NCBI RefSeq assembly: GCF_023721715.1
Contig: NZ_JAMDLG010000001.1
Span: 3,857,655-3,921,654 of the forward strand
From: Parasegetibacter sp. NRK P23
GTDB lineage: Bacteria; Bacteroidota; Bacteroidia; Chitinophagales; Chitinophagaceae
Direction of reading: 5' to 3'
Length of the DNA: 64,000 bases
This document shows positions 1-64,000 of the stretch, in pieces (the stretch's first letter is position 1; each line of letters begins with the position of its first letter). The notes under the pieces were generated by a model. The model was not told the origin of the DNA and searched no databases. It saw nothing but the letters and a program-made list of their open reading frames with translations. A program made the position numbers and the translations under genes.

Positions 1-627
1 CATAAATAATTCCATTTCTTCTCCCGTAAGTTCAGTTAACCTTCTTACGTAAGATTTGGAATAGCGGTAGTCGATGTATTTCTCCTGTTCTTCTTCTATC
101 AATCTTTCCTGCAACGAAAGCATCCGTTTGTTCTTTTTGAAACTGAACATATTGATCAATGCCCCAAGGTCAAGTCCAACGCCTACGGCTCCGGAATTCG
201 GCGGGGCAATAGAAGTACCGAAAGAAGGTTTGTTATAGTTGAAAATCTTCGCATAGTTCTCCCTGTTACTCAGGGAATCAAACTTATAACTGTGCTTCCA
301 TACGGTAATGGTGGGCAGCACATCGGATTTCACCTGAATAGAGACGTCGAAAGTAAGTGGGTTGGGAATTGTTCTGACGGCATAACGGGGCGTTGACTTT
401 CCCTGGTACGAGAACCAGATAGAATCTTTTTCTGCCAGTACAAGCTTGTACCTGCCCAACGAATCGGAACTTACGCCTTGTCCGGAACTACCGATTACGC
501 TTACGCCTTCCAGCGGAATCTTCTGCGAGATATCGAATACTTTACCCTGTACGGCTATCTGCGCAAAGCTGCAATAACAATTTCCGGCCAGCAACACTAA
601 AAAGAAGGATCGTAAAAATATTTTCAA
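1..627 (-). CDS. hypothetical secreted protein, partial (C-terminus runs off the window start). N-terminal signal peptide and a CarboxypepD_reg-like motif (VQGKVFDISQKIPLEGVSV). TTG start at 627.
   Basis: I translated the reverse strand of 1..627 by hand. It is an open frame with no stop: LKIFLRSFFLVLLAGNCYCSFAQIAVQGKVFD... It is not in the ORF track because it lacks a stop inside the window. Confidence 0.45.
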   Translation of the reverse strand, partial: MKIFLRSFFLVLLAGNCYCSFAQIAVQGKVFDISQKIPLEGVSVIGSSGQGVSSDSLGRYKLVLAEKDSIWFSYQGKSTPRYAVRTIPNPLTFDVSIQVKSDVLPTITVWKHSYKFDSLSNRENYAKIFNYNKPSFGTSIAPPNSGAVGVGLDLGALINMFSFKKNKRMLSLQERLIEEEQEKYIDYRYSKSYVRRLTELTGEEMELFM

Positions 628-733
628 CGCGAGCAAATTTCAGAAACGGAAGATACAATCTAAGCGCCAGCCAGACGCTATCCGTTGATGTTTTACCAAT
701 TTTTTAGGTGGCCGTTGTTCCTTAAATTGCCGC

Positions 734-2122
734 ATGAACTGGAATACCTGCCATGCTCCCGGCCGTTTCGGCCAGAACAATGCCTCGCCTGCGCAAAGAA
801 CACCTTATGAACGGGATTTTGACCGGCTCATTTTTTCTTCCGCGTTCCGAAGGCTCCAGGACAAGACACAGGTATTCCCCTTACCAGGTCCGGTGCTGGT
901 GCACAACCGACTGACGCATTCGCTGGAAGTGGCCAGTGTGGGCCGTTCCATAGGAAAGCTGGCGGGAGAGGAGTTGCTCGCATCCACGGGTGAAACTTTC
1001 TCGGATGCGTCGAAAGAATTTTACGCGTACAATCTATCCAGTGTAATTGCAGCGGCCTGTCTCGCACACGATATTGGCAACCCCTCTTTCGGTCATTCCG
1101 GCGAAGCCGCCATCTCCGCTTATTTTGAATACGCCGCTCCGATGCCACTCAATGGTTCCACGTTGCGCGCGCAGTTTACGGATGCTGAATGGAAGGACCT
1201 CACCAACTTCGAGGGCAATGCCAATTCATTCCGTATCCTCACGCATCCTTATGCGCACCGCCAGCCGGGCGGGTACAGGCTCACGTTCAGCACCCTGGCC
1301 GCCATCGCCAAATATCCGTGTGAGTCTACGGGTACTACAAAAGGTGTCCTGCACAAAAAAAAGTATGGATTCTTCCAGGCCGATAAAGCTGCGTTCTCCA
1401 ACGTTGCCGAACAAACGAATATGATACCCGATGGAAATGCGCCGCTTTCCTGGAAAAGACATCCATTTGTGTTCCTCGTGGAAGCCGCGGATGATATATG
1501 TTACAGAATTATTGATTGGGAGGATGCGCACCGTATCGGCATCCTTGATGCACATACGGCGTCAACGCACCTCATCAACCTGCTGGAAACAGCACCGGAT
1601 GCAACGGCACAAATGCCCGGCATAAAAAGAACGATGGATGAGTTAAAAAATGATCCACGTGAACAACTCGCCTACCTCCGCGCCAAGTGCATCAATTATC
1701 TTGTGGTAACCTGCGCAAAAGCCTTTGCCGGGGAACAGCAAAACCTGCTGAACGGAACACTTGATAAACCGTTGCTGGATTTATTGCCGATCGGCAGTAT
1801 CAACGCCCTCGAAAACATCAACCAGGTCACCATTCAAAAAATTTACAACCATGAGACTGTCGTAAAAATTGAACTGGCGGGTTACGAAGTAATGAAAGCC
1901 CTGTTGGAAGAGTTTATCCCCGCCATGCTCAGTAATTCACCCACGCACAAGCAAAAGAAAATTCTGAAATTGCTGCCTGCGCAGTTTTCAGTAGTCGGCG
2001 AAAGTACGCCTTACTTAAAGGCGCTGAGTGTGGTAGATTTCATTTCAGGCATGACGGACCTTTACGCCATGGAAATGTATAAAAACCTCCGTGGTATAAG
2101 TCTCCCCGTGCATTCCTCCTGA
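734..2122 (+). CDS. dgt: dGTP triphosphohydrolase-like HD-domain protein (dGTPase family)
   Basis: HD motif HNRLTHSLEVASVGRSIG and a conserved N-terminus (RTPYERDFDRLIFSSAFRRLQDKTQVFPL) typical of the Dgt family. Confidence 0.8.
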   Translation: MNWNTCHAPGRFGQNNASPAQRTPYERDFDRLIFSSAFRRLQDKTQVFPLPGPVLVHNRLTHSLEVASVGRSIGKLAGEELLASTGETFSDASKEFYAYNLSSVIAAACLAHDIGNPSFGHSGEAAISAYFEYAAPMPLNGSTLRAQFTDAEWKDLTNFEGNANSFRILTHPYAHRQPGGYRLTFSTLAAIAKYPCESTGTTKGVLHKKKYGFFQADKAAFSNVAEQTNMIPDGNAPLSWKRHPFVFLVEAADDICYRIIDWEDAHRIGILDAHTASTHLINLLETAPDATAQMPGIKRTMDELKNDPREQLAYLRAKCINYLVVTCAKAFAGEQQNLLNGTLDKPLLDLLPIGSINALENINQVTIQKIYNHETVVKIELAGYEVMKALLEEFIPAMLSNSPTHKQKKILKLLPAQFSVVGESTPYLKALSVVDFISGMTDLYAMEMYKNLRGISLPVHSS

Positions 2123-2142
2123 GCCGTGTATATTTCTGCCCA

Positions 2143-2301
2143 TCATGGGGTTCTTCCCCTGATCAGAGAAATAAGGAACAGCACGATGAAAATGAAAAAC
2201 AGGATTTTGGCGATACCGGCGGCACTGGCGGCTATCCCGGTAAATCCCAGTATTCCCGCAATGATTGCGACAACCAGGAAAATGATGGTCCAGCGTAACA
2301 T
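2143..2301 (-). CDS. DUF1328-family small membrane protein (~52 aa), not in the ORF track
   Basis: Manual reverse translation gives [52 protein letters not shown]. This is a near-canonical DUF1328 sequence. It overlaps the weaker + strand ORF 2126..2326. Confidence 0.55.
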
Positions 2302-2343
2302 AAGCTTATTTTCGCTTATATATTAAAATATGGTGCCATCTGA

Positions 2344-3015
2344 TCAGTTCACCAGTAGCCCATTTTTTATGGCGAAAAGGATCAGACCAACCCGGCTGTT
2401 CACCCCTGTTTTTTCAAACACCGCATCCCGGTAGCTGTCTACCGTGCGGGGTGAAACGTTCATCAATTCCGCGATTTCCTTGTGACTCATTTCCGTGCAG
2501 GCGTGCTTAAAGAATTCCAGCTCTCTTTCTGTAAAAGAAGAGGTGAAATCCATTTCGTTTTCTTTTCCATCTTTTTTGAGCAGCACGTAACGGAAGAGTT
2601 TGTTGCTCACGAGGTCGTTGATAAAATAATCATCGTTCCGGATCTGATCCAGGGCCTGTTTCACAACAGAAGGCTTGCTGTCTTTCAGGATAAAACCGCG
2701 TGCGCCTCTTTTGAGCATCCTGATGATTGCGGTATCATTGTCCAGCATACTCAGCACAAGTACTTTCGTTTCCGGCAGATTGTTTTGAATCCATTCCGCT
2801 GTTTCGTACCCGTTCATTTCGGGCATGGTGATGTCCAGTAGTACAATATCCGGGTGGTGTGGCCCTTTGAGCTGAGCGATAAAGTCTTTTCCGTTGTCGG
2901 CCTCGAAAAGCACCTTATACCCATCGAATTCGTTGATAAGATTGGCCAGTCCGTGCCGGAGCAGTGCATGATCATCAACAAGGGCTATAAAACAAGTGGT
3001 GGATGGTTGCGCCAT
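2344..3015 (-). CDS. response regulator, NarL/FixJ (LuxR-type HTH) family
   Basis: N-terminal REC domain (LVDDH...DIVLLDITMPEMNG) and C-terminal LuxR HTH (LTERELEFFKHACTEMSHKEIAELMNVSPRTVDSYR). Confidence 0.85.
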   Translation of the reverse strand: MAQPSTTCFIALVDDHALLRHGLANLINEFDGYKVLFEADNGKDFIAQLKGPHHPDIVLLDITMPEMNGYETAEWIQNNLPETKVLVLSMLDNDTAIIRMLKRGARGFILKDSKPSVVKQALDQIRNDDYFINDLVSNKLFRYVLLKKDGKENEMDFTSSFTERELEFFKHACTEMSHKEIAELMNVSPRTVDSYRDAVFEKTGVNSRVGLILFAIKNGLLVN

Positions 3016-3024
3016 GGCTTAAAT

Positions 3025-3792
3025 TTAAGTAAGGTTAATGAACACGGTGGTTCCTTTTTGGGGAAATGAATTAAATTGTATGGTAGCGCCTATGAGTTCG
3101 GCTCTTTTGTGCAGGCCCGTTATTCCGATTCCTTTGCCTTGTTTTTCATTTTGTTCGAACCCGATGCCGTTATCGGAAACGGCAATGCTGTATTGACCTT
3201 TCTCACCAGATATGGCTACGGAAACTTCTGTTGCGGCGGCGTGTTTCAGAATATTGTTGATGATTTCCTGGATCATGCGCAGCAGGAAGATAGATTTTTC
3301 TTCCGCGATTTCCATTCCATCACTATCATCCCTAAACGAAGTTTTAAACCGGCCTGATCTTTCAAGATAGGCGAGTTGCTGTTGTATCACATTGGCCAAA
3401 CCAGTTTCAACAAGGTATTTGGTATTCAGGCTATGACTAAGGCTTCTGAGGTCGCCAATGGCTTTTCCCAGCAGTTCATCGGCGCTGTTCACCTTAGCTT
3501 CATTGGCTCCGGCTCCCAACGTGTTCAGTTGTAAACGAACCAGGCTGAGCGCCTGGCCGATATTATCATGAATTTCCCCACTGATCTGGTTGAAGGTGGC
3601 CTCCTGTATTTCCAGTTGAGATTGGAGGAGCGCCTTTTCGTACGTACGTTGCAGGGCTTCTTTCTCCCGGATATGATCACTCTTTTTCCTGTTGTACTGC
3701 ACGAACAGCAGGAAAAAGAAAATCACGATCAGCATCAGCGTTGCCGATCCGATAAATATAAACCAGAGGAAGAATCCGGACGATAGCACCAT
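3025..3792 (-). CDS. sensor histidine kinase (HisKA_3 + HATPase_c). One TM helix only. The true start is possibly the internal Met at 3735.
   Basis: H-box GEIHDNIGQALSLVRLQL, coiled-coil linker, and C-terminal ATPase motifs (DNGIGF, GIGITGL). Confidence 0.8.
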   Translation of the reverse strand: MVLSSGFFLWFIFIGSATLMLIVIFFFLLFVQYNRKKSDHIREKEALQRTYEKALLQSQLEIQEATFNQISGEIHDNIGQALSLVRLQLNTLGAGANEAKVNSADELLGKAIGDLRSLSHSLNTKYLVETGLANVIQQQLAYLERSGRFKTSFRDDSDGMEIAEEKSIFLLRMIQEIINNILKHAAATEVSVAISGEKGQYSIAVSDNGIGFEQNEKQGKGIGITGLHKRAELIGATIQFNSFPQKGTTVFINLT

Positions 3793-4409
3793 ATAACACC
3801 TACGTATATGAGCACAAATCTAATCATATTTGCCACCTGCTGAATCTTCCAGGAAATAATGGCGTCCGATTCCGGTAACAATTCCCTGTACTTATAGGCG
3901 GAAAGCGTCAGCACACTCACTACGCTGTAAAAGAGAAAACCGCTTACGATCCAGAACCCCGCAAGTTTCTGAAAATGCAGGATATTATCGTCTTTCGCCA
4001 ACCGGATAAAATACCTGAAACAAAAAACGGTACATATCAGGTTCAATACCCCGGCTGCATTGCTGTTGAAGCTGGTGAACAAAGGTTCCCAGAAAATGAG
4101 ATTCAGCACCGTGAAACACAGGAAGAGCGAAAGCACCACGTTGATGTACTTGTACTTTTCCGGTGAAAGGGTGTTGATAAGGTGAAGCACCAGGATGGCT
4201 TCCAACATGGTGAACAAGTGGTAGATATACAGGTTGTGTAGTCCCTGATCAGCCAGCAGGTTACCGTAACCCATCAACAGAAAGGAAACAAGTGAATAGG
4301 CTAAAAGCCATCCTGCTCCCGGCTGCCATTTCCTGATATATACGATCAGCAAAATGGCGGCCAGCAGCGGGAAAGTGGTATCGGAATAGTTTAAAAAAAA
4401 ATTCTCCAT
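3735..4409 (-). CDS. polytopic membrane protein (6-7 TM). It is probably the detached sensor/membrane module of the downstream kinase.
   Basis: Very hydrophobic with multiple TM segments. It overlaps the kinase ORF by 58 nt in a different frame. Confidence 0.6.
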   Translation of the reverse strand: MENFFLNYSDTTFPLLAAILLIVYIRKWQPGAGWLLAYSLVSFLLMGYGNLLADQGLHNLYIYHLFTMLEAILVLHLINTLSPEKYKYINVVLSLFLCFTVLNLIFWEPLFTSFNSNAAGVLNLICTVFCFRYFIRLAKDDNILHFQKLAGFWIVSGFLFYSVVSVLTLSAYKYRELLPESDAIISWKIQQVANMIRFVLIYVGVIWCYRPDSSSGLYLSDRQR

Positions 4410-4414
4410 TTACA

Positions 4415-4864
4415 TTATAGCACCGGTGGTGCAGTTCTTCCCGTATTAAGGATATTCGGATCGCTGCAATTCGACGGACAGGGCCGCTCGTTCGCCAGCG
4501 GATCACTTATCGGGTTGGTTACACCGAGATCTGTATCAGGTCCCGGAATATTGTAATCGTTGTAGATTACATGCCCGTTCTCCACTAGTTTATCCACGGC
4601 CACCACCACCAGTGTGGTCAGTCTTTCACCACCCTCGGTTTTCTCGCCGATATAGATCCGGATGCCATCCAGGTCCAGGCCATCCTGGGTTAATAACTCA
4701 TTCAAATCTTCTTTGGTGAGAAGAATCGCTTTCACTTTACTTTCCACAGGAACATCCAATGTTTCTAAATAATCACGGTAAGCTGCGCATTGGTCCACAG
4801 CTTCCTGCCAGGTTGGTCTTGACATAGCACTTACGGTTTTTTTTGGTTTAAAAGGTTGAGGCAA
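4415..4864 (-). CDS. hypothetical protein, first gene of the two-component operon
   Basis: 149-aa ORF. Its stop lies 6 nt upstream of the membrane-protein start, so the orientation is operonic. No recognisable motif. Confidence 0.45.
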   Translation of the reverse strand: MPQPFKPKKTVSAMSRPTWQEAVDQCAAYRDYLETLDVPVESKVKAILLTKEDLNELLTQDGLDLDGIRIYIGEKTEGGERLTTLVVVAVDKLVENGHVIYNDYNIPGPDTDLGVTNPISDPLANERPCPSNCSDPNILNTGRTAPPVL

Positions 4865-5186
4865 TTTAAAGCGGAAGCGGCGGGTAAATCAAAAATGTTT
4901 TTTAAAAAAGCCGGAAAGCCAGGAAATAGAGGAAAAAAACGCAGTTTTTCCCGTAAAGACACCGTGCAGGCCATCCGTTATTTAACGGATAACAAATCCC
5001 GTGACTTCACCATTGCCAGGTAAATGAGACCTGCCGACCTTTGAATCCAATCAGCCACCATACTCCAGCTTTCTTTACCATTAAGCCAATCCTTCGTGTG
5101 AAGCATATATGAAACCTTTAAACAGGTTACCATGTATGCTTTTTTGTTGTCTCTAATTTGTACCTTTCTGCAATAAATCCATTGCA

Positions 5187-5894
5187 ATGAACCTGAAAAA
5201 CTTTACAACATTTTGTTTCGCAGTCCTGCTGATGGGACTTTCCACCCGTGCGCAGGACAATCCCGTAGGCGCGTGGAAAACTGAAGTCAACAACGCTACG
5301 GCAGTTCTTATTATAACGCCCGGGTATTTTTCCCAGACACATTTTGACCTTCCCGGAAAAAAATTCATAGCCAGCTACGGCGGCACCTGGAAGGTGACCG
5401 ATAACGGAGAAGTGGAAGCCATGATCGAATTCAATACTCTGGAGAAAAACCAGGTAGGCGAAAAACTGACCATCTCCGGAGACATGCACGATGGTAAACT
5501 GGTGACCGCCAAGGGCTCCGATAAACTGGAATGGACACGCGTAGATGATGGCGCGGGCCCCCTCTCCGGCGACTGGCGCATTTCCGGCAGAGAACAGGAT
5601 GGAAAGATCAACACCATTAATCCCGGCGCGCGAAAAACCGTTAAGATACTTTCAGGTACCCGTTTCCAATGGATCGCGATCAATACACAAACCGGAGAGT
5701 TCTTCGGAACAGGCGGCGGAACCTATACTTTTGAAAACGGGAAATACACGGAAAATATTGAGTTCTTCTCCCGCGACAGTTCCAGGGTGGGCGCCACACT
5801 TACATTCAATGGAAAAGTAGAAGGCAACAACTGGGACCACAGCGGACTGAGTTCTAAAGGAGAGCCCATCCATGAAATATGGACCAGGCAGTAA
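5187..5894 (+). CDS. secreted hypothetical protein with internal duplication (lipocalin-like?)
   Basis: Signal peptide MNLKNFTTFCFAVLLMGLSTRAQ. Two similar halves (TW..NG..). A strong terminator follows. Confidence 0.65.
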   Translation: MNLKNFTTFCFAVLLMGLSTRAQDNPVGAWKTEVNNATAVLIITPGYFSQTHFDLPGKKFIASYGGTWKVTDNGEVEAMIEFNTLEKNQVGEKLTISGDMHDGKLVTAKGSDKLEWTRVDDGAGPLSGDWRISGREQDGKINTINPGARKTVKILSGTRFQWIAINTQTGEFFGTGGGTYTFENGKYTENIEFFSRDSSRVGATLTFNGKVEGNNWDHSGLSSKGEPIHEIWTRQ

Positions 5895-5919
5895 CATGTA
5901 CGTTATTTCCTCATTGGAG

Positions 5920-5967
5920 CCGGAAAAAATATAGGTTGATCCCCCCTATTTTTTCCGGTTTTTTTTC
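5920..5967 (+). terminator. rho-independent terminator
   Basis: About 14-bp imperfect stem ccggaaaaaatatagg...cctattttttccgg followed by T8. Confidence 0.7.
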
Positions 5968-5984
5968 GACTTTAGCCCAAACCT

Positions 5985-8207
5985 TTGCACATGAAACCTT
6001 CTCTTCTCCTTATCCTGCTGGCCGTTTGCGCTTTTTCCCGCGCACAAACCGTCAATTATAAACTAAACGCCGGGTTTGAAGCGGATCCCGCCAATGGTGT
6101 ACTCCGAGAATGGAACTGGTACAACTCAACTGGTTATGAAGGCGGTATTGATTCCACTGTAAGCTATTCCGGCAAAAACGCTTTTTATATTAAAAGCACC
6201 ACTGCTCCAAACCCTGCGCAATATGGTGCGATGGGCATCAATATTCCCGCGAGGAAAGGGCAGCAACTGACGATGGAAGGTTACCTGAAACTGGAAAATG
6301 TACAGAACGGCTTAGCGGGTTTTTACCTCGCCATCATCGGCAAAAACGGCACGATTCAGAAAACAGATCTTTCAGAGAGCGGTGTATCGGGAACACAACC
6401 CTGGAAAAAATACAAAGTTTCTATTCCCTTAAGTGCCGATGCACGTACTGTAAATGTAGCGGCCGTAATGGCGGGACAAGGGCAACTATGGATTGACGAT
6501 ATCACACTTTCTATAGATGGAAAACCTTTTGAACAATCGGATACCGTATCAGCACCGTTGGCTGAATCGGATACATCCTTTTCAAATGGCTCACGTATAA
6601 ATGAAATTGCCCCGTCGGCGGCTACTAACGCCGCGCTTGTTTTGCTGGGCCAGGTGTGGGGCTTTGTGAAATACCATCATCCCGCGGTAGCGGCCGGAAA
6701 CTTTAACATGGACGCGGAACTTTTTCGTTTCATGCCCATCTACCTCGCAACTGCTCAACCTGCTGATCAGCAACGCCTGCTGTACAACTGGGTTAAAAAG
6801 TTCGGCGCGGTGAAAACAAAAAAGGATACGGCGCTATCCCTCAAACCATTCCTCGAAACGGATATTTCCTGGCTAACGGAGCAATCGCTGGGAAAGGAAC
6901 TGCATCAATTGTTGCGCGATATTTACCACGCGGAACGTAAGAACCAGCATTACTACATTGCCATGGCGCAAGGTGTGGGTAACCCGGTTATCAAAAATGA
7001 GCTCCCCTACGCAAAAATGCACTTTTCAGATGCGGGACTTCGCATACTCGCGCTGTACCGGTATTGGAACCTGATACAATACTTCTTCCCTTATCGCAAC
7101 CTGTTGGAGGAGAACTGGAACACAACATTGGAGTGCTTTGTTCCACGTTTCGCTTATGCTACTTCTGAAAAGGAATACAAACTAGCCTTACTTCAACTGA
7201 TCGGAAGTATTCATGATACCCATGCGAATGTGTGGGGCAATGAAGCTGTTCTGGCCGAATTCTTTGGCAAAAGATATGGACCGCTCTCCGTGGTATTCGT
7301 GGAAGATAAACCCGTGGTAACAGGATACCTCAACGATTCCCTTGGAAAGAAGACCGGAATATTGCCCGGTGATGTGATTGAAAAAATAAACGGCATTCCC
7401 GCGAATGAGTTGGTGCAGAACCGCATTCCTTATTTTCCCGCATCGAACCTGCCCACAAAAATGCGTGATATAGGACGTGATTTTTTACGGTCGAATGATT
7501 CCACATTGTCCGTTACTTTCAACAGGGATGGGAAGTCTTTTGAAAAGATGATCCCAACGTATACACCCATGCAAGTGAATGTGTATAAAAGGTATTCAGC
7601 TAAAGATACCTGTTTTGGTATGGCTGCACCTGGCATTGCCTGGATATACCCGGGTAAAATAAAGAATGCTTACCTGCCGGCCATAAAAAATGAACTGAAA
7701 AACACAAAAGGCCTGATCATCGACCTGCGCTGCTATCCTTCAGATTTTACGGTGTTTACGTTGGGCGGCTTCCTGGTTCCGAAGTCCACGCCATTTGTGA
7801 AGTTCTCATTTGGTGGTATCCTGATGCCAGGCACGTTCTACCAGGGACAACAACTTAATATTGCACCGACAGATTCCCATACCTACAAAGGAAAGGTTGT
7901 GATTCTCATCAACGAACTTACGCAAAGCCAGGCCGAATATACTACGATGGCATTCAGAACCGCACCTGGAGCTCTGGTGCTGGGCAGTACAACCGCTGGC
8001 GCAGATGGAAATGTTTCCGGCTTCATTCTTCCGGGGAATGTGAGCACCATGTTCAGCGGGATTGGCGTTTATTATCCTGATGGCCGGGAAACACAGCGTG
8101 TGGGCATAATACCGGATATTGAATGTAAGCCAACCATCGCGGGGATAAAAGCGGGCAGAGACGAACTCATGGAAAAGGCAATCGAACTAATCAACAAAGA
8201 AAGATAA
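5985..8207 (+). CDS. S41-family peptidase (tail-specific/tricorn-core-like) with N-terminal CBM-like beta-sandwich and a PDZ domain
   Basis: Signal peptide. PDZ motif (ILPGDVIEKINGIPANEL). S41 catalytic region (LINELTQSQAEYTTMAFRTAPGALVLGSTTAGADG). Confidence 0.75.
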   Translation: MHMKPSLLLILLAVCAFSRAQTVNYKLNAGFEADPANGVLREWNWYNSTGYEGGIDSTVSYSGKNAFYIKSTTAPNPAQYGAMGINIPARKGQQLTMEGYLKLENVQNGLAGFYLAIIGKNGTIQKTDLSESGVSGTQPWKKYKVSIPLSADARTVNVAAVMAGQGQLWIDDITLSIDGKPFEQSDTVSAPLAESDTSFSNGSRINEIAPSAATNAALVLLGQVWGFVKYHHPAVAAGNFNMDAELFRFMPIYLATAQPADQQRLLYNWVKKFGAVKTKKDTALSLKPFLETDISWLTEQSLGKELHQLLRDIYHAERKNQHYYIAMAQGVGNPVIKNELPYAKMHFSDAGLRILALYRYWNLIQYFFPYRNLLEENWNTTLECFVPRFAYATSEKEYKLALLQLIGSIHDTHANVWGNEAVLAEFFGKRYGPLSVVFVEDKPVVTGYLNDSLGKKTGILPGDVIEKINGIPANELVQNRIPYFPASNLPTKMRDIGRDFLRSNDSTLSVTFNRDGKSFEKMIPTYTPMQVNVYKRYSAKDTCFGMAAPGIAWIYPGKIKNAYLPAIKNELKNTKGLIIDLRCYPSDFTVFTLGGFLVPKSTPFVKFSFGGILMPGTFYQGQQLNIAPTDSHTYKGKVVILINELTQSQAEYTTMAFRTAPGALVLGSTTAGADGNVSGFILPGNVSTMFSGIGVYYPDGRETQRVGIIPDIECKPTIAGIKAGRDELMEKAIELINKER

Positions 8208-8237
8208 ATTACTATTTTAGTTGTTAAACCCCTTTCC

Positions 8238-10310
8238 ATGAACGCAACCGTTTCGGCGTCCTTCCAGCAACAGGCAACCAGAGCCGTTTCTTCCATTGTA
8301 TTATTTGTGTTGGTATACCTCTTCCTCTTTATTGCCGTGCTCGGCCTTTCGGTGCTTTGTGTGTACGGTGGGGTGATGCTCATTCTCGCAAAGCCCTCTT
8401 TTATTACGCTGATGCTTGGCGGTGGAATGGTGGGCCTGGCTTTTTTTGTGTTCTACTTCATCATAAAATTCCTTTTTTCAAGAAATAAAGTAGACCGCTC
8501 CGCGCTGCTGGAAGTGTCTGCAACGGAAGAACCGGCGCTCTTCGAGTTTATCCGTGAAACCGCGGCTGAAACGGGAACGCCACTTCCCAAAAAAGTTTAC
8601 CTCTCATCCGATGTGAATGCCTGTGTGTTTTATGATTCGGGTTTCTGGAGCATGTTGCTCCCCATCAAAAAAAACCTGCAGATAGGCGTTGGCCTCGTAA
8701 ACAGTGTTACGGTTTCCGAACTAAAAGCCATCATCGCCCATGAGTTCGGACATTTCAGTCAGCGAAGCATGAAAGTGGGAAGCTATGTATACCACGTGAA
8801 CCACGTGATGTACAATATGCTCAATGATAATGAATCGTACAACAACATGATCGGCCGTTTTGCGAACATGAGCGGATATTTTTCTTTTTTTGCGGGTATC
8901 GCTGTGAAAATCGCAAACGGCATACAATGGGTGCTGCACAAAATGTACGGGTTTGTAAACTTGCGCTACATGGCGCTTTCCAGGGAGATGGAGTTCCACG
9001 CCGATGAAGTGGCCGCTTACGCCGCCGGATCAAAACCACTGGTCACTTCTTTGCTTCGACTTGATCTTTCCGCGCAGGCGCTCGATGAAACGCTTGATTT
9101 CTACAGCAGACGGATTCCGGAAAACATTACTTCCGGAAATGTATACCCGCACCACCGTTTTGTGATGCAACGCCTCGCGCATACTTCAGGTGTTCAGTTG
9201 CAACACGGTCTGCCTGATGTTACAATGGACTTCCTGAGCAGGTTCAACAAATCAAAACTGGTGGTAAAGAACCAGTGGGCCTCTCATCCGGAAACAGAAG
9301 AGCGCATCGGGAAACTTGAAATACTTGCGGTGGAAAAAGAGCAGAACAATGCAGGTGCCTGGAGCCTTTTTAAATCGCCAGCCGCCACACAGGAAAAGAT
9401 GAACGCGGTACTCTTTTCGGCCGTGTCTTATACGGAGGAGCCTGCACAACTTTCAGAGAAAGAATTCAGCTCAGCTTACATCGCCGATGCTGAAAGGTTC
9501 CGCTACCACCCGGTTTTCAATGGGTATTATGATAACAGAACCCTGAAGGCGGAAGACCTGGAACAGGTATTGAAAGAAGCTCCTGCCGATATGCCGGATG
9601 AAGCAGCCACTATTTTTTCCGCTGAAGTCGCGGAGGAAATAAGCGTACTGAATGCGCTGGAAAGCGATATCCGTTCGCTGGAAACAATCGCCGCCGGGAA
9701 TACAGGAATCAAGACGTTCGATTATAACGGTATCCGTTACACGGAAAAAGAAGCGGCTGTCGTTTTGGAAGACGCGAAAAAACAGCAGGAGATGCTGGAA
9801 GCTAAATTGCGACAACACGATCTGCTTGCGCTGAAGTTCTTTTACGCGAACGCACGCCGTTCCGGAAACGAGACACAATGGAAAGAAAGGTACAACAGGT
9901 TTTTTGAGGTGGAAGCAGCATTTAAAGCCGCGGTGGAAGAACACAATGCCTACCTTGCCACAACTGAATTTATGCGTGAAACCCAATCGTATGAGTTTAT
10001 TGAAGCAAATATGGAAGTTTTAAAACAAAAGGAAGCTCCGCTCAAAGAAAAGATGCGCAGGATATTTGAAAGCGAAGAACACCGCGCGTTAATGACGGCT
10101 TATGAAAAAGCCGCGCTGGAAAAATACCTGTCCTGCGAATGGACCTATTTCATACGTCCCGATTATTATAACGATGCGCTCGGCGTAATGTATGAAGCGC
10201 TGCAGTCTTACTACAATACAGTTTTCAATTTTTACAGAATGAAAAGAAAAGAGCTTTTCGATGGGCAGGCGGCCGGGATTTTAACGCCTGCCGAACCAAA
10301 TTTTACCTAA
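8238..10310 (+). CDS. M48-family zinc metallopeptidase (HtpX/Ste24-like). N-terminal TM helices and a long C-terminal helical/coiled-coil extension.
   Basis: HExxH motif in IIAHEFGHFSQR. Downstream EFHADE. Two or more N-terminal TM segments. Confidence 0.75.
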   Translation: MNATVSASFQQQATRAVSSIVLFVLVYLFLFIAVLGLSVLCVYGGVMLILAKPSFITLMLGGGMVGLAFFVFYFIIKFLFSRNKVDRSALLEVSATEEPALFEFIRETAAETGTPLPKKVYLSSDVNACVFYDSGFWSMLLPIKKNLQIGVGLVNSVTVSELKAIIAHEFGHFSQRSMKVGSYVYHVNHVMYNMLNDNESYNNMIGRFANMSGYFSFFAGIAVKIANGIQWVLHKMYGFVNLRYMALSREMEFHADEVAAYAAGSKPLVTSLLRLDLSAQALDETLDFYSRRIPENITSGNVYPHHRFVMQRLAHTSGVQLQHGLPDVTMDFLSRFNKSKLVVKNQWASHPETEERIGKLEILAVEKEQNNAGAWSLFKSPAATQEKMNAVLFSAVSYTEEPAQLSEKEFSSAYIADAERFRYHPVFNGYYDNRTLKAEDLEQVLKEAPADMPDEAATIFSAEVAEEISVLNALESDIRSLETIAAGNTGIKTFDYNGIRYTEKEAAVVLEDAKKQQEMLEAKLRQHDLLALKFFYANARRSGNETQWKERYNRFFEVEAAFKAAVEEHNAYLATTEFMRETQSYEFIEANMEVLKQKEAPLKEKMRRIFESEEHRALMTAYEKAALEKYLSCEWTYFIRPDYYNDALGVMYEALQSYYNTVFNFYRMKRKELFDGQAAGILTPAEPNFT

Positions 10311-10328
10311 CTTCACGTTTCACAAATG

Positions 10329-10480
10329 CACGGGGTGCTTTCCCGCAGGGAAGGCTGAGATCATACCCGGTACCTGATCTGGATAATACCAGCGGAGGAA
10401 TTGCAAAAATGGTGTTGCACATCATTCGGGCGTAAGCTCCTGTTCCCATGGTTTTCCGGGCAGGAGCTTTTGATTTTTTA
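10329..10480 (+). ncRNA. TPP (THI-box) riboswitch with terminator-type expression platform
   Basis: GGGGUGC ... GCUGAGA ... ACCCGGUACCUGAUCUGGAUAAUACCAGCGGAGGAA matches the THI element. It is followed by a 9-bp stem (aagctcctg/caggagctt) plus a U-tract at 10434..10480. Confidence 0.85.
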
Positions 10481-10498
10481 ATACGCAACACCATTACA

Positions 10499-11209
10499 AT
10501 GAAACTCGACCTGTACACACGCGGCCTGCAGCACTGGCAGGGAAGACCGGAATGGTTCTTCAACCGCGAACACACCGATACGTACGAACAATGGTATGAA
10601 GGGCGCTACAAAAGAGCGGAGATCTGGCAGAAAAAAGTGATCGGGGGCCTTATCTCGAAGGATACGCGCGTTAAAACCCTGCTGGAATTCGGTTGCGGAA
10701 CAACCCGCTTCACCCGCTGGTGGAAGAACATTGGTATCGAAGCGATGGGCGCAGATATTTCACCGCTCATGTTGGGCCAGGGCGTACGCCTTTTTGATGG
10801 TGACCTGGTGCTGGCAGATTCGCACCACATGCCTTTCAAAGACCAGACCTTCGACGCGTTGGCTTTCATCACTACCTTTGAATATTACCGTGATCCCATC
10901 CAGGTGATCCGTGAATCCGCCCGCGTAGCGAAATATGGAATCGTATTCGGGATGATGAACAGGAACTCTCCCAAAGTAGTGCGGCGCCGTATTCAGCAGG
11001 CGTTTGGCAAAAATCCTTTTTATGTAACCGCAACATTCTACACACCGGATATGCTGATGGCAAAGATCCACGAAGCGCTGAAAGGCAGGGATTATAGTAT
11101 TGAATGGACCTGCACCGGTTTGCCAAAATGGTTTCCCGTACAGCAATGGAGTGTTCCGGTAGGCGATTTCTTCGGACTCCATGTGAAATTCAATGATGTT
11201 CAACCTTAG
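10499..11209 (+). CDS. class I SAM-dependent methyltransferase (Methyltransf_11-like)
   Basis: SAM-binding motif LEFGCGTTRF. The track ORF starts at 10448, but its first 17 codons overlap the riboswitch terminator, so the start is moved to MKLDLY at 10499. Confidence 0.7.
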   Translation: MKLDLYTRGLQHWQGRPEWFFNREHTDTYEQWYEGRYKRAEIWQKKVIGGLISKDTRVKTLLEFGCGTTRFTRWWKNIGIEAMGADISPLMLGQGVRLFDGDLVLADSHHMPFKDQTFDALAFITTFEYYRDPIQVIRESARVAKYGIVFGMMNRNSPKVVRRRIQQAFGKNPFYVTATFYTPDMLMAKIHEALKGRDYSIEWTCTGLPKWFPVQQWSVPVGDFFGLHVKFNDVQP

Positions 11210-11212
11210 TCG

Positions 11213-12277
11213 ATGAGCAGTTTCGATACCACTGGAAAATTTCAGCAGGCGTTTTTTGAAGAACACCTCTATCCGAAATTTGGCCTGAACCGCCCTGAAG
11301 TGCGTGTGGGTCCCGCCTTCGGCGTGGATGTGAGCATCGTTGACCTGCCCGGGAACATGGGACTCGCCATTACCAGTGATCCGCTTTCGCTGATACCTTC
11401 ACTCGGTTACCGTGAATCGGCCTGGCTTTCCGTTCAACTCCTGGTGAATGATATGGCCACTACAGGATTTGCGCCCATGTACGCGCAATTCGTGCTCAAC
11501 CTGCCGCAGTCGCTGGATGAAAAGGGTTTCAAAGAATACTGGAACTGGATCAATCATTATTGTATTCAAACAGGCGTGGCCATTACGGGTGGGCATACCT
11601 GTAAGATAGAAGGGATGCAATCCACCATTGTGGGAGGCGGAACCATGTTTCTCACAGCATCAAGGGAGGAAATACTTACCAGTCAGGGAGCGGAACCCGG
11701 AGATGTACTTGTACTGCTGGGAGAACCGGCCTGTTCCTCCACCTCAATTCTTTCGCTGAGCTTCCCTGAAACTATCACGGAAAAACTGGGAAAGGAAGTA
11801 CAACAAAAAGCCGCTGACCTTTTCTCCAGCACTTCCGTGCTCCATCCTGCGTTGCGCGCCGCCGCATTCAATGGTCAATATCCTGGGGCGTTGAAAGCCA
11901 TGCACGATGTTACCGAAGGAGGGGTGTACGGCGCCATTTTTGAAATGGCCGTCGCTTCCGGAACAGGCGTTGAGGTTTACGCGGAGAAAATGCCCGAAGC
12001 GCCCGTGCAGCGGGAGATATGTGCGTTGTTCAATATAGATCCGTGCATCAGTGTTGGCGCGGGCGCCATGATTCTTGCCGCCAATCACCGGTACGCCGGA
12101 ATGTTGGTGAAATCGTTGGAAGAGGAAGGTTTTCATGCCGCCATTATTGGAAGCTTCCTCAACGACCCCGAAGGAAAATGGCTGGAAACAACTGAGGGAA
12201 GAACACCGTTACCCTACCCGGAAAAGGACCCGTACTGGAATGCTTTTTTCACCGCTTTAAAAAATGGATGGAAATAA
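11213..12277 (+). CDS. AIR-synthase-related (PurM superfamily; ThiL/HypE-like) protein
   Basis: PurM-like N- and C-domains (GVDVSIVDL..., TGGHT..., DVTEGG). The ThiL family belongs to this superfamily. The gene sits in a TPP-riboswitch operon. Confidence 0.65.
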   Translation: MSSFDTTGKFQQAFFEEHLYPKFGLNRPEVRVGPAFGVDVSIVDLPGNMGLAITSDPLSLIPSLGYRESAWLSVQLLVNDMATTGFAPMYAQFVLNLPQSLDEKGFKEYWNWINHYCIQTGVAITGGHTCKIEGMQSTIVGGGTMFLTASREEILTSQGAEPGDVLVLLGEPACSSTSILSLSFPETITEKLGKEVQQKAADLFSSTSVLHPALRAAAFNGQYPGALKAMHDVTEGGVYGAIFEMAVASGTGVEVYAEKMPEAPVQREICALFNIDPCISVGAGAMILAANHRYAGMLVKSLEEEGFHAAIIGSFLNDPEGKWLETTEGRTPLPYPEKDPYWNAFFTALKNGWK

Positions 12278-12286
12278 ACCATACAA

Positions 12287-12928
12287 ATGAAACGAATGAT
12301 TAAGAACGGAATTTACCTCGTGGTGGACCCGGCCATGCCGCTGATGAAATTATTGCCATTGCTGGAACAGGTATTGGAAGCGGGCGTGTCCACCGTACAG
12401 GTTTGGGATCATTTCCCGGCAGGATGCGATCCAGTTGCGTATACAAGGGCTATCATGGATATTGGGAAAAAGTTCAATGTGCCCGTGCTCATCAATCAAA
12501 ACATTGCTCTTTTCTTTGAAACAGGTGCGGATGGTATTCATTTCGACCAGGTTCCAAACCAGTATGATAAACTGAGAGAGCAAGCCGGGCCGGACTCCAT
12601 CATTGGCATCACTTGCGGAAACGATATGGAACGCGTACAATGGGCCGCCGAGAATAACATAGATTACATTTCCTTTTGTTCCATGTTCCCCTCCGCCTCT
12701 GCGGGGGTATGTGAAATCGTCAATCCGGCAAACATTTTAAAAGCCAGGGAAATATTCAGCGGCAAGATCTTTCTTTCAGGCGGCATCACGCCGGCAAACA
12801 TGGCCAATCTCGCACCGCTGAAAACGGATGGTATTGCCGTGATATCCGGTATTCTCAGCGCCGCCGATCCCGCAGGAGCCGCACGTAATTACCTGAACAC
12901 GTTTGAGCAACAGGCCACCGTACTATAA
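12287..12928 (+). CDS. thiE: thiamine-phosphate synthase (ThiE/TenI family)
   Basis: TMP-TENI fold motifs (GIYLVVDP..., QVWDHF, GADGIHFDQ, ISFCSMFPS). 213 aa. Downstream of a TPP riboswitch. Confidence 0.65.
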   Translation: MKRMIKNGIYLVVDPAMPLMKLLPLLEQVLEAGVSTVQVWDHFPAGCDPVAYTRAIMDIGKKFNVPVLINQNIALFFETGADGIHFDQVPNQYDKLREQAGPDSIIGITCGNDMERVQWAAENNIDYISFCSMFPSASAGVCEIVNPANILKAREIFSGKIFLSGGITPANMANLAPLKTDGIAVISGILSAADPAGAARNYLNTFEQQATVL

Positions 12929-12951
12929 TAACAATTAACACCAGTTTTTTT

Positions 12952-13206
12952 ATGAGCCCATCAACCATAGCAAAGCTTTGCTGCCCAATGGACAAAAGTG
13001 ATCTTGAACTGAAAATAATGTCGCGCGATACCAATGGCGATATCGTAGAAGGCTTGCTTACCTGCCCTTCCTGCCAACGTTATTACCCTATTGTATATGG
13101 TGTGCCCATTATGCAGCCTGATGAGTACCGGGAGCAGCAGCTGGAAAAACCAATATTGGACCGTTGGGGTGTACAAGCTGCGCTGCCCGCAACTACCAAC
13201 CAATAG
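12952..13206 (+). CDS. Trm112/YcaR-like zinc-ribbon protein
   Basis: CP..C ... CPSC ... YPIVYGVPIM pattern of the Trm112p/DUF343 family. Confidence 0.55.
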   Translation: MSPSTIAKLCCPMDKSDLELKIMSRDTNGDIVEGLLTCPSCQRYYPIVYGVPIMQPDEYREQQLEKPILDRWGVQAALPATTNQ

Positions 13207-13428
13207 ATAGTACCCATGAAGTACGTGCGGCCAACTGGTAATCAGTATTGATCCGGGCATAAATTGAATACGGCCAACAGGATTACAAACCGTAAAAACG
13301 GATAACTACAGGTGTACCCTAACCCCGCAGCGCCTGAAGAAGTAATGGTTTCTGCTGAAATGGCCGCCGCGTTCAATGGCTGGATGGATCAATAAAATGA
13401 ACCTGAACCAAAATCGTATCTTTAAGGC

Positions 13429-13926
13429 ATGAAAAAGGCGCCGGATCTGCACTCCCACATAAATATACCAAAGGCCATATTCCTGTTTTTGTTTGTAACA
13501 GGTTCATGGATAACATGTTTGGCACAACAACCCTCCGTTTCCGTTAAGCAATTTTCCTGGCTCGCGGGCAAATGGAAAAATACGGAACGGAACAGCTTTG
13601 AATACTGGAAGTTTAATGAAGACAGTAGCCTGCTGACCGGTTATTCATTCAGCATAAAAGAGGGCGATACCACCATTACCGAAAAACTCCAGTTTGTATG
13701 CGAAGGACCCACCTGTTATTACGTGGCCGATGTTCCCGACAATGGCAAGCCCATACGTTTCGCGATGATGCAGCATACACCGAACGGTTTTCGTTCCGAG
13801 AACCAGCAGCACGATTACCCGAAATACATTGAATACAAACTGGAAGGGCCGGGAAAATTAAGGGCGGAAGTGGGCGACGCCACCCGAAAACAGGTCTTTA
13901 ACTTTGAACGGCAGGATAAGCTATAA
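13429..13926 (+). CDS. secreted hypothetical protein
   Basis: Signal peptide. No catalytic motif recognised. Confidence 0.55.
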   Translation: MKKAPDLHSHINIPKAIFLFLFVTGSWITCLAQQPSVSVKQFSWLAGKWKNTERNSFEYWKFNEDSSLLTGYSFSIKEGDTTITEKLQFVCEGPTCYYVADVPDNGKPIRFAMMQHTPNGFRSENQQHDYPKYIEYKLEGPGKLRAEVGDATRKQVFNFERQDKL

Positions 13927-14467
13927 CGTATAAGAATACACGTTTTTTTGAAGAGGCCACCATCTTTATTTTGTTTTCTTCGATCAGTTTTTTCAATGCA
14001 TTGCTGATAGTGGAACTCGAAGGCTGAATGGCATAATCCTCTTTTAAAAGCATCCTGATCGTTTTTACTTCCCGGGGTTCATTCAAAAAGCCGGAAGGCA
14101 GTACCCGCTCCCGTAAAATCGACAATACTTTATTGGCGGCGAGTTTTTCCCGGTAATCTTTTAGCTCGTCCGGATTTTTCGCTTTGATATACGCTTCGGA
14201 ACTTTCTTTCAGCAAAGAAAAATCGGGCACTGAAAAAGTTTTGGAAGGATCGAACAGGTCATAATTCACGCCGAAAAAACTACAGATATGATAACGATGG
14301 TGTTGGTTGAAACGAATGCTGCCTTTCTCGATACCTGCAATCGTATTCAGCGAGAACCTGCAACCCCTCGCAAGGTCGTTTTGTGCAATGCCAAGCCGCA
14401 GTCGTAACTGAATGATACGCTTCCCGATCAGCTGTGATTCTTCCGCTAAAATTTGCTCAACATTCAC
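13898..14467 (-). CDS. XRE-family (HTH_3) transcriptional regulator
   Basis: HTH: IGKRIIQLRLRLGIAQNDLARGCRFSLNTIAGIEKG. Confidence 0.7.
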   Translation of the reverse strand: MNVEQILAEESQLIGKRIIQLRLRLGIAQNDLARGCRFSLNTIAGIEKGSIRFNQHHRYHICSFFGVNYDLFDPSKTFSVPDFSLLKESSEAYIKAKNPDELKDYREKLAANKVLSILRERVLPSGFLNEPREVKTIRMLLKEDYAIQPSSSTISNALKKLIEENKIKMVASSKKRVFLYVIAYPAVQS

Positions 14468-14786
14468 CGGGCAAAGAGAGATATCCGTTTAATTTTATTT
14501 TGCTCAATATTTTGATGAATAATAAATTGACCTATATTTGTTGCACCACACACCGTTTTTTCACCACCACATTTATGGGTTTATTTCTCACCGGCTTACG
14601 GTGAAAGCACGATTGCTGTTCCTTTCAGGATGAACTAGCTTTCAGTTTTTATTTCACGCCACCCACCACAAGGCATTCCTGGTTGATGTACACGATGCGG
14701 AGATACTTACGCGGAAGAGTCGCAACGATTACCATAAAGACTACGCATCGGCCACGATATCAATTATTAACCAAAACCAACTGTAA

Positions 14787-15830
14787 ATGAAAAAACTACT
14801 CTTTTTCATGCTGGGTACCTGTGTGCTGTTACTGAACGGAATGGCGCAAAAAACTTCTGTACCAGACCTTTCCATGGCGTTGAAACCCGGGGAAAAAGTT
14901 CCGGATATTACGCTGAATAACCTGCTTAATTATAAAGAGAACACCGCGAAACTTTCAGATTTTGAAGGGAAGCTGGTAATACTCGACTTTTTCGCCACCT
15001 GGTGCACATCCTGTGTGGGAGCCCTGCCGCATCTTGACGCTTTGCAAAAGCAAAGAAACGATGTGAAAATATTGGTCGTGACTTCTGAACCGAAGGAAAA
15101 AGTAAAAGCATTTTTTGAACGGAACAAATTATTGAAAGGGCTGGAGTTAACCCTGGTAACGGAAGACACTACATGTAAGCAATTTTTCCCCCACCAACTT
15201 ATACCCCATGAAGTCTGGATCAGCGGAAACCGGGTCCTGAAAGCTGTTACCGAGGCAGAATATGTTACTGCCGACAAAATAAACGAGGCGCTCGCAGGAA
15301 AAGAAATTTCCTGGGTAATGAAAGACGATTTTTTCACTTTCGATCATTCAAAACCACTGAAACCCTTACTGGATAAGGTAACTGCCGCGCCAGGAAAATC
15401 TTTCTATTCCGGCTTTACGGGTTATATACACGGTCCGGGTTTTTTGAAAGAAGGACTGATCACAGATTCCGCAGCACAAACAACCAGGTTTTACATCCTC
15501 AACGCGCCTGTCCTGAACATGTATTACAAAGCCTTTAAAGAAGAGCGGCTGGGATTCCTTAAATCTCCAGCGCATAGAGCGCTACTGGTAAAGGACACCT
15601 TGCAATACCTGTACGATCCCGCTATCCATAAGTATAAAAGAGAGTGGCAAAAAAAATACGCTTTCTGCTACGAATCCGCCTGGCCAATCGGAACTCCGGA
15701 AGCTGTTATGCGGGAAAAACTAAAGCATGATATTGACCATTATTTCGGCCTTGAAGGAAACATCCGGAACACCTCCACAGGGTTAAAACAGTTTGTGCTG
15801 AAAGAAACAATGATTTCCTCAAAACGATAA
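14787..15830 (+). CDS. TlpA-like thioredoxin-fold thiol-disulfide oxidoreductase with long C-terminal extension
   Basis: Signal peptide. WCTSC (CxxC) motif in ILDFFATWCTSCVGALPHL. Confidence 0.7.
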   Translation: MKKLLFFMLGTCVLLLNGMAQKTSVPDLSMALKPGEKVPDITLNNLLNYKENTAKLSDFEGKLVILDFFATWCTSCVGALPHLDALQKQRNDVKILVVTSEPKEKVKAFFERNKLLKGLELTLVTEDTTCKQFFPHQLIPHEVWISGNRVLKAVTEAEYVTADKINEALAGKEISWVMKDDFFTFDHSKPLKPLLDKVTAAPGKSFYSGFTGYIHGPGFLKEGLITDSAAQTTRFYILNAPVLNMYYKAFKEERLGFLKSPAHRALLVKDTLQYLYDPAIHKYKREWQKKYAFCYESAWPIGTPEAVMREKLKHDIDHYFGLEGNIRNTSTGLKQFVLKETMISSKR

Positions 15831-15839
15831 ACAACAGTT

Positions 15840-18809
15840 ATGAAGAAGTGTGTGATGCTTATACTGGTGCTGTTGTGGGCGGGCGCGTGTAAACTCTTCG
15901 CCCAGGAAAAACAGGATTCGGCGATACCGAAAGTAAAAGAATTGGAAGAAGTAATTATAAGTACGGGATACCAAACCATTCCCAAAGAAAGAAGTACGGG
16001 GTCTTTCGCAACCATTGACAATAAGCTGCTGAATGAAAGGGTGACCACATCTATAATGGAGCGGTTGGATGGAACCACCGCCGGACTAACGTTCAATAAA
16101 GGAACGGGGGCGGGTATAACGCTCAGGGGACTCAGCACGCTTGGTGGTATGGCCGATAATCAATTGCTGATTATCGTTGACAATTTCATTTACAATGGAA
16201 ATATCGCGGATATTAACCCCAACGATGTACAACAGGTAACCCTGCTTAAAGATGCCGCCGCCGCATCTATCTGGGGCGCTAAAGCAGGAAATGGCGTGAT
16301 CGTGATTACAACCAAAAAAGGGAAATTCTCTCAGCCCGCGAAAATTTCACTCCATGTGAACATGAGGGTGTTACCTGAGCAGGACTTGTTTTTTGAGCCC
16401 ACCATGCCGGTGCCGGAATATATAGCGCTACAGGAGGACCTTTTTGAAAAGGGATACTATAATACGATGCTGAATAGTACGGCGCCAACTACAATTGTTA
16501 ACCCCGTGGCGGAAATCCTGGGAAAACACAGGGCGGGGACGTTATCAGACGAACAAAAACGTTATTTACTGGATTCCATTGGAAGAAATGACTTGAGAAA
16601 TGATTTCAGGAAGTATTTCTACCGGCCAGCCGTAAGTCAGCAGTACGCCTTGAACGTGTCCGGGGGAAGCGGAAATATGACGTACTATTTTTCAGCGGGC
16701 TTTGACAGATCGAATGCGGAAGTGATCGGTAACCACCAGTCCCGGGCCACCATCCGGCAACAAATGAATTTTAAGGCCACGAATCGACTGGAAATTAGCA
16801 CAACGCTTCAGTATGTAAAGAACGACGCTACTACCGGAACGGAACCCCTTTTGCTGCAAACGCCCTGGCCATACGCCAAGCTGGCGGATGAGCAGGGCAA
16901 CCCTTTAGCGCTTCCTTATGAATACCGGCAATCCTATAAAGACACCGCGGGAAACGGCAAACTGCTGGATTGGAACTTCCGTCCATTGGAGGAGATGCGT
17001 CTCGCCGATCGTTCCGAACGGGGCGAAGATCTTTTGATGAATATTGGCATCACCTTCCGCATGCTGAAAGGAATGGATGTAACGGCGATGTACCAGCGCC
17101 AGTCGGGCAATACAGCCGCGCAGGACTACCGGAGTAAAGAATCTTATTTTACCCGAAGCCGGATCAATCAGTTTACGCCCCCGGGAGGAACGTACCAGAG
17201 CAGTGCCGTTCCTTATGGCGGGATTTTATTGTACCAGAATAGCCGTCAACTTTCGCAACAGGCGCGCGCGCAAATTTCCTACAACCGGGAATGGAACAAT
17301 CATGCAGTGGCCACGATTGCAGGATCGGAAATACAACATACAGAAGCGGAGGCAGACAACTCCTTTTTATATGGATTCGATAAAAACCTGCTTACCTCAT
17401 CCAACGCAGATTTACTCAGGTTGCACCCAAGATATATGGGAGGTTCCGCCAGTATAGCACTCCCAACGTTACGCGCCGGTACCAGCACCAGACAGGTTTC
17501 GTTTTTTACGAACGCGACCTATACCTACAAAGAACGGTATGCGCTTTCAGGAAGCGCCAGAAGAGACGCCTCTAATCTGTTCGGGGTTTCTACAAATAAT
17601 AAATGGACCCCGTTGTGGAGCGCCGGCGCAGCCTGGACCTTGTCAAAGGAGCCCTTCTTTAATGTGAATTGGATAGATATGCTGAAACTCCGGGCGACGT
17701 ATGGGTATCAGGGGAATACCAATACTTCCGTAGCCGGGGTGCTTACGATCCGGTACAGCCCTGGTGCCGATGTACTCACCAATGTACCAATCGCTTCGGT
17801 AAGCAATGTGCCTAATCCCGATCTGCGTTGGGAAAGGGTGGGCCAGACAAATATCGGGACCGACTTCTCGCTTTGGGCCGGCAGACTCAGTGGATCGCTG
17901 GAATATTATTTTAAGAATTGTACTGACCTTGTTGCCAATGCTCCTATTGATCCAACACTGGGGGCGGGGGATGAAATCATGAAGAACAGCGCGGTGCTTC
18001 ATACAAAAGGAGTTGACGTTTCACTCACCGGAAAGCTGGTGGATAAAGCGATCAAATGGAGTACAACGGCTTTTTTAACCTGGAACACCAACAAGGTTAA
18101 AAAGTACCTGCTCTCTCCATCCATTGCCCGCGACCTTGTAGAGAATGGCGGTGCCATCAATCCCGTGGAAGGAAGAGAAGCGTATGCATTGGTGGCATAC
18201 CCTTTCGCCGGACTGGACCCCGATACCGGTGCCGCCCTTGGAATATTGAACGGGCAACCGTCCGGCGATTACGCGGCGATACAGGTTGAAACAAAAGCTA
18301 CCGACCTTTATACGCCCGGCTCATCAAGGCCGGAGTATGTGATGGGGCTCCGGAATATGGTTTCGTGGAAAGGGATCGATCTTTCTTTTAACCTGACGGG
18401 AAACTTTAAATACTGGCAGCACCGCACTTATGCCGGTTCCGGCATCTTCAACGGCGGTCTTACTGGATATCAGGATTACATGAACAGGTGGCAGCTGCCC
18501 GGAGATGAATTGCATACCAACTTACCGGCGATTACTTACCCGGTGAACCTGCAGCAGGAAAATTTCTACCGGCAATCCGCTGCCATGGTGGTACGGAGAG
18601 ACCATATCAGGTTGCAGAATATACACCTGAATTATACTTTCTCCAAGACCACATTACGCGTGTTCAGTAACGTGTCTTTTTACACGAACCTTTTTAATGT
18701 GGCGGTGCTTTGGAAGTCAAATAAAGAGAAAGGTGATCCGGATGCCGGAAAATCTTTCCAGCAACTGAGAACGACCTACGCTGCCGGTTTTAAACTGAAT
18801 TTCAAATAA
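15840..18809 (+). CDS. SusC/RagA-family TonB-linked outer-membrane receptor
   Basis: 989 aa. Signal peptide, CarboxypepD_reg-like N-terminus, TonB-box/plug, and a C-terminal beta-barrel ending in F. Immediately followed by SusD. Confidence 0.9.
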   Translation: MKKCVMLILVLLWAGACKLFAQEKQDSAIPKVKELEEVIISTGYQTIPKERSTGSFATIDNKLLNERVTTSIMERLDGTTAGLTFNKGTGAGITLRGLSTLGGMADNQLLIIVDNFIYNGNIADINPNDVQQVTLLKDAAAASIWGAKAGNGVIVITTKKGKFSQPAKISLHVNMRVLPEQDLFFEPTMPVPEYIALQEDLFEKGYYNTMLNSTAPTTIVNPVAEILGKHRAGTLSDEQKRYLLDSIGRNDLRNDFRKYFYRPAVSQQYALNVSGGSGNMTYYFSAGFDRSNAEVIGNHQSRATIRQQMNFKATNRLEISTTLQYVKNDATTGTEPLLLQTPWPYAKLADEQGNPLALPYEYRQSYKDTAGNGKLLDWNFRPLEEMRLADRSERGEDLLMNIGITFRMLKGMDVTAMYQRQSGNTAAQDYRSKESYFTRSRINQFTPPGGTYQSSAVPYGGILLYQNSRQLSQQARAQISYNREWNNHAVATIAGSEIQHTEAEADNSFLYGFDKNLLTSSNADLLRLHPRYMGGSASIALPTLRAGTSTRQVSFFTNATYTYKERYALSGSARRDASNLFGVSTNNKWTPLWSAGAAWTLSKEPFFNVNWIDMLKLRATYGYQGNTNTSVAGVLTIRYSPGADVLTNVPIASVSNVPNPDLRWERVGQTNIGTDFSLWAGRLSGSLEYYFKNCTDLVANAPIDPTLGAGDEIMKNSAVLHTKGVDVSLTGKLVDKAIKWSTTAFLTWNTNKVKKYLLSPSIARDLVENGGAINPVEGREAYALVAYPFAGLDPDTGAALGILNGQPSGDYAAIQVETKATDLYTPGSSRPEYVMGLRNMVSWKGIDLSFNLTGNFKYWQHRTYAGSGIFNGGLTGYQDYMNRWQLPGDELHTNLPAITYPVNLQQENFYRQSAAMVVRRDHIRLQNIHLNYTFSKTTLRVFSNVSFYTNLFNVAVLWKSNKEKGDPDAGKSFQQLRTTYAAGFKLNFK

Positions 18810-18825
18810 ACACCTAAACTGTTTT

Positions 18826-20193
18826 ATGAAAAAGTACATCAGCATATATGTGTGTCTGCTTTCTTTAATAGGGCTCGCTTCCTGCAAGAAATTCCTGGAG
18901 GAGAAGTCCGACAAAAAGCTTGCGATCCCGGAAACGCTAAGTGATTACCAGGCCCTGATCAACAGCACATCCACCATGAATGTGAGGTTCTGCGGACTGG
19001 CTGAGGTGGGCAGTGACAATTATTATATCCGCGATAAAGAATGGGCCGCGCTGGACGATGAGCCCAGGCTGGCATATACCTGGGAATGGAATGGTGTTTC
19101 TAACGGGCATTGGTCCAACCTTTACGCCATCATATTCCGGGCAAACCTGGTACTGGAGAATATAGGCGAACTCAAGGTTTTGCCTGCGCAGACAGAAGAG
19201 AAAAGACAGTTGGAGGGGAAAGCGCTTTTCTTCCGGGCAATGGCACACTTTAATGTGGCCCAGGTTTGGGCGCCCGCCTATAAAAAAGGAGGGGAAAATG
19301 ACCAGCCGGGTATTCCGTTGCGCAGTTCATACGATATCAATGAACCGGTAACAAGATCAACAGTGGAGCAAACTTATGGGCATATTGTAGAAGACCTTCG
19401 CAAAGCATCGGAACTTGTTCCTGTTCAGGTGACACACAAGGCCATTCCCGGCAAAGCCGCTGTTTTGGCGTTATTGGCAAGGGTGTATCTTTCTATGAAT
19501 GATTTTGAAAACGCTTTGCTGTATGCGGATTCAACACTTTTGTACAATAGTGCCATACTGAATTATAATACACTGAATCCATCCTCTGCCGGTCCTGTTC
19601 CTGCTTTGAATGAAGAAGTTATTTTCCATGCGCAGTGCGTGATGGGTGGTGCAATGAACGCCACCCCCAACACGGTGGCAAAGGTGGATACAGGGTTGTA
19701 CGCGCTATACCATCAGAACGATATCCGCAAGGCTGCCTATTTTGGAAAGAACAACGACAATACCTTTTTCTTTAAAGGCGGATACGATCAGTCCAAATCT
19801 GCACCCCGTTTTATGGGGATTACCGTAAGCGAAGTATTGCTTATCAAGGCGGAATGTGAGGCGAGGCGCAACAACATAGAAGGGGCGATGGACGCACTAA
19901 ATGCGCTGCTGGTAAAAAGATGGAAGAGCGGAACCTTTGTCCCTTACCAGGCTTCTGTTCAGGATGAGGCGCTGGCTTTGATTTTGGAAGAAAGAAGGAA
20001 AGAACTTTGTTTCCGTTCCGGATTGCGGTGGATGGACCTTAAAAGGTTTAACACACTTCCCGATGAGCGGCGTTCCATCAAACGGCTATTAAATGGTGAA
20101 GAGGTAATACTTGATTCGGAGGACAAGAGATTGCTGTGGCTGATTCCGCTGGATGTGGTGCGTTTATCCGGAATAACACAGAACCCAAGGTAA
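18826..20193 (+). CDS. RagB/SusD-family nutrient-binding outer-membrane lipoprotein
   Basis: Lipoprotein signal (LASC). TPR-like SusD features. Genomic pairing with SusC. Confidence 0.85.
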   Translation: MKKYISIYVCLLSLIGLASCKKFLEEKSDKKLAIPETLSDYQALINSTSTMNVRFCGLAEVGSDNYYIRDKEWAALDDEPRLAYTWEWNGVSNGHWSNLYAIIFRANLVLENIGELKVLPAQTEEKRQLEGKALFFRAMAHFNVAQVWAPAYKKGGENDQPGIPLRSSYDINEPVTRSTVEQTYGHIVEDLRKASELVPVQVTHKAIPGKAAVLALLARVYLSMNDFENALLYADSTLLYNSAILNYNTLNPSSAGPVPALNEEVIFHAQCVMGGAMNATPNTVAKVDTGLYALYHQNDIRKAAYFGKNNDNTFFFKGGYDQSKSAPRFMGITVSEVLLIKAECEARRNNIEGAMDALNALLVKRWKSGTFVPYQASVQDEALALILEERRKELCFRSGLRWMDLKRFNTLPDERRSIKRLLNGEEVILDSEDKRLLWLIPLDVVRLSGITQNPR

Positions 20194-20200
20194 AGACATA

Positions 20201-20227
20201 CCGGCAAAGGAATGAACCCTTTGCCGG
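20201..20227. terminator. bidirectional terminator hairpin between convergent genes
   Basis: Perfect 10-bp stem ccggcaaagg/cctttgccgg with a 7-nt loop. Confidence 0.55.
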
Positions 20228-20242
20228 TGGTTGAAGCATGTG

Positions 20243-20590
20243 CTAATCACGGAGATAGATGCCGTCTTCCGGAAGACTTTCACCTTCCTGAAGTGCTTGT
20301 TCTATCAAGGATTCAACCGGTTCGCCAAGAATGGCGGGAAAGCCGGGATGAGAGAGGTCTTCCGTTGCGAGAATAACGCAAATACGGGCATCTCCGTCGC
20401 AAAATGTGGAGGGGTCGCCCACAAAAGGAGTATAGTTCTCCTGGTCCAACGGATCAGTAGATGGCGCCTGGGGTGTAAACTCCCAATAGGTGGGCGTAAA
20501 CTTTTTTTCTACGGCTTTTTCAGTAAATGCGAAAGCGCCGATACCTGCGAACACCACCGCCAGGAGCGGTAACAAAATTTTGATTTTCAT
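20243..20590 (-). CDS. small secreted hypothetical protein
   Basis: Start moved to the internal Met giving signal peptide MKIKILLPLLAVVFAGIGAFAFT. Confidence 0.55.
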   Translation of the reverse strand: MKIKILLPLLAVVFAGIGAFAFTEKAVEKKFTPTYWEFTPQAPSTDPLDQENYTPFVGDPSTFCDGDARICVILATEDLSHPGFPAILGEPVESLIEQALQEGESLPEDGIYLRD

Positions 20591-20703
20591 AATTAAAGTG
20601 TTGAATGGTGAATGAAATTTCCGGAGGTTGGCCAACCTTCAGGATCGAAGCTAACTGAACCAGCCCTGGCGTTTCCGGCAATGGTGCCGTATTTTATTCA
20701 AGC

Positions 20704-21270
20704 TTAATCCGTATCCTTTTTTCTGGCGTTCTTCAGGTTTCTGAAACTTCGCTCGCTCATATTCAGGAAGGAGGCCAGGTGCGCATCCGGAACATGGTAC
20801 AGCAATTCCGGGAACTTTTGTTGGAGGTACCGGAACCTTTCCCGCAACGATGGATTCGATTTAAATAGGGAGTGTTCTCTTACCTGTTCCTGGAACTCGT
20901 CTTTAATGGCACGCTCCAGCGCCGCCATTTCGGGAAAACACTGGTAAAAAGTATAAACTGATTTGCGGCTGATGGACCAGGTTTCGCATAGCTGTGCCGC
21001 TACGATGTTTTCCCGGAAGGGAGTCTGTGCATTAAAACTTTGCGCAGGGTAAATCATGTTGCCCGAAGCGCTGAACCAGGTCGTTATGTGTTCACATTCC
21101 CACCGGACTATCCCCGTTTTTAAGAACCATATCCTTTCCGCTACCTGCCCCGCCTTTAGGAGGAAATCGCCCTTCGCATGCTGTGCATAACGAAGTGACT
21201 CCCCCAGGCAAAGGAGAAACCCCTGGGAAAGCATAACCCGGCTCCGGAGATAATGAACCAGCTCCTCCAT
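20704..21270 (-). CDS. Crp/Fnr-family transcriptional regulator
   Basis: cNMP-binding beta-roll plus C-terminal HTH (SERSFRNLKN). Confidence 0.7.
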   Translation of the reverse strand: MEELVHYLRSRVMLSQGFLLCLGESLRYAQHAKGDFLLKAGQVAERIWFLKTGIVRWECEHITTWFSASGNMIYPAQSFNAQTPFRENIVAAQLCETWSISRKSVYTFYQCFPEMAALERAIKDEFQEQVREHSLFKSNPSLRERFRYLQQKFPELLYHVPDAHLASFLNMSERSFRNLKNARKKDTD

Positions 21271-21314
21271 AGAATAAGGTTTATTAAAATGGCCTCCCCT
21301 CGAAAAGGGAGGCC
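21271..21314 (-). terminator. rho-independent terminator downstream of the AraC gene
   Basis: Stem ggcctccc/gggaggcc, loop ctcgaaaa, then an A/T-rich tract on the minus strand. Confidence 0.5.
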
Positions 21315-21419
21315 TCTCCTGATTCCTCCCGTCACCACAGGTGGTGAGGGTGAAAAGTAAATTTGCAAACTCTTTATCAGACAGGCTTGTGTTTTCCCGT
21401 CATAGTTCTCTTGTTTATT

Positions 21420-22310
21420 TCATTCAGGCGGTAGGTTTTTTGCTCTGTAAGTACCGGGAGAAACACCCAGATTTCTCCGTATAAAAACCGAGAACTGGGA
21501 AGGGGAGGAGAAGCCCAGCATATAAGCCACTTCTTTGATCTCCAGTGCTGGTCTTTGCAGCAGCAGTTGCTGAGATTTCCGGAGTTTGACCTGTTTGATG
21601 TGGTCCTGCAAACGCATGCCTGTTTCACGGATAAACGCTCTCCGGAGGGTGCTTTCACTTGCGTTTACCTGGATGCACAATTCTTTCAGCGAAAATTCTC
21701 CGGGCATACAATGTTCTATAAAAAGAATGCTGGCATGAACGGCTTTTTTGTCTCTTGACTGGAAAAACGCGTCCTCCCGCACCATGCGCCAGCCGCTAAC
21801 CGTAGCCAGAATATTTGAAAGATGAACATCGGGATGATCCAACTCAGCAGGCAGATGGGGTTGAAAAAGCAGTGCATTCACGTATTGCTCGGTAAAACGG
21901 GTGATACCGGCGCTTACAGGTCCGGATATGCGAAATAAATCGCTGCTTGAGCCGGTTGTTGTAACGGGAAGTAAAAAATGGGACCGCGGAAACCCCCATA
22001 CCAGTATTTTAACATGAGGCTTTAACAGCTTAATGAAAACCTCCGAGGATGGCTTTACGGGAAAAAGTAACACCGACCTGTTTGCTATGCGAATGTTTTC
22101 GGTCCCGCTTTCCACATCCACCTTACCCTTTAGTACGAGGATAAGACACATATCTGCAAAGCCCGTGGAAACAGACGTTGCCGTGTGACCGGAAATGATC
22201 ATGTCTCTTGCCAGAAGGGTTACTTTATTCCGGGTTGTGCTGCGGGCAAGGGTTGTAGTATAATTTACTTGCCCCATACCATTATGTATGCTGGCATCGT
22301 TCCATTTCAT
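21420..22310 (-). CDS. AraC-family transcriptional regulator
   Basis: C-terminal AraC HTH (LKELCIQVNASESTLRRAFIRETGMRLQDHIKQVKLRKSQQLL). Confidence 0.75.
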   Translation of the reverse strand: MKWNDASIHNGMGQVNYTTTLARSTTRNKVTLLARDMIISGHTATSVSTGFADMCLILVLKGKVDVESGTENIRIANRSVLLFPVKPSSEVFIKLLKPHVKILVWGFPRSHFLLPVTTTGSSSDLFRISGPVSAGITRFTEQYVNALLFQPHLPAELDHPDVHLSNILATVSGWRMVREDAFFQSRDKKAVHASILFIEHCMPGEFSLKELCIQVNASESTLRRAFIRETGMRLQDHIKQVKLRKSQQLLLQRPALEIKEVAYMLGFSSPSQFSVFIRRNLGVSPGTYRAKNLPPE

Positions 22311-22835
22311 CGAATAAGGTTTGGTTCAACCACCGGTGTTTCCACCGGGTGTTGGGAGGAATCAGGATAACTTTATATGGCAGCGTTGTGCAGTGGGCTG
22401 ATATGAGGTTGAAGGCCGATCGGTTAGGAAAGGTTCAGCACCAGGTACAATAAAATCTTTCTTTGTGTTTACATTCTATCAAAATTTTGGATAATCCAAA
22501 ACAGGGTAAGGTTAATTCAAGGAGATTGATACGCATTGGCCGGACGCGTTTACTCCGGGACCTTTTCTGTTTTTTCACGGTAATCACGGGCGTTTTTTCC
22601 CGTATTTCTGGAAATATAAAGTACAGATCACCTGTAAATCGCCCCATGAATGTTTCCATAAGTGCCATAGTACCGGGTTAAGTTTTAGTAACTTCGCCCA
22701 CCTTTTTCAAAAAATACCCCTTCTTTCTCCGAAGGGAGCCAATTTGAAACGGATTACTACACGACTGCTTTCTGAACCTTGTTCTACCTCTAAAATTGCT
22801 TATATTTAATTCACGTGCAAAGTGCAGTGTAACCG

Positions 22836-25130
22836 GTGAGAAGGAAAATAAACGTCATGGCAACCGCAACGAAAAAATCAGCCGCCCCCAGGAAAAAGGC
22901 GACTTCAGTAAAATCAGCAGATCTTCAGAATGGCCCCACCACCCTGGCGGCCAAACTCCAGGAATATTTCGGCTTCGATGGCTTTAAAGGTGAGCAGGAA
23001 GCTATTATTGAATCGCTGCTCTCCGGAAGGGACACATTCGTGATCATGCCCACCGGCGGCGGAAAAAGCCTGTGCTACCAACTACCCGCTATCTCCTCGG
23101 CAGGCGTGGCCATCATTGTTTCCCCGCTCATCGCGCTGATGAAGAACCAGGTCGACCTGGTCCGCAGCTATTCAAGCAACGATGATATAGCCCACTTCCT
23201 GAACTCTACCTTGTCGAAAAAAGAAATCAGGGAAGTAAAGGAAGACCTCACTTCCGGCAGAACCAAAATGCTGTACGTGGCGCCTGAAACGCTTACCAAA
23301 GCTGAAAACCTGGAATTCTTTAAAGAACTGCCCATCTCCTTCTTCGCCGTAGATGAAGCGCACTGTATCTCAGAATGGGGCCACGATTTCCGCCCCGAAT
23401 ACCGCCGTCTCCGCGAAATGATGGACATGATCAATGAGACCATCCCCGTTATCGCGCTTACCGCCACCGCCACCCCCAAAGTGCAGAGCGATATCGTGAA
23501 GAACCTCGGACTGCGGGAACCCCGCATCTTCATTTCTTCCTTCAACAGGGGAAACCTCTATTACGAAATTCAACCTAAAGTGAAGAAGGACCAGACCATC
23601 AAAAATATGGTCCGCTTCATCGTTCAGAATAAAGGCAAAAGCGGCATCATCTACACGTTGAACCGCAAAACCACCGAAGAACTCGCCGATGTACTGGTGG
23701 CCAACGGCATCAAAGCCGTAGCCTATCACGCAGGACTCGACTCCAAGCTCCGGGCCGAAAGGCAGGACATGTTCCTGAACGAAGATGTGCAGGTAATCGT
23801 GGCCACCATCGCCTTCGGAATGGGGATCGATAAACCTGATGTGCGTTTCGTGATCCATTTCAATATTCCCAAATCCATCGAAAACTATTACCAGGAAACG
23901 GGTCGTGCGGGAAGGGATGGACTCGAAGGAAAATGTATTCTTTATTACTCTCATAAAGATGTGGCCAAACTGGAGCACCTCATGCGCGACAAGCCTTTGA
24001 GCGAACGCGAGGTGGGTGCCCAACTCATCAATGAAACCGTGGCCTACGCTGAAAGTGGCGTGTGCCGGAGGAAAATCCTGTTGAGTTATTTCGGGGAAGA
24101 ATACAACGACGAAAAGAGCTGCGGCAATTGCGATAACTGTCTGCACCCCAAAGAACGCATCGAAGCCAAAGAAGGCGCCGTGAAAGTGCTGAAAGCCATA
24201 CAGGCATTGGAAGAACGCTTTGTAACGGACTATATGGTGAACGTACTGATCGGCAGACTTACGCCCCAGATCATGATGTACCGCCACGAACAGATTCCCG
24301 TTTTCGGCTCCGGTAAGGAAGAACCAGATCATTTCTGGAACTCCCTGATCCGCCAGTTGCTACTGGAAGGCTTGCTGCAAAAGGATATTGAGGATTATGG
24401 CGTGTTGAAAATCACCGCGAAAGGAGAGAAATTCCTGAAAAAACCCACCTCGTTCAAAATAGTCCTGAACAACCTTTTCGAAGAAGCGAACGCCGACGAT
24501 GATGAGGCGGGTGAAGCCGCTGCCGCCACCACGGCCACGGATGAGAAGTTATTTGAAATGTTGAAAGAACTCCGCCAGAAAGAGGCCAAAAAGAAAGCGC
24601 TGCCTCCATTCGTGATTTTCCTGGAAACCTCGCTGCACGATATGGCCACCATGTTCCCCACCACCATGGAAGAACTGGAAAAATGCCAGGGTGTAAGCAA
24701 GGGTAAGGCGTTGCGTTACGGAAAGCCCTTCCTGGAAATGATCAACCGGTACGTGGAGGAGAACGATATAGTGCGTCCCGATGATTTTGTCATGAAGAGT
24801 GTGGTCAACAAAAGCGGGCTGAAAGTATACATCATCCAGCAAACGGATAAAAAGATACCACTGGAAACCATCGCCAAAAACAAGGAACTCCGCCTGGATG
24901 CCCTGTTGGAGGAAATGGAGACCATCGCCGCGAGCGGAACCCGTCTCAACCTCGATTATGCCATAGATGAAATGCTGGACGAATACGAGCAGGAAGAAAT
25001 CCTGGAATACTTTAAAGGTTGTGAAACCAGCAGCTTGCAACTCGCACTCGAAGAGTTGAGCGATGGCAACTATACCTGGGAGCAGCTCAAAATCATGAGA
25101 ATCAAGTTTTTGGCGCAATATGGCATGTAA
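22836..25130 (+). CDS. recQ: ATP-dependent DNA helicase RecQ. The start may instead be the Met at 22857.
   Basis: DEAH helicase motifs (PTGGGKSLCYQLPA, FAVDEAHCISEWGHDFR). RQC zinc-finger cysteines (CGNCDNC). HRDC at the C-terminus. Lys-rich N-terminal extension. Confidence 0.9.
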   Translation: MRRKINVMATATKKSAAPRKKATSVKSADLQNGPTTLAAKLQEYFGFDGFKGEQEAIIESLLSGRDTFVIMPTGGGKSLCYQLPAISSAGVAIIVSPLIALMKNQVDLVRSYSSNDDIAHFLNSTLSKKEIREVKEDLTSGRTKMLYVAPETLTKAENLEFFKELPISFFAVDEAHCISEWGHDFRPEYRRLREMMDMINETIPVIALTATATPKVQSDIVKNLGLREPRIFISSFNRGNLYYEIQPKVKKDQTIKNMVRFIVQNKGKSGIIYTLNRKTTEELADVLVANGIKAVAYHAGLDSKLRAERQDMFLNEDVQVIVATIAFGMGIDKPDVRFVIHFNIPKSIENYYQETGRAGRDGLEGKCILYYSHKDVAKLEHLMRDKPLSEREVGAQLINETVAYAESGVCRRKILLSYFGEEYNDEKSCGNCDNCLHPKERIEAKEGAVKVLKAIQALEERFVTDYMVNVLIGRLTPQIMMYRHEQIPVFGSGKEEPDHFWNSLIRQLLLEGLLQKDIEDYGVLKITAKGEKFLKKPTSFKIVLNNLFEEANADDDEAGEAAAATTATDEKLFEMLKELRQKEAKKKALPPFVIFLETSLHDMATMFPTTMEELEKCQGVSKGKALRYGKPFLEMINRYVEENDIVRPDDFVMKSVVNKSGLKVYIIQQTDKKIPLETIAKNKELRLDALLEEMETIAASGTRLNLDYAIDEMLDEYEQEEILEYFKGCETSSLQLALEELSDGNYTWEQLKIMRIKFLAQYGM

Positions 25131-25189
25131 GTTGCGGAAGGCAATCCGCATCAGTTTTTAATTCGTATATCTGCCAAAACCTTGAACCA

Positions 25190-25999
25190 ATGAACCAGTA
25201 CATCAACCGGCTCCGGGAAAATATTGAGCCGGTACGCAACGCTATCACGGCACATCCGTTGTATTCGGCTATCCGAACACCGCGCGATCTCCAGCTTTTT
25301 ACCGAGTACCATGTCTTTCCTGTATGGGATTTCATGAGCCTGCTCAAAGCGCTCCAGCGCAGTCTGACCTGTGTGGAACTGCCCTGGGTGCCGGTGGGCA
25401 GCGCCAATACCCGTTACCTCATCAACGAAATTGTTACCGGAGAGGAAAGCGATGTGGATGAACATGGGCAGCGGATCAGCCATTTTGAACTGTACCTGAA
25501 AGCGATGGCCCAGCTCGGGTCCGACCGGAGGCCCATGCTCCAGCTGCTGGAAGAACTCCATGTTTCCACCATAGAGGAAATATTGGAAAAGAGCGCATTG
25601 CCGGCAGCGGTGAAAAGCTTCCTTTCGTTTACGTTTGAAGTGATCCGCAGGGGCAAACCCCATGAAATGGCCGCGGTATTTACTTTTGGCCGGGAAGACC
25701 TTATCCCGGATATGTTCATGGAAATGGTACGGGGCCTGGATAAAAGTTTCCCAGGCCAGCTAACCACGTTCCGTTATTACCTGGAGCGTCATATCGAAGT
25801 GGATGGCGATCATCATAGCATCCTGGCCATGGAGATGGTTTCTGAATTGTGTGGAGATGACCTGGTGAAATGGGATGAAGCTACGGCTGTTGCCCTGAAA
25901 GGATTGGAGCAGCGCCTCCGGTTGTGGGACGCGGTATCGGAAAGATTAAGCATGTTTTCCCCGAAAAATCCACAAAATAATTTTGCCGTGTCGGTTTAA
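25190..25999 (+). CDS. DUF3050-family protein (heme-oxygenase-like fold)
   Basis: Characteristic motif HVFPVWDFMSLLKALQ. About 260 aa. Confidence 0.55.
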   Translation: MNQYINRLRENIEPVRNAITAHPLYSAIRTPRDLQLFTEYHVFPVWDFMSLLKALQRSLTCVELPWVPVGSANTRYLINEIVTGEESDVDEHGQRISHFELYLKAMAQLGSDRRPMLQLLEELHVSTIEEILEKSALPAAVKSFLSFTFEVIRRGKPHEMAAVFTFGREDLIPDMFMEMVRGLDKSFPGQLTTFRYYLERHIEVDGDHHSILAMEMVSELCGDDLVKWDEATAVALKGLEQRLRLWDAVSERLSMFSPKNPQNNFAVSV

Positions 26000-26037
26000 T
26001 TCCTATTTTTGCCACCCGTTCCAAAAGAACCAAGGAT

Positions 26038-26110
26038 GGTGCGGTAGCTCAGTTGGTAGAGCAAAGGACTGAAAATCCTTGTGTCGCCGGTTCGATTCCG
26101 GCCCACACCA
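26038..26110 (+). tRNA. tRNA-Phe (GAA)
   Basis: Cloverleaf drawn by hand. D-arm GCTCAGTTGGTAGAGC. Anticodon stem-loop AAGGA-CUGAAAA-UCCUU. T-arm GCCGG-TTCGATT-CCGGC. Close to E. coli tRNA-Phe. Confidence 0.85.
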
Positions 26111-26117
26111 CGAAGAA

Positions 26118-26145
26118 AAGATCACAGAAATGTGGTCTTTTTTTG
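26118..26145 (+). terminator. rho-independent terminator after tRNA-Phe
   Basis: aagatcaca-gaaa-tgtggtctt followed by T7. Confidence 0.7.
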
Positions 26146-26230
26146 TGCGCGGGAGCGGCGGGAGCGAGTTTTAGGGATTTGGTAATACAGCAGTAATGTT
26201 TACGCATAACGATCATACTTATCGTTAATC

Positions 26231-26950
26231 ATGATAGGAGTAGGGCGGCAATGGCTGCCCTATTTTTTATACATTCGGGTCACAAATAATTCTATGAAAG
26301 CGTTAACTGCGATATTTCTGTTTTTCTTCACAACCCATATAACTTTTGGACAACAAAAGAAAGGAAGGGTATCCATATCTGCTAATTATGGATTGACAGG
26401 GAATTTTTTTGTTCGTTCTTATGATGAACAAAATGGCCCAACAGACAAACAGTACTTCTACAAAAAGAATTTTATAGGATCCGCGGCGGGGCTTGCTGTC
26501 ACATTTCAGGTGTCCGAAAATTCAGGACTATTTCTTGAGTATTCACGCACAATCAACACTGGGAAAAAATCATATGAAGGTTCACTAAATAGCACGAGTG
26601 TAATGATCGAAGACTTCAGGCTCAGGCATGTCAATAATTTTTTTCAACTAGGTTATGTAAGAAACTTTAAAATGGCAAACGCTTTTATACAAGCGCAAGC
26701 GGGCGTTTTTATGCTCACCGACCAAAAGCAGCTCATTTCAATAGAAAGATGGGATAACCTTATAAGCATAAGCGAAACCAATGCGGAAAATTCCGGCTCA
26801 AAAGAGGCTGGCGTTTTTTTAGGTGGTGAATATTCTTTTAAGTTGGATACAAAAGTGGACTTTGGCATTCGTACACGGGGATATTTTTTGGTGTCAACCG
26901 GGACCTTTGAAGCGTTAACACTTACTCCGGTGCTACGATACAATTTCTAG
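26231..26950 (+). CDS. outer-membrane beta-barrel protein (porin/OmpA-like beta-barrel). The likely start is MKALTAIF at 26294.
   Basis: Signal peptide. Alternating amphipathic beta-strands. C-terminal aromatic residue (RYNF). Confidence 0.6.
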   Translation: MIGVGRQWLPYFLYIRVTNNSMKALTAIFLFFFTTHITFGQQKKGRVSISANYGLTGNFFVRSYDEQNGPTDKQYFYKKNFIGSAAGLAVTFQVSENSGLFLEYSRTINTGKKSYEGSLNSTSVMIEDFRLRHVNNFFQLGYVRNFKMANAFIQAQAGVFMLTDQKQLISIERWDNLISISETNAENSGSKEAGVFLGGEYSFKLDTKVDFGIRTRGYFLVSTGTFEALTLTPVLRYNF

Positions 26951-27041
26951 CCATAATACTCCCCAACTGGCGCCACTTGCTTACATAGTAATTTTATCGA
27001 TTACCGTTACCTTGAAGGCCATTGATCGTTGCGTCACGAAA

Positions 27042-27911
27042 TCATTTAAGCCGCGCCCCTTTAAACCTATCTGCCACAATACGAGACCAGTCATTGGTAC
27101 CGACGTTTGGATCTTTAATTACACCGTAATTAAATTGAATATGAAGAGAATCATTTACTCGATTATAGAAGCCAAACGAATACAGGGAATTTACCCACTC
27201 ACCTTTGTATTGAAAATAAGCCGCTGTAACAGTTGGACCGGTTATGCCAAACCCTTTGGAAGAAGGGTCGATTTCGGAGTAAATCGGAAACCCGGCAGGA
27301 AGGTCTTTGATAGCATAATAACTTCGCTCAACGCTGTAACGGCTTTCATACATCCAACCAATCTCAATATTAAATGTGTCGTTTTGGTTGCTTGCGAGAA
27401 CGCCTCTATAGATGCCAACAAGTGGGGTACCCTCCAGGATTTTAATTGATTTTTTTATTGTATCAATCCCGCTGTATTCAGCTTTGTGTCGGTTTGTGTA
27501 GGTTACGATCGCCTCAACAAGAACTTGCGATTGAGGCATTCCAAAGCCCAGATACAGGCTTTTGCCTTGTCTGATAAGCGGATCACTTCCAAATTTCCAT
27601 TTCACTGAATAATCGAATGATGTATCAATTTTTAATGAAAAATTGAGTCGGACACCATCATCGTAATAGGTGCCGTTTGGTGTTTTATAAATATAGAATA
27701 GTGAGTCTGCAAGAAGCGTATCGATACTTGCATATTTCCGGCTGGGATCGAGGTAGATATTTGTTGCGGAAACGTTTTGTGCAACAACAATTTCAGCTTT
27801 AGGGTTGGCCGCAAGATGTGGGCTTTTCTCTTTCCGGCACGATAGTAAACCAATTCCAATGAGTGCATGAACACACATTAAATAAAACTTCATAAAATAA
27901 GATTGAAACAA
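27042..27911 (-). CDS. hypothetical lipoprotein
   Basis: Lipobox LLSC after the signal peptide. AT-rich codon usage relative to its neighbours. Confidence 0.55.
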   Translation of the reverse strand: MFQSYFMKFYLMCVHALIGIGLLSCRKEKSPHLAANPKAEIVVAQNVSATNIYLDPSRKYASIDTLLADSLFYIYKTPNGTYYDDGVRLNFSLKIDTSFDYSVKWKFGSDPLIRQGKSLYLGFGMPQSQVLVEAIVTYTNRHKAEYSGIDTIKKSIKILEGTPLVGIYRGVLASNQNDTFNIEIGWMYESRYSVERSYYAIKDLPAGFPIYSEIDPSSKGFGITGPTVTAAYFQYKGEWVNSLYSFGFYNRVNDSLHIQFNYGVIKDPNVGTNDWSRIVADRFKGARLK

Positions 27912-27987
27912 ATCTATTTCAAAATTTTGGATTCAATCTTGTTTTCCTGAGCGTTCTGATAAATAAAGTTCTGGTAAAAAGCCTTAC

Positions 27988-29808
27988 TCAATGGCTATCT
28001 TTCAATGTGCCCAAAAAGGCCACAATCGCTTTCTTTTCACCCACCGTCAACGACAATGAATCGAAAGGAAGTGTTTGAGAAGGAAGATCTATCCCTATAC
28101 CGACGCCACCTCCTTTGTTGTAAAACTCAACCACCTCTTCCAGGTTAGTATAAACGCCATTGTGCATGTAGGGAGCCGTAGTGGAAATATTTCTTAATCC
28201 CGGTGTCTTGAAGGCAAAAAGGAGTTCCCGGATTGCATTTATCTTATAGCGACCTGAGTCTTTGTCGATGCGTGCATTGTTCCAAACGGCCCGTTCAGGA
28301 ACCCCGATAATCTCAGATTCGGATTTGGTAAACCAGGGCGGTGTGGTGCCGTTGAAGAGGGGCATGAAATGACAAGTGCCGCATTTGGCTTTGCCCATAA
28401 ACAGGTTGAATCCGTTAACCTCTTGTTGCGACATACTTTTTCTGTCTCCGCGAATATATTTATCGAACCGCGAGGCGAAGGGGTTCAACGAACGAACATA
28501 CGCTGCGATCGCGTTCCTGATCTCGTAACCACCCGGCTGATTTTTTTCACCATACACTTTTTGAAGCGCTTTCCGGTAGAAAGAATCTGCAAGCAGCCGT
28601 TCGGCGGTTGACCGGGCTTCCAACGCAAACTCATTGCTGTTCTGCATTACATCGTTGATCTGGTCCTCCAGCGAAGTGGAGCGCATATCATAGAACTGCG
28701 CGGACTGCAATGCGGCGTAATAAAGTGTCGGACTGTTCCTGGGCAAGGAGCCGCCATGCACAAGATTACTTGCCTTAGGCAATCCATCGGTAAAAGAGAG
28801 TCCTGCCTTGTGGCAACTGGCGCAACTGATTTTTCCTGAAGCTGACAGTCGCCGATCGTTAAACAATAATTTCCCTAGGGCAACTTTTTCCTTACTGGTG
28901 GCGGCTTTTGCATACGGCGCATAAAAGTCGGGATTCCAGGCGCTTCCTTCCATCAAATCCGCGAAGCTACCGGAGAAAGGAGCGCTGAAGTTAAGTGTGT
29001 CGGCTTGTTGCGGACGGTACACATCCAACAGGCGGCTCAGCGGCATCAGGTGAGTAGTGATGAACCCAAGGCGGTTGAAGGTATTAAAATCGTTGTGCGC
29101 TCCCAGGTAACCAATACCAGCATCGATAGCGATATTCAGTTCTGCTGAAACAGAATCTCCAAAATAAGCCTGGCAGAAAAGCCTGATGCCTTCTAGCGCT
29201 GCTGCGGTTTCAGGGATGGCAGCAACGCTGACTGGCGCATCAAATCCAGTAATGCCAAGTGTGGCGATTCGTATGATTTCATGTTGAAGGAGTTCATACG
29301 CATGGCGCGGCAGAATGGCGTTGTGGGCCATATTGGCTTTTACGAAACGGATATCGGTTAGTAAAAGCTGCGCTTCCTCCGAAACAGTTTTCCGAAGGGA
29401 ATCATGGTAGTCTGCAAACAGCAATTGCTCAATTACCTGGAAACCATGGGGTGGCCAAACCACACCATCTTCCGTTTTTACATCGGGCAATGCCGGTCCG
29501 TTAATGCGGCGAACAAGTCCCTGGAAGTAATATTCAGTAATGGCCTCGGCCCTTTTGTAAACAGCACGGCTCCGGTGGAACTGTTGCTGAAGCGAATTGG
29601 CTCCGGCCTTTTGAGCAAGCATGGAATCGAGTACGGTAATTTCAGTGATGAGGGTATCCATCTGCCGTTCGAACTGAACGATGCTGTTCCGGGCGCCTTC
29701 AAGGGTTTCAGTTTTGTGCTCCGAACAGGAACCCGCGAATAAAACGAAGGCAAAAAATGCAGCGATGGATAGCACAACAACTCTCATAAAACGATAAAAT
29801 GGTAACAA
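27988..29808 (-). CDS. di-haem cytochrome c peroxidase (CCP/MauG family) with about 250-aa N-terminal extension
   Basis: Two CxxCH haem motifs (CASCHKAG, CGTCHFMP). Signal peptide. Confidence 0.8.
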   Translation of the reverse strand: MLPFYRFMRVVVLSIAAFFAFVLFAGSCSEHKTETLEGARNSIVQFERQMDTLITEITVLDSMLAQKAGANSLQQQFHRSRAVYKRAEAITEYYFQGLVRRINGPALPDVKTEDGVVWPPHGFQVIEQLLFADYHDSLRKTVSEEAQLLLTDIRFVKANMAHNAILPRHAYELLQHEIIRIATLGITGFDAPVSVAAIPETAAALEGIRLFCQAYFGDSVSAELNIAIDAGIGYLGAHNDFNTFNRLGFITTHLMPLSRLLDVYRPQQADTLNFSAPFSGSFADLMEGSAWNPDFYAPYAKAATSKEKVALGKLLFNDRRLSASGKISCASCHKAGLSFTDGLPKASNLVHGGSLPRNSPTLYYAALQSAQFYDMRSTSLEDQINDVMQNSNEFALEARSTAERLLADSFYRKALQKVYGEKNQPGGYEIRNAIAAYVRSLNPFASRFDKYIRGDRKSMSQQEVNGFNLFMGKAKCGTCHFMPLFNGTTPPWFTKSESEIIGVPERAVWNNARIDKDSGRYKINAIRELLFAFKTPGLRNISTTAPYMHNGVYTNLEEVVEFYNKGGGVGIGIDLPSQTLPFDSLSLTVGEKKAIVAFLGTLKDSH

Positions 29809-29874
29809 GTGAAAGAGGCGATCCCCGGTAAAAACTACCAGGGATCACATTTAGGTATGGATTTTAGGGCTTTA

Positions 29875-31302
29875 TTAACGGGGTACACCGGTCAGGATCA
29901 GGGTTTGTCCGCCTGCTTTATAGGGCTGAACGGAAGTGGCTTTACTGGGGTTCAGGAATTTGTCTCCATCTACCCAGGTATGTGCGTGGATGTTGATGAG
30001 GAACGTGTTGGGCACGTCGATGTTTTTTGAGATATCGATCATTGCGCCATGTTCCCAGGTAGCGTAACGTTGATCGTTATTTGGGTTGTACTTGGTATTA
30101 CCCAACGTTTTATTTTTCAGGTCAAGAAATACTTTTTTGGTACCGGAGGAAATGGTGTGCTGCCAGATCAGTGAGTTGTGCGAGGCGCCGGGGAAGAAAG
30201 AGTCGCCGTCTTCCTGGATGTACACATAGTTTTCGGTAACGCAGAGGTTATCGGGGTTGATGATGTCTTTTCCCGGATTCAGGTCGCCGTCTTCGATGAT
30301 GGAAAGTTTACCCTTGAGGGGATCGGAAGCATTCATGGTCAGGTGATATACCCTTCCCCAATATGTTTTTTCAGGTTGACCGCTTACACCAGTGGCCACA
30401 AAATATACCTCACGTCCTTTCGCGCCGCCACCTTTTTGGTAATCAAGGTCTTCTACGCGGGCAAACTGAATAGACTTAAGGCTGCTGTTCAGGTTTTCGA
30501 TTTCTGCGCCGGTAAGGTTCTTTGCATTGGGCACTTCCACGAACTCGACATCGTAGGTGTTTCCTTTGGTCATGGCGGTTTCAACCTGGTTCAGGTCGGT
30601 TCTGCGCAGCGCGTAGAATTTACCGTTATCCAGGTCGCCCATGGTATTGGACACATACAGGTATACTTGTCCGTTACCCGCATCTTCCCCGAGGATGATC
30701 ACTGTTTTACCTGGATACGCATCTTTTGGAAGTGGAACGGAATTTTCCCCGCTGAATTTCCCGAGGGCTGGTTTAACCCGGCTTTGGTCGGAAGGATTTG
30801 CCGTGGCGATAGGATCGATGGCATGGGTCATCGCGTTCACATTACTTTCGCCGGTAGTGAGAAATGTAGGCTTGGAGAAACCATGTTCTTCCGGTGTGGC
30901 GAGGGAGCCGGAGCAAAGTCTGAACATACCACCGTCCGTATTCACGATATATTCTCCTTTAACCGGATTAAGTTTTTTATCGAGGTATACACGGGATACC
31001 GCATAAGTATTTTCGTGGTTGGTCACCATGATGTACCCGGTTCCGTCAGGATTTTTAAGAAATCCTTGTCCGTCGGGTGCGCCGCCATATATAAAGTTGG
31101 GGTAGCCTGGAATGGTATCGCTGGTACTTATAAGGGTGTAAGCTGAAACCGTGGAAGAGAAAGCGGGATCGATGGTCACAAATGATTCCGCATTGGACCT
31201 GTTTCTGAATTCTGGTTTTTCTGCGTCAGAACCATTTTTGTCGTTCTTGTCACAACTGAGCAAGAACAAGGGAAGAGTGAGCGCTGGCAATAACTTTTTC
31301 AT
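29875..31302 (-). CDS. hypothetical lipoprotein, probably a beta-propeller (PhoX/DUF839- or phytase-like)
   Basis: Lipobox LLSC. Repetitive Gly/Asp-rich blades. No confident family assignment. Confidence 0.5.
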   Translation of the reverse strand: MKKLLPALTLPLFLLSCDKNDKNGSDAEKPEFRNRSNAESFVTIDPAFSSTVSAYTLISTSDTIPGYPNFIYGGAPDGQGFLKNPDGTGYIMVTNHENTYAVSRVYLDKKLNPVKGEYIVNTDGGMFRLCSGSLATPEEHGFSKPTFLTTGESNVNAMTHAIDPIATANPSDQSRVKPALGKFSGENSVPLPKDAYPGKTVIILGEDAGNGQVYLYVSNTMGDLDNGKFYALRRTDLNQVETAMTKGNTYDVEFVEVPNAKNLTGAEIENLNSSLKSIQFARVEDLDYQKGGGAKGREVYFVATGVSGQPEKTYWGRVYHLTMNASDPLKGKLSIIEDGDLNPGKDIINPDNLCVTENYVYIQEDGDSFFPGASHNSLIWQHTISSGTKKVFLDLKNKTLGNTKYNPNNDQRYATWEHGAMIDISKNIDVPNTFLINIHAHTWVDGDKFLNPSKATSVQPYKAGGQTLILTGVPR

Positions 31303-31394
31303 TGCGTGAAGTATATTTGCCCGAAAGTAGAAGTGTACTGTTATTAAAAGGTTAATGGAAGATTAAGCAATTGTTTATAACTGCCTAACATGCT

Positions 31395-31449
31395 CGAATA
31401 AACATAAAGCAATAAACGCAAATACCGGAGCAGTTTCCCACTCCGGTAT
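31395..31449 (-). terminator. rho-independent terminator of the SPFH gene
   Basis: Perfect 9-bp stem ataccggag/ctccggtat. U-rich tract on the minus strand. Confidence 0.65.
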
Positions 31450-31451
31450 CA

Positions 31452-32555
31452 TCATTTAGGCACGAAAATCCCCTTCAGTTGTTCCAGCAATTTTCCGTTG
31501 CCGCTCACACTAAGGCTGGTGATCTTATCCGCGATCTTCTCCACATATTCCATTTCTTTCAGTTTCCACAACATCGCGTTTTCTTCCATCAACTTTGCGG
31601 TGTTCAGCAGGCTACGTGTGCTGGCGGTTTCCTCTCTGCGCATGATGGTGTTGGCCTGCGCTTTTTTTTCGGCTACCAGCACCTGGTTCATGATCTCTTT
31701 CACGTCGCCGGGCAAAATGATGTCGCGGATACCGAAGCCGGATACTTCAACACCCAATTTTTCGGAACGTTCTTTTACTTTCTCCAGGATGAAGGGCACG
31801 ATGACGTCTTTTTTATCGAGCAACTCATCGAAACCGAATCCGGCAACATATTCCCGAAGGGCCAACTGGAAACAGATGTACAACTGACGATCGTATTCCT
31901 TGTTCTGCAACAGGGCTTTTTCAATATCCGTGACTTTGTACTGCGCCCAGGCGTTGATCCTGAGTGTTGCTTTATCGCGGGTAAGCATTTCCTGCCCGTT
32001 GATCTCCAGTTGTTGCTGGCGCGTATCTACTTTGCCCACGTAAATGGCGATGTTGTTTTTCCACCAGTAGTGCGCGCCGCTTTCCAGCATACGGACATAT
32101 TTACCATCGATGAAAAGGACGGCCCTTTCATAGTTCTCCACGCTTACGCTGCGAACATAAGGCGCCACCATCTTATTGGATAAGATTGCCCGGTCAATGG
32201 GTTCCGTAATTTCAGCTTTGCCCGTATCAGCTTTAACGAAATCATATTTTACGGGACCTTTCCAGAAAGCATACCTTCCGGAGGAAAGCACTTCGTGCAG
32301 GATGCCGTTCCTGTACAGGAGTATGATTTCGTTGTCCTTTACTTCTGTCACAATCAGCATAGACGCAAGCGTGCTGTTTTCCAGTAGAATGTTCAATTCT
32401 ATGGGGGCGTGAAAGGGTTTGGTGGTATCATACACTTCCACCTTTTCGTTGCGCCAGAACCAATATGTTCCGGCTGTAAGAATGTTTTCCAAAGCCCCTT
32501 TTCTGAACACCAGTCCAACTTCGTAGGCGTTCACTTTTACCTGTTTCATATTCAC
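31452..32555 (-). CDS. SPFH/band-7 (stomatin/prohibitin-like) domain protein
   Basis: Band-7 core (FGIRDIILPGDVKEIMNQVLVAEKKAQANTIMRREETA...). Confidence 0.7.
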   Translation of the reverse strand: MNMKQVKVNAYEVGLVFRKGALENILTAGTYWFWRNEKVEVYDTTKPFHAPIELNILLENSTLASMLIVTEVKDNEIILLYRNGILHEVLSSGRYAFWKGPVKYDFVKADTGKAEITEPIDRAILSNKMVAPYVRSVSVENYERAVLFIDGKYVRMLESGAHYWWKNNIAIYVGKVDTRQQQLEINGQEMLTRDKATLRINAWAQYKVTDIEKALLQNKEYDRQLYICFQLALREYVAGFGFDELLDKKDVIVPFILEKVKERSEKLGVEVSGFGIRDIILPGDVKEIMNQVLVAEKKAQANTIMRREETASTRSLLNTAKLMEENAMLWKLKEMEYVEKIADKITSLSVSGNGKLLEQLKGIFVPK

Positions 32556-32865
32556 GTTTTAAAGGTTGTTTTTTCAAAAACCACGATGCCCGCCACCGGC
32601 AAAGGCGGAATGGAATTCGTATACCAGCTGCTCCTGTTGTTCCCTTCGCTTATGTCGCTCCTGCTGAGGAACGACAGCCACGAAAAGAAGTGCGGGTCGA
32701 TCTGCCATCTTCCATCCATTGCTGGCTATTGCCTGGTTGCGGTTCCAAAGCCGCCCCACTCAAGGGAGCCGCTCTTTCAAGCGCCGGAATCTTCCGGCGG
32801 TCATAGGTTCCACAGGCGGGCAGCCTGGTTTTGTTTGCTTGTCATCATTTTTTGAGAAGCGATGG

Positions 32866-33000
32866 ACTTCTTTTTCAACATTTTGAGTGTTGTGTTCTAC
32901 CGCTGAACTATCACGTTTTGAGCGTGAGCAGGATTCGAACCCGCGCTGCATGAACTGTTGCTCTACCAACTGAGCTACCTGCGTTAGGAGGGAAGGAATC
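32866..33000 (-). other. cluster of degenerate, fragmented tRNA-like sequences (tRNA halves): a 5' half with CAA anticodon arm; a D-arm+T-arm chimera; a T-arm+3' acceptor fragment
   Basis: D-loop motifs AGCTCAGTTGGTAGAGC and AGTTCAGCGGTAGAAC. T-loops GGTTCGAATCC and GGTTCGATTCC. Perfect anticodon stem-loop CAACA-CUCAAAA-UGUUG. No full cloverleaf can be assembled. Confidence 0.5.
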
Positions 33001-33182
33001 GAACCTTCGACCCACAGATTAATGGTAGACAATGCCATTCCAACAACAGCATACAACTGGTTACTACCGTTGCACTGCGGGGCGTGGAAACCCTCGCCTG
33101 GGTTGTTCATTCATGATCATTGCCTTTCTTCCCGCGAGGGAAGCTTTTCTGCTGAACGGACTCAGCAATATTTTTTGTTGCA

Positions 33183-33662
33183 TTATTGCACAACTTTGTT
33201 GGCGCAGGAGCTGCTGGCGAAAGCGAAAGGCTTGGCCTGGAAAGCGAAACCCATGCCCATGATGTACCCCATGCCTTCTTTCAGCGCCTCATTGCTTTTG
33301 AATGCCGGATTCGTATTGATATCGGCGTGCACTTCAAGGTCAATATTGTACAGGGTAAAAATCCTGCACAGGTGGAAAGCCGCGTCAATACTCTTTGATA
33401 CTTCCACGAGCATCCTTTCTTTCACGCTCATTTTCCTGCGACTGGTTTCGGAGCGGATGTACATGAAGCCGCCTTTTCCTTTCCGGATAAAAACGATCAC
33501 GGTAGCGAACTCCGTTGTGTTGCCTTTCACCTGGCTATCGGTCCCGATGCATACTTTCAGTTCGTGGCCCGCGGCTTTTTCCTGAACGATCCTTTCCCTG
33601 ATCTCGTCCTCAATCGGCTGGCCGATGGGCTTTCCGTTTAATTTCCTCCATTGCTGTTCCAT
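33183..33662 (-). CDS. DUF458/YkuK-like RNase H-fold protein. The start is trimmed to MEQQW because the upstream part of the ORF overlaps tRNA genes.
   Basis: Motif VCIGTDSQ...TTEFATVIVF. The track ORF 33183..33791 overlaps tRNA-Trp and tRNA-Phe. Confidence 0.45.
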   Translation of the reverse strand: MEQQWRKLNGKPIGQPIEDEIRERIVQEKAAGHELKVCIGTDSQVKGNTTEFATVIVFIRKGKGGFMYIRSETSRRKMSVKERMLVEVSKSIDAAFHLCRIFTLYNIDLEVHADINTNPAFKSNEALKEGMGYIMGMGFAFQAKPFAFASSSCANKVVQ

Positions 33663-33682
33663 TTCATTTGGTTTTATAAAAG

Positions 33683-33754
33683 CACGGGATGAAGGATTCG
33701 AACCTTCATGCACGGGTTTGGAATCCGTGTTGTTGCCAATTACATCAACCCCGC
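33683..33754 (-). tRNA. tRNA-Trp (CCA)
   Basis: Acceptor GCGGGGU/AUCCCGU (2 G-U). Anticodon loop UUCCAAA. T-arm GAAGG-TTCGAAT-CCTTC. Discriminator G. Confidence 0.7.
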
Positions 33755-33757
33755 GAA

Positions 33758-33832
33758 TGGTGGATGAAACAGGATTCGAACCTGTAACCACGGCGTTTCA
33801 AACCGCTGCTCTACCATTGGAGCTATTCATCC
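33758..33832 (-). tRNA. tRNA-Phe (GAA), second copy, CCA encoded
   Basis: Acceptor GGAUGAA/UUCAUCC. D-arm GCTCCAATGGTAGAGC. Anticodon stem GCGGU/GCCGU with loop UUGAAAC. T-arm ACAGG-TTCGAAT-CCTGT. Confidence 0.65.
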
Positions 33833-33836
33833 GTTG

Positions 33837-33908
33837 TTGGTCCGGCAGGATTTGAACCTGCAGCCTTGAACGTATCAGGTTCCTGCGCTACCATTGCGCC
33901 ACGGACCA
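33837..33908 (-). tRNA. tRNA-Ile (GAU)
   Basis: Acceptor UGGUCCG/CGGACCA. D-stem GCGC/GCGC. Anticodon loop CUGAUAC. T-arm GCAGG-TTCAAAT-CCTGC. Confidence 0.6.
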
Positions 33909-33987
33909 TTTGCCGGCTCAGAAAGATTGGAACTTTCACTGTTGTGTTCGTAGCACAGTGTTCTTTCCGGTTAAACTATAAGCCGGG

Positions 33988-34060
33988 GGTTGTCTCCGGG
34001 CCTCGAACCCTGTTCTCTTCTTTCACAGGGAGGCGCTTTACCCGTTAAGCTAAAGACAAC
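33988..34060 (-). tRNA. tRNA of uncertain identity. Anticodon loop CUGUGAA (GUG, His-like) with discriminator C73, but a weak anticodon stem.
   Basis: Perfect 7-bp acceptor GUUGUCU/AGACAAC. D-stem GCTT/AAGC. T-loop TTCGAGG. Anticodon stem CCUCC/AGAAG has two C-A mismatches. No encoded G-1. Confidence 0.4.
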
Positions 34061-34066
34061 AAACTG

Positions 34067-34138
34067 TTGTTGAGGCTGGATTCGAACCAGCATCTTCAGC
34101 GCCAAAAGCTGACGTGCTCGCCGTTGCACTACTCAACA
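34067..34138 (-). tRNA. tRNA-Gln (UUG)
   Basis: Acceptor UGUUGAG/CUCAACA (U1-A72 as in bacterial tRNA-Gln). Anticodon stem-loop UCAGC-UUUUGGC-GCUGA. T-arm GCTGG-TTCGAAT-CCAGC. Confidence 0.8.
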
Positions 34139-34140
34139 TC

Positions 34141-34176
34141 GCATAAAAAAACCCGGTCGTTTTTGGCGACCGGGTT
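34141..34176 (-). terminator. hairpin + U7 immediately 5' of tRNA-Gln (terminator/attenuator-like)
   Basis: Perfect 9-bp stem acccggtcg/cgaccgggt, 7-nt loop, then UUUUUUU on the minus strand. It ends 3 nt before the tRNA 5' end. Confidence 0.5.
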
Positions 34177-34374
34177 CATCGTTACTGCATGAATGGGTTA
34201 TGTATTCACAAGTATATGATCCGGTTGCCGGGAAAGAATATGTTGTTCGTTGCCTGTACTGATTTTTGCGCAGAGGGGTATCGTAAACCAATAGGCGGCA
34301 TGTTGCGAACGTAAATTCTTTCGCATGGTAAATGGTATATGTTGTATTCGTTGTTGCATCTCCGTTATATTGGT

Positions 34375-34410
34375 ATAAATAAAATAAAAAACCCCGCGAT
34401 TCAGGCGGGG
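34375..34410 (-). terminator. rho-independent terminator (minus strand) downstream of the lipoprotein/small-membrane-protein genes
   Basis: Stem ccccgc/gcgggg followed by UUUUUAUUUUAUUU on the minus strand. Confidence 0.65.
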
Positions 34411-34786
34411 CGTATCTTTCAGCGATTCAGTCTGTTCAACTTATTGCATAGGTACATGCCCCGTAAATGGTGTATAGCATTCTTTGCTAAACCAATTGAG
34501 TGAAATAATATGTTGCGCTATTCGTGGCATGATTTATTTTTTCTTCGGATGCAAAGATGTGAATCTTTTTTTGATATCACCAAATGATTGCATGAATTTT
34601 TTGAATAAAAATTTTTACTCAGAAAAAAAATTCATGTTACAGATGAGCTAAAAGGTTTCTTTACAGGGCTTCAAATTTACGATAAGAAGCCACGTTAAAA
34701 CCCTTTTCAAAACAAATTCAAATACAAAGAAACCGTTACAGGAGCAATGCGGTATTGCTCCCGTAACGCCTTCTGAAGAATGGGGT

Positions 34787-35008
34787 TTATTGCTGCATAT
34801 TCAATTTCCGCTGATGTATGTAAATCATTAACATCGCCAGCGTACTTCCGACAATAGGAACAGACCAGATCAATATAAGCAGCAGCAATATTGCCAACGC
34901 GCCTCTCTTGATGGGAAATTTCAACAATAAGAAACTGGATGCAATGGCCAGCGCGATATGCAGCGCTATAGCCGCCTTCCAAACAGTGGATGAGATAATA
35001 AATTCCAT
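34787..35008 (-). CDS. small two-TM membrane protein
   Basis: Hydrophobic 73-aa ORF. Its start lies 12 nt after the stop of the upstream lipoprotein gene. Preferred over the overlapping 34707..34982 ORF. Confidence 0.4.
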   Translation of the reverse strand: MEFIISSTVWKAAIALHIALAIASSFLLLKFPIKRGALAILLLLILIWSVPIVGSTLAMLMIYIHQRKLNMQQ

Positions 35009-35019
35009 AGTATTAAAGT

Positions 35020-35769
35020 TTATTTACAGGAACTACCGGTACACTCAATTTCCTGGGTCGCCATACAACCATAATCTTCCCAGAGACAGCCCGCGTCAAC
35101 GCCATATATTTTTCTGCAGTCAGGGTGCGTTTTGATGTAATCGTTCGCAAATCTCGTCACATGTTCTGAGGCACTGCTGCGCGACGTTCTGAAAGATACG
35201 GCAGTTTTTCTGCAATTAAAATCGTCTAATCCGGGATCCGCGCCATCCATCCCTGGGTTTGCCACATCAGCAACAGTTTCCGCTTTTTGAAAACGAGGAA
35301 GACTCTTGTCCGTAAGCTCTAGATAGGCAACGGTAAGCAGGCTTAGCACAGCTATTTGATTGTCGTTCAATTGCTCCACGGAAGCGGCGTCATAAAGCTG
35401 CCCGTTGTAGTCGAGTTGGAATGTCTTTTCCCGGCTGTTGATCAGCAGCGCAGAAGAAATGTTTTCATTGCTGAAAGACAGCGTGATACTTTCATCAGGC
35501 TCCAACTTATACTTTAATGTTGCGCCTGCTGTTTCTACCGTTGCGCCGTTCAGATTTCTGAACCCGCCATTCAGCCTGAACTCAATCACGTTCCCGATAA
35601 GCGGGCTTATGCGCTCTATACTTTCGATACCCAAAGCCCTCGTAACTTTCGCAAGGTTCGTGATCAGTGATGCTTCATGCGCCAGGTTCAGGTCAACATG
35701 CGGAGCGGACTGTTTGCTACAGGAAAAAACAAAAATGGACAGGAAAAAAACAAAAGGAAATAATTTCAT
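35020..35769 (-). CDS. hypothetical lipoprotein with Cys-rich C-terminus
   Basis: Lipobox VFSCSK. Six or more Cys in the last 60 aa. Confidence 0.55.
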   Translation of the reverse strand: MKLFPFVFFLSIFVFSCSKQSAPHVDLNLAHEASLITNLAKVTRALGIESIERISPLIGNVIEFRLNGGFRNLNGATVETAGATLKYKLEPDESITLSFSNENISSALLINSREKTFQLDYNGQLYDAASVEQLNDNQIAVLSLLTVAYLELTDKSLPRFQKAETVADVANPGMDGADPGLDDFNCRKTAVSFRTSRSSASEHVTRFANDYIKTHPDCRKIYGVDAGCLWEDYGCMATQEIECTGSSCK

Positions 35770-35953
35770 GATGTAAAATTTTGATGAAGGGCAAGATTAG
35801 AACTATTGTTTTGGGCGAGGTGTTTTTAACCATTTAAAATGGATAAAAGAATAAAGTATTTTGGAAATGCATAACTGGTAAAATAAAGCCCGCTTCAGTG
35901 AAAATCCGTAAACCTTAATCACGGCAGTATAGCTACCTTGAAATGGTAAAAAC

Positions 35954-36844
35954 ATGCTTATGTTAAAGACCCTGCTTTGCTGTTCAAGTGTTTTGTTCGC
36001 GCTCTTTGTGCAGGCGCAAACCTCGTCTGGTGGCGCTATTGTGCATTCTTTCGGAAAGCACCTGATTACCGCGCCGCCTGCAACAATGAAACTGGATTCT
36101 TTCTACGCGAAGTATACTGACGCCTGGGGCATTCCTGTGATCTCCTCAAAAAATGTTTCCGATGACGCGTTGCTCGTTGCACGTGATATTGTGAACTACA
36201 TGTTGCTGAAACGGCCTGATGTTAGGGAAGTGCTCATCAAAAGAGGCGCACGTTTATCCATTATCGGGAAAGATGAAATGCAAACCGATCTTCCTGAATG
36301 CAGGGACTGGAAAAAGCCAACCAGGGACGACCGCAGGCTTACACCGGGAGAAAGAGAAAACTACGATAAACCAGGCGGGATCGCTTCTATGACCGATCAG
36401 CAATACTGGAACCAACGCGCACGTGGAATGGGCGGTATTCATACTTCCTGCGCTGAAGAGAACCTGCTCGGTATTCCGGGAACACGGTATTTTGGTGAGA
36501 ACATTACAGTGCACGAATTCAGCCACAATATGATGGGTGCGATTCAATCAATAGACCCTGAGTTCAGAAAAGAGTTGCAGGCAGCATATACAAATGCGAA
36601 AGAGAAAGGTCTTTACAAAGGGCAATACGCCATCAATACGATGGATGAATACTGGGCCGAAGGAACCCAGTGGTGGTTCTGGTCGAATTTTGAATTTTAC
36701 GATAACGATGTGCGTGTTCAGTCGCCCGAAGACCTCAGGGCTTATGATCCCGCTTTGTATGCCATCCTTGAAAAGGTATACCACGACCACCATATTCCCG
36801 CGGATGTTTATTATGGGAAGAACCTCGGTGGAAAGAAGAAGTGA
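35954..36844 (+). CDS. secreted putative zinc metallopeptidase (HExxH)
   Basis: Signal peptide. HEFSH motif in ITVHEFSHNMMG with downstream E/D/YW residues. Family uncertain. Confidence 0.45.
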   Translation: MLMLKTLLCCSSVLFALFVQAQTSSGGAIVHSFGKHLITAPPATMKLDSFYAKYTDAWGIPVISSKNVSDDALLVARDIVNYMLLKRPDVREVLIKRGARLSIIGKDEMQTDLPECRDWKKPTRDDRRLTPGERENYDKPGGIASMTDQQYWNQRARGMGGIHTSCAEENLLGIPGTRYFGENITVHEFSHNMMGAIQSIDPEFRKELQAAYTNAKEKGLYKGQYAINTMDEYWAEGTQWWFWSNFEFYDNDVRVQSPEDLRAYDPALYAILEKVYHDHHIPADVYYGKNLGGKKK

Positions 36845-36847
36845 TAT

Positions 36848-37831
36848 TTAACGGGCCATTGCATTGTTATAACGACTCCGGTATTCGAGTGGCGACATGC
36901 CCGTTATGCCACGGAATACTTCTCGGAAAGCTTTCACATCTGAGTACCCCACTTCGTACATAATTTCGCTGATGTTTTTCCGGCAGCTTTCCAGGGATTT
37001 TTTGGCGGCTTCCACTTTTACCCGTTGGGCATATTCAAGCGGCGTATTTCCGGTAGCTTTTATAAATCTTCTGTCAAAATTTCTCCGGCCGATAGCGAGT
37101 TTCAGCGCTAGTTCCTCCATGGATATTTTTTCCTGTACATGGTGTTCAATAAATGTTTGCGCCCGCTGCACCAATTCATCGCCATGCTGTTTCTGCCCGG
37201 TGAAGATGGCGAATGCGGATTGATTGTTCCTGTCCATTTCGATCTGAAAAACTTTGGCGCAATAAATAGCGGTTGCGCGATCGAAATATTTCTCCACGAG
37301 ATAGATCATCAGGTTCAGGAAGGAGAACGCGCCACCGTTAGTGTAAATGCCTTTTTCATCAGTAATGAGCTGATCGGGCTGAAGATTCACTTCTGGAAAC
37401 ATGCGCCTGAAGTTGTTTGCGGCCGCCCAATGTGTGGAGCAGCGTTTTCCATTGAGCAATCCGCTGGCAGCCAGCAGGAAGGCGCCGGTACAAATGGAAG
37501 CGATGGCGGCACCGGACTGGTATTGCTTTTCAATCCAGCTGATCATGGGGCGGTTTCTTTTTATGGCCTCTTCATACTGGTGGTTCACCGATGGAACGAT
37601 GACCAGGTCGGTTTTTTGAATGGACCTTATACCAATATGCGGTTGTACGGTAAAAACACCTTCGTGGAAAGCAATCTTTTTCTTATTGCCCGCGAGTTGT
37701 ATGCTGAACAGTGCCGATCCTCCGTTTTGTTTCCGAAACTCGTTCGCCCTGGTGAGAATTTTATAAGCGCCAACAATGCTGCTCAGGTTATTGCCTTCTC
37801 CTTCGGGAACCAGTATGGTAATATGTTGCAT
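36848..37831 (-). CDS. GlxA-family regulator (DJ-1/PfpI domain + AraC HTH)
   Basis: DJ-1/PfpI nucleophile-elbow Cys (IASICTGAFLLA). C-terminal AraC HTH. Confidence 0.75.
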   Translation of the reverse strand: MQHITILVPEGEGNNLSSIVGAYKILTRANEFRKQNGGSALFSIQLAGNKKKIAFHEGVFTVQPHIGIRSIQKTDLVIVPSVNHQYEEAIKRNRPMISWIEKQYQSGAAIASICTGAFLLAASGLLNGKRCSTHWAAANNFRRMFPEVNLQPDQLITDEKGIYTNGGAFSFLNLMIYLVEKYFDRATAIYCAKVFQIEMDRNNQSAFAIFTGQKQHGDELVQRAQTFIEHHVQEKISMEELALKLAIGRRNFDRRFIKATGNTPLEYAQRVKVEAAKKSLESCRKNISEIMYEVGYSDVKAFREVFRGITGMSPLEYRSRYNNAMAR

Positions 37832-37949
37832 GCGGCGTCTTTTGTTTAAAGGTACGAAAGTGGGTTGTCTGAATCGCCCCGTTAAAATGTCTGTTCAGCC
37901 ACCCTTCCGAATGAATCAGTGGCGATAGATTTACAAAATAAAAACCTCC

Positions 37950-38396
37950 TTGAATATGTCAGACAAACATTTCACTTTCACGCTGGAAACCGTACAGTCT
38001 CCGGAAAAAGTTTTTACAGCGATAACACAGGTTCGCGATTGGTGGACGGGATTTTTCGGGGAAGAACTCACAGGAGCAACCGAAAAACTGAACGATACAT
38101 TCAGCTTCCGTGCCGGAGATGGCGCGCATTACAGCGAACACAAACTGGTTGAAGTAGTGCCCGGGGAAAAAATAGTATGGCTCACTACAAAAAGTGATTT
38201 CAATTTCATTCAGCAAAAAGATGAATGGACCGGAACAAAAGTGATTTTTGAGATCAAAAAAGAAGGGGATAAAACCAAACTTGTTTTTACCCACGAGGGC
38301 CTTACGCCTGATGTGGAATGTTACAATGCATGTTCACCCGCATGGACGCAGTATTTGCAACAGAAACTTCTTCCTTTGATTAATGCTGATAAGTGA
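37950..38396 (+). CDS. SRPBCC (AHSA1/polyketide-cyclase-like) family protein
   Basis: Typical about 145-aa Bet v1-fold sequence (FTLETVQSPEKVFTAITQVRDWW). Confidence 0.6.
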   Translation: MNMSDKHFTFTLETVQSPEKVFTAITQVRDWWTGFFGEELTGATEKLNDTFSFRAGDGAHYSEHKLVEVVPGEKIVWLTTKSDFNFIQQKDEWTGTKVIFEIKKEGDKTKLVFTHEGLTPDVECYNACSPAWTQYLQQKLLPLINADK

Positions 38397-38410
38397 GTTA
38401 CCGGAGAGGA

Positions 38411-39952
38411 TCAACTTTCAACAGCATTGTTCCCGGTCTTCTGGCCACCCACTTTTTTCAGTGCCACCACAACTAACACCAGCAGGAACAACACACTCAC
38501 CCAGGCGCTCACCTGCATTCCGGTGCCGAAGGCGTTCTGTGCCGCGATAATAAGCGCCTTACCCTGCTCCGCCGGTAATGCCGCTGCTTCGTTTACCGCG
38601 CCCCCAAATGTTTCCAGGGACTTTTCTGAAGCCTGCGCTGGAATGGATTCCCGGCTCATCAGTCGCACATAAATGGCTGTACCAAGACTTCCGAAAATGG
38701 CCATCCCTGTTGCACCGCCAAACTCAGCGCTTGTTTCAGAAATCGCGCTCGCGGAACCGGCCCTTTCAGGCGGAGCAGAACCCACTACCAGATCGGTGGC
38801 CAGGGTAACAACCGGTGCAAACCCTACCGAAGTGAGGAACATGGCGGCAACCACCATCCACACACTACTCTGAGCGGTGAGTTGCGCAATGACTAAAAAA
38901 CCGGCAATAGCGAGGCATAGACCCAGCGCCATCAATTTACCAGGGGAGAATATTCTCAGTAGTTTCGGCCCATGCGTGGCACCCAGGATAAACCCGGTGA
39001 AGGAGGGAAGTGCCCAGAGTCCTGCTGCAAGTGGCGATAAGCCCAGCCCAAGCTGCATGTACTGGTAGATAAAAAAGAAAGAACCAAACATCACAAAGCA
39101 ACCCATTCCATAAATGGTCAGGGAGGCGCTGAATGCGGGTATGCGAAATAGGCTAATGTCTATCAATGGATCGTTGAGTTGTTTTTGTCGCCGGAAGAAG
39201 ATGACTCCTGTGATTAAACCAGCCGCGATGGAGGTGAGCCAGCGCCAATTGAACCCATTGGTTGCGATTTGTTTAAGCCCGAAAATAATCAGCAGTACTG
39301 CAATGAGCGAAAGAAAGGCGCTCGCAATATCAAGGCGCCGCGCCGCAGGGTCCTTAAATTCTGGCAGAAGATAGGGGCCGGCGATCAGCAACAGCAACAT
39401 CACGGGAATACCGATCAGGAAAACCGATCCCCACCAGAAGTATTGTAGCATAACGCCACCCACGATAGGGCCTACCGCGCCACCGGCGGCATAACCCATG
39501 GCCCATATTCCTATGGCTTTCGTGCGCTCTTCAGGATCCGGAAACATGTTTCTGATCAGCGATAAAGTAGAGGGCGCGATGGTTGCGCCTGCAATACCGA
39601 GAATGGCCCTTGCGAAGATGAGTATATTCGCGGATTGGGCGAAGGCTGCGAACAATGAGGCCAATCCGAAAAAGGCAGCCCCGATCAACAGCAGTTTTCG
39701 CCTGCCGATTCTGTCGCCGAGGTTGCCCATGGTGATGAGGAAACCCGCTACCAGGAACCCATAGATGTCCATGATCCAGAGCAGTTGGTTGCCGGTGGGC
39801 TGCAGGTCGGCGCTCAGTTGAGGAACGGCCAGGTTAAGTACCGTGAGGTCCATCGAATAGAGCATACACGGCAGGGCAATCACGATGAGACCGAGCCATT
39901 CCTTGCGGGTGGCCTTTACGGGTTCGGAAGCCAGCACGGGTGCATTTTCCAT
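38411..39952 (-). CDS. MFS transporter, DHA2 (EmrB/QacA, 14-TMS) drug efflux family
   Basis: 513 aa. MFS motifs (LNLAVPQLSADL, GDRIGRRKLLL). 14 predicted TM segments. Confidence 0.8.
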   Translation of the reverse strand: MENAPVLASEPVKATRKEWLGLIVIALPCMLYSMDLTVLNLAVPQLSADLQPTGNQLLWIMDIYGFLVAGFLITMGNLGDRIGRRKLLLIGAAFFGLASLFAAFAQSANILIFARAILGIAGATIAPSTLSLIRNMFPDPEERTKAIGIWAMGYAAGGAVGPIVGGVMLQYFWWGSVFLIGIPVMLLLLIAGPYLLPEFKDPAARRLDIASAFLSLIAVLLIIFGLKQIATNGFNWRWLTSIAAGLITGVIFFRRQKQLNDPLIDISLFRIPAFSASLTIYGMGCFVMFGSFFFIYQYMQLGLGLSPLAAGLWALPSFTGFILGATHGPKLLRIFSPGKLMALGLCLAIAGFLVIAQLTAQSSVWMVVAAMFLTSVGFAPVVTLATDLVVGSAPPERAGSASAISETSAEFGGATGMAIFGSLGTAIYVRLMSRESIPAQASEKSLETFGGAVNEAAALPAEQGKALIIAAQNAFGTGMQVSAWVSVLFLLVLVVVALKKVGGQKTGNNAVES

Positions 39953-40039
39953 AAAATGGTTTTAGGTTACCAAACTTACGGCGTAAGGAAGAAATAAGCA
40001 GGGTGCAATTATGACTTTAAGCAGGGGGAATGCGACAGC

Positions 40040-40071
40040 AGAAAACAAAAAAGCCGCTCCCAAAGAAGCGG
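40040..40071 (-). terminator. rho-independent terminator of the PPIase gene
   Basis: Stem gccgct/agcggc followed by UUUUUUGUUUU on the minus strand. Confidence 0.55.
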
Positions 40072-40099
40072 CCCATCATTTATCATTCAACATCCAACA

Positions 40100-40720
40100 T
40101 TATCTCCCGTTCGCTCTCAACACCGTAATGTTTTTCTTCACCCTGTCATCGTGGGTTTTTTTGATGATGTAGTGCCATTGTTTGTCGGATACATCCACGA
40201 AAAATACTTCTCCGGTTTTATGTTCTGCCACTGCGTCCTGGAATTCTTTGGGGAAGCTGTATTCACCAAAGAACCAGTCGGTATCACCGCGGGTGGTGTT
40301 GCCGTCCATCGTGTATTTGTCGGATAATTCAGCGAAAGAAACGCCTTCATTGGCTTTCTGCACGATTTCTTTTTTCAGTTTCTCAATTTCCGAAGGGGTG
40401 AGTGATCCGCCATCGAGGAACACGTAGCTGGCGCGATAAGCCACGGAGCCAACGGCTTCCAGCACTTTATAGGTAACGTAGCCCACGGAGAAAACATCGC
40501 CCTGCTTCTGGCGGAGCAAACGTTTATCGATAAGCGTAGTGTCCTTATCTGCGGAAAGTTCCAGAATAGCGGGCTTCAGTTCAGGATTATCTTTGATAAA
40601 CTGCTGCGCCTGCTGGAGCGTGGTGATCTTTTTGAACTTCTCGGTAACGGTTTCCTGCGCGAAGATGGCGGTGGACAGGAGAAGGAAGGCCATTACAAAA
40701 CGGTATCTCATATTTTTCAT
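40100..40720 (-). CDS. parvulin-type peptidyl-prolyl cis-trans isomerase (SurA/PpiC-like), secreted
   Basis: Start moved to MKNMRYRF, giving a signal peptide. Parvulin domain (TRGDTDWFFGEYSFPKEFQDAVAEHKTGEVF). Confidence 0.6.
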   Translation of the reverse strand: MKNMRYRFVMAFLLLSTAIFAQETVTEKFKKITTLQQAQQFIKDNPELKPAILELSADKDTTLIDKRLLRQKQGDVFSVGYVTYKVLEAVGSVAYRASYVFLDGGSLTPSEIEKLKKEIVQKANEGVSFAELSDKYTMDGNTTRGDTDWFFGEYSFPKEFQDAVAEHKTGEVFFVDVSDKQWHYIIKKTHDDRVKKNITVLRANGR

Positions 40721-40831
40721 TTTTTCTGTAGATGCAAAATTCCTACCTGAGGTTGATCGGGCAATGAGGTATGATGGAAGATAACATTTTTTTGGCGAAA
40801 AAGATCGGTGTTTCACCCCATGACTTCGTTA

Positions 40832-41629
40832 CTATTTCAGTTCCTTCAGTTGTATTCTTCTGAAATCGATGGGCTGTCCCTCACTCTGGAAGGCGATATA
40901 CCCTTCTTTGAGCATTTTCCCGTTCAGCTTCTGCGTGGGGTCGAACCTGTTCACCACGCTGCCACCAATCTGTGGTTTACTGTAGGTTAATACTGTGTCG
41001 CCTTCTATGATGTGTTGCACAAGGGAGTCGCCGTACACAATAAGTTCAGCCTTCACCCATTGCTCCGGGGGATAAGTTTTGGAGGAAGAATTGATGCAGT
41101 GGGTGGAATCCAGCTTTCCGTTATAAACAACGTGTGTGCCGGGCGAACACATATTGCCGGTGGGCCTGGGTTTGCCATCGGGTAAGCCGGCCAGCAACTG
41201 CATTTCCACGGATATTGGCCAGTCCTGTTCTTTGGGCATGGTACGGGGATCCTGGGAATGGAACATGATGCCGCTGTTCAGGATGGTATAGGAGGGTGCG
41301 TCTTTCCGCCAGTCGCCGGTGAATTTGTATTCGAATTTGAGGTGGAAGCTGGAAAGCGGTTTCTTGTAATAAAGGTGGCCATACCTTTCGTTGAACGATT
41401 CGTACTGGTCATACCTTACTTCGAGCACAGAATCTTCGGTAATGCGGAAGGTGTTGCCATAGTTATCGCCGGTTTCATGGTGGTGAATCTTTACCATCCA
41501 GTCTTTGAGGTCTTTTCCGTTGAGCAGGTCCTGCCATCCGGCCTGTTTGTTTTGAACGGGGGGCTTGCAGGAAAACAGCACCAGTAGAGCGCTGAGCGAA
41601 AGGGTCAGGTAGCGAACAATCGATTGCAT
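40832..41629 (-). CDS. DUF1080 (3-keto-disaccharide hydrolase / laminin-G-like) domain lipoprotein
   Basis: Motifs GWQDLLNGKDLKDW and YIAFQSEG. Start trimmed to the signal-peptide Met. Confidence 0.7.
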   Translation of the reverse strand: MQSIVRYLTLSLSALLVLFSCKPPVQNKQAGWQDLLNGKDLKDWMVKIHHHETGDNYGNTFRITEDSVLEVRYDQYESFNERYGHLYYKKPLSSFHLKFEYKFTGDWRKDAPSYTILNSGIMFHSQDPRTMPKEQDWPISVEMQLLAGLPDGKPRPTGNMCSPGTHVVYNGKLDSTHCINSSSKTYPPEQWVKAELIVYGDSLVQHIIEGDTVLTYSKPQIGGSVVNRFDPTQKLNGKMLKEGYIAFQSEGQPIDFRRIQLKELK

Positions 41630-41783
41630 GTCTGTAAGTTTTTTCAACCTGTAATTTATCTTCCTTTTTCCGTTCAGCAAGTATTCAGCGGCGGCATTTA
41701 AAATTTTCCTAATATTATGTCCCTTTTCTTTCCGGAAAGGCGCTCTGGTTAGTCTGCATATTCTTCATAATCAATTTATACTC

Positions 41784-44700
41784 ATGAACGGGTTGAACAT
41801 TGTTATAAGAGGGCATAAGCAGACGCCCGCAGTTGCGACCAATGCAGGCGATGTATTGGAGCTGGAAGCGTCTTACACGATTACCGGGGTTTCCCGAGGC
41901 GATGCCTCTGCCCATAAGATCACACTGAACAGGGAGAAATTACTTGAATTTATTTTTGAAGATGAAACTACATGGATGTGCAGCGATGCATCCATCAACG
42001 AATTATTCCCCGAACTGGATGCGCCTGGCATGGCTTCGGCGGTACGTGGCGGCGATGGCGCATTCGAAATACCCGCGGCATTAAAGGCGTCGGGAGCGGA
42101 ACGTGGATGGGTGACCAACGTGGCCATAAAGCTCATCAATGTATTCGCGAAAAAGAAGATAGGCATCACCGTTGAAAAAGCCGCCAGGAATTATGAGTTG
42201 AAGAACCTGGGCAATGTGGTGGGACTTTTTAAAGTAGATACTGGCTTTCATTTGCACGAATTCCGTGCGCCGGAGCTGGGGAAACCGGTGCTTTTGCTGA
42301 TCCATGGAACAGCGTCTTCCGTATGGGGTTGCTTTGGCGGAATGAAAAATACAGAACTCTGGAAATACCTTTGCCAAACCTATGGTAACAATATTTACGC
42401 TTTCCAGCATGAAACACTGAGCAAAAGTCCGTTAGACAATATCCGCGAACTTATCGGGCTATTGCCTTCCAACCTCCACCTGCATATCATTACACATTCA
42501 CGTGGTGGATTGCTGGGAGATGTACTCTCCAGATTCACAGATTCTGATGCGGGGAAAAATGGCTTTACAGATGAGGAACTGGCTTTGCTGGAGAAAGAGA
42601 AAAGACATGCAGACCTCCGGAACATTGAGGCGATCACGAAGTTGATGGCGGGGAAACAGTTGCGTGTGGAGCGTTTCATCCGTGTTGCCTGTCCTGCCGC
42701 CGGAACGATACTGGCTTCCAAACGACTGGATATTTATTTCAATGTGATCGCCAACCTTACCGGTTTATTAACCGGTTCACTGGCCAACCCGCTGTTCACG
42801 GCTTTCCGCGAACTGATCGCCTCGGTGATCGATACCAAAGATGACAGCGATGTATTACCGGGCATAGAAGCCATGAACCCGGAATCGCCGTTTTTGAAAG
42901 TGCTGAACAATCCATCCACGTCAGCGCCATTGAACAATCAATTGGTGGTGGTGGCCGGTAACTGTGGACTGAACTTCAGTATGAAGGCGTTGAAGATACT
43001 TGCCGTTCGCCTTTTTTTCCTGGAAGCCAACGACCTTGTGGTGAACAGCGATTCCATGTACCTGGGGGCCAAAAGAAAAATGCCAGTGCAGTATTTTTTT
43101 GATGAGGCCGATGATGTGGACCACTTCAGCTATTTCAGGAATAAAAAGACGGGCCAGGCTATGATGCGCGCCTTCCAGACCCAGCCCGATAAGCCTGTTC
43201 CGGGGTACGCGCTCTTCAACAGCCCCAGCTCGGAAGAAGCCCTCCGCAACGCGTTATTTAACCCGGAAGGTGGTGAACTTTTCCCCGATGAAATCACGGG
43301 AAAAAGACCTATCGCTGTGCTGTTACCCGGCATCATGGGCTCCAATATTGGTCCTAAGGGCGACCTGCTCTGGATCAATTACTGGAAGTTCATTAAGGGT
43401 GGGTTAAAAGACCTGAACAACCTGGAGGAATACACCGCAACTTCCGTGGTGAAAACCTCGTATAAAAAACTGAAAGATGAACTCTCCGCGAAATACGATG
43501 TGGAGACTTTTCATTTCGACTGGCGTCGTCCATTGACCGAAGTGGCCGCTATCTTCAATGAAAGAATAAAACAACTGATGGCCTTCGGCCAGCCGATCAG
43601 GTTGATTGGCCACTCTATGGGCGGTGTGGTGATCCGTGATTTTATGGTGAACCACCGCGAAACCTGGCAGCAGCTCAATAATTCCACGGGCTTCCGGCTT
43701 ATCTTCCTCGGGTCCCCACTGGGCGGCTCTTTCAGAATTCCCTACGTGTTGTTCGGGAAAGATTCCATCATCAAGAAACTCGCGATGATCGATATGCGCC
43801 ACAGCAAAAAGGAGTTGTTGCGCGTGTTTTCAGGCATGCAGGGATTGTTAAGTTTACTTCCCCTCGATAAAAACAATGCGGAAAATGATTTTGGAAACGG
43901 TGAAACCTGGCGACAGATGGCCCAGGCTGTAGGCGATTCTTCCTGGCCGCTTCCGCCTGCCAATACAATTAAAGCATTTGCAGATTACCGTGATGGCATA
44001 ACGGATCTTTCAGCGGATGACTTTAAGAATGCCGTGTACATAGCAGGGAAAGATAAGTCCACACCTTGCGGTTATCGCATCGAAAATGGGCAGCTCGTGT
44101 TCCTAAGTACCGCCGAAGGCGACCAGAGCGTAACCTGGGAAACAGGCATTCCTGCTTTAATGTCAGCCGCCAATAATGTGTATTACGTAAACGTTTCGCA
44201 TGGCGCGCTGGCCAACGAACCTTCCATGTTCAAAGGCATTGGTGAAATACTTGAAACAGGTACCACCAACCTTTTGAGTAAGAAACGGCCGGTGGTACGC
44301 GGGGAAGAAAAAGTATTCCGTACACCGGAAGTACACGACTTCGATACTTCCATGATAGGGTTGGAAAAAACACTGCTGGGATTGGGTGGAGAAACCACCG
44401 GAATTGAGCGGGGTGAAACACCGATCCGGGTATGGGTAAGTAACGGGGACCTTTCTTACGCGGCAAATCCGGTACTCGCAGGTCACTTTGAAGATGATGG
44501 CGTACTGTATGCCGAATCTTATATAGATGCGCTGCTGGATGGCGCGTTGCGAAAAAGACACCAGCTTGGATTGTACCCGGGAAAAATCGGTACCAGTGAA
44601 GTGTTCCTGCCCGATGCGGGTCGGTTTACCGGAGCGATTATAACCGGTTTAGGTAAACCCGGTACATTAACGGCGCACCAGCTCACGCTTACCGTAGAGC

Positions 44701-47243
44701 AGGGGGTCACCAATTATTTACTGGGCTTTAACAGCGGGCTGGAACGCAGGCAAAAAAAGAACGACGGGTCGGGTATTTCCTCACTTATTATCGGGTGTGG
44801 ATATGGCGGACTAAGCGTGGAGAATTCCATCCGCGCCATTTTACAGGGCGTTCAGAATGCCAATGTGAAAATGGCGAAATTGTATGGAACCCATTGCCGG
44901 ATGGTGGAAGATGTAGAATTTGTGGAGAAGGACCACAGTCGCGCGCTCGGATGTTTCTATTCACTCGCAAGAATAGAGCAGGAGCGCAACCGCTGGCTCA
45001 ACATTACTTTACCCGAGAAAAAAATAAGGCTCCTGCTGGGAAGGACCAAAAGAATACCACACGACGCCAGCGAGGAATGGTGGAACCGCATCACCGTAAG
45101 GCAGTATGGTCTGGAGACGTTGGAAAGAAAAGCCATCAGCAGCCTGCATTTCAGCGCCTCCACCGGAGGGGCAAGAGAGGAAGTGCGGGTACTGCATTGC
45201 AGCATGGGAATTATTGATGAACTGGTGAACAATATTTCCACCAGCAATGAATGGACGCCACAACGAGCCAAGACCATCTTCGAATTGCTGATACCCAACG
45301 ATTTTAAAGAACAACTCAAAAGGCAATGCCATATCTCCTGGATACTGGACAAGGAAACGGCCGCTTATCCCTGGGAGTTGCTGCAGGACACGATCCAGAA
45401 TGCAAAACCCCTGTGCATCAGCGCGGGCATGATCCGTCAACTGGCCACGGAGCAATACCGGACCATTATCAATCCAGCGGTGAAGAACAATGTGCTGATT
45501 ATTGCCGAACCGCAGCTCAACGGCGCGGCCCCCGCCCTTCCGGCAGCAAAAGAAGAGGGGCTGCAAGTGGCGGATATATTGAAGGAGAACGGGTACGAAA
45601 CAAAACTCGTGGCAGAAGCAGCGGCCCCGGAAATAATCCAGGCTTTATACGAAGACGATTACCGTATTATTCACCTGGCGGGACACGGTTTTTTCAACGA
45701 ACAGGAACCGGAAAATTCCGGGATGATGATCGGTCATAATGTCTATCTCTCCACCCGTGAAATCGCCCAGATGAGTGTGGTTCCGGAACTGGTGGTGGTG
45801 AACTGCTGCTTCCTGGGCAAAACTTCCGGAGCCGCCGAAGCGCTGTACAACAAGAGATACCGGCTGGCCGCCAACATTGGCACACAACTGATTGAAAACG
45901 GAGTGAAAGCCGTAGTGGCCGCAGGGTGGGCTGTGAACGACGCGGCAGCGCAGGAGTTTACCAATGTGTTTTACAAACACCTTTTCGATGGGTATAACTT
46001 CGGGGAAGCTGTGCTGGAAGCTCGAAAGGCTGTTTTCACGCTGTTCCCGGGAACGAACACCTGGGGGGCCTATCAATGCTATGGTGATCCGTTCTTTAAA
46101 TTGAAAGCGAATGGTCCTTCCAGGAAAGAAGCGCGTCCGTTGTCGTATGTTATTTCGGAAGAAGCGGAATACGACCTGTTCAACCTGCTGAATGAACTGG
46201 AGATGGGGAACCGGCCCGTAGCTGAATACAACCGCAAACTGGTCGCCATCATGGATGCCGTTGACCGTGCGGGCATCCGGAATGCGGAGATCACCGAAAA
46301 AGAAGCATGGGTCCTCACTGAACTGGCGAGTTTTGATGAGGCCATCGTGAAGTACGAGCAGTTGCTCCGGATGGAAAAAGCGCTTTTCACTTTCCTCAGT
46401 ATGGAAAGGTATTGCGATATCAGGGGCAGAAAACTGTTGCGCGATCTTCAGCGTAAACTCATTACGGCCGCACAGGCGGAAGAAGGCATCCTCCGCGTGA
46501 TTGCCGACCTGGGTGTGCTGATCAACGCCGGCGGTACGGCAGAGCGGTTCGGGCTACTCGCGCGCGCCTACAAAAGAAAAGCGCTGATGACCAACCAGTC
46601 CGCCGCCCGGACAAAGCTGCTGGAAAAAGCGGCCGCGCTTTGTTACCAGGCATACCAGGTGGCGGGAAAAGGGGAGAATATGTACGCGCTAACGGCATGG
46701 CTGGAAATGGAAAGCGTGCTGGTATTGGTCTACGGAAGAAAATGGGGACAGTCCTGCCGCTCGGAAAACCTGACCTACACACTCCCGCAAGCCGAGGATG
46801 TTCTAAAATTACTCGAGCAGTCCGCCACTACTGTTTACAGCGACGACGATGAATTTGATTACAACGATATGGTTTCCGCCACACACATCGAACTCTGCAG
46901 AATGCTGGTGGGCAAAGCGTCCGGCGGGGAAGAGGACTGGAGCAATATTATGCGTACGCTGCAATCTATATGGGAAAAGGCCGGCTCCCCGGGTAAAAAG
47001 ATCGCGGAAACTGAAAGATGGTGCTTCCTGGCACATGCGCTTTCAGGCCAGAGAAAAGATATTGCTTACGAATTCATCCCCGAAGGAAACGCAGGTATGG
47101 AAACGATCAGCGTGTATGTTGAAATGGTCAGGGAAGTGTTGAAGCTCCGTAAAAAGAACGGCGGCATCTCCGTGAAAAAAGCACCGGTTAAGAAGGCTGC
47201 CCCCAAGAAAAGCCCGGCGAAAAAACGGGTTACGAAAAAGTAA
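41784..47243 (+). CDS. 1819-aa multidomain protein: unknown N-domain + two tandem lipase/esterase-like alpha/beta-hydrolase modules + caspase-like region + CHAT protease domain + TPR-like helical array + Lys/Ala/Pro-rich tail
   Basis: GxSxG elbows ITHSRGG (~aa 239) and IGHSMGG (~aa 611), each preceded by an oxyanion-type LLIHGT / LLPGIMGS segment. CHAT dyad HLAGHG (~aa 1298) and VVVNCCFLG (~aa 1342). C-terminal helical repeats. Tail KKAPVKKAAPKKSPAKKRVTKK. Single uninterrupted frame. Confidence 0.85.
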   Translation: MNGLNIVIRGHKQTPAVATNAGDVLELEASYTITGVSRGDASAHKITLNREKLLEFIFEDETTWMCSDASINELFPELDAPGMASAVRGGDGAFEIPAALKASGAERGWVTNVAIKLINVFAKKKIGITVEKAARNYELKNLGNVVGLFKVDTGFHLHEFRAPELGKPVLLLIHGTASSVWGCFGGMKNTELWKYLCQTYGNNIYAFQHETLSKSPLDNIRELIGLLPSNLHLHIITHSRGGLLGDVLSRFTDSDAGKNGFTDEELALLEKEKRHADLRNIEAITKLMAGKQLRVERFIRVACPAAGTILASKRLDIYFNVIANLTGLLTGSLANPLFTAFRELIASVIDTKDDSDVLPGIEAMNPESPFLKVLNNPSTSAPLNNQLVVVAGNCGLNFSMKALKILAVRLFFLEANDLVVNSDSMYLGAKRKMPVQYFFDEADDVDHFSYFRNKKTGQAMMRAFQTQPDKPVPGYALFNSPSSEEALRNALFNPEGGELFPDEITGKRPIAVLLPGIMGSNIGPKGDLLWINYWKFIKGGLKDLNNLEEYTATSVVKTSYKKLKDELSAKYDVETFHFDWRRPLTEVAAIFNERIKQLMAFGQPIRLIGHSMGGVVIRDFMVNHRETWQQLNNSTGFRLIFLGSPLGGSFRIPYVLFGKDSIIKKLAMIDMRHSKKELLRVFSGMQGLLSLLPLDKNNAENDFGNGETWRQMAQAVGDSSWPLPPANTIKAFADYRDGITDLSADDFKNAVYIAGKDKSTPCGYRIENGQLVFLSTAEGDQSVTWETGIPALMSAANNVYYVNVSHGALANEPSMFKGIGEILETGTTNLLSKKRPVVRGEEKVFRTPEVHDFDTSMIGLEKTLLGLGGETTGIERGETPIRVWVSNGDLSYAANPVLAGHFEDDGVLYAESYIDALLDGALRKRHQLGLYPGKIGTSEVFLPDAGRFTGAIITGLGKPGTLTAHQLTLTVEQGVTNYLLGFNSGLERRQKKNDGSGISSLIIGCGYGGLSVENSIRAILQGVQNANVKMAKLYGTHCRMVEDVEFVEKDHSRALGCFYSLARIEQERNRWLNITLPEKKIRLLLGRTKRIPHDASEEWWNRITVRQYGLETLERKAISSLHFSASTGGAREEVRVLHCSMGIIDELVNNISTSNEWTPQRAKTIFELLIPNDFKEQLKRQCHISWILDKETAAYPWELLQDTIQNAKPLCISAGMIRQLATEQYRTIINPAVKNNVLIIAEPQLNGAAPALPAAKEEGLQVADILKENGYETKLVAEAAAPEIIQALYEDDYRIIHLAGHGFFNEQEPENSGMMIGHNVYLSTREIAQMSVVPELVVVNCCFLGKTSGAAEALYNKRYRLAANIGTQLIENGVKAVVAAGWAVNDAAAQEFTNVFYKHLFDGYNFGEAVLEARKAVFTLFPGTNTWGAYQCYGDPFFKLKANGPSRKEARPLSYVISEEAEYDLFNLLNELEMGNRPVAEYNRKLVAIMDAVDRAGIRNAEITEKEAWVLTELASFDEAIVKYEQLLRMEKALFTFLSMERYCDIRGRKLLRDLQRKLITAAQAEEGILRVIADLGVLINAGGTAERFGLLARAYKRKALMTNQSAARTKLLEKAAALCYQAYQVAGKGENMYALTAWLEMESVLVLVYGRKWGQSCRSENLTYTLPQAEDVLKLLEQSATTVYSDDDEFDYNDMVSATHIELCRMLVGKASGGEEDWSNIMRTLQSIWEKAGSPGKKIAETERWCFLAHALSGQRKDIAYEFIPEGNAGMETISVYVEMVREVLKLRKKNGGISVKKAPVKKAAPKKSPAKKRVTKK

Positions 47244-47250
47244 AATGAAA

Positions 47251-47298
47251 CGGGCGTATCAAAGAACGATACGCCCGCGTTTATTTCATTCATATTTT
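47251..47298 (+). terminator. strong rho-independent terminator of the giant gene
   Basis: Perfect 10-bp stem cgggcgtatc/gatacgcccg with a 7-nt loop, followed by a T-rich tract. Confidence 0.8.
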
Positions 47299-47334
47299 CA
47301 CATGAAGTATTTCCAAAAAAATCTCAGCCATCAA

Positions 47335-47580
47335 TAAGCAAGAAATTATACCAAGCGCACACGTTGCGCCGCCGTGTTGCGAAGCATGAAGCAATTGCGA
47401 GAAATAAGAATACATCCGCGGCTTTCTAATAAAAGAAACGCCCGCCAACCCGCTAATGCCTTGCGTCCTTGCTCCTGCGAGGAACGAAGCAGTGCGCCTG
47501 CGCCGTGCACAGCACAAAGCAGTTGCGTGAAACCTTCCCCAACAAAACCATTGCTTTCCCCTGCATTGCGAGGAACAACA
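47335..47580. repeat. intergenic GC-rich repeat element (TTGCG-rich family, copy 1)
   Basis: Shares the CCTTGCGTCCTTGCTCCT(T)GCG, AGTGCGC and GCAATTGCGAGAA motifs with 62385..62600 and 50793..50880. Confidence 0.6.
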
Positions 47581-47582
47581 TG

Positions 47583-48104
47583 TTACAACGAATCCTTCTT
47601 CGCCCCCAGGTTCGCATATTTATTCACCGCATTACAATCCACCTCTTTCAAAGGAAACCCTGTGAACTGAAGCTGCGAACGGTCCGAAAAAACCATTCTC
47701 CCGTTTTTTTCCTCCACCGGCCCATAGCCTTCCACCATCGAATCTCCCTGTTTCAAAAAGCTGACTTCCCGGATAGAAACTTTTCCTTCCGACATAAAGG
47801 TATATTCCCCGAACAAAGTATCACCGGAAGCCTGCAATACCACCATACCCACATTTTTATCTTTCTCAAAAAGATTGTAAGTCAGGTTGCCTTTTATGGA
47901 GTCCGCGCTCACAATCATCGACATGCTGATGGTGTCCTTGCCATTTATGCCGGCATAACAAAGCGCCACATTGCTTTTCGGTACGAAAGCGGCGCCGTTC
48001 TTTCCACCTTCCACCCCATCGGGACTGCTTGGTTTAGGATCTGCATTGTTACACGAGAAAAGAAAGAGGGCTGCCGCGAAAGCCGGGATCTGAAAAAGTT
48101 TCAT
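47583..48104 (-). CDS. hypothetical lipoprotein
   Basis: Start trimmed to MKLFQIPAFAAALFLFSC (lipobox). Confidence 0.55.
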   Translation of the reverse strand: MKLFQIPAFAAALFLFSCNNADPKPSSPDGVEGGKNGAAFVPKSNVALCYAGINGKDTISMSMIVSADSIKGNLTYNLFEKDKNVGMVVLQASGDTLFGEYTFMSEGKVSIREVSFLKQGDSMVEGYGPVEEKNGRMVFSDRSQLQFTGFPLKEVDCNAVNKYANLGAKKDSL

Positions 48105-48444
48105 GGTAGTTTTTTTTAATGAACACACGCATGTGCCCATTCATAATGATAAAATTTAATAGGAATAAAGATAATCGAATTCGTGTGCAGAATGGATGTT
48201 AACGAGATGAAAGGAAAATTTTGAATCCAGAATACTAAAAGAAAATAACGGAAGGGCTTCCGGGCAAAATACTGATTCCGTTAACGGAAAACAACGTCGG
48301 TGGCACCGGTTCCGCGGATTTCACGCCCAAGGGCCTTTTCTTCCAAAAGATTAACACGGTGAACATCAGCAGAAAAACACGGTACCCGGTGGCACCGCTA
48401 TACCGGTGGCACCGGGGTACACAATTCCTTCGTAAATTGCACCC

Positions 48445-50790
48445 ATGTTTAATTACCTGGAAGGATTGAATGAGCAGCAACGAGAAGCTGTATTGCATAA
48501 AGACGGACCCATCATGATTGTTGCCGGTGCCGGCAGCGGAAAAACCAAAGTACTCACCACCCGTATTGCCCACCTCATGGCACAGGGGGTGGACGCGTTC
48601 AACATACTCGCCCTTACCTTTACCAATAAGGCCGCGGCAGAAATGAAGGAAAGGATCGGAAAGATCCTCGGCAATAGTGAAGCGCGTAATCTATATGTGG
48701 GTACGTTCCACAGTGTTTTTGCACGGATACTCCGCGGGGAAGCCCATAACATCGGGTATCCCAATAACTTCACGATATATGATACCGACGATTCGAGGAG
48801 TGTGCTGAAAACGGTGATCAATGAAATGAACCTCGACGATAAGCACTACAAACCCAATGTGGTGCACAGCAGGATTTCAGGCGCGAAGAACGCGCTCGTC
48901 GGGCCCGCGGAATATGCCACGGATTATTACATTCAGCAGGAAGATATGCGGCAGAACCGGCCTGAGATCGCCCGCATCTTTGACGCATACGTGAAAAGAT
49001 GCTTCAAAAACGGCGCGATGGACTTTGACGACCTGCTGCTGAAAATGTATGAACTCCTGAACACGCAGCCAGATGCGCTGCACAAATACCAGCATAAGTT
49101 CAAATACATACTCGTAGATGAGTATCAGGATACCAACCCTGCCCAGTACGCCATCATCAAACTGCTCGCGGCGATGCACGAAAACATCTGCGTGGTAGGT
49201 GATGATGCCCAAAGTATCTATTCTTTCCGGGGGGCCACCATCGAAAACATCCTTCAGTTCCAGAAAGATTATGACGATGTGAAAGTGGTAAAACTGGAAC
49301 AGAATTACCGCTGCACGCAGAATATCCTGAATGTTGCCAACGAGATCATCAGCAACAACAAAGGACAGATTCCGAAGAACCTCTGGACAGATAATGCCCA
49401 GGGCGAAAAGATCAGGCTCGTCCGTACGATGAGCGATAACGAGGAAGGGCATTTCGTAGCAGATACCATCCAGGAACAGAAGCTGCGCAATCATTTCAAC
49501 AACCGCGATTTCGCGATTCTCTATAGAACGAACGCGCAGAGCCGCGCATTCGAAGAAAGCCTGAGAAGAAAGGCCATTCCTTACAAAATATTTGGCGGCA
49601 TGTCTTTCTACCAGCGGAAGGAAATCCGCGACTTCGTGGCCTACCTTCGTATCATCGTGAACGGCCAGGATGAGGAAGGGCTCAAACGTATTATCAACTA
49701 CCCCGCCAGGGGAATAGGAAAAACTACCGTTGAAAAAGCGGTGATCGTTGCCAATGAGCAGAATATTTCCATGTGGCAGGTGCTGGAAAGAGCCGGGGAA
49801 TTTGGCTTCAAAGCGGGTACGTTGGAGTCGATCCAGCAATTCGTTCAGATGATAAAATATTTCCGTGCGTTGCTGAACGATAAGAATGCTTACGATGTGG
49901 CACAGCAGGTGGGTAAGCATACCAACATGGTGAAGGAACTTTTCTCCGATAAAACATCAGAGGGCCTGGCGCGTTACGAGAACGTGCAGGAATTGCTGAA
50001 CTCTATCAAAGAGTTTACCGAAACACCTGATACCGAAGATGGCGAACAGGTGGACAAATCACTTGGCGCTTACCTCCAGCAGATTACGCTGCTAACAGAT
50101 GCCGATAACGATGAAGATGAGAATGCCGATGTGGTAAAACTGATGACCATCCACGCGGCGAAGGGGCTTGAGTTTCCAGTTGTATTTTCTGTGGGGCTGG
50201 AAGAAACATTGTTTCCCAGCGCTATGTCCATCAATACCAGGGAAGAACTGGAAGAAGAGCGCCGCCTTTTTTATGTAGTGGTTACCCGCGCAAAAACGAG
50301 GCTTTGGATTTCTTATGCGAATAGTCGTTACCGCTTCGGGCAACTGGTGCAGAACGAGCCGAGTCGTTTTCTCGAAGAAATTCCGGATGAATACCTAGAC
50401 CGCAGCTACTCAGGTGGTGGTGCCCGGAACCAGGGCGCTTCTTTTACCGGAGGATCAGCTTTCGAAAGAATGAAAGGTGGTTTTGGTGCAGCCGCGCAGG
50501 CCGAAAAAATGTATGGTCCCCCGCCAGCCAAAAGAAAAGATACCAAACCGGCTTACATGCCGCCGCCCGCGCCCGCCAAAGTAGTGGAGCATGTGCCCTC
50601 TACCGATTTTGTTGCCAGTGATACCAGCAACTTACAGGCGGGCCAGCAGGTAGAACACCAGAAGTTCGGGTTCGGAACTGTGGCTAAATTGGAAGGCTCC
50701 GCACACAACCCTATCGCGACGATTAATTTTCAACACAACGGAGAGAAAAAGATTATGTTGAATTACGCGAAGTTGCGGATAGTGGAATAA
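48445..50790 (+). CDS. uvrD: UvrD/PcrA/Rep-family ATP-dependent DNA helicase with Gly/Pro-rich C-terminal extension
   Basis: Walker A (AGAGSGKT). Motifs DEYQDTN, VGDDAQSIYSFRGA, TIHAAKGLEF. Confidence 0.9.
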   Translation: MFNYLEGLNEQQREAVLHKDGPIMIVAGAGSGKTKVLTTRIAHLMAQGVDAFNILALTFTNKAAAEMKERIGKILGNSEARNLYVGTFHSVFARILRGEAHNIGYPNNFTIYDTDDSRSVLKTVINEMNLDDKHYKPNVVHSRISGAKNALVGPAEYATDYYIQQEDMRQNRPEIARIFDAYVKRCFKNGAMDFDDLLLKMYELLNTQPDALHKYQHKFKYILVDEYQDTNPAQYAIIKLLAAMHENICVVGDDAQSIYSFRGATIENILQFQKDYDDVKVVKLEQNYRCTQNILNVANEIISNNKGQIPKNLWTDNAQGEKIRLVRTMSDNEEGHFVADTIQEQKLRNHFNNRDFAILYRTNAQSRAFEESLRRKAIPYKIFGGMSFYQRKEIRDFVAYLRIIVNGQDEEGLKRIINYPARGIGKTTVEKAVIVANEQNISMWQVLERAGEFGFKAGTLESIQQFVQMIKYFRALLNDKNAYDVAQQVGKHTNMVKELFSDKTSEGLARYENVQELLNSIKEFTETPDTEDGEQVDKSLGAYLQQITLLTDADNDEDENADVVKLMTIHAAKGLEFPVVFSVGLEETLFPSAMSINTREELEEERRLFYVVVTRAKTRLWISYANSRYRFGQLVQNEPSRFLEEIPDEYLDRSYSGGGARNQGASFTGGSAFERMKGGFGAAAQAEKMYGPPPAKRKDTKPAYMPPPAPAKVVEHVPSTDFVASDTSNLQAGQQVEHQKFGFGTVAKLEGSAHNPIATINFQHNGEKKIMLNYAKLRIVE

Positions 50791-50792
50791 AA

Positions 50793-50880
50793 ACGTTGCG
50801 CCGTGGCGTCGTTGCGAGAAACTATATTGTCTTCCTGAAAGAAATCTCTCGCAACGACGCCACGGCGCAACGCATAAAAT
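50793..50880. repeat. long perfect palindrome (about 27-bp arms) of the TTGCG-rich repeat family
   Basis: gttgcgccgtggcgtcgttgcgagaaa ... tctctcgcaacgacgccacggcgcaac. Directly after the uvrD stop. Confidence 0.65.
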
Positions 50881-50882
50881 AT

Positions 50883-51476
50883 TTACAACAATACCGCGAG
50901 ACTCCGTACCACAGCTCCCAAACGTACCGCATCGTGGATCTTTTGCTTCGAAGCCCCATGCAATACAATATTCTTCTCGTGTGAAGTCACGCACATCTCA
51001 CAGCCATTTACAGCACTCACCACCAGACTGATGGTCTCGAACAATTCCTTGCCCAGCACCGGGTTGGCCATAATGCTCATGCGGATACCGGCGGGAGCGG
51101 TATTGTAGAACTCTTCGTGCATAAAGTGGCGGAAGCGGTAATATACGTTGTTAGCGGCCATCAGTGAAGTACAGCTGATGACTTCGGCCAACTCTTTATC
51201 GGTAGCACCTTCTTCTCTTGCCTTTGCGGTGAACGCTTCCTGGAGCAGTGTATTTTTTTCGTTTACGGCCACGGCAAAAGCAATGAGGTAAGCTTCTTTC
51301 CTGGGCAGACTCTCCGCCTGAAGGGAATTGGTGATATTGATCTTCAGGTCTTTCAGGTAACGGGCATCTGTAGCTGCGAGTAATTTCAGGGAAGGCGTAA
51401 CGGCAGATGGATCAATGCCGAGGTCCTGGAGCAATGCAACAGCATTGTCCGTGGTATTTGCGGTTCCGAACATCAT
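50883..51476 (-). CDS. AhpD/carboxymuconolactone-decarboxylase-family peroxidase-related protein
   Basis: CxxC...H core (NGCEMCVTSHE). Downstream of peroxiredoxin. Confidence 0.65.
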   Translation of the reverse strand: MMFGTANTTDNAVALLQDLGIDPSAVTPSLKLLAATDARYLKDLKINITNSLQAESLPRKEAYLIAFAVAVNEKNTLLQEAFTAKAREEGATDKELAEVISCTSLMAANNVYYRFRHFMHEEFYNTAPAGIRMSIMANPVLGKELFETISLVVSAVNGCEMCVTSHEKNIVLHGASKQKIHDAVRLGAVVRSLAVLL

Positions 51477-51588
51477 GGTAATAAATTTGAGGGGAAAGGA
51501 AACCGGCTATCCTGGGTCGTTTATCCGGGCTGTTGTTTCTTATGTTGTGCTGGGATAGCCGGTTCCTTAAGAAGATAAAAGAGAAAAA

Positions 51589-52143
51589 TTATGCGGTCAG
51601 TGTGGCTTCACCTTTCTGCCAGTTGCAGGGGCAAAGTTCATCTGTTTGCAGTGCGTCGAGTACGCGGATCACTTCTTTCACGTTACGGCCCACGTTCAGG
51701 TCGTAAAGGGAAACCCAACGTACGATTCCTTGTGGGTCAACGATGAAAGTGGCGCGGTAGGCGATCTTTTCTTCGGCTTCCAGGATACCGAGTTGTTCGG
51801 CCAGTGATTTGGAAGTATCAGCCAGCATAGGGAATTGCAGGTCGCGAAGGTCTTCGTGGTCCCTTCTCCAGGCTACGTGCACGAATTCACTGTCGGTGGA
51901 AGCACCTACCAGCACGGCATCGCGGTCCGCGAAGTCCTGGTAGTGTTTGTTGAATTCCGCGATCTCTGTGGGACAAACGAAAGTAAAGTCTTTCGGCCAC
52001 CAGAACATCACCATCCATTTTCCTGCGTTTTTGATCTCTTCGTAAGAAAGATCATAAAACTCTTTTCCTTTTTCAATGGATACTACTGCTTTCTTTTTGA
52101 ATCCGGGAAATTGCGCGCCGAGCGACAAGGTTGTGTTTTGCAT
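51589..52143 (-). CDS. peroxiredoxin (AhpC/TSA family)
   Basis: Peroxidatic Cys motif FTFVCPTEI. Resolving Cys near the C-terminus (ELCPCNW). Confidence 0.85.
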   Translation of the reverse strand: MQNTTLSLGAQFPGFKKKAVVSIEKGKEFYDLSYEEIKNAGKWMVMFWWPKDFTFVCPTEIAEFNKHYQDFADRDAVLVGASTDSEFVHVAWRRDHEDLRDLQFPMLADTSKSLAEQLGILEAEEKIAYRATFIVDPQGIVRWVSLYDLNVGRNVKEVIRVLDALQTDELCPCNWQKGEATLTA

Positions 52144-52336
52144 GTATTAGCTTGTTTTAGCGCTGCAAATTTCTACCAGTTCATCTTTAAATCAAAATCA
52201 GGGAACTTTCTTTTTTTAATATGATAGGAAAGATCACGTGAAACCCTTTGCTGTGGCAGATTCTGTTGAGTATTTCTTTTCTCTATTCTTAAATAGACAA
52301 AATCTATAACATAAATTATAATATTGATCCTAAGTT

Positions 52337-53893
52337 CTAAGGCAATATTTCCGCCACTTCCCAGGCGTTGTTCGCGGTTTTAATAATACGAATGGAGACA
52401 CTTGGAGCGCTTTCAATGCTGTTGTGACTGATGGCACAAACCTGGAACAACATTTCCTGCGCCATTTCAGGGATCACTTCTTCAAAAGAGCAGGAATCGC
52501 TGCTGAAGCTGACCGCCCTCAACTGTTCAGCGCCTTTCAGTTTCAGTTCAGCTTCATTGCCCCCTCTGTAAAGTACGAATCCTCTTATGGGGCGTTGCTG
52601 GGAAAGCCGTTTAACGAAGAAAACGGCTTTGTTGTCTTTTATTTCCACTTTTTCAACGGAAGGCACTTCGGGCCGGGTGGTGTCCATCCAGGACATGGAG
52701 GGAACGAGCGCTTTGTATTTGTAATAATTCAGCCTTAATGAATCGTTCCAGCCATTCGGATTATTGAGAAACGATTTGGTGCTGAAATACATGCTGCCCT
52801 GCACTTCCGGGTATTCGCGCAGCAACCTGATCTGTTCGGGAAGTTCCTGTTTGTTGCGCCAGGCGGTGGTAACATTTTCCTGGGTGCGGTATATGCCATG
52901 CCCAATATACAGGTGTTTACCGTAAGCATAACTTGCCCACCAGTCTAGCAGTATTTCGTAGGCTACCAGCTTATGGCCGCGCTCCCAGTACAACTGCGGC
53001 ACAACATAATCTATCCATCCTAGTTCCAGCCACAAAAGGATATCCGCATAGAGGTCATCATAATTGGAGAGCCCGCCCCGTGTTGGTGATCCGTCGGGAT
53101 CCTTATCGTTGTTTCTCCATACCCCGAACGGGCTGACGCCGAATTTTACCCAGGGTTTTTCTGCACGGATGGCCGTGAAGAGATTGTGTATGATGCTGTC
53201 GGTATTGCTTCTCCGCCAATCATCGCGTGATACGTTGTTTCCGTATTTTTTATACGAGGCATAGTCCGGAAACTCTTTTCCTGGAATGCGGTATGGATAG
53301 AAATAGTCATCAAAATGAACGGCGTCAATATCGTATCGTTTCACCACATCACTGATCACTTCGGTGAGGTGTTTCCGAACTTCAGGGTTACCAGGGTCAA
53401 AATATTTTTTATCGCCATAAGTAAGGAACCATTCCGGCTTCTTCCGTGTAATATGATCCGTGCTAATGGAAGATGTTCTGATGTTGAATACCGCACGATA
53501 GGGGTTGAACCAGGCATGAAACTCCATGCCGCGTTTGTGCGTTTCTTCCACCATAAAAGCGAGGGGGTCGTAATAGGGTTGCGGCGCGCGTCCTTGTTTG
53601 CCGGTGAGCCATTCGCTCCAGGGTTCATAATCGGAAGGATAGAACGCGTCTGTAGCGGGACGAACCTGCACCACCACGGCGTTCATACCATTGCGCTGGT
53701 GCATGTCCAGCAGTGCAATGAATTCTTCCTGTTGTTTTCTGGAGTCATAATTTCCTCGGGATGGCCAGTCGATATTGTCCACCGTGGCGATCCATGCGGC
53801 GCGCATTTCATATTTGGGAAATTGCTGCGCATGTGCGGAACTGAAAAATAAAAAACTGGCCAGCAGGGCCGGCAATAGCATCGCTTTTTGCAT
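52337..53893 (-). CDS. glycoside-hydrolase-10-like (YddW/DUF4015 family) lipoprotein
   Basis: Signal peptide. TIM-barrel GH10-like segments (AAWIATVDNIDWPS, HAWFNPYR). Confidence 0.65.
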   Translation of the reverse strand: MQKAMLLPALLASFLFFSSAHAQQFPKYEMRAAWIATVDNIDWPSRGNYDSRKQQEEFIALLDMHQRNGMNAVVVQVRPATDAFYPSDYEPWSEWLTGKQGRAPQPYYDPLAFMVEETHKRGMEFHAWFNPYRAVFNIRTSSISTDHITRKKPEWFLTYGDKKYFDPGNPEVRKHLTEVISDVVKRYDIDAVHFDDYFYPYRIPGKEFPDYASYKKYGNNVSRDDWRRSNTDSIIHNLFTAIRAEKPWVKFGVSPFGVWRNNDKDPDGSPTRGGLSNYDDLYADILLWLELGWIDYVVPQLYWERGHKLVAYEILLDWWASYAYGKHLYIGHGIYRTQENVTTAWRNKQELPEQIRLLREYPEVQGSMYFSTKSFLNNPNGWNDSLRLNYYKYKALVPSMSWMDTTRPEVPSVEKVEIKDNKAVFFVKRLSQQRPIRGFVLYRGGNEAELKLKGAEQLRAVSFSSDSCSFEEVIPEMAQEMLFQVCAISHNSIESAPSVSIRIIKTANNAWEVAEILP

Positions 53894-53913
53894 AGTTATT
53901 GGACGTGTAAAAG

Positions 53914-54393
53914 TTATTGGGAGTTGCGCATCCGGTCAAGAATACCGTTCAGTGTTTTTGCTTCATCGGAGGAAATATGCCCCATCAGGCTGTCCATTTC
54001 TTCCTCCATCTCATCAAATTTTTCGAGTATTTTCTTTCCTTTTGGGGTGATGGTGACATCAACAAGACGTTTGTCTTCGCGGCAGGTCGTTTTTTTGGCG
54101 AGGCCCTTGGCCACGAGCCTGTCCACAATACGACTGGTGTCGCTCATTTTATCGAGCATCCGGTTCCTGATCTGAAGGGTGGAAAGTGGTTCGGGCAGTG
54201 CACCACGGAGAATACGGAGGATGTTGAACTGTTGGGGCGTGAGGTCTTCCTTCCCGAACATGGCCTTCATCTTTTCCATCATCCAGTTGTGGGTATAAAT
54301 AATATTGATGAGCGCTTTCTGGTGCTCGTTCCTGAAAACCGACTGGTTGATGTCCTTCTCAATTCCCATAAATATGCTTCTTCTCGCGTGCAA
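53914..54393 (-). CDS. MarR-family transcriptional regulator
   Basis: wHTH (LTPQQFNILRILRGA...LSTLQIRNRMLDKMSDTSRIVDRLVAKGL). Confidence 0.7.
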   Translation of the reverse strand: MHARRSIFMGIEKDINQSVFRNEHQKALINIIYTHNWMMEKMKAMFGKEDLTPQQFNILRILRGALPEPLSTLQIRNRMLDKMSDTSRIVDRLVAKGLAKKTTCREDKRLVDVTITPKGKKILEKFDEMEEEMDSLMGHISSDEAKTLNGILDRMRNSQ

Positions 54394-54435
54394 AAATACG
54401 GTATAATCGTTATGTGTGAATGTACGGAATATGTG

Positions 54436-55467
54436 TCAGGATTCCCATACGCGTGTGCCTTCGCTGCAATTGGCGCAGATGTCGATGTTCTTTCTTCCTG
54501 TCAGCAGTTGCCTTCTGAAATCAATGTAGGCGGGGTTCTTCCATATTTCGCGGAAGCTCTGATGGCGCAGGTTCCCGAGGCGGTGCAGGGCATCTTTATC
54601 GAAGCAGCAGGGCACCACCAGGCCATCCCAGGTAATCACGTTGGCGTGCCACAGTTTCCAGCAATGGTTTTCCAGTTTGTTTTTCTGTATGGTTTCCCCG
54701 TTAGGCAAACGTTTGTAACGGCTGTATTTCTGGTTTTGGGGGATCAGTTGGTGGGGATCGTTTTCATAATCATATACCTGGGCCGTTTTGAACCAAACAT
54801 CATCCACGCCCACTTCCTTCGCGAGTTGCTTCACGTCCTCAAGCTGGTGCTCGTTGGGGCGTACCACCAGGAACTGGAACACTACAAAGGGCTTTTTGCT
54901 GTTCATTTCTTTTTTGGCCCGCACGATATTTTTTGCGCCCTGTATCACTTTTTCGAGGTTACCGCCTACCCGGTATTGTTTATACACCTCCTGCGTAGTG
55001 CCATCAATGGAGATGATAAGCCGGTCGAGTCCGCTTTCCACTGTTTTTCGGGCATTGGCTTCTGTAAGGTAATGCGCATTGGTGGAGGTGGCGGTATATA
55101 CTTTTTTGGAAGATGCATACTGCACCATTTCCAGGAAATCCGGATTCAGGTAAGGTTCTCCCTGGAAATAAAAGATCAGGTACAGCAGGTCCTTATAAAT
55201 ATCGTCGATTGTTTCACGGAAGAAATCGCGGTTCAGCATGCCCGTTGGCCGGGTGAAAGCGCGGAGTCCGCTGGGGCATTCGGGGCAGCGAAGGTTGCAG
55301 GAGGTGGTGGGTTCAAAAGAAACCGAAACGGGATAGCCCCATTGCACAGGTTTCCCGGAGAGCCTGCTGATGCGGTAGCTGCTCCATACTTTCAACATGT
55401 TCCAGGCACGGCGTGGCGTGAGTTTGGAAAGCAGGTTAACGGCATCGTGTCGGTGAAATTGTCCCAT
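54436..55467 (-). CDS. radical SAM protein with C-terminal SPASM/twitch Cys-rich domain
   Basis: CxxxCxxC (CNLRCPEC). C-terminal CCFDKD...CANC. Start trimmed (MGQF) so it does not overlap the divergent GH25 gene. Confidence 0.7.
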   Translation of the reverse strand: MGQFHRHDAVNLLSKLTPRRAWNMLKVWSSYRISRLSGKPVQWGYPVSVSFEPTTSCNLRCPECPSGLRAFTRPTGMLNRDFFRETIDDIYKDLLYLIFYFQGEPYLNPDFLEMVQYASSKKVYTATSTNAHYLTEANARKTVESGLDRLIISIDGTTQEVYKQYRVGGNLEKVIQGAKNIVRAKKEMNSKKPFVVFQFLVVRPNEHQLEDVKQLAKEVGVDDVWFKTAQVYDYENDPHQLIPQNQKYSRYKRLPNGETIQKNKLENHCWKLWHANVITWDGLVVPCCFDKDALHRLGNLRHQSFREIWKNPAYIDFRRQLLTGRKNIDICANCSEGTRVWES

Positions 55468-55525
55468 GAAGTTCAAAGGTAGGGAATAATGACGGTGGAT
55501 TATCTTTGCACCCAACCATCCGTTC

Positions 55526-56305
55526 ATGGCAAAGAAAAAATCCACTAAAACACCGAAGGGCTACAAAATACTTATCGCGATCATGATCGTTTCCATCGTG
55601 GCGATGTTCGGTGTAGCCGGCTATGAATGGTGGAAAGTGCGCCGCGCGAAGTTCATCCGCTACCCCGAATTCGGCATTGATATGCCCGTGAGCTATGAAA
55701 TTCACGGTATTGATGTCTCTAAATACCAGCAAACCATCAACTGGGAAGCCGTGAAAGAAATGGAAGTAGAGGGAATCAAACTCGGCTTTGCATTCATCAA
55801 GGCTACTGAAGGACTGGGCAATGTGGACCGTCAGTTCCGCCGCAACTGGAAACGTGCCGGCGATGCAGCTATGCCACGTGGCGCCTATCACTTCTTCCTC
55901 GCTACCAAAAGCGGCAGGATACAGGCTGAAAACTTTATCAGAACCGTAGCACTTGAACCAGGCGATTTACCCCCGGTACTGGATGTGGAACAAACTTACG
56001 GCGTGGCCACCGCGAAAATAAAAGCGGAAGTGAAAACCTGGCTCGATATCGTGGAAGTGCATTATGGGGTGAAACCCATCCTGTACACAAATGTTTCGTT
56101 CTACGAAAAATACCTCGGGGAAGATTTTGATGAATACCCGCTTTGGGTAGCGCATTACCTTCAGAAAGAACGTCCCCGCATCGGCCGTACCTGGCACTTC
56201 TGGCAACACAGCGAAACCGGTCGCGTGAACGGCATCCGCTCCTTAGTAGACTTCAACGTTTTTAAAGGAGACAGTACGGATTTCAGGGAGTTGCTGGTGA
56301 AATAA
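55526..56305 (+). CDS. GH25-family lysozyme (muramidase), membrane-anchored
   Basis: N-terminal TM segment. GH25 motifs (HGIDVSKYQQTINWEAV, FIKATEG, YHFF). Confidence 0.75.
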   Translation: MAKKKSTKTPKGYKILIAIMIVSIVAMFGVAGYEWWKVRRAKFIRYPEFGIDMPVSYEIHGIDVSKYQQTINWEAVKEMEVEGIKLGFAFIKATEGLGNVDRQFRRNWKRAGDAAMPRGAYHFFLATKSGRIQAENFIRTVALEPGDLPPVLDVEQTYGVATAKIKAEVKTWLDIVEVHYGVKPILYTNVSFYEKYLGEDFDEYPLWVAHYLQKERPRIGRTWHFWQHSETGRVNGIRSLVDFNVFKGDSTDFRELLVK

Positions 56306-56376
56306 TTTTGAAAGTTGAATTTTGAATTAAAGTATTCCCCCTAATCCAAAATCCAACATTCAAAATTTATAATTTC

Positions 56377-56949
56377 CTACGCTACCCAAAGTTTTTCACC
56401 CTTTTTATAAGGCACGCACGCGTCAAACCTTCCCGGGGTCTCAACATAGCGCATCGCTTGTTTAGAACCGATTTCGGAAGTGAAATAACCCAGCAAGGTG
56501 AGTTCTTTCATGAGCCTGAAATAGTGTTTGGGTTCTTCTTTTTTCTTTGTGTTTTGGAATTCTTTTTGTTCGGCATCAAGTGCGGTGAGCAGCTCTTTGC
56601 GTTGTTCCGGTGTGCAGTCCATAAAGCCTTTGCTGAACTTCGCTTTGCAGGCGTCTTCCAGTTTTTTGAAACCGGCTTTAAAGGCTTCCTGTTCCTCTTT
56701 GGTGTAGCAGTCGCGCACCATCACATTCATGAATGCGCCTACTTTGGCGGCTTTTGCCCCTGGGGTAGACGTTGTTGGGATGATGGTTTCAGCCACTTCA
56801 TCGAGCCAGGCGATCTGCTTGTCGGTGAATAGCATTCCTTCGCCGGGCTTTTCTTCGGCGGTGTTGCAACCTGTAAGGAAAACATTGGCGCCAACAATGG
56901 TACCACCCATCAGGAGTGCAACGGCGGAGAGGGCATCTCTTCTGTTCAT
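56377..56949 (-). CDS. gluconate-2-dehydrogenase subunit-3-family protein (Tat signal)
   Basis: Twin-arginine MNRRDALSAVAL. Conserved partnership with a GMC oxidoreductase. Confidence 0.7.
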   Translation of the reverse strand: MNRRDALSAVALLMGGTIVGANVFLTGCNTAEEKPGEGMLFTDKQIAWLDEVAETIIPTTSTPGAKAAKVGAFMNVMVRDCYTKEEQEAFKAGFKKLEDACKAKFSKGFMDCTPEQRKELLTALDAEQKEFQNTKKKEEPKHYFRLMKELTLLGYFTSEIGSKQAMRYVETPGRFDACVPYKKGEKLWVA

Positions 56950-56966
56950 GGTCGTTTATATTTCGG

Positions 56967-58646
56967 TTACAGGTTTTGTTTTTTGAGTTCGTTTACGGCA
57001 TAATCCACTGCACGTGCGGTAAGCGCCATGTAGGTAAGGGATGGGTTCTGACAACCGGCGGAGGTCATTGCCGCGCCATCGGTCACGAACACATTTTTAC
57101 AATCCCATACCTGGTTGTGGCCGTTCAGCACGGAGTTCTTTGGATCGGTACCCATACGTGCGGTACCCATTTCGTGGATGCCCATGCCCAGTGCCTGGTC
57201 ATTTTCGTAACCGTGCACATTTTTGAGCCCAACGGCTTCCAGCATGGCAACTGCTTCAGACTGCATGTCTTTGCGCATCTTCCACTCATTGTCTTTCAGT
57301 TCCGCGTCGATGGCGAGAACGGGAAGGCCCCATTTGTCTTTTTTGTTTTTATCGAGCGTCACTTTGTTTTCGTGGTAAGGCAGTGTTTCACCGAATCCAC
57401 CGATGCCGAAGGTCCATTTACCGGGCTCCGTCAACGCTTCTTTTAGTTCCGCACCAATGGACAGTTCCGGAATTTCCCTTCTCCAGTCCTGGCGGCTGGC
57501 ACGTCCCTGGTAACCGAATCCACGGATATAATCTCGTTTGTCACCGCCAACATTTACGAAGCGCGGGATATAAATGCCGTTCGCACGTCGGCCAAAATAA
57601 TACTTGTCTTCATATCCATCTACTTCTCCGCTGGCACCTACGCGCAGGTGGTGGTCCATCAGGTTGTGACCCAGTTGTCCGCTGCTGCTGCCGAGCCCTT
57701 CCGGCCAGATGTCTGTGGCGGAATTCATCAGCACCCAGGTGGAGTTGAGCGACGAAGCGTTGAGGAAGATCACTTTGGCGAAGAACTCGTAGGTTTTATT
57801 CGTTTCCGCATCCAGCACTTTCACGCCTTTGGCTTTCCTGGTATCCTTATCGTAGATGATCTCGGTAACGATGGACCAGGGCCGGAGGGTGAGGTTCCCC
57901 GTTTTCATGGCGGCGGGCAACGTGGACGATTGGGTGCTGAAGTAGGCGCCGAACGGACAACCCAGCCAGCATTTATCGCGGTATTGACAGTTTACGCGCC
58001 CCTTGTGCGGAGCGGTGAGGTTGGCCACGCGCCCGATAATCATGTGACGGTTGCCTTTGTAATATTCTTTCAGTCGTTTAGAAACGTCTTTTTCCACGCA
58101 GTTCATCTCCATGGGTGGCAGGAAATTGCCATCCGGGAGGTGTGGAATATTTTCAACCGAGCCTGAGATGCCGGCGAATCCTTCTACATAATCGTACCAT
58201 TTTTCCAGGTCTTTGTAGCGGATGGGCCAGTCGGTGGCGATGCCGTCTTTTGCGTTGGCTTCGAAATCGAGGTCGCTGAGGCGGTAACTCTGGCGGCCCC
58301 ACATCAGTGACCTTCCGCCCACATGGTAACCACGGTACCAGTCGAAGCGTTTCACTTCGGTATAGGGGCAATCTTTTTCGTTGACCCAGTAATCGAGGTT
58401 CTTTTCGTTCAGCGGATAATCCCTTTTCAGCACGGGATAATCTTCGATCATTTGTTGTGTTCTGCCCCCGCGGTGTGGGAATTCCCAGGGACCTTTATTG
58501 GCATTCACATAATCTTTACCGTGTTCTATGTTTCTGCCGCGTTCCAGCATCAGGGTCTTCAGTCCTTTTTCCGTGAGCTCTTTTGCTGCCCAGCCGCCAC
58601 TGATCCCGGAGCCGATCACAATGGCATCATAGGTGTTCTCCGCCAT
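56967..58646 (-). CDS. GMC-family FAD-dependent oxidoreductase
   Basis: FAD fold DAIVIGSGISGGWAAKEL. GMC C-terminal motifs. Confidence 0.85.
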   Translation of the reverse strand: MAENTYDAIVIGSGISGGWAAKELTEKGLKTLMLERGRNIEHGKDYVNANKGPWEFPHRGGRTQQMIEDYPVLKRDYPLNEKNLDYWVNEKDCPYTEVKRFDWYRGYHVGGRSLMWGRQSYRLSDLDFEANAKDGIATDWPIRYKDLEKWYDYVEGFAGISGSVENIPHLPDGNFLPPMEMNCVEKDVSKRLKEYYKGNRHMIIGRVANLTAPHKGRVNCQYRDKCWLGCPFGAYFSTQSSTLPAAMKTGNLTLRPWSIVTEIIYDKDTRKAKGVKVLDAETNKTYEFFAKVIFLNASSLNSTWVLMNSATDIWPEGLGSSSGQLGHNLMDHHLRVGASGEVDGYEDKYYFGRRANGIYIPRFVNVGGDKRDYIRGFGYQGRASRQDWRREIPELSIGAELKEALTEPGKWTFGIGGFGETLPYHENKVTLDKNKKDKWGLPVLAIDAELKDNEWKMRKDMQSEAVAMLEAVGLKNVHGYENDQALGMGIHEMGTARMGTDPKNSVLNGHNQVWDCKNVFVTDGAAMTSAGCQNPSLTYMALTARAVDYAVNELKKQNL

Positions 58647-58695
58647 AACAAAATTGTTTTGATTTTTACTTTATTGCTTTAACAGTCGTTACAAA

Positions 58696-59580
58696 TTAAA
58701 CATCACATATCGTGATGGCTTGCTTCAGTGAAGCGATTTTATCGGGTTGCTTCGGAACGAATTCCTGCGCCACATACCCTTTGAACCCGGTGGAAAGAAT
58801 GGCGCGCATGATGGCGGGATAATACAATTCCTGCGTTTCATCAATCTCGTTCCTGCCTGGTACACCCGCAGTATGGTAGTGCCCATAGTACTGGTGGTTC
58901 TGTTTGATGGTGGCGATCACATCTCCTTCATCGATCTGCATGTGGTAGATGTCGTACAGCAGTTTGAAGTTGTCGGATCCAACTCTCTTACAAAGTTCCA
59001 CACCCCAAACGGAGCGGTCGCACATATAATCTTTGTGGTCCACTTTGCTGTTTAGCAATTCCATGATGATGGTGACCCCGTTTTTTTCTGCCAGTGCCAT
59101 GATTTTTTTCAGGCCCTCAGCACTGTTTTTTAACCCGGTTTCATCATCCATGCCCCGCTTGTTGCCGGAGAAGCAGATCAGGTTTTTGTAGCCTGCCTTC
59201 GCCACCAGCGGAATCATTTCTGAATAATTCTGAATGAGTTTTTCGTGGTACTGTGGATCGTTCCATCCTTCAGTGAGACTAATCTCCGCGCCATTACACA
59301 TAGAGGAATCCAGGCCGTGCTTTTTCAGGGTGGCCCAGTCTTTCGGTCCCACGAGGTCCACTGCTTTGATGCCCAGTTGTTTCACGGCTGCGCAGAATTC
59401 TTCGAAGGGAATACCGCCATAGCACCAGTAACAAACGGAATGATTGATGTTTCCTTTCAATACAGGACTTTGCTCCAGCGCGGCTTTTTCAGCCATGGAA
59501 AGGGAAGGGAAAGCTCCTACGGCGATGCCACTCATAACCAGGTTTTTTATCGCCGAACGGCGGGTATTAGAAGATTGCAT
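58696..59580 (-). CDS. sugar-phosphate isomerase/epimerase (xylose-isomerase-like TIM barrel), Tat-secreted
   Basis: Twin-arginine TRRSAIKNLV. TIM-barrel motifs (LLYDIYHMQ, HYHTAG). Confidence 0.75.
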   Translation of the reverse strand: MQSSNTRRSAIKNLVMSGIAVGAFPSLSMAEKAALEQSPVLKGNINHSVCYWCYGGIPFEEFCAAVKQLGIKAVDLVGPKDWATLKKHGLDSSMCNGAEISLTEGWNDPQYHEKLIQNYSEMIPLVAKAGYKNLICFSGNKRGMDDETGLKNSAEGLKKIMALAEKNGVTIIMELLNSKVDHKDYMCDRSVWGVELCKRVGSDNFKLLYDIYHMQIDEGDVIATIKQNHQYYGHYHTAGVPGRNEIDETQELYYPAIMRAILSTGFKGYVAQEFVPKQPDKIASLKQAITICDV

Positions 59581-59636
59581 AGTATCGAAAAGTTGAAATT
59601 AAGGAACCGATCCCGTTGTAATTGTTAAAGAAAATG

Positions 59637-60911
59637 TTAAGCATGTACAGGCTGACGCTTTCTCATGTAAAAGAACAGACCCGCGAAAGCCACCACCAGT
59701 ATGATGGGAATCACCAGCGTTACATTGATGATTTCAGGACCGGCCACCGCCTGCGCCTGCGCGAAAGCCGCCGCTTCGGGCGTTCCGGCTGCGGCGCCCT
59801 GGTAAGTTTTGAGGTCCGCCCCGGTGGGGAGGTTCTTCGCGATGATGTTATCGTAAAAGCCGCCCATGAAATATGTATAAACGGATACGGCGAACATACC
59901 CGCGCCACCCATCAGGTTCATGCCCAATGCGCCTGATTGCGGGATATTTTCAGAAACGAATCCCAGCATCGTGGGCCAGAAATACGTGATACCCAAACCA
60001 AAGATGATGGCGGCCACAATCAGCATATTGCCGGATACGGAACCCATCAGGTACAAACCTATCGCGGAAAGAACAGCGGAAACCAACAGCACGCCCGATG
60101 GCGAAATGCGGTGAACAATGGGCCCCGCCACTGCACGACCCAGTACCTGCACACCCGCGGTGAGCGCGAGGATCAGGATACCATGACTGGTCACATTCTT
60201 CAATAAAATCTCGATCCACTGGTTGGTGAACAACTCGGTGATCGCGGTTCCGAACATGCAGATGAACATGAAGATGAACAGCGGGCTGGTTACAGACTTA
60301 TACATCTGTGCCGTGGTTACACCGGAAGCCACACGTTCAGTAACAGGAAAGTCCAGTTTAAGGAAAAGATAACCATATAGAAAAGTGGGGATAAGCATGG
60401 TTGCCACTTGTATTTGCCAGCCGAGACCAAGTTCGCTTAAAAAATAAACGATCAACGTGCCCACAACGATACCACCGGGGAACCACAAATGGAAGTGGTT
60501 CAGCTTGGTGGTTTTGTTGTCAGAATAAATGGTTGCCACCAATGGGTTACAGGCTGCTTCCACGGTTCCGTTAGCCATCCCGATGAAAAGCGTGGAGATG
60601 AACAATGGCCAGAAGCCGGAGCTGAAATAAGGGGTGCAAATGGTGAGTACGATACCAAGCAGGTGCAACACGAATGCCGCTACCAGTAATCGTTTCATGC
60701 CGATGGCATCCACAATGAAGCCGCCGATTACCACCGCGAGGGGAAATCCCCAGAAAGCGGTTCCGGTGATGATCGCGAGTTCCTGTCCATTTAAATTGAA
60801 CTCCACACCAAGTTTACCGAGGATGCCGGCACGGATGCCGAAAGAAAGAGAGGTTACCAGTAATGCCAGGCAACTGGCTACAAAAAGTTTGTTCCGCTGG
60901 ATGGCTTGCAT
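59637..60911 (-). CDS. MFS transporter (sugar:H+ symporter-like, FHS/FucP-like)
   Basis: 12 predicted TM segments. MFS loop motifs. Confidence 0.75.
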   Translation of the reverse strand: MQAIQRNKLFVASCLALLVTSLSFGIRAGILGKLGVEFNLNGQELAIITGTAFWGFPLAVVIGGFIVDAIGMKRLLVAAFVLHLLGIVLTICTPYFSSGFWPLFISTLFIGMANGTVEAACNPLVATIYSDNKTTKLNHFHLWFPGGIVVGTLIVYFLSELGLGWQIQVATMLIPTFLYGYLFLKLDFPVTERVASGVTTAQMYKSVTSPLFIFMFICMFGTAITELFTNQWIEILLKNVTSHGILILALTAGVQVLGRAVAGPIVHRISPSGVLLVSAVLSAIGLYLMGSVSGNMLIVAAIIFGLGITYFWPTMLGFVSENIPQSGALGMNLMGGAGMFAVSVYTYFMGGFYDNIIAKNLPTGADLKTYQGAAAGTPEAAAFAQAQAVAGPEIINVTLVIPIILVVAFAGLFFYMRKRQPVHA

Positions 60912-61226
60912 ACCGCTAGGTTGTTTTGATTGATTGATCGTTTGGTTTTCCCAAGGGTTCCGGGGAAGGCATAAATGTAATTTTTTTCCGGGTAAAATCA
61001 GACCACCTCACCCAACATTGTGTAAAATTTACCCGTTTTGAAAATTTTTGTTCCTAACTTAATGCCCGTTTTACCTTGCTGCCTGTTTTGCGCACAACAA
61101 TTTAATCACCGGCGATCTTTTGTACCGTCAAATGATAAAATAATACTATCATTTGCTATAAAACAGCAGGCGTTAAGGCTAAAATGCACGGTAACTTCCG
61201 CATATTCAAAACTTAAATAGAGCAGC

Positions 61227-62384
61227 ATGAAAAGAAAACTCAGAATGGGCATGGTGGGGGGCGGTATCGGCGCGTTCATCGGCGCCGTGCACCGCATTGC
61301 GGCGGCTATGGATGGAGAAATTGAACTGGTTTGCGGCGCTTTCAGCAGCGATCCCGCGAAATCAAAAGAGAGCGGCATCATGCTCGGTCTTCCACCTGAG
61401 CGGGTATATCCTTCCTGGTGGGACATGATCGAGCAGGAGAAGCAACTGCCCGAAAATGTAAGGATGGATTTCATCAGCATCGTTACGCCCAACCACGTGC
61501 ATTTCGCACCCGCGAAAGCGGCTTTGGAAAACGGTTTCCACGTGGTGCTGGATAAACCGATGACCTTCACGCTCGCAGAAGCAAAGGAATTGAAACAAGT
61601 GGTGGAGCAAAGCGGAAAACTGTTTTGTCTTACGCATACCTATACAGGTTACCCCATGCTGAAAGAGGCGCGCCAGGTGGTGAAAGAAGGAAGGCTGGGT
61701 AAAATCAGGAAAGTATATGTGGAATACCCGCAGGGCTGGCTCAGCACCCTCGCCGAAAAAACCGATAACAAGCAGGCAAGCTGGAGAACCGATCCTTCCC
61801 GCAGTGGTATCGCGGGCGCCATGGGCGATATCGGCACACACGCCTTCAATATGGCGGAATATGTTACCGGAGCAAAAGTGACCGAACTCTGCGCCGACCT
61901 CAACATAGTAGTGGAAGGAAGACAACTCGACGACGACGGGATGGTGATGTTGCGTTTCGACAATGGCGCTTCCGGTATGTTGTTCGCCACACAAGTAGCT
62001 GCCGGCGAAGAGAACAATGTGAAGATCCGCGTTTACGGAGAAAAAGGCGGACTCGAATGGCGCCAGGAAGACGCGAATAGCCTCATCCTGAAATGGCCCG
62101 ATCAGCCCGCGCAGATCCTCCGCACCGGAGCCGGTTATCTAAGTAGTTACGCCGCGCACAATACGAGAACGCCTCCGGGGCATCCGGAGGGTTACCTCGA
62201 AGCGTTCGCCAACCTCTACCGCAATTTCGCGCAGAGCGTGGTGGCGATGGAAAAAGGAGCAACGCCTTCCAAAGAGTCACTCGATTTTCCGGGAGCAGAA
62301 GACGGGGTTAGAGGAATGGCATTCGTGGAGAATGTGGTGCGGAGCGGGAAATCTGCTGAAAAGTGGGTGGCTTTTGAGGTATAA
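61227..62384 (+). CDS. Gfo/Idh/MocA-family NAD(P)-dependent oxidoreductase
   Basis: Rossmann MGMVGGGIGAFIG. Typical family length. Confidence 0.85.
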   Translation: MKRKLRMGMVGGGIGAFIGAVHRIAAAMDGEIELVCGAFSSDPAKSKESGIMLGLPPERVYPSWWDMIEQEKQLPENVRMDFISIVTPNHVHFAPAKAALENGFHVVLDKPMTFTLAEAKELKQVVEQSGKLFCLTHTYTGYPMLKEARQVVKEGRLGKIRKVYVEYPQGWLSTLAEKTDNKQASWRTDPSRSGIAGAMGDIGTHAFNMAEYVTGAKVTELCADLNIVVEGRQLDDDGMVMLRFDNGASGMLFATQVAAGEENNVKIRVYGEKGGLEWRQEDANSLILKWPDQPAQILRTGAGYLSSYAAHNTRTPPGHPEGYLEAFANLYRNFAQSVVAMEKGATPSKESLDFPGAEDGVRGMAFVENVVRSGKSAEKWVAFEV

Positions 62385-62600
62385 GTGGTCACGCAATTGC
62401 TTTGTTCTCGCAATTGCTTTGTGCTGCGCACTGCGCAACGCAAAGGAGCAAGGACGCAAGGGGTTGCTGAGCTTGGGAAAGCTTGCGTTTTTGCGATGCG
62501 TTTTTGTAATTACAAATCCCTTTTTCTGTTACCTTATATCAAGAGCTTTATCAACATAAACGAACTTTGCGTCCTTGCTCCTTTGCGTCTTGGCGTGAAA
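62385..62600. repeat. MITE/REP-like intergenic repeat (TTGCG-rich family, copy with internal 22-bp inverted repeats)
   Basis: gcaaaggagcaaggacgcaagg at ~62437 and its reverse complement ccttgcgtccttgctcctttgcg at ~62560. Tandem gcaattgc(tttgt) units. Confidence 0.6.
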
Positions 62601-62623
62601 AAATAAACTAAAATCATCTTCTT

Positions 62624-63679
62624 ATGACAACAATAAAAGGCCCTGCCATCTTCCTCGCCCAATTCCTCGGTGATGAACCGCCTTTCAACAACCTCACCAC
62701 CATCTGCAAATGGGCCGCTGATCTGGGTTTCAAAGGTGTACAGATACCCACCTGGGATTCCCGTTGCATCGATCTGAAAAAAGCGGCGGAAAGCAAAACC
62801 TACGCCGATGAACTGAAAGGCTCTATTGCCGCCGCCGGACTGGAGATAACGGAATTGTCCACGCACCTGCAAGGGCAGCTCGTGGCCTGTCATCCCGCTT
62901 ACAATGAACTCTTCGACGGGTTCGCGCCCACGGAACTGAAAGGCGACCTGAAGGCCAAAACCGAATGGGCAACCCAACAACTGAAATACGCCGCGAAAGC
63001 CAGTGCTAACCTGGGCCTCAACGCGCACGCCACCTTCAGCGGATCACTGCTGTGGCATACGGTATATCCCTGGCCGCAACGTCCCGCCGGATTGGTGGAA
63101 ACTGGGTTCACCGAACTTGCCAACAGGTGGAAGCCCATCCTGGATGTATTCGATGAGAACGGCGTGGATGTTTGTTATGAAATTCATCCGGGAGAAGATC
63201 TCCACGATGGTATTTCCTACGAAATGTTCCTGGAGAAAGTGAACAACCATGCCCGCGCATGTTTATTGTACGATCCCAGCCATTTTGTACTGCAGTGTCT
63301 CGATTATATCAGCTATATCGATCATTACCACGAACGCATCAAAGCCTTCCATGTGAAGGATGCCGAGTTTAATCCCACGGGAAAACAAGGAGTCTACGGT
63401 GGGTTCCAGGGCTGGATCAACAGGGCGGGAAGGTTCCGTTCGCCAGGTGATGGACAGGTGGACTTCCAGGCCATCTTCAGCAAACTGGCCCAATACGATT
63501 TCAAAGGATGGGCCGTAATGGAATGGGAATGCTGCCTTAAACACCCGGAAGACGGCGCCCGCGAAGGCGCGCAGTTCATCGCGGACCACATCATCCGCGT
63601 TACGGAAAAAGCATTCGACGATTTCGCCGGACAAGGCGCGGATGAAAATTTTAACCGCAGGATTCTGGGATTGAACTGA
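62624..63679 (+). CDS. sugar-phosphate isomerase/epimerase (xylose-isomerase-like TIM barrel)
   Basis: TIM-barrel AP-endonuclease-2 fold motifs (YEIHPGEDLHD, HVKDAEF). Confidence 0.8.
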   Translation: MTTIKGPAIFLAQFLGDEPPFNNLTTICKWAADLGFKGVQIPTWDSRCIDLKKAAESKTYADELKGSIAAAGLEITELSTHLQGQLVACHPAYNELFDGFAPTELKGDLKAKTEWATQQLKYAAKASANLGLNAHATFSGSLLWHTVYPWPQRPAGLVETGFTELANRWKPILDVFDENGVDVCYEIHPGEDLHDGISYEMFLEKVNNHARACLLYDPSHFVLQCLDYISYIDHYHERIKAFHVKDAEFNPTGKQGVYGGFQGWINRAGRFRSPGDGQVDFQAIFSKLAQYDFKGWAVMEWECCLKHPEDGAREGAQFIADHIIRVTEKAFDDFAGQGADENFNRRILGLN

Positions 63680-63737
63680 TTCTTTTCAGAACTTTAGCGG
63701 CGACGGACTATTTTACTCAATATCAACAACAATCAAG

Positions 63738-64000
63738 ATGAAAAAACTGGCTTTTGTAGTGCTGATGGGCGCACTCTGCTACGCCTGCGGTAACAGCGCG
63801 GAAGAATCCCCCAAAACAAACACCACTGAACCCGCCGATAAAACGGCCACCGAAACACCCAAGCCTGCCGACGACATGAGCAGCAACCCCGATTACACAA
63901 AAGGGCTCTCACTCATCGGGAACTCGGACTGCCTTACCTGCCATAAAGTGGACGAAAAACTCATCGGACCTTCTTACCGGGATATCGCCAATAAATATGA
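63738..64000 (+). CDS. c-type cytochrome lipoprotein, partial (runs off the window end)
   Basis: Lipobox LCYACG. Haem-binding CLTCH. Confidence 0.6.
   Translation, partial: MKKLAFVVLMGALCYACGNSAEESPKTNTTEPADKTATETPKPADDMSSNPDYTKGLSLIGNSDCLTCHKVDEKLIGPSYRDIANKY

Follow-up and report, generated by a model that had tools for sequence, protein, structure and literature searches.

Which task is performed by four genes that stand under the control of a thiamine pyrophosphate (TPP) riboswitch when none of their products reaches an NCBIfam equivalog for a thiamine enzyme? This question is raised by a locus of Parasegetibacter sp. NRK P23, contained in a stretch of 64,000 nucleotides that was analysed as a whole (the window). 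A preliminary description, made from the letters alone, had already called the operon non-canonical, as the equivalog searches confirm, and had proposed that TPP controls an as yet uncharacterised step of thiamine salvage or modification, a proposal that is now strongly backed by comparative genomics. Since its enzymes match no known thiamine enzyme, the operon probably specifies a so far undescribed route by which a compound related to thiamine is recycled.

The leader was searched with the Rfam covariance models. The cmscan match to RF00059, at positions 10321-10418 of the plus strand, extends over the full model (positions 1-105) and reaches 60.8 bits, above the gathering score of 54.3 bits, with an E-value of 1.8e-9 when the window is searched as a whole, and the THI-box core, GGGGUGC, CUGAGA and ACCUGAUCUGGAUAAUACCAGCG, is present in the alignment of the aptamer and invariant in 10 aligned orthologous leaders. 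What had been described as a textbook THI-box is thus a real TPP riboswitch, with its 5′ edge at 10321; the start given earlier, 10329, falls 8 nt within the aptamer. The terminator platform described after it was borne out as well: RNA folding and a custom hairpin-plus-T-tail scan locate an intrinsic-terminator-like expression platform at 10434-10479 (plus strand), composed of a hairpin (10434-10469, arms 10434-10442 and 10461-10469, ΔG about -19.8 kcal/mol in the custom scan) and, directly 3′ of it, the T-tract TTGATTTTTT at 10470-10479. The fold of 10315-10510 has a z of -4.0, and a similar hairpin with a T-tail is found in 52 of 76 orthologous leaders. A simple consensus terminator scan of the window does not list the hairpin, because its 18-nt loop exceeds the 3-8 nt limit of that scan. 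Both the MFE and the centroid structure folded from this window's sequence contain a predicted long-range helix (10409-10494, plus strand) that pairs 10409-10418 with 10485-10494, with the terminator inside it and its 3′ end 5 nt upstream of the start codon. The region would be one transcription unit that TPP switches off: with TPP on the aptamer the terminator hairpin would form and the four genes would not be transcribed, and with TPP scarce they would be expressed.

The same structure bears on where the first gene begins. The annotated start at 10448, which is that of the longest open reading frame, had been declared wrong, and rightly so: its ATG is located in the loop of the terminator hairpin, an ATG is found at the equivalent of 10499 in 77 of 80 orthologous loci, and any in-frame ATG upstream of this position occurs in only 10 of the 80. 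The four plus-strand genes behind the leader are, as first described, tightly packed, with gaps of 3, 9 and 23 nt, and Pfam supports the four domain assignments. They encode a class I SAM-dependent methyltransferase of 236 aa (10499-11209; Methyltransf_11, PF08241, E 3.8e-15), a PurM-superfamily protein of 354 aa that is a predicted ATP-dependent enzyme (11213-12277; AIRS, PF00586, and AIRS_C, PF02769), a ThiE/TenI-fold paralogue of ThiE of 213 aa (12287-12928; PF02581, 103 bits) and a Trm112-like zinc-ribbon protein of 84 aa (12952-13206; PF03966, 33.9 bits with a cut-off of 22).

In the comparative genomics of this four-gene block, which the preliminary description had proposed for Bacteroidota, a genome scan found the PurM-like gene in at least 582 species genomes. 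Among the best 80 loci the genes for the methyltransferase, the PurM-like, the ThiE-like and the Trm112-like protein follow each other in the same order in every complete locus, that is, every locus not cut by a contig end, and no further neighbour gene recurs in more than 7 of the 80. Upstream of the orthologous operon, nhmmer detects a THI-box in 78 of these 80 loci and Rfam in 9 of 9; the two remaining loci are a truncated contig and a leader without detectable aptamer, just upstream of which lies a transposase-like coding fragment. No homologue of ThiC, ThiD, ThiM, ThiG, ThiH, ThiS or ThiF was found near the block in 171 loci, about 1.84 Mb in total. Two Bacteroidota loci show the riboswitch, then a TonB receptor, then the block, and no transporter adjoins the block in 78 of 80, so that most of the support for the salvage reading comes from the out-group.

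The out-group orthologues are 35-45% identical; the methyltransferase, HypE-like and ThiE-like genes are kept, and the Trm112-like gene is absent from 10 of 10 loci. This core is preceded by a TPP riboswitch and a TonB receptor in L088, L091 and L095, by a TPP riboswitch and an ECF S component in L089, L094 and L096, and by an APC permease in L097. Thiamine pyrophosphokinase and an SSF transporter are encoded downstream of the core in L091, and L092 and L093 carry a divergent gene for a ThiN-domain protein with weak N-terminal HTH matches. The metagenome loci with the block number about 54: at least 39 have an ECF S component directly before the methyltransferase, with a detectable THI-box upstream in 32 of these, and another 7 have a ThiN-HTH gene. 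Kryptonia-type loci have neither riboswitch nor transporter. The only PDB match of the S-component profile is 4HZU_S (E 0.0016), which we take to be the chain described as a predicted hydroxymethylpyrimidine S component; the link of the S component to a pyrimidine is weak.

The reading that we prefer, with modest confidence, is that of a TPP-repressed salvage module, by which an imported thiamine-related compound would be converted to thiamine phosphate independently of pyrophosphate. The same operon content, a methyltransferase and a ThiE-like coupling enzyme behind one TPP riboswitch, could also serve to make or to detoxify an antivitamin or other analogue of thiamine; the model would be the Clostridium botulinum cluster for bacimethrin, whose SAM methyltransferase carries out the O-methylation of a pyrimidine. 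Such a role appears very improbable, as, judged by gene content, no gene for a thymidylate-synthase-like hydroxymethylase, a glycosidase or thiaminase I is present in or near the 171 loci, the operon, unlike a toxin cluster, is vertically conserved and near-universal over several orders and at least 582 species, and the co-transcription with importers indicates uptake.

The ThiE-like product had been called the one canonical thiamine enzyme of the operon, and this claim does not stand: it scores 101.9 bits against the thiE equivalog TIGR00693, whose cut-off is 145.1, and its five metal and pyrophosphate ligands are all replaced. We give ThiE residues in B. subtilis numbering, mapped against B. 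subtilis and E. coli ThiE and B. subtilis TenI. Y29, Q57, H107, Y147 and G188 are invariant in 78 of 78 paralogues, and T156, T158, I208 and S209 are identical or conservatively replaced; all of these positions are, to our understanding, contacts of ThiE to the pyrimidine, the thiazole or the thiazole phosphate. R59, K61, D93, D112 and K159, presumably the Mg/pyrophosphate ligands in the B. subtilis ThiE structure and present also in E. coli ThiE, are replaced in 78 of 78 (R59 by W, K61 by N or H, D93 by N or E, D112 by P and K159 by A, S or V). K159 and S130 of ThiE are the targets of deposited mutant structures. An Asp (G109→D), a Cys (G151→C) and a second invariant Cys have been gained, and the family-specific residues of the paralogue, W40, D87, C131 and C142, are located in the former pyrophosphate pocket, which we assume to adjoin the bridge methylene and C2, and in the surrounding loops. 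The out-group orthologues carry the same signature. As far as residue conservation tells, the paralogue is a protein that keeps the contacts to pyrimidine, thiazole and thiazole phosphate but is without the Mg-pyrophosphate site.

These substitutions weigh on the reading that the operon stands for the usual final steps of TPP synthesis: a genuine ThiE would join HMP-PP and thiazole phosphate to thiamine phosphate, a ThiL-like kinase would form TPP, and an accessory, Trm112-activated methyltransferase would modify some intermediate. This reading would agree with the TPP control, with the presence of TMP-TENI and AIRS domains, with thiE and thiL being among the top NCBIfam matches and with the ThiE paralogue of L089, which scores just over the thiE cut-off (150.3 versus 145.1); but the five ligands are replaced in the L089 protein as well, and the block is never clustered with thiD, thiC, thiG or thiM. 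The second gene adds to these objections, and we consider ordinary TPP synthesis improbable.

Its product had been tentatively described as a ThiL-like kinase, an assignment that has to be given up, since it scores 58.2 bits against thiL (TIGR01379, cut-off 184), HypE is its nearest neighbour by sequence as well as by fold and a canonical ThiL (290.7 bits) is encoded directly downstream of the block in L023; a second ThiL homologue is found 5 kb from the block in L137. The AF2 model has a pLDDT of 93.3, and its structure neighbours in the PDB, with E down to 2e-24, are HypE first (TM 0.78-0.83) and ThiL next (0.60-0.73). The protein is HypE-like, not ThiL. Its scores remain under every NCBIfam equivalog cut-off, and an identity as HypE itself was rejected on account of 57 bits against a cut-off of 251.6, the absence of the C-terminal Cys of HypE from its ...KNGWK end and the absence of hyp genes near the block in any of the 171 loci. 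The ATP-binding Asp motifs are kept (D39, D56, D80 and D232), accompanied by the invariant motifs G8-K9 at the N-terminus and DPYW at the C-terminus. In three loci a housekeeping CoaBC gene occupies the expected place of the HypE-like gene, so this ATP-dependent enzyme may be either dispensable or the product of a gene at another site.

HypE acts on an S-C(=O)-N group, and this nearest fold, together with the kept contacts for both halves of thiamine phosphate and the location of W40, D87, C131 and C142 in and around the former pyrophosphate pocket, would suit an enzyme set that repairs damaged whole thiamine. The ThiE paralogue would then bind a thiamine-phosphate-like molecule altered at or near the thiazolium C2, such as thiamine thiazolone (whose ring contains an S-C(=O)-N thiocarbamate) or the N-formyl thiol or disulfide that results from ring opening. 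With ATP, the HypE-like enzyme would activate the carbonyl oxygen, in the manner of HypE and its S-carboxamide, and the two invariant cysteines would give reducing equivalents or thiol exchange, restoring thiamine phosphate. The block of L091, enclosed in a thiamine-uptake-type operon (TonB receptor, TPK, SSF transporter), is in line with this. Repair nevertheless leaves a strictly conserved methyltransferase without a role, and at neutral pH the thiol form closes its ring spontaneously, so that we regard it as unlikely.

A class I methyltransferase is, to our knowledge, not part of any known thiamine route. The first gene product has the Methyltransf_11 domain, the GxGxG motif and the acidic residue after strand 2 of this class, and its SAM motif L62-E-F-G65-C-G67-T and acidic D86 are kept in both clades; it reaches no NCBIfam equivalog cut-off, and the public names of its homologues are all generic. 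Across the 80 Bacteroidota/Balneolales loci it is 71-83% identical, and 58% of its positions are at least 90% conserved, while in the out-group it is no more conserved than neighbouring genes. Only the clade with Trm112 shows the rise in its conservation, from about 40% to about 80%.

The Trm112-like protein had been brought in as a member of a methyltransferase-activator family, which the PF03966 match supports, as does the fact that it and the methyltransferase each match chains of the archaeal Trm112-methyltransferase complex 6F5Z. Its own PDB matches are the Trm112 chains 6ZXW_H and 6F5Z_C, its score against Trm112_arch (NF038101) is 59.4 bits, under the cut-off of 77, and the YPI..G.P.M motif is present. 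The invariant residues are C11, D14, C38 and C41, and one zinc-knuckle ligand would therefore be Asp, not Cys. In the best 80 loci its gene and that of the methyltransferase are always in one operon. Most likely, the protein is the presumed activator or partner of the methyltransferase, binding and stabilising it, and we infer a complex of the two. A core component, as the initial listing among the operon's constituents implied, it is not: the three-enzyme core lacks it in all ten out-group loci, and Trm112 is a later addition to the module, specific to the Bacteroidota/Balneolales version.

The Trm112 partnership is also the starting point for a reading outside thiamine chemistry, a TPP-sparing or regulatory response in which the complex would methylate, for example, RNA or a translation factor at low TPP, in analogy to the B12 riboswitches that control B12-independent isozymes. 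Known partners of Trm112 have tRNA, rRNA and release factors as methylation substrates, the PDB matches include Bud23 and Trm11/Trm112 complexes, and the unusual conservation of the methyltransferase is as expected of contact with a conserved macromolecule. We give this reading very little credence: the out-group trio does without Trm112, with a methyltransferase no more conserved than its neighbours, it is co-transcribed with vitamin-type importers and stands beside ThiN-HTH regulator genes, and the thiamine-moiety contacts are kept in the ThiE paralogue.

Under the preferred salvage reading, the SAM methyltransferase, the HypE-like ATP-dependent enzyme and the cysteine-bearing ThiE paralogue would form a self-contained three-enzyme module. 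The leading guess for its substrate is an external derivative of the pyrimidine moiety other than HMP pyrophosphate, for instance a breakdown product of the amino- or formylamino-pyrimidine kind. In a first stage the imported compound would be modified or activated by the methyltransferase and the ATP-dependent enzyme; in a second, the ThiE paralogue would join it to, or exchange it onto, thiazole phosphate to give thiamine phosphate. The cationic Mg-pyrophosphate pocket of ThiE would here be replaced by a Trp/Asp/Cys pocket, and this argues for cysteine-assisted, thiaminase-like chemistry instead of pyrophosphate loss. More tentatively, and on balance doubtfully, an imported aminomethyl- or formylaminomethyl-pyrimidine may be activated by SAM methylation plus a HypE-type ATP step, which would provide it with a cationic or neutral leaving group, after which the Cys-dependent ThiE paralogue would transfer the pyrimidinylmethyl group to thiazole phosphate by a thiaminase-like addition-elimination. 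If true, this would be a previously unknown, pyrophosphate-independent route to thiamine phosphate that bypasses TenA, ThiD and ThiE and has a wide distribution, in Bacteroidota and Balneolales as well as in Kryptonia and other uncultured lineages. We found no published description of the four-gene module in the literature; a large survey of TPP regulons, which within this phylum covered only Bacteroidaceae, mentions no methyltransferase (PMC3766115).

Compared with the thiamine biosynthesis and transport operons behind RF00059, the locus shares a full-length aptamer above the gathering score, a terminator-type platform and the position of the aptamer at the 5′ end of an operon with a TMP-TENI gene, or before importers in relatives; it differs in that the controlled genes are without equivalog-level match to thiamine enzyme or transporter families. 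With ThiE (EC 2.5.1.3; 2TPS/1G4T, b3993) the paralogue has in common the TIM-barrel TMP-TENI fold and the conserved pyrimidine/thiazole residues, and it departs from it in the five replaced ligands, in the gained invariant Asp, Trp and two Cys, and in a gene that is never adjacent to thiD, thiM, thiC or thiG. TenI (B. subtilis 1YAD/3QH2) has the same fold and likewise misses the full pyrophosphate site, but it has none of the Cys, Asp and Trp residues that are specific to the family. A TenI identity was rejected: the position of His122, which we take to be the catalytic residue of TenI, is a non-conserved Ser or other residue in the paralogue, which scores 35.8 against NF005819 (cut-off 251).

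The two-domain AIRS/AIRS_C fold and the ATP-binding Asp motifs are shared with HypE, the carbamoyl dehydratase of [NiFe]-hydrogenase maturation, and a GGHT motif resembles the GGHS of SelD; different are the missing C-terminal Cys tail, the lack of hypC, hypD and hypF neighbours and, with respect to HypE, ThiL and SelD alike, the protein's own invariant GK and DPYW motifs. As in the archaeal and eukaryotic Trm112-methyltransferase holoenzymes (Trm9, Trm11, Mtq2, Bud23), a small zinc-ribbon is encoded with a class I methyltransferase, and both proteins match the respective chains of H. volcanii Hvo_0019-Trm112 (PDB 6F5Z). In contrast to those holoenzymes, the setting is a bacterial, small-molecule-type operon under a vitamin riboswitch, the first zinc knuckle is C-x2-D, not C-x2-C, and related lineages do without the Trm112-like partner. 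In function, the nearest parallel to the role suggested here is the formylaminopyrimidine salvage of B. halodurans (ThiXYZ, YlmB, TenA, ThiD), in which a TPP-regulated importer and few enzymes lead a product of thiamine breakdown back into the pathway (PMC3020362). The enzyme families differ throughout: salvage there proceeds by way of an amidohydrolase, the thiaminase II TenA and a kinase of the ribokinase type, whereas the operon described here has a methyltransferase, a HypE-like ATPase and a ThiE paralogue.

A full-length match to the Rfam TPP riboswitch family RF00059 lies on the + strand at 10321-10418 (60.8 bits; gathering score, 54.3), with an E-value of 1.8e-9 over the whole 64-kb window and of 1e-11 locally. 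The invariant THI-box elements are visible in the alignment, in which the P3 region is shortened; the aptamer is an ordinary member of its family and a predicted TPP-sensing OFF switch upstream of the gene block. The leader 3′ of the aptamer folds better than shuffled sequences (z = -4.0) and contains, on the same strand, a terminator-like hairpin (arms 10434-10442 and 10461-10469; dG -19.8 kcal/mol in our own scan) with TTGATTTTTT after it. A generic consensus terminator scan, which admits loops of 3-8 nt, did not list this hairpin because of its 18-nt loop; a hairpin with a T-tail precedes the start codon in 52 of 76 orthologous leaders. In the fold of this leader, a 10-bp long-range helix between 10409-10418 and 10485-10494 encloses the terminator, stops 5 nt short of the first gene, and may represent extra translational control or a part of the switching mechanism.

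The riboswitch precedes four + strand genes, separated by 3, 9 and 23 nt, for a methyltransferase (MT; 10499-11209; Pfam Methyltransf_11), a PurM-superfamily protein (11213-12277; AIRS and AIRS_C), a ThiE-like protein (12287-12928; TMP-TENI) and a Trm112-like protein (12952-13206; Trm112p). The RF00059 score and the Pfam domains found in all four proteins thus bear out the TPP riboswitch and the four packed genes of the preliminary description. It was also right that the annotated start of the MT at 10448 is wrong: the longest ORF starts there, yet this ATG is inside the terminator loop, and 77 of 80 orthologous loci have an ATG at the equivalent of 10499, while only 10 of the 80 have one in frame further 5′. 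None of the four window proteins reaches an NCBIfam equivalog cut-off, and the public names of the block genes are generic (“methyltransferase”, “AIR synthase-related / HypE”, “thiamine phosphate synthase”). The flanks (5985-10310 and 13429-20193) are unrelated to thiamine, with S41 and M48 peptidases upstream and DUF6265, an HTH protein, a TlpA-like thioredoxin and a SusC/SusD pair downstream. Elsewhere in the window, six tRNA genes (Trp, Phe, Ile, Arg, His, Gln) spaced 0-5 nt apart form a compact array on the - strand (33682-34138) that resembles mobile-element or phage-type arrays; several of them score low in Rfam (30.9-51 bits), a partial tRNA-like match lies about 770 nt away (32853-32913) and a second tRNA-Phe(GAA) at 26038-26111. 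A 1819-aa ORF (41784-47243, +) combining DUF7379, an LCAT-like lipase, a CHAT protease and TPR-S sensor domains shows a domain combination that recalls conflict or defence effectors.

Over 1,500 relatives of the PurM-like protein are in the databases, every one under a generic name, and the closest named relative is from a Chitinophagaceae MAG (85% identity); the “AIR synthase-related protein” FJOH_RS12240 of F. johnsoniae, met in an evolution experiment, is a possible orthologue. By scanning one genome per species, we found the gene in at least 582 genomes, and the module occurs beyond these in many uncultured lineages. The best 80 loci, from Chitinophagales, Sphingobacteriales, Cytophagales, Flavobacteriales, a few Bacteroidales and Balneolales, have the identical four genes in identical order wherever the locus is uncut by a contig end. 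Clustering of all neighbouring ORFs revealed no recurrent fifth gene, other neighbours being found in at most 7 of the 80 loci; the block is self-contained in variable surroundings. RF00059 scores above threshold directly upstream of the block in nine of nine diverse loci, and a profile built from these nine aptamers detected the element upstream in 78 of the best 80 loci, drawn from at least 582 genomes, clearly contrary to the thiamine-independent regulation, or absence of a riboswitch, that the preliminary description had considered. Of the two remaining loci, one lies on a truncated contig and the other, L046, is the sole complete Bacteroidota locus among the best 80 in which a THI-box is undetectable (5780-6260); a transposase-like coding fragment lies directly upstream of its MT, and the riboswitch may have been displaced by insertion.

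An exhaustive search with the window MT gave full-length relatives at 35-61% identity, and contigs encoding relatives of the closest clear out-group MT (41% identity) were used as out-group loci. The order MT, HypE-like (PurM-like) and ThiE-like gene was found in 10 of 10 out-group places, the ThiE-like gene of L097 being cut by the contig end, and a Trm112-like gene in none of the 10. Identities to the window proteins are 35-43% for the MT, 36-43% for the HypE-like and 31-45% for the ThiE-like protein. Upstream of this core, a TPP riboswitch is followed by a TonB-dependent receptor in three loci (L088, L091, L095), an arrangement in which a TonB receptor stands between riboswitch and block that also occurs in two Bacteroidota loci, or by an ECF S component in three others (L089, L094, L096), and in L097 an APC-family permease precedes the core. 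L091 has a thiamine pyrophosphokinase and an SSF transporter 3′ of the core. In L092 and L093, a divergent gene encodes a ThiN-domain protein whose N terminus has weak HTH matches, an architecture known from ThiR, the thiamine regulator of archaea, and L092 has a ykoEDC-like ECF system nearby. A scan with the out-group methyltransferases gave about 54 metagenome loci with the block, at least 39 of which have the ECF S component directly 5′ of the MT (with a THI-box detectable upstream in 32 of these); the divergent ThiN-HTH gene is found in seven, two of them also with an APC permease, the permease without the ThiN-HTH gene in one, and the bare trio in six. The Kryptonia loci showed neither riboswitch nor importer.

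Very distant lineages keep the three core enzymes together, and three independent kinds of context link the core to the thiamine regulon: the TPP riboswitch, the ThiN-HTH regulator gene and importer genes from several families. Outside Bacteroidota, the core as a rule shares a transcript with a dedicated importer gene. The S-component profile gave a single weak match in NCBIfam and the PDB, 4HZU_S (E 0.0016), presumably the chain described as a predicted hydroxymethylpyrimidine-type S component, and the tie to the pyrimidine is weak. E. coli ThiC, D, M, G, H, S and F had no tblastn match across 171 loci (about 1.84 Mb), and a de novo thiamine operon was rejected because no thiC, G, S, F or H genes are nearby. 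It is highly unlikely that the block is a TPP-sparing response outside thiamine metabolism which methylates RNA or protein, since the out-group trio lacks Trm112 and the importer context is contrary to it; gene content and distribution make an antivitamin cluster just as improbable, a bacimethrin-type cluster having been rejected for its wrong gene content.

The ThiE-like protein scored 101.9 bits on the NCBIfam thiE model, for which 145.1 are needed. The alignment comprised 78 members of the family together with ThiE of B. subtilis (from PDB alignments), ThiE of E. coli and TenI of B. subtilis, the last checked against 1YAD. In B. subtilis ThiE numbering, the family keeps Y29, Q57, H107, Y147, T156 (as S), T158 (as S/T), G188, I208 and S209, which we take from the B. 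subtilis structures to be contacts for the pyrimidine, the thiazole and the thiazole phosphate. Replaced are R59 by W (77/78), K61 by N/H, D93 by N/E/Q, D112 by P and K159 by A/S/V, presumably the Mg2+/pyrophosphate ligands; G109 is an invariant Asp and G151 an invariant Cys, with a second invariant Cys 11 residues further on, and the changes lie in what are presumably the three active-site loops of ThiE. These assumed roles are supported by the identity of the five lost residues between the otherwise divergent ThiE proteins of B. subtilis and E. coli, by the K159A and S130A mutant structures in the PDB, and by the position of the changes in the assumed active-site loops. Out-group paralogues share the same W, D and two-Cys signature, including one nominally above the thiE cut-off. 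TenI identity was rejected, as the position of TenI His122 is unconserved in the family. With the pyrophosphate ligands lost, the contacts for the thiamine halves kept and this His unconserved, the paralogue is, by its residues, a third kind of TMP-TENI protein, predicted to be unable to use Mg-pyrophosphate as ThiE does, which probably still binds a thiamine-phosphate-shaped ligand or its two halves.

The PurM-like protein gave near-equal scores of 57-60 bits on the NCBIfam profiles for SelD, ThiL, PurL and HypE, and HypE is the nearest by pairwise sequence. Its confident AF2 model (pLDDT 93.3) superposed best on HypE (TM 0.78-0.83, rmsd 2.8 Å), followed by ThiL (TM 0.60-0.73), SelD and PurM. 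HypE identity was rejected, however, because the protein lacks the C-terminal cysteine of HypE and its profile score is below the equivalog cut-off; it has a GGHT motif similar to the GGHS of SelD, and its family has its own invariant motifs, an N-terminal GK and a C-terminal DPYW. In one Balneolales locus (L023), a canonical thiL (9263-10264; 290.7 bits, cut-off 184) follows the Trm112-like gene on the same strand after 23 nt; no other canonical thiamine enzyme gene adjoins the block in the 80 genome loci. As this thiL coexists with the PurM-like gene, the PurM-like protein is not the ThiL of that organism. A canonical ThiE paired with a ThiL-like kinase, as the preliminary description proposed, is therefore quite unlikely: the ThiE-like protein falls short of the thiE model with its five Mg/pyrophosphate ligands replaced, and its partner has a HypE-like fold and in L023 coexists with a canonical ThiL. 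The block proteins are new subfamilies of known superfamilies, and the defining tests for ThiE, TenI, ThiL and HypE each failed. In L110 (6677-7888), as in L114 and L115, a CoaBC gene occupies the place of the HypE-like gene between MT and ThiE paralogue, and all three loci have a divergent ThiN-HTH regulator gene; the L110 protein is a canonical bifunctional CoaBC (342.9 bits, cut-off 219.7). CoaBC was rejected as a functional substitute in the three loci, because it scores as the ordinary housekeeping enzyme, and was treated as an insertion.

The MT has an intact set of SAM-binding motifs and is 71-83% identical in the Trm112-bearing clade, where 58% of its positions reach a conservation of 90% or more, as against about 50% for the PurM-like and about 42% for the ThiE-like protein in the same loci, figures that set beside the MT identity show its stronger constraint. 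Because the three out-group proteins are about equally diverged from those of the window, this extreme constraint is, judged from the alignments, specific to the clade that acquired Trm112, as one would expect if the MT and the Trm112-like protein form a complex. The latter has an invariant C-x2-D...C-x2-C knuckle pair and a YPI..G.P.M strand, and in the H. volcanii Trm112-Hvo_0019 complex (6F5Z) each of the two proteins matches its counterpart chain. For the MT, AF2 gave a poor model (pLDDT 64, shallow alignment), and its Foldseek matches are generic class I methyltransferases from which no substrate class can be inferred. A more distant paralogous methyltransferase family, 37-42% identical to the out-group query, was met in metagenome loci L150-L178; its members share GCGTGHFTRW and N-terminal YE.WY motifs and include the TM1293 type (1VLM), of solved structure and uncharacterised function. 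As nearly all of these loci are without a nearby PurM-like or ThiE-like gene (L169 has the full block, L161 and L177 a PurM-superfamily gene), the MT-only loci were rejected as part of the system.

We lean somewhat towards a salvage module acting on a thiamine-related compound, which would be taken up from outside and processed by the module; as a more specific and tentative reading, the module may be a pyrophosphate-independent pyrimidine route. The MT and the HypE-like ATPase would prepare the substrate for the ThiE paralogue, which would form or exchange the bond from pyrimidine methylene to thiazolium with a leaving group other than pyrophosphate. We propose such chemistry because the paralogue keeps the residues predicted to bind the phosphate and the two halves of thiamine, and its former cationic Mg-pyrophosphate pocket is now Trp, Asp and Cys; an N-methylated aminomethyl group could be the cationic leaving group suited to the Trp/Asp pocket. 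These chemical details are hypotheses. It is rather improbable that the block instead repairs whole thiamine damaged at or near the thiazolium C2 (thiazolone, or ring-opened N-formyl thiol or disulfide forms): the HypE-like fold, the cysteine pair of the ThiE paralogue and the position of the L091 block among thiamine uptake genes fit this, but no role is left for the methyltransferase.

Thiamine and its fragments are nutrients traded in soils, sediments, oceans and guts, and genome-based predictions of auxotrophy need every salvage route to be known. If the paralogue is counted as ThiE, present metabolic reconstructions of environmental Bacteroidota are wrong at that step. We read the operon as a salvage or biosynthesis unit of non-canonical enzymes within the thiamine regulon, and there is a real chance of new chemistry. 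If thiamine phosphate were made without HMP-PP, SAM methylation would have its first role in the metabolism of thiamine, the HypE branch of the PurM superfamily would gain a new activity, and a bacterial Trm112-methyltransferase pair would act on a small molecule. The module is directly testable, because its cultured carriers (Mucilaginibacter, Pedobacter, Chryseobacterium, Pontibacter, Algoriphagus) belong to groups with genetic tools.

With regard to known systems, HypE, PurM and PurL alike phosphorylate an amide or formyl oxygen. Formylaminopyrimidine, a known breakdown product, bears a group of this kind. This compound is normally salvaged via ThiY, YlmB, TenA and ThiD (PMC3020362). We found no description of the operon in the searchable literature, beyond which papers may hold one, and a large TPP-regulon survey, covering only Bacteroidaceae within the phylum, mentions no methyltransferase (PMC3766115). 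In the ThiE paralogue a cysteine may act as the nucleophile, as one does in thiaminases and TenA.

What the first reader, a model, noticed from the sequence alone, without database searches (positions are those of the whole stretch)
32866..33000. Block of fragmented, permuted-looking tRNA halves next to an intact tRNA array
Reading the minus strand I find three pieces.
- A T-arm plus 3' acceptor fragment (GAAGGTTCGATTCCTTCC-CTCCTAA).
- A chimera with a perfect D-arm and T-arm but no anticodon arm, ending in acceptor strand TCACGCT.
- Eight nt later, a clean tRNA 5' half: acceptor AACGTGA, D-arm GTTC/GAAC, and a perfect anticodon stem-loop with CAA. It is followed by a stem-loop but no T-arm.

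The 3' acceptor strand of the chimera is complementary (6 of 7) to the 5' acceptor of the downstream half. So a 3' half precedes a 5' half, as in permuted tRNA genes.

Alternatively these are scars of repeated integration or excision at a tRNA hotspot, which is the classic attL/attR remnant pattern.
Basis: seen in the sequence. Interest (0 to 1): 0.55.

Follow-up and report, generated by a model that had tools for sequence, protein, structure and literature searches.

The report
tRNA-mimic RNA beside SPFH repair gene
The "broken tRNA halves" are two intact, circularly permuted tRNA look-alike domains inside a conserved structured RNA of about 530 nt that always sits just upstream of an SPFH/Band-7 gene in a tRNA-array and RNA-repair island of Chitinophagaceae bacteria.

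Summary

They are not debris. They form two tandem tRNA-like modules of the YrlA type (T-arm, closed acceptor hairpin, D-arm). The second module also carries a full anticodon-like arm.

The modules are the core of an RNA of about 530 nt (about 33107-32576, minus strand). It also has a 5' two-hairpin domain, an H-type pseudoknot with an A-rich loop, and a long 3' rod.

The same RNA occurs in more than 50 Chitinophagaceae genomes and at least 120 metagenome contigs. Covariation is strong: 95.8% of cells paired against 39-51% in slid controls, and 43 of 63 pairs show compensatory changes.

It co-occurs strictly with the SPFH/Band-7 gene directly downstream: both present in 42 loci, both absent in 21, SPFH alone in 0.

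The usual island is tRNA array, YkuK, (AAA ATPase), RNA, SPFH, (RlaP), RtcB.

Best reading: this is the Chitinophagaceae form of the Band-7-associated tRNA-like ncRNA that Burroughs and Aravind predicted in 2016. It is a tRNA mimic that works with SPFH in tRNA repair or protection.

It is not in Rfam 15, not a permuted tRNA gene, not integration scars, and not a true Ro-bound YrlA.

The parts
32576..33107 (-). Whole conserved structured RNA, about 530 nt, filling the ykuK-SPFH intergenic region
   Evidence: nhmmer profiles built from A1 and A2 hit one copy in the window, at 33107-32797 and 32853-32557. The MFE fold has z=-3.0.
33077..33097 (-). P1 hairpin of the 5' domain (GCGAGGG...CCCCGC)
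   Evidence: A1 helix 1: 9 pairs, 6 with compensatory change, 94% of cells paired. Coordinates.
33051..33075 (-). P2 hairpin with a nearly invariant loop GUAGUAAC, followed by conserved GUAUGCUGUUG
   Evidence: A1 helix 2: 99% paired, 3 pairs covary. This motif was used to find at least 120 metagenome copies.
33018..33050 (-). Junction between P2 and module 1. In the window it forms the local hairpin AAUGG..CCAUU. It is poorly conserved in structure.
   Evidence: No consensus helix was found here.
32955..33017 (-). tRNA-like module 1, opened at the anticodon stem. Closing stem CUGU (33014-33017) / ACAG (32955-32958); V-loop GGGUC 33009-33013; T-arm 32992-33008; closed acceptor-like hairpin 32978-32991; U8-A9 plus D-arm 32960-32977.
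   Evidence: Rfam YrlA partial match at 32956-33016, 35.2 bits, E=3e-5. Helices 3-6 of A1 are 87-100% paired and 14 of 18 pairs covary. The tRNA elbow nucleotides are invariant.
32945..32954 (-). Linker between the two modules
   Evidence: Variable in sequence and length.
32876..32944 (-). tRNA-like module 2, opened at the variable loop. T-arm 32928-32944; closed acceptor hairpin UCACG-CUCAAAA-CGUGA 32911-32927; U8-A9 plus D-arm 32894-32910; anticodon-like arm CAACA-CUCAAAA-UGUUG 32876-32893.
   Evidence: Rfam YrlA partial match, 26.4 bits, and tRNA partial match, 32.1 bits. Helices 7-11 of A1 are 94-99% paired and 16 of 18 pairs covary. The loop keeps C32, U33, R37 and A38 while the triplet varies.
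32842..32871 (-). H-type pseudoknot. Stem 1 is GAAG/CUUC. Loop nucleotides CAUC pair with GAUG after the A-rich linker CAAAAAAU.
   Evidence: Stem 2 is present (4-7 bp) in all 46 RNAs in which stem 1 was found, with at least 7 covarying sequence types. These are helices 12-13 of A1.
32576..32832 (-). 3' rod domain. Outer helix 32815-32832 pairs with 32576-32594. Inner helix 32716-32737 pairs with 32595-32613. It ends in GGUUUUUG, 26 nt before the SPFH start codon.
   Evidence: A2: 90.2% paired against 36-49% when slid, and 26 of 32 pairs have compensatory change. A terminator-like site lies at 32598-32584 plus a U-run.
31452..32549 (-). SPFH/Band-7 (slipin-like) gene directly downstream of the RNA
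   Evidence: Pfam Band_7, 1.4e-33. Strict co-occurrence with the RNA: 42 both, 21 neither, 0 SPFH alone.
33183..33662 (-). ykuK (DUF458, RNase H-like) gene directly upstream of the RNA
   Evidence: Pfam PF04308, 4.3e-35. 100% identical to the Parasegetibacter sp. NRK P23 protein.
33682..34138 (-). Array of six tRNA genes (Gln, His, Arg, Ile, Phe, Trp) heading the island. It is preceded by a terminator at 34149-34177.
   Evidence: ARAGORN, Rfam, terminator scan. Related loci carry arrays of up to 15 tRNAs in the same position.

Best explanation
The region is the tRNA-like core of one conserved, highly structured RNA of about 530 nt. It is encoded between ykuK and an SPFH/Band-7 gene in a tRNA-array and RNA-repair island of a Parasegetibacter-like Chitinophagaceae chromosome.

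The RNA has five parts:
- a 5' domain of two hairpins;
- a tRNA mimic opened at the anticodon stem and closed at the acceptor end (the YrlA design);
- a second tRNA mimic opened at the variable loop, which keeps a complete anticodon-like arm;
- an H-type pseudoknot with an A-rich loop;
- a long 3' rod that ends in a U-run just before the SPFH start codon.

Shown here: the structure, its conservation, its strict coupling to the SPFH gene, and the usual presence of RtcB ligase and sometimes the RlaP nucleotidyltransferase downstream.

Inferred: it is the lineage-specific form of the Band-7-associated tRNA-like ncRNA proposed by Burroughs and Aravind (2016). It is probably made as part of the tRNA-array/ykuK/SPFH transcript. 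It would present two tRNA-shaped surfaces (elbow, acceptor/T minihelix, anticodon loop) to the SPFH protein and to tRNA-handling enzymes. In that role it could be a scaffold or cofactor for repairing cleaved tRNAs, and/or a decoy for tRNA-targeting nucleases. This is analogous to what is proposed for YrlA with Ro60.
For: Identity and structure:
- Partial YrlA and tRNA covariance-model matches.
- 32-sequence alignment with the tRNA elbow nucleotides invariant.
- RNAalifold gives 61 pairs, 42 with compensatory changes.
- The named structure is 95.8% paired against 39-51% when slid, with 43 against 12-19 compensatory pairs, and 0 of 500 shuffles reach it.
- Pseudoknot stem 2 covaries in all 46 RNAs where stem 1 was found.
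- The 3' rod is 90.2% paired against 36-49% when slid.
- The anticodon-loop signature is kept while 28 different triplets occur.

Distribution:
- A full-length nhmmer match (60 bits or more, downstream of ykuK) in 52 of 80 Chitinophagaceae genome loci.
- At least 120 metagenome contigs and none in viral contigs.
- 112 RNAs have two T-loops and 14 have one.

Context:
- RNA and SPFH are both present in 42 loci, both absent in 21, and SPFH is never alone.
- An RtcB homologue was found in 44 of the 80 loci, most often downstream of SPFH. RlaP, an AAA ATPase and tRNA arrays also occur.

Same logic in other phyla:
- Burkholderia has RtcR, a tRNA-like element with a 6-nt anticodon loop, Band-7, RtcB and RlaP.
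- Citrobacter and E. coli slipin leaders, and the Subdoligranulum leader, have a T-arm followed directly by a closed hairpin.

Literature:
- Wang et al. 2018 (bioRxiv 10.1101/312249) report the b7a-tRNA prediction and that YrlA-like RNAs sometimes lie next to Band-7.
- tRNA L-arrays are co-regulated with rtcB under translational stress (PMC8421152).
Against: - There are no expression, end-mapping or binding data, so the function and the ends of the RNA are inferred.
- The 64-kb window itself has no RtcB, RlaP or AAA ATPase. A repair role here would need enzymes encoded elsewhere.
Equating this RNA with their Band-7-associated RNA rests on a second-hand description and on my own comparison loci.
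- The fixed position right before the SPFH start codon fits a cis-acting leader equally well.
Confidence: 0.72

Rival explanations
1. It is a cis-acting leader or sensor of the SPFH(-RlaP-RtcB) operon. The tRNA-shaped domains are bound, modified or cut by tRNA-directed factors such as RNase P or anticodon nucleases. That event changes the 3' rod and terminator-like end and so controls downstream expression. This overlaps with the best explanation rather than excluding it.
For: - The RNA is always on the same strand and directly upstream of SPFH. The 3' helix ends 20-40 nt before the start codon and is followed by a U-run.
- In L071, where SPFH is missing, the RNA directly precedes RtcB.
- In Enterobacteria the equivalent element lies between a sigma-54-like promoter next to rtcR and the slipin gene.
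- The anticodon-loop shape is conserved without anticodon identity.
Against: - No alternative, mutually exclusive pairing was demonstrated. The rod helices are simply conserved.
- About 530 nt with two complete tRNA mimics is far more than known leaders need.
- Y RNAs in the Salmonella rsr-yrlBA-rtcBA operon are likewise encoded within an operon yet act as ncRNAs.
Confidence: 0.2
2. It is a true YrlA-type Y RNA that binds a Ro60 (Rsr) protein encoded elsewhere in the genome.
For: The best Rfam matches are to YrlA, and the T-arm, closed acceptor hairpin and D-arm topology is identical.
Against: - Only YrlA model positions 23-85 of 114 match. The Ro-binding stem does not match, and the score is 35.2 bits against a gathering score of 69.
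- No TROVE-domain ORF is in the window.
- The RNA tracks SPFH, not Rsr.
- The only GNCGAAG string in the window (GUCGAAG) is the V-loop/T-stem junction, and it is not conserved.
Confidence: 0.04
3. It is a circularly permuted tRNA gene. Its transcript would be circularised and re-cut into a working tRNA.
For: In both modules the 3' half comes before the 5' half.
Against: - The acceptor is a closed stem with a short loop, 5 bp in the window, and has no discriminator or CCA.
- The anticodon triplet is not conserved.
- Module 1 has no anticodon loop at all.
- The modules are embedded in a larger conserved fold.
- Bacteria lack the bulge-helix-bulge splicing endonuclease used by known permuted tRNAs (established knowledge).
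- ARAGORN's permuted/tmRNA modes give nothing here at default settings.
Confidence: 0.02
4. It is decaying tRNA pseudogenes or attL/attR scars left by repeated integration at a tRNA hotspot.
For: The region lies next to a tRNA array, and individual arms look like pieces of tRNAs.
Against: - All stems are kept by compensatory substitutions across dozens of species.
- Position and order are fixed relative to ykuK and SPFH.
- The module T-arm and D-arm sequences do not occur as exact strings in any of the six array tRNAs. Only the module-1 D-arm string recurs, in the separate tRNA-Phe at 26038.
- No integrase gene or direct repeats were seen.
Confidence: 0.02

Closest known systems
Band-7-associated tRNA-like ncRNA (b7a-tRNA) of SPFH/Band-7-RtcB RNA-repair systems. 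Source: Burroughs and Aravind 2016, NAR 44:8525, as described in Wang et al. 2018, bioRxiv 10.1101/312249.
   Same: - It lies directly upstream of an SPFH/Band-7 gene homologous to those of proteobacterial RtcR-Band-7-RtcB-RlaP operons (36-41% identity).
- It is usually followed by RtcB and sometimes RlaP.
- It has tRNA-like T and D arms and an anticodon-like loop that does not decode.
- Wang et al. state that YrlA-like RNAs are occasionally found next to Band-7.
   Different: - The Burkholderia example examined here (L204:4223-4295) is an unpermuted cloverleaf with a 7-bp acceptor stem and a 6-nt anticodon loop.
- The Chitinophagaceae RNA has two permuted modules with closed acceptor ends.
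- Those modules sit inside an RNA of about 530 nt with a 5' domain, a pseudoknot and a 3' rod.
- There is no rtcR or sigma-54 context. Instead there is a tRNA array, ykuK and an AAA ATPase.
YrlA, the bacterial Y RNA-like family (Rfam RF02553; Chen et al. 2014, PMC4201824)
   Same: - The same permuted tRNA-like module: V region, T-arm, closed acceptor-like stem, D-arm, closed by a stem at the anticodon-stem position.
- The conserved elbow nucleotides are the same.
- It is encoded in an RNA-repair (RtcB) neighbourhood.
   Different: - There is no Ro60-binding stem and no conserved GNCGAAN0-1G motif.
- No rsr gene is nearby.
- The score is half the gathering threshold.
- There are two modules, one with a full anticodon arm.
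- It is about five times longer.
Permuted tRNA genes (Cyanidioschyzon merolae type) and two-piece permuted tmRNA
   Same: The 3' acceptor/T-arm half is encoded upstream of the 5' acceptor/D-arm half.
   Different: - The acceptor ends are covalently closed by a short loop and are not processed termini.
- There is no BHB motif, CCA, tag reading frame or conserved anticodon.
H-type pseudoknots with an A-rich third loop (the preQ1-I riboswitch topology)
   Same: The element at 32842-32871 has the order stem 1, short loop, stem 2, stem 1, an A-rich linker of 7-8 nt, stem 2.
   Different: - There is no Rfam PreQ1 match at E up to 10.
- Stem 1 (GAAG/CUUC) is invariant while stem 2 varies freely.
- It lies inside a larger RNA and is not next to a ribosome-binding site.

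Membership tests
YrlA (RF02553) | tRNA-like module in the order T-arm, closed acceptor-like stem, D-arm | tested here: met
   cmscan aligns YrlA model positions 23-85 at 32956-33016 and positions 30-81 at 32894-32945. The helices covary.
YrlA (RF02553) | Ro60-binding stem formed by the 5' and 3' ends, with the GNCGAAN0-1G motif (Chen 2014) | tested here: not met
   YrlA model positions 1-22 and 86-114 are not matched. No conserved GNCGAA motif appears in the 32-sequence alignment.
YrlA (RF02553) | Encoded within about 4 kb of an rsr (TROVE) gene | tested here: not met
   No TROVE domain was found in any window ORF of 340 aa or more, nor in the neighbouring ORFs. The related loci were not scanned exhaustively.
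YrlA (RF02553) | Reaches the Rfam gathering score of 69 bits | tested here: not met
   The two matches score 35.2 and 26.4 bits.
Band-7-associated tRNA-like RNA (b7a-tRNA) | Encoded directly next to an SPFH/Band-7 gene | tested here: met
   RNA and SPFH are both present in 42 loci, both absent in 21, and SPFH is never alone. The RNA starts roughly 400-860 nt (typically about 550) before SPFH on the same strand.
Band-7-associated tRNA-like RNA (b7a-tRNA) | Neighbourhood contains the RtcB ligase (and often RlaP) | tested here: inconclusive
   RtcB lies downstream of SPFH in about 30 of the loci that carry the RNA, and RlaP in 4 of them (6 of the 80 loci overall). No RtcB or RlaP is present in the 64-kb window itself.
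Band-7-associated tRNA-like RNA (b7a-tRNA) | 'Strongly resembles an authentic tRNA', that is, an unpermuted cloverleaf | tested here: not met
   ARAGORN finds no tRNA and the modules are permuted. The Burkholderia comparison element is unpermuted.
Band-7-associated tRNA-like RNA (b7a-tRNA) | Identity with the element catalogued by Burroughs and Aravind | not testable with these tools
   The paper and its supplements are not held in the library.
Canonical tRNA (RF00005) | Cloverleaf with a 7-bp acceptor stem formed by the 5' and 3' ends and a decoding anticodon | tested here: not met
   There are only partial model matches (positions 5-66 and 6-65). The 32.1-bit match uses pseudoknot stem 1 as a false T-arm. 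ARAGORN finds none. The triplet is not conserved.
Permuted tRNA gene | 3' half upstream of 5' half | tested here: met
   This holds for both modules.
Permuted tRNA gene | Processable acceptor termini (7-bp stem, discriminator, CCA addition site) and a circularisation motif | tested here: not met
   The acceptor is a closed stem with a short loop, 5 bp in the window. No leader/trailer BHB-like pairing was seen.

The most novel reading that the evidence does not exclude
This large RNA, about 530 nt, may be a tRNA-shaped tripwire or scaffold specific to SPFH proteins.

Its two tRNA mimics, one with a generic anticodon loop, would be recognised or cut by tRNA-targeting toxins, or loaded into an SPFH cage. 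That event would then switch on or organise the tRNA-array/RlaP/RtcB response.

If so, it would be an RNA partner class for SPFH/stomatin-family proteins and a cis-encoded damage sensor that takes the place of RtcR in Bacteroidota.
Probability: 0.2. Interest if true: 0.8.

Novelty: new variant of a known kind. Interest (0 to 1): 0.55.

Why it matters
SPFH/Band-7 proteins are known as membrane scaffolds. An RNA partner for them has so far only been a 2016 bioinformatic prediction. It had not been validated experimentally when Wang et al. wrote in 2018, and no matching family exists in Rfam 15.

This locus gives a well-defined, covariation-supported example with unusual architecture: two differently permuted tRNA mimics, a pseudoknot and a rod. 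It occurs in culturable soil bacteria such as Niastella, Lacibacter, Flavihumibacter and Parasegetibacter.

That makes several questions directly testable:
- whether SPFH proteins bind tRNA-like RNA;
- how RtcB repair systems recognise tRNA damage when RtcR is absent;
- what the accessory tRNA arrays are for.

There is also an annotation point. The Rfam tRNA model passes its gathering threshold on part of this RNA, so the element can be mis-annotated as a tRNA or tRNA pseudogene.

Tried and rejected
- ARAGORN with relaxed thresholds, intron mode and mitochondrial mode. Only at very low thresholds do spurious calls appear, including on the wrong strand, so this was rejected as evidence for a tRNA.
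- tmRNA and permuted tmRNA. There is nothing at default settings. The low-threshold 'tmRNAp' calls overlap the real tRNA array.
- Rfam gathering scan of 15 related loci and E-value scan of the window. No family other than tRNA and partial YrlA was found, so GOLLD, ROOL, PreQ1 and others are excluded.
- Viral contigs scanned with the 5' motif gave 0 matches. The element is not evidently phage-borne.
- PADLOC gave no defence-system model for YkuK, SPFH, RtcB or RlaP. Only DUF5131 matches candidate systems.
- PDB sequence search with YkuK found no solved relative.
- Attempts to read Burroughs and Aravind 2016 and Sim et al. 2020 failed because neither is held.
- A consensus helix for the junction at 33018-33050 was sought and not found.
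- The ORF at 32760-33110 (116 aa) overlaps the RNA. It has no Pfam match, and the substitution pattern is that of RNA helices, so it was rejected as a gene.

Full report
**Observation.**
- a T-arm, GAAGGUUCGAUUCCUUC;
- a perfect D-arm, UAGCUCAGUUGGUAGAGC;
- a second T-arm, GCGGGUUCGAAUCCUGC;
- the complementary strands UCACG and CGUGA;
- a second D-arm;
- a 5-bp hairpin with the 7-nt loop CUCAAAA;
- a further hairpin.

ARAGORN finds six tRNAs just upstream (34138-33682) and one tRNA-Phe at 26038, but nothing in 32840-33110. This holds with lowered thresholds and intron mode.

An Rfam E-value scan gave the key lead. The best non-tRNA matches are two partial hits to YrlA (RF02553), the bacterial Y RNA-like family. 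One is at 32956-33016 (35.2 bits, E=3e-5) and the other at 32894-32945 (26.4 bits). In both, the aligned columns are T-arm, closed acceptor-like stem, D-arm.

**Organism and neighbours.** The gene upstream (33183-33662, minus strand) encodes a YkuK/DUF458 RNase H-like protein. It is 100% identical to a protein of Parasegetibacter sp. NRK P23, family Chitinophagaceae. The gene downstream (31452-32549, minus strand) encodes an SPFH/Band-7 protein. The remaining ORFs examined in the window match ordinary, non-phage protein families, with no Ro60/TROVE protein, RtcB or RlaP.

**Comparative data.** A genome scan with YkuK returned 80 Chitinophagaceae loci.
- In about 30 of them, two T-loops 57-69 nt apart lie 110-300 nt after the ykuK stop codon.
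- In about 20 more, the same element lies 1.0-1.9 kb (once 2.6 kb) further downstream, after an AAA ATPase gene.
- Reading the sequences showed that conservation extends well beyond the tRNA-like part.

**Structure of the 5' part and the modules.** A 32-sequence alignment (A1) has the tRNA elbow nucleotides invariant: GGUUC.A..CC in both T-loops, and U8, A14, G18 and G19 in the D-arms.

RNAalifold predicts 61 pairs, 42 with compensatory changes. Counting a named structure of 63 pairs in 13 helices gives the following:

| Measure | Structure | Slid by 1-3 columns |
|---|---|---|
| Cells paired | 95.8% | 39-51% |
| Pairs with changes on both sides | 43 | 12-19 |
| Covariation score | 0.479 | 0.08-0.12 |

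None of 500 shuffles reaches the observed values.

The helices are, in order:
- P1, then P2 with a conserved GUAGUAAC loop.
- Module 1: closing stem CUGU/ACAG at the anticodon-stem position, a 5-nt V-loop GGGUC, T-arm, closed acceptor hairpin, U8-A9, D-arm, A26.
- Module 2: T-arm, closed acceptor hairpin, U8-A9, D-arm and a complete anticodon-like arm.
- A hairpin, GAAG-N7-CUUC.

**Pseudoknot.** The loop of that last hairpin pairs with a sequence that follows an A-rich linker. This second stem, 4-7 bp long, is present in all 46 RNAs in which the GAAG...CUUC hairpin was found. It occurs in at least seven covarying sequence types: CAUC/GAUG, CACC/GGUG, CAGC/GCUG, CGCC/GGCG, CGUC/GACG, UGCC/GGCA and UCGCC/GGCGA.

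**The anticodon-like loop.** Across 130 distinct RNAs the module-2 loop keeps the anticodon-loop signature: C32 in 90, U33 in 109, a purine at 37 in 124 and A38 in 110, each of 128. The central triplet takes 28 different values. The shape of the loop is under selection; a codon specificity is not.

**Structure of the 3' part.** The 175-380 nt between the pseudoknot and the SPFH start codon are also conserved. Two nested long-range helices form a rod.
- The outer helix has consensus AAAGCCAGGUUUAUUUACC / GGUAAAUAAAACUGGCUUU. In the window it is 32815-32832 with 32576-32594.
- The inner helix is 32716-32737 with 32595-32613.
- Together they are 90.2% paired against 36-49% when slid, and 26 of 32 pairs have compensatory change.
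- The rod ends in a U-run 20-40 nt before the start codon, and the simple scan flags a terminator-like site there.

The window sequence alone folds into the same hairpins and rod with z=-3.0. The window holds a single copy.

**Distribution.**
- Of 126 RNAs with a recognisable pseudoknot, 112 have two T-loops and 14 have one.
- No Rfam 15 family other than tRNA reaches threshold in 15 related loci, so the RNA is not catalogued there.

**Genomic coupling.** I combined an nhmmer profile of A1 with local tblastn of the neighbouring proteins. Among 64 genome loci with at least 3 kb downstream of ykuK:

| RNA | SPFH | Loci |
|---|---|---|
| present | present | 42 |
| absent | absent | 21 |
| present | absent | 1 (L071, where the RNA directly precedes RtcB) |
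| absent | present | 0 |

The typical order is tRNA array (up to 15 genes), (AAA ATPase), ykuK, (AAA ATPase), RNA, SPFH, (RlaP), RtcB. RtcB was confirmed by Pfam at 276.8 bits and RlaP likewise.

**Link to known systems.** Wang et al. 2018 (bioRxiv 10.1101/312249) summarise Burroughs and Aravind 2016. [quoted passage not shown] Occasionally YrlA lies next to the Band-7 protein. At the time they wrote, the RNA had not been validated experimentally. From my own memory of the 2016 abstract, SPFH/Band-7 modules and 'a novel tRNA-like molecule' are proposed there as scaffolding cofactors analogous to Ro and Y RNA. I could not read that paper.

To have real comparison material I searched the window's SPFH protein against plasmid-labelled records. 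Full-length homologues (36-41% identity) turned up in three settings.
- **Burkholderia stagnalis.** The locus runs divergent RtcR, an acceptor/T-arm minihelix-like element, an unpermuted tRNA-like gene (Rfam tRNA 42.4 bits; ARAGORN 'tRNA-???' with a 6-nt anticodon loop), Band-7, RtcB, RlaP. I take this to be the canonical b7a-tRNA arrangement.
- **Citrobacter and E. coli.** The slipin gene follows rtcR (in Citrobacter) and a sigma-54-like promoter. Its leader of about 300 nt contains a T-arm (UGGGUUCGAUUCCCA) followed immediately by a closed 6-bp hairpin, which covaries between the two species. The leader and gene are present in 1628 of 5426 complete E. coli genomes, and no RNA is annotated there.
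- **Subdoligranulum (a Firmicute).** The leader again has two T-arms, the second followed by a closed 7-bp hairpin.

So a tRNA-like RNA directly upstream of this SPFH subfamily recurs across phyla. The Chitinophagaceae version is a permuted, two-module, much larger variant.

**Mechanism.**
- *Shown:* the structure, the conservation of tRNA identity elements for shape (elbow, acceptor/T coaxial stack, anticodon loop), and the strict coupling to SPFH and frequent coupling to RtcB, RlaP and tRNA arrays.
- *Inferred:* the RNA is transcribed with the island and offers tRNA-shaped surfaces to the SPFH protein and to tRNA-handling enzymes. It would act as scaffold, cofactor or decoy in the response to tRNA cleavage. 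This parallels proposals for YrlA and the 'sponge' idea for tRNA L-arrays, which are co-regulated with rtcB under translational stress (PMC8421152).
- *Main rival:* a cis-regulatory role for SPFH expression. The data fit this equally well, and it is not mutually exclusive with the ncRNA role.

**Rejected readings.**
- Permuted tRNA gene: the acceptor is closed, there is no CCA, and the triplet is variable.
- Integration scars or pseudogenes: covariation and fixed synteny argue against it.
- A true Ro-bound YrlA: there is no Ro-binding stem and no rsr gene, and the score is half the gathering threshold.

**Verdict.** It is a new variant of a predicted but uncharacterised kind of RNA.

Noticed in passing
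window 33682-34138 (-), compared with 26038-26111 (+): The six-tRNA array (Gln, His, Arg, Ile, Phe, Trp) is a second, divergent tRNA set. The array tRNA-Phe differs at many positions from the tRNA-Phe at 26038, and several array tRNAs score low (His 30.9 bits, Trp 42.7 bits). Related loci carry arrays of up to 15 tRNAs in the same position, resembling the 'L-arrays' linked to rtcB and translational stress.
   Followed up: partly
window 32853-32913 (-): The Rfam tRNA model passes its gathering score here (32.1 against 29 bits). It does so by using the D-arm and anticodon-like arm of module 2, with pseudoknot stem 1 standing in as a false T-arm. Annotation pipelines could call this a tRNA or tRNA pseudogene.
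   Followed up: yes
window 32842-32871 (-): An H-type pseudoknot with an invariant stem 1 (GAAG/CUUC), a freely covarying stem 2 and an A-rich third loop. It has the same topology as the preQ1-I aptamer but gives no Rfam match. Its role is unknown; it could protect the 3' end or bind a ligand or protein.
   Followed up: partly
L010:4565-5731 and 54 other loci: An AAA ATPase gene of about 388 aa (weak hits to STAND/AAA models) sits on one side or the other of ykuK in 55 of 80 loci. It is absent from the window.
   Followed up: partly
L201:4700-4990 and L202:4690-4995 (Citrobacter and E. coli slipin leaders): An unannotated conserved leader lies upstream of the slipin-RlaP operon. It has a T-arm followed directly by a closed hairpin that covaries between the two species. 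It is present in 1628 of 5426 complete E. coli genomes.
   Followed up: partly
L204:4150-4295 (Burkholderia stagnalis): An unpermuted tRNA-like gene with a 6-nt anticodon loop (UGAAAA) lies between rtcR and Band-7-RtcB-RlaP. It is preceded by a second T-arm whose flanks (GGGCGC...GCGCCC-ACC) could form an acceptor/T minihelix.
   Followed up: partly
L203:4640-4740 (Subdoligranulum variabile): The leader of a Firmicute SPFH homologue (41% identity) also has two T-arms. The second is followed by a closed 7-bp hairpin, so the permuted design is not confined to Bacteroidota.
   Followed up: no
L030, L032, L067, L070 and 10 metagenome loci: One-module variants of the RNA exist: 14 of 126 copies have a single T-loop before the pseudoknot.
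   Followed up: partly
L064:6272-6939: In this locus a second cluster of tRNA genes lies downstream of the SPFH gene.
   Followed up: no
window 41784-47243 (+): A very large ORF (1819 aa) combines DUF7379, a lipase/alpha-beta-hydrolase region, a CHAT protease domain and a TPR-S sensor domain. This architecture is typical of conflict or defence systems.
   Followed up: no
L010:1201-1926 and 4 other loci: A DUF5131 protein upstream of the tRNA array matches the PADLOC candidate defence components PDC-M41B and PDC-M30B (E about 1e-127).
   Followed up: no
window 53917-55482 (+): A 521-aa ORF with no Pfam match at E up to 0.001.
   Followed up: no

Follow-up and report, generated by a model that had tools for sequence, protein, structure and literature searches.

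A giant CHAT protease with two α/β-hydrolases and a TPR-S region, a candidate single-chain conflict or abortive-infection protein

The window analysed here, a 64-kb stretch of Parasegetibacter sp. NRK P23 DNA, contains a giant gene on the + strand (41784..47243) that is complete, with 1819 codons and a stop codon. Its product is identical to WP_251760761.1 of this strain, confirming the single ORF of the original prediction, and is annotated as “CHAT domain-containing protein” and nothing more. Full-length homologues share 47-56% identity with WP_251760761.1, and residue conservation was taken from 69 of them, spanning several phyla. The giant protein is a cytoplasmic single chain; no transmembrane segment was found in WP_251760761.1 by Kyte-Doolittle analysis, in which the top 19-mer (1.65) is the CHAT core strand. 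AF2 models of the protein were of medium confidence (pLDDT 72-75). The features of the gene and of its 3′ end are as follows:

41784..42263, + strand: N-terminal conserved region, aa 1-160, beta-rich
42276..43223, + strand: α/β-hydrolase 1, aa ~165-480, Pfam DUF7379
43296..44288, + strand: α/β-hydrolase 2, aa ~505-835, LCAT / lysosomal phospholipase A2-like
44286..44363, + strand: conserved predicted-disordered linker, aa 835-860, motif P-x-x-R839-[G/A/S]
44421..45038, + strand: macro-fold / leucine-aminopeptidase (LAP) N-terminal-like domain, aa ~880-1085, from Foldseek and profiles
45267..46088, + strand: CHAT (clan CD, caspase-fold) protease, aa 1162-1435, Pfam CHAT
46146..47159, + strand: helical repeat region, aa ~1455-1792, containing Pfam TPR-S at aa 1517-1637
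47160..47240, + strand: Lys/Ala/Pro-rich basic tail, aa ~1793-1819, lineage-specific
47250..47278, no strand assigned: bidirectional intrinsic-terminator-like hairpin between the giant gene and a convergent lipoprotein gene

Of the 12 pairs in the hairpin stem, 7 are GC, and each strand carries T-runs, in agreement with the terminator predicted 3′ of the stop codon. The flanks are also as described, with a convergent downstream ORF carrying a lipobox (LFSC) and a UvrD/PcrA helicase next. Pfam searches of the ten flanking genes gave a 3-keto-disaccharide hydrolase, a PPIase, an MFS transporter, the lipoprotein, and UvrD. The proposed promoter region of its own was not confirmed: the intergenic region 5′ of the gene is divergent and 103 bp long, and a sigma-70 scan of it, with a model that does not cover Bacteroidota promoters, returned no promoter.

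The N-terminal region has no family match in Pfam and is modelled mostly at pLDDT <50; its invariant residues include R38, F58, D60, W64, and R107. The two consecutive α/β-hydrolases that had been proposed after it are both present, each above its Pfam cut-off and with a Ser-Asp-His triad. Hydrolase 1 matches DUF7379 (PF24096; 109.6 bits vs. a cut-off of 33, 2.5e-31), with HSRGG as the nucleophile motif, HGT174-176 as the oxyanion motif, and the triad S239-D417-H447 invariant in 69/69 homologues. Its α/β core is modelled at pLDDT 76-94, with low-confidence insertions at 304-334 and 395-425. Hydrolase 2 matches LCAT (PF02450; 32.6 bits vs. a gathering score of 21, 6.6e-8), with a GHSMGG elbow and a predicted triad of S611 (68/69), D780, and H806 (both 69/69). 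The two modules are homologous across their N-terminal core (hhalign 95%), and a homology-based check for missing hydrolase triads found them kept in 68-69 of the 69 homologues.

Profile matches of hydrolase 2 in the PDB are LCAT and group XV PLA2, and its top Foldseek match is LPLA2 (4x95, E 3.2e-6, target-normalised TM 0.56). It thus resembles LCAT and lysosomal (group XV) PLA2 in sequence, fold, the GHSMGG elbow, and the Ser-Asp-His triad, but shares only 14-16% identity with them and is part of a larger, cytoplasmic bacterial multidomain protein. Membership in the LCAT/LPLA2 family would predict hydrolysis of acyl esters such as phospholipids, or acyltransferase activity.

Between hydrolase 2 and the middle domain lies the conserved linker, in which R839 is kept in 64/69 homologues (a further 2 have Lys) and is followed by G, A, or S in 65/69. 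The model has pLDDT <50 at 838-842 and 850-860. Bacterial caspase-like immune proteases with Arg specificity are known, and the R839 motif may be a protease cleavage site.

The middle domain had been described as a region with caspase-like His/Cys motifs, and this assignment did not hold. C1005 varies (T/S/C/A) among the 69 homologues, H901 is the only conserved His or Cys in the segment, and the fold is instead macro / Peptidase_M17_N-like. A second, degenerate caspase was considered and ruled out (hhalign 0.1% against CHAT). Foldseek matches of this domain include YmdB (5cb3), TTHA0132 (2dx6), and LAP N-terminal domains, with target-normalised TM of 0.6-0.75 and rmsd of about 4 Å; designed hydrolases of the same fold are matched as well as 2dx6 is (target-normalised TM ~0.7). 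Among PDB profiles, the segment matches the N-terminal domain of LAP 3jru (E 0.019). Peptidase_M17_N (PF02789) matches 10/20 family members (best 1e-6), the copy in the window not being among them, and canonical Macro (PF01661) gave no match in this domain. The conserved motifs GH901(F/Y)xxD, YPG931-933, and GLG suggest a putative pocket.

The CHAT domain is covered almost end to end by its Pfam profile (PF12770; 107.3 bits vs. a gathering score of 24, 1.3e-30, profile positions 4-289 of 289). Its dyad, H1301 (in HLAGH1301G) and C1342 (in VVVNC1341C1342, after a hydrophobic strand), is invariant in 69/69 homologues together with the adjacent C1341. The CHAT domain and dyad of the original prediction are therefore upheld, with the histidine it numbered H1298 corrected to H1301. 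In Foldseek, a medium-confidence model of the domain matched Csx29 (TPR-CHAT), SAVED-CHAT, separase, and caspase-9 (E 4e-6 to 1e-3 overall, 4e-6 to 1e-4 for the first two), which places it in the caspase-hemoglobinase fold. Across the alignment, the conservation indicates that the catalytic centres of both hydrolases and of CHAT are all under strong purifying selection.

The TPR-like helical repeats noted earlier are present at about aa 1458-1792 and include TPR-S (PF20308, “Tetratricopeptide Repeats-Sensor”) above threshold (36.5 bits vs. 27.6, 7.8e-9, aa 1517-1637), a match found in nearly all homologues too. The region is all-helical in the model, and Foldseek likens it to the central regulatory TPR of ASK1 (5ulm). 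No other structured part of the protein diverges as much: its identity to homologues is 0.08-0.31, vs. 0.4-0.58 for the catalytic domains. TPR-S is predicted to be a ligand or invader sensor, its name being the prediction of the family's authors. The basic tail that follows exists as a Lys-rich stretch but is not conserved: it has pLDDT <50, aa 1801-1819 are 91% gaps across homologues, and tails with Lys+Arg making up ≥33% of the last 40 residues occur in only 7/69 homologues, where they are analogous but mutually non-homologous.

The architecture is not singular. A search for it elsewhere found the hydrolase-macro-like core in at least 1,128 cluster representatives (E ≤1e-30; clusters at 50% identity), nearly all of them about 1,800 aa long. 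The family is patchily distributed over several phyla (Bacteroidota, Proteobacteria, Nitrospirota, and Acidobacteriota). Some copies are on plasmids, and one is flanked by a type I R-M/Fic cluster and IS elements. In Azotobacter, tandem paralogues of the giant protein have a TIR gene between them. Variants include proteins with pYEATS or an nSTAND1 NTPase fused at the N-terminus, and others in which a third DUF7379 at the C-terminus replaces TPR-S in the sensor position. Phage genomes and IMG/VR contained no full-length relatives, just isolated LCAT-like hydrolases, and this absence from phage genomes and viral contigs suggests that mobility is only moderate.

Gene neighbourhoods were counted at 80 of the family loci, of which at least 167 were detected. 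Neighbours are mostly housekeeping genes, and no universally conserved partner gene was found in the 80 loci, the largest neighbour cluster reaching 10/80. Nevertheless, genes for TIR, C14, C11, and stand-alone TPR-S proteins are enriched beside the family. At 13/80 loci, a TIR gene confirmed by Pfam is no more than 10 kb away, and at 5 it is immediately adjacent; since TIR signalling systems are present in about 8% of genomes, fewer than 0.3 such loci would be expected on a rough estimate. A Peptidase_C14 (caspase) gene is directly upstream in 7 loci, as seen in proteobacterial relatives, and Peptidase_C11 (clostripain) and stand-alone TPR-S proteins occur at 2 and 6 loci, respectively.

These associations are unevenly distributed. 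Partner-type genes are present at half of the non-Bacteroidota loci, while 41/48 Bacteroidota loci have housekeeping neighbours (ffh, rpsP-rimM, rpmB/rpmG-ftsY, accBC, pfk) and no TIR, caspase, or other defence gene. The window is of the latter kind: its 64 kb gave no match to a TIR HMM built ad hoc and searched at maximum sensitivity, and it has no caspase, clostripain, stand-alone TPR-S, or nSTAND1 partner. The statement that the gene has no partner genes therefore applies to the window and to most Bacteroidota loci, but fails at half of the others. Most Bacteroidota copies, including that of the window, lie outside defence islands. In the closest named relative the giant gene is at a different chromosomal location. 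It is non-syntenic even among close relatives, and the neighbourhoods around uvrD homologues are rearranged.

The neighbouring TIRs were typed against 18 reference TIR domains (Table S1, 10.64898/2025.12.03.692087). Their best matches scatter, with none consistently of type VIII among the types represented in that table, and their fusions are unrelated (SIR2, FGE-sulfatase, CD225, DUF4062, TPR). No single cognate clade emerged, but with so tiny a reference set this is weak evidence against one cognate TIR. The heterogeneity of the adjacent TIRs suggests that adjacency reflects co-localisation in islands rather than a dedicated signalling pair.

PADLOC v2 assigned the giant protein to no known defence system, in line with the original prediction. 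The only significant match is a weak one to BovA of Borvo, which is likewise encoded by one gene, has a CHAT protease, and is presumed to act by abortive infection. With 8e-8 and 29.7 bits, this match aligns aa 1273-1417 with positions 525-666 of the 711-position BovA profile, that is, with the CHAT core alone. Similarity does not extend over the full length: the hydrolase, macro-like, and TPR-S parts are unmatched in BovA, and the giant protein is 2.5 times as long as the BovA profile.

The best structural matches to the CHAT part, Csx29 (TPR-CHAT; type III-E CRISPR, Craspase) and SAVED-CHAT (type III / CBASS), are CHAT proteases gated by a sensor domain, TPR or SAVED. SAVED-CHAT activates a second caspase-like protease, a relationship paralleled by the C14 gene upstream of proteobacterial relatives. 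Unlike these systems, the giant protein has no Cas7-11/CRISPR protein, cyclase, or SAVED among the flanking genes scanned, and it carries fused lipase-like and macro-like domains that they lack. Pfam found no SAVED domain in it, and the PADLOC SAVED_CHAT match (E 0.034) covers the CHAT part only. In contrast to Csx29, its TPR follows CHAT in the chain and is of the TPR-S family.

In the ternary VMAP (vWA-MoxR) conflict systems, caspase domains are always accompanied by an α/β-hydrolase (Kaur et al. 2020, eLife, PMC7159879). The giant protein shares with them this coupling of a caspase-superfamily peptidase to an α/β-hydrolase, predicted to act together. There, however, the two are separate or VMAP-fused within multi-gene NTPase systems, whereas here they form one polypeptide with TPR-S. 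No vWA, MoxR, or VMAP was found in the Pfam matches of the ten flanking genes in the window, and neither vWA nor MoxR ranks in the top 25 Pfam families by frequency in 133 flanking proteins across the family.

Thoeris offers two further comparisons. Type IV (TIR + caspase-like ThsE) also uses a caspase-fold protease as the immune effector, and in type VIII (TIR + CMP-hydrolase-TPR ThsI) the TPR is presumed to receive a nucleotide made by the TIR protein. ThsI, the cADPR-responsive type VIII effector, carries a TPR domain described as predicted for TIR signalling by Burroughs & Aravind 2020; the likeness of TPR-S to this TPR is one of description. Thoeris differs in having a TIR (ThsB) in the operon, which the window and most family loci lack, and the effector chemistry of the giant protein is that of dual serine hydrolases, with neighbouring TIRs that are heterogeneous. 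Its building blocks have thus already been described computationally, and the giant protein is best read as a variant of known CHAT/TPR immune effectors.

Taken as a whole, the comparative evidence favours a role in a conflict system: a patchy spread over several phyla, insertion at non-syntenic sites, copies on plasmids, tandem paralogues, pYEATS/nSTAND1 fusions, and TIR/C14/C11/TPR-S neighbours. We consider it somewhat probable that the giant protein is a single-chain sensor-protease-lipase conflict or abortive-infection protein. The conflict or cell-death reading of the original prediction is supported by this evidence and by the dual hydrolase/CHAT/TPR anatomy, while its sensor-protease-effector mechanism is one that we infer. 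In that mechanism, the divergent TPR-S repeats, possibly with the macro/M17_N-like domain, would perceive a trigger, which may come from the invader or be a second-messenger nucleotide, for example one made by a TIR protein. Perception would switch on the CHAT protease, probably via oligomerisation, and the protease would cut the conserved disordered linker of its own chain (P-x-x-R839-G), other proteins, or both; the co-encoded C14 caspase may be its target in Proteobacteria. Cleavage would release or activate the two N-terminal serine hydrolases (DUF7379 and LCAT/PLA2-like), whose attack on membrane lipids would kill or arrest the cell. As the giant protein is alone in the window, it would have to sense directly or use a partner encoded elsewhere in the genome. 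A bolder form of this proposal holds that the family is a widespread, unrecognised, autonomous one-protein immune system, in which a TPR-S/macro-like receptor, on detecting infection or a nucleotide alarm signal, drives CHAT autoprocessing at the Arg839 linker and a dual phospholipase then destroys the membrane; we regard it as tentative and rather doubtful.

The giant protein could be an obligate effector of a TIR (Thoeris-like) pathway, with the TPR-S/macro-like part binding an NAD-derived signal, no sensing of its own, and the Parasegetibacter TIR encoded elsewhere. The TIR gene between both Azotobacter paralogues and the 13/80 loci with a nearby TIR (5 of them adjacent) fit this model, as do the TPR of cADPR-activated ThsI, said to be the one that Burroughs & Aravind predicted for TIR signalling, the type II Thoeris macro domains that receive His-ADPR, and the caspase-like protease that serves as the type IV effector. 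However, a TIR gene is missing from 67/80 loci and from the entire window, and the TIRs that do lie nearby are akin to several different Thoeris types, with fusions unrelated to one another. The macro-like domain bears more likeness to the N-terminal domain of LAP, for which ADP-ribose binding is not known. In addition, the giant protein is absent from the effector labels in the portion of Table S1 of a systematic TIR survey that was covered. We judge an obligate TIR effector unlikely. A housekeeping or developmental role, with regulated proteolysis and lipid remodelling in cell division, envelope turnover, or stress response (cf. the CHAT protein HetF), would account for the housekeeping surroundings of most Bacteroidota copies and for the very uniform length and architecture of more than 1,000 clusters. 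The similarity to HetF in NCBIfam is weak, at 18 bits vs. a cut-off of 1200, and confined to the CHAT part. Location is non-syntenic even between close relatives, and the distribution is patchy over several phyla, with copies on plasmids. The family also has tandem paralogues, fusions to nSTAND1 or pYEATS, and TIR or caspase neighbours, all of them hallmarks of conflict systems. We consider this role very unlikely.

A different division of labour would make the protease the executioner and the hydrolases accessory enzymes or sensors, either ligand- or substrate-processing esterases or peptidases, or ligand-binding modules as in plant EDS1/PAD4. In EDS1/PAD4, the catalytic triad is dispensable. 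Here both hydrolase triads are strictly conserved, which argues that catalysis is selected; moreover, hydrolase 2 is specifically LCAT/LPLA2-like, and the insertions of hydrolase 1 are lid-like, as is typical of lipases. The idea draws on the activated type IV Thoeris caspase and PCaspase, which kill by promiscuous proteolysis alone, on the variants with a third DUF7379 in place of TPR-S at the C-terminal sensor position, and on Kaur et al. (PMC7159879), who pair the α/β-hydrolase with the caspase as peptidases and not as a lipase. An executioner protease with accessory hydrolases is, in our estimation, quite unlikely.

If the sensor-protease-lipase reading is correct, more than 1,000 sequence clusters in soil and water bacteria, including Bacteroidota, which are poorly covered by current defence catalogues, would encode an immune or cell-death effector that couples a caspase-type protease and lipases in a single chain. 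A protease-activated phospholipase would then join the known death effectors (pore-forming gasdermins, patatin CapV, NADases), and the family would offer a way to examine what is sensed by TPR-S and LAP-N/macro-like domains. With their upstream C14, the proteobacterial members would constitute a second natural CHAT-to-caspase cascade. Should the autonomous form also be true, the protein would be a bacterial protease-to-lipase death switch whose single modular scaffold connects TIR/Thoeris signalling with caspase cascades and lipid executioners.

TPR-S and pYEATS were both reportedly defined by Burroughs and Aravind in 2020 (J Bacteriol). [quoted passage not shown] The stretch of P0052 that follows its pYEATS matches aa 1-160 with a probability of 99.9%, and pYEATS is an additional N-terminal add-on in some family members.

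The open reading frame at window positions 41784–47243 (+) runs uninterrupted for 1819 codons, as the original prediction had it, and its product is identical to WP_251760761.1, the "CHAT domain-containing protein" of Parasegetibacter sp. NRK P23 (Chitinophagaceae). It is not a chance ORF, and more than 120 full-length relatives (47–56% identity) have the same Pfam architecture. The expected strong terminator is a bidirectional hairpin at 47250–47278, after the stop codon, and the expected flanks are also in place: a convergent ORF with a lipoprotein signal, then UvrD, with 100% identity to the Parasegetibacter sp. NRK P23 protein. A sequence scan detected neither a transmembrane segment nor a signal peptide, and the protein is therefore predicted to be cytoplasmic.

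A Pfam search of the protein gave four families above their curated cut-offs.

Domains of WP_251760761.1 found by Pfam
From aa 170: DUF7379, hydrolase 1, 109.6 bits (cut-off 33)
aa 574–698: LCAT, hydrolase 2, 32.6 bits (cut-off 21)
aa 1162–1435: CHAT, 107.3 bits (cut-off 24)
aa 1517–1637: TPR-S, 36.5 bits (cut-off 27.6)

These matches bear out the two predicted hydrolases, the CHAT domain and the TPR-like helical repeats. In an alignment of 69 full-length homologues from species-representative genomes of several phyla, the hydrolase 1 triad (S239-D417-H447) and the CHAT residues H1301, C1341 and C1342 are invariant; in hydrolase 2, S611 is kept in 68 of the 69 and D780 and H806 in all of them. 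The loss of hydrolase triads that would have told against the prediction is thus not seen, and the alignment shows purifying selection at all three catalytic centres. The C-terminal helical region is the fastest-evolving structured part. The two hydrolases are homologous across the core as far as the nucleophile elbow (hhalign 95%), and the profile of hydrolase 2 matches both LCAT and group XV (lysosomal) phospholipase A2. An AF2 model containing hydrolase 2 (mean pLDDT 71.8, and 85–96 across much of this domain) had LPLA2 (4x95) as its top Foldseek PDB match, followed by bacterial lipases, and the CHAT part of a second model (mean pLDDT 75.4) matched Csx29, SAVED-CHAT, separase and caspase-9.

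Residues ~880–1080, originally read as a part with caspase-like His/Cys motifs, are of a different kind. The modelled fold matches macro domains, including YmdB (19% identity) and TTHA0132, as well as the leucine aminopeptidase N-terminal (LAP-N) domain, with target-normalised TM of about 0.7. Pfam Peptidase_M17_N is matched by 10 of 20 diverse family members (best 1e-6), vs no Pfam match to it in the giant protein's own copy. Conserved motifs (GH901(F/Y)xxD, YPG and GLG) suggest a functional pocket or interface. As for the caspase reading, the position of C1005 varies among T, S, C and A in relatives, and profile comparison with CHAT was null.

The N-terminal ~160 aa are conserved, with low model confidence and no Pfam family match; a YEATS domain was ruled out here by profile comparison. 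Hydrolase 2 is joined to the macro-like domain by a conserved linker, predicted to be disordered, in which R839 is kept in 64 of the 69 homologues and is followed by a small residue. The basic tail is lineage-specific. Similar Lys-rich, low-complexity tails (e.g. KPKSKPKSK or KKAPVKKAAPKK; window 47160–47240) end family members at five other loci (L013, L018, L023, L009 and L052), and in the few distant relatives that carry them they have originated repeatedly, without homology; membrane or nucleic-acid binding is a possible function.

A scan of aa 161–1160 against 1.84 billion cluster representatives (50% identity clusters) matched at least 1,128 proteins at E ≤ 1e-30, across several phyla. 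Among the best 150 of the 1,128, lengths are about 1,750–1,850 aa, partial entries aside, and matches mostly begin near residue 160–180; the relatives therefore form a stable family that keeps the entire architecture, N-terminal region included, and the protein is not unique. Members occur in Bacteroidota (Chitinophagaceae, Flavobacteriaceae, Cytophagales, Saprospiraceae), Beta- and Gammaproteobacteria (Azotobacter, Thiothrix, Zoogloea, Aromatoleum), Nitrospira, Acidobacteriota, Methylomirabilis and Desulfuromonadaceae, and on plasmids of Paracoccus, Ensifer and Azotobacter; none was found in the phage genomes and IMG/VR contigs searched. Seven IMG/VR contigs (L086–L092) carry isolated LCAT-like alpha/beta-hydrolase genes, 23–35% identical to hydrolase 2 (aa ~505–812), without the remaining architecture. 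Variants include pYEATS at the extreme N-terminus of some members, an nSTAND1 NTPase (1e-74) fused ahead of the complete architecture (P0158, 2387 aa), and two proteins of about 2360 aa in which Pfam finds no TPR-S, one with an extra DUF7379 at the C-terminus (P0228, aa 2097–2271) and one with three DUF7379 stretches (P0206).

PADLOC v2 returned a weak Borvo BovA match confined to the CHAT core, its SAVED_CHAT match was not significant, and NCBIfam gave nothing meaningful, so the protein belongs to no catalogued defence system, as predicted. Its parts and logic are of known kinds: immune proteases of the CHAT type that carry a repeat sensor, death effectors that cleave lipids, and the pairing of a caspase with an alpha/beta-hydrolase. 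In Csx29 (the TPR-CHAT of Craspase) and SAVED-CHAT, CHAT is gated by TPR or SAVED, a precedent for a sensor-switched protease, as is the SAVED-CHAT to PCaspase cascade; in VMAP conflict systems caspase domains are always accompanied by an alpha/beta-hydrolase (Kaur et al. 2020, PMC7159879). Pfam already shows the family layout, as DUF7379 + LCAT + CHAT + TPR-S, and Burroughs and Aravind may have sketched the family in 2020. What is new is a large, real, uncharacterised family with a distinctive fusion of dual lipase, LAP-N/macro-like domain, CHAT and TPR-S; its significance is tempered by a protein that is not unique, a circumstantial conflict role, a housekeeping context for the window copy and one wrongly claimed feature.

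The window neighbours are ordinary: divergent upstream genes for a 3-keto-disaccharide hydrolase, a PPIase, an MFS transporter and an AraC regulator, and downstream the lipoprotein, UvrD and a CMD-family protein. A search of the full 64 kb with an ad-hoc TIR HMM was negative for TIR genes. The predicted absence of partner genes stands for the window and for most Bacteroidota loci, and fails for half of the non-Bacteroidota loci. Among 80 loci there is no general neighbour family, and many have housekeeping flanks (ffh, rpsP-rimM, accBC, pfk); the nearest named homologue, a Foetidibacter protein (56% identity), lies in a housekeeping neighbourhood other than the window's. At least one TIR-, C14-, C11- or TPR-S-type neighbour is present at 16/32 non-Bacteroidota vs 7/48 Bacteroidota loci; most Bacteroidota copies, the window's included, have housekeeping surroundings and lie outside defence islands. 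Intact Peptidase_C14 caspase genes lie directly upstream on the same strand at seven proteobacterial or Nitrospira loci, Peptidase_C11 genes upstream at two, and stand-alone TPR-S proteins (447–749 aa) are encoded beside the giant gene at six, the sixth being L026.

Stand-alone TPR-S genes
L010: 7793–9160
L041: 10482–12530
L052: 4238–5578
L060: 6207–8207
L079: 14746–16992

Some also match MAP3K_TRAF_bd (ASK1-type TPR); their remaining regions have no Pfam match.

At 13/80 loci, five of them in Chitinophagaceae or Cytophagales, a Pfam-confirmed TIR gene is present within 10 kb of the giant gene; at L012, L016, L020, L055 and L057 the two directly adjoin. Given that about 8% of genomes have a TIR signalling system and that 20 kb is <0.5% of a genome, this is far above chance, the expectation being a rough estimate rather than a computed statistic. 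In Azotobacter chroococcum DSM 2286 (L057), a TIR gene separates two tandem paralogues in a compact one-strand cluster (1135–15211), a good candidate operon for experiments.

Genes of the L057 cluster
1135–1929: C14 caspase
1943–7435: giant paralogue 1
then a small ORF
8531–9412: TIR_2
9587–15211: giant paralogue 2

On the A. chroococcum HR1 mobilizable plasmid (L082, NZ_CP066312.1), the family gene (8518–13905) has on one side a type I R-M cluster, with two interleaved Fic genes and a PD-(D/E)XK nuclease gene, and on the other three IS transposases; a recombinase gene is also among its neighbours.

In the mechanism we propose, TPR-S, perhaps with the macro-like domain, would be the input, CHAT the switch, and the tandem hydrolases the output, with membrane lipids as targets; cleavage at R839 may free the hydrolases. 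LAP N-terminal domains build hexamers, and the LAP-N-like domain might drive oligomerisation instead of serving as input. An obligate effector role in a TIR pathway would suit the adjoining TIR genes, and the type VIII Thoeris effector ThsI is cADPR-activated; the TIRs beside the giant genes differ among themselves in sequence and fused domains, which fits immune-gene co-localisation better than a single dedicated partner, and with a TIR-free window this role is unlikely. Somewhat less probable still is a protease-only killer with accessory hydrolases: type IV Thoeris kills through an Arg-specific caspase-like activity, and both hydrolase triads are invariant or nearly so. A housekeeping role, to which the window flanks would lend themselves, seems the least plausible beside the immune-type neighbours elsewhere. 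The evidence for a conflict role is circumstantial.

Fusions beside family members include unusual types, namely TIR + FGE-sulfatase, TIR + CD225 (interferon-induced transmembrane protein family), SIR2_2 + TIR and TIR + DUF4062.

TIR fusion genes
L071: 16279–17688
L020: 3872–4666
L002: 3079–4425
L006: 7415–8395

Elsewhere in the window, six tRNA genes 0–5 nt apart (33682–34138 (-); Trp-cca, Phe-gaa, Ile-gat, Arg-acg, His-gtg, Gln-ttg) lie 7.6 kb from another tRNA-Phe(gaa) (26038–26111 (+)), and GC drops to 0.40–0.42 at 26–28 kb and 34–36 kb; the group could be a tRNA array or an integration-hotspot remnant.
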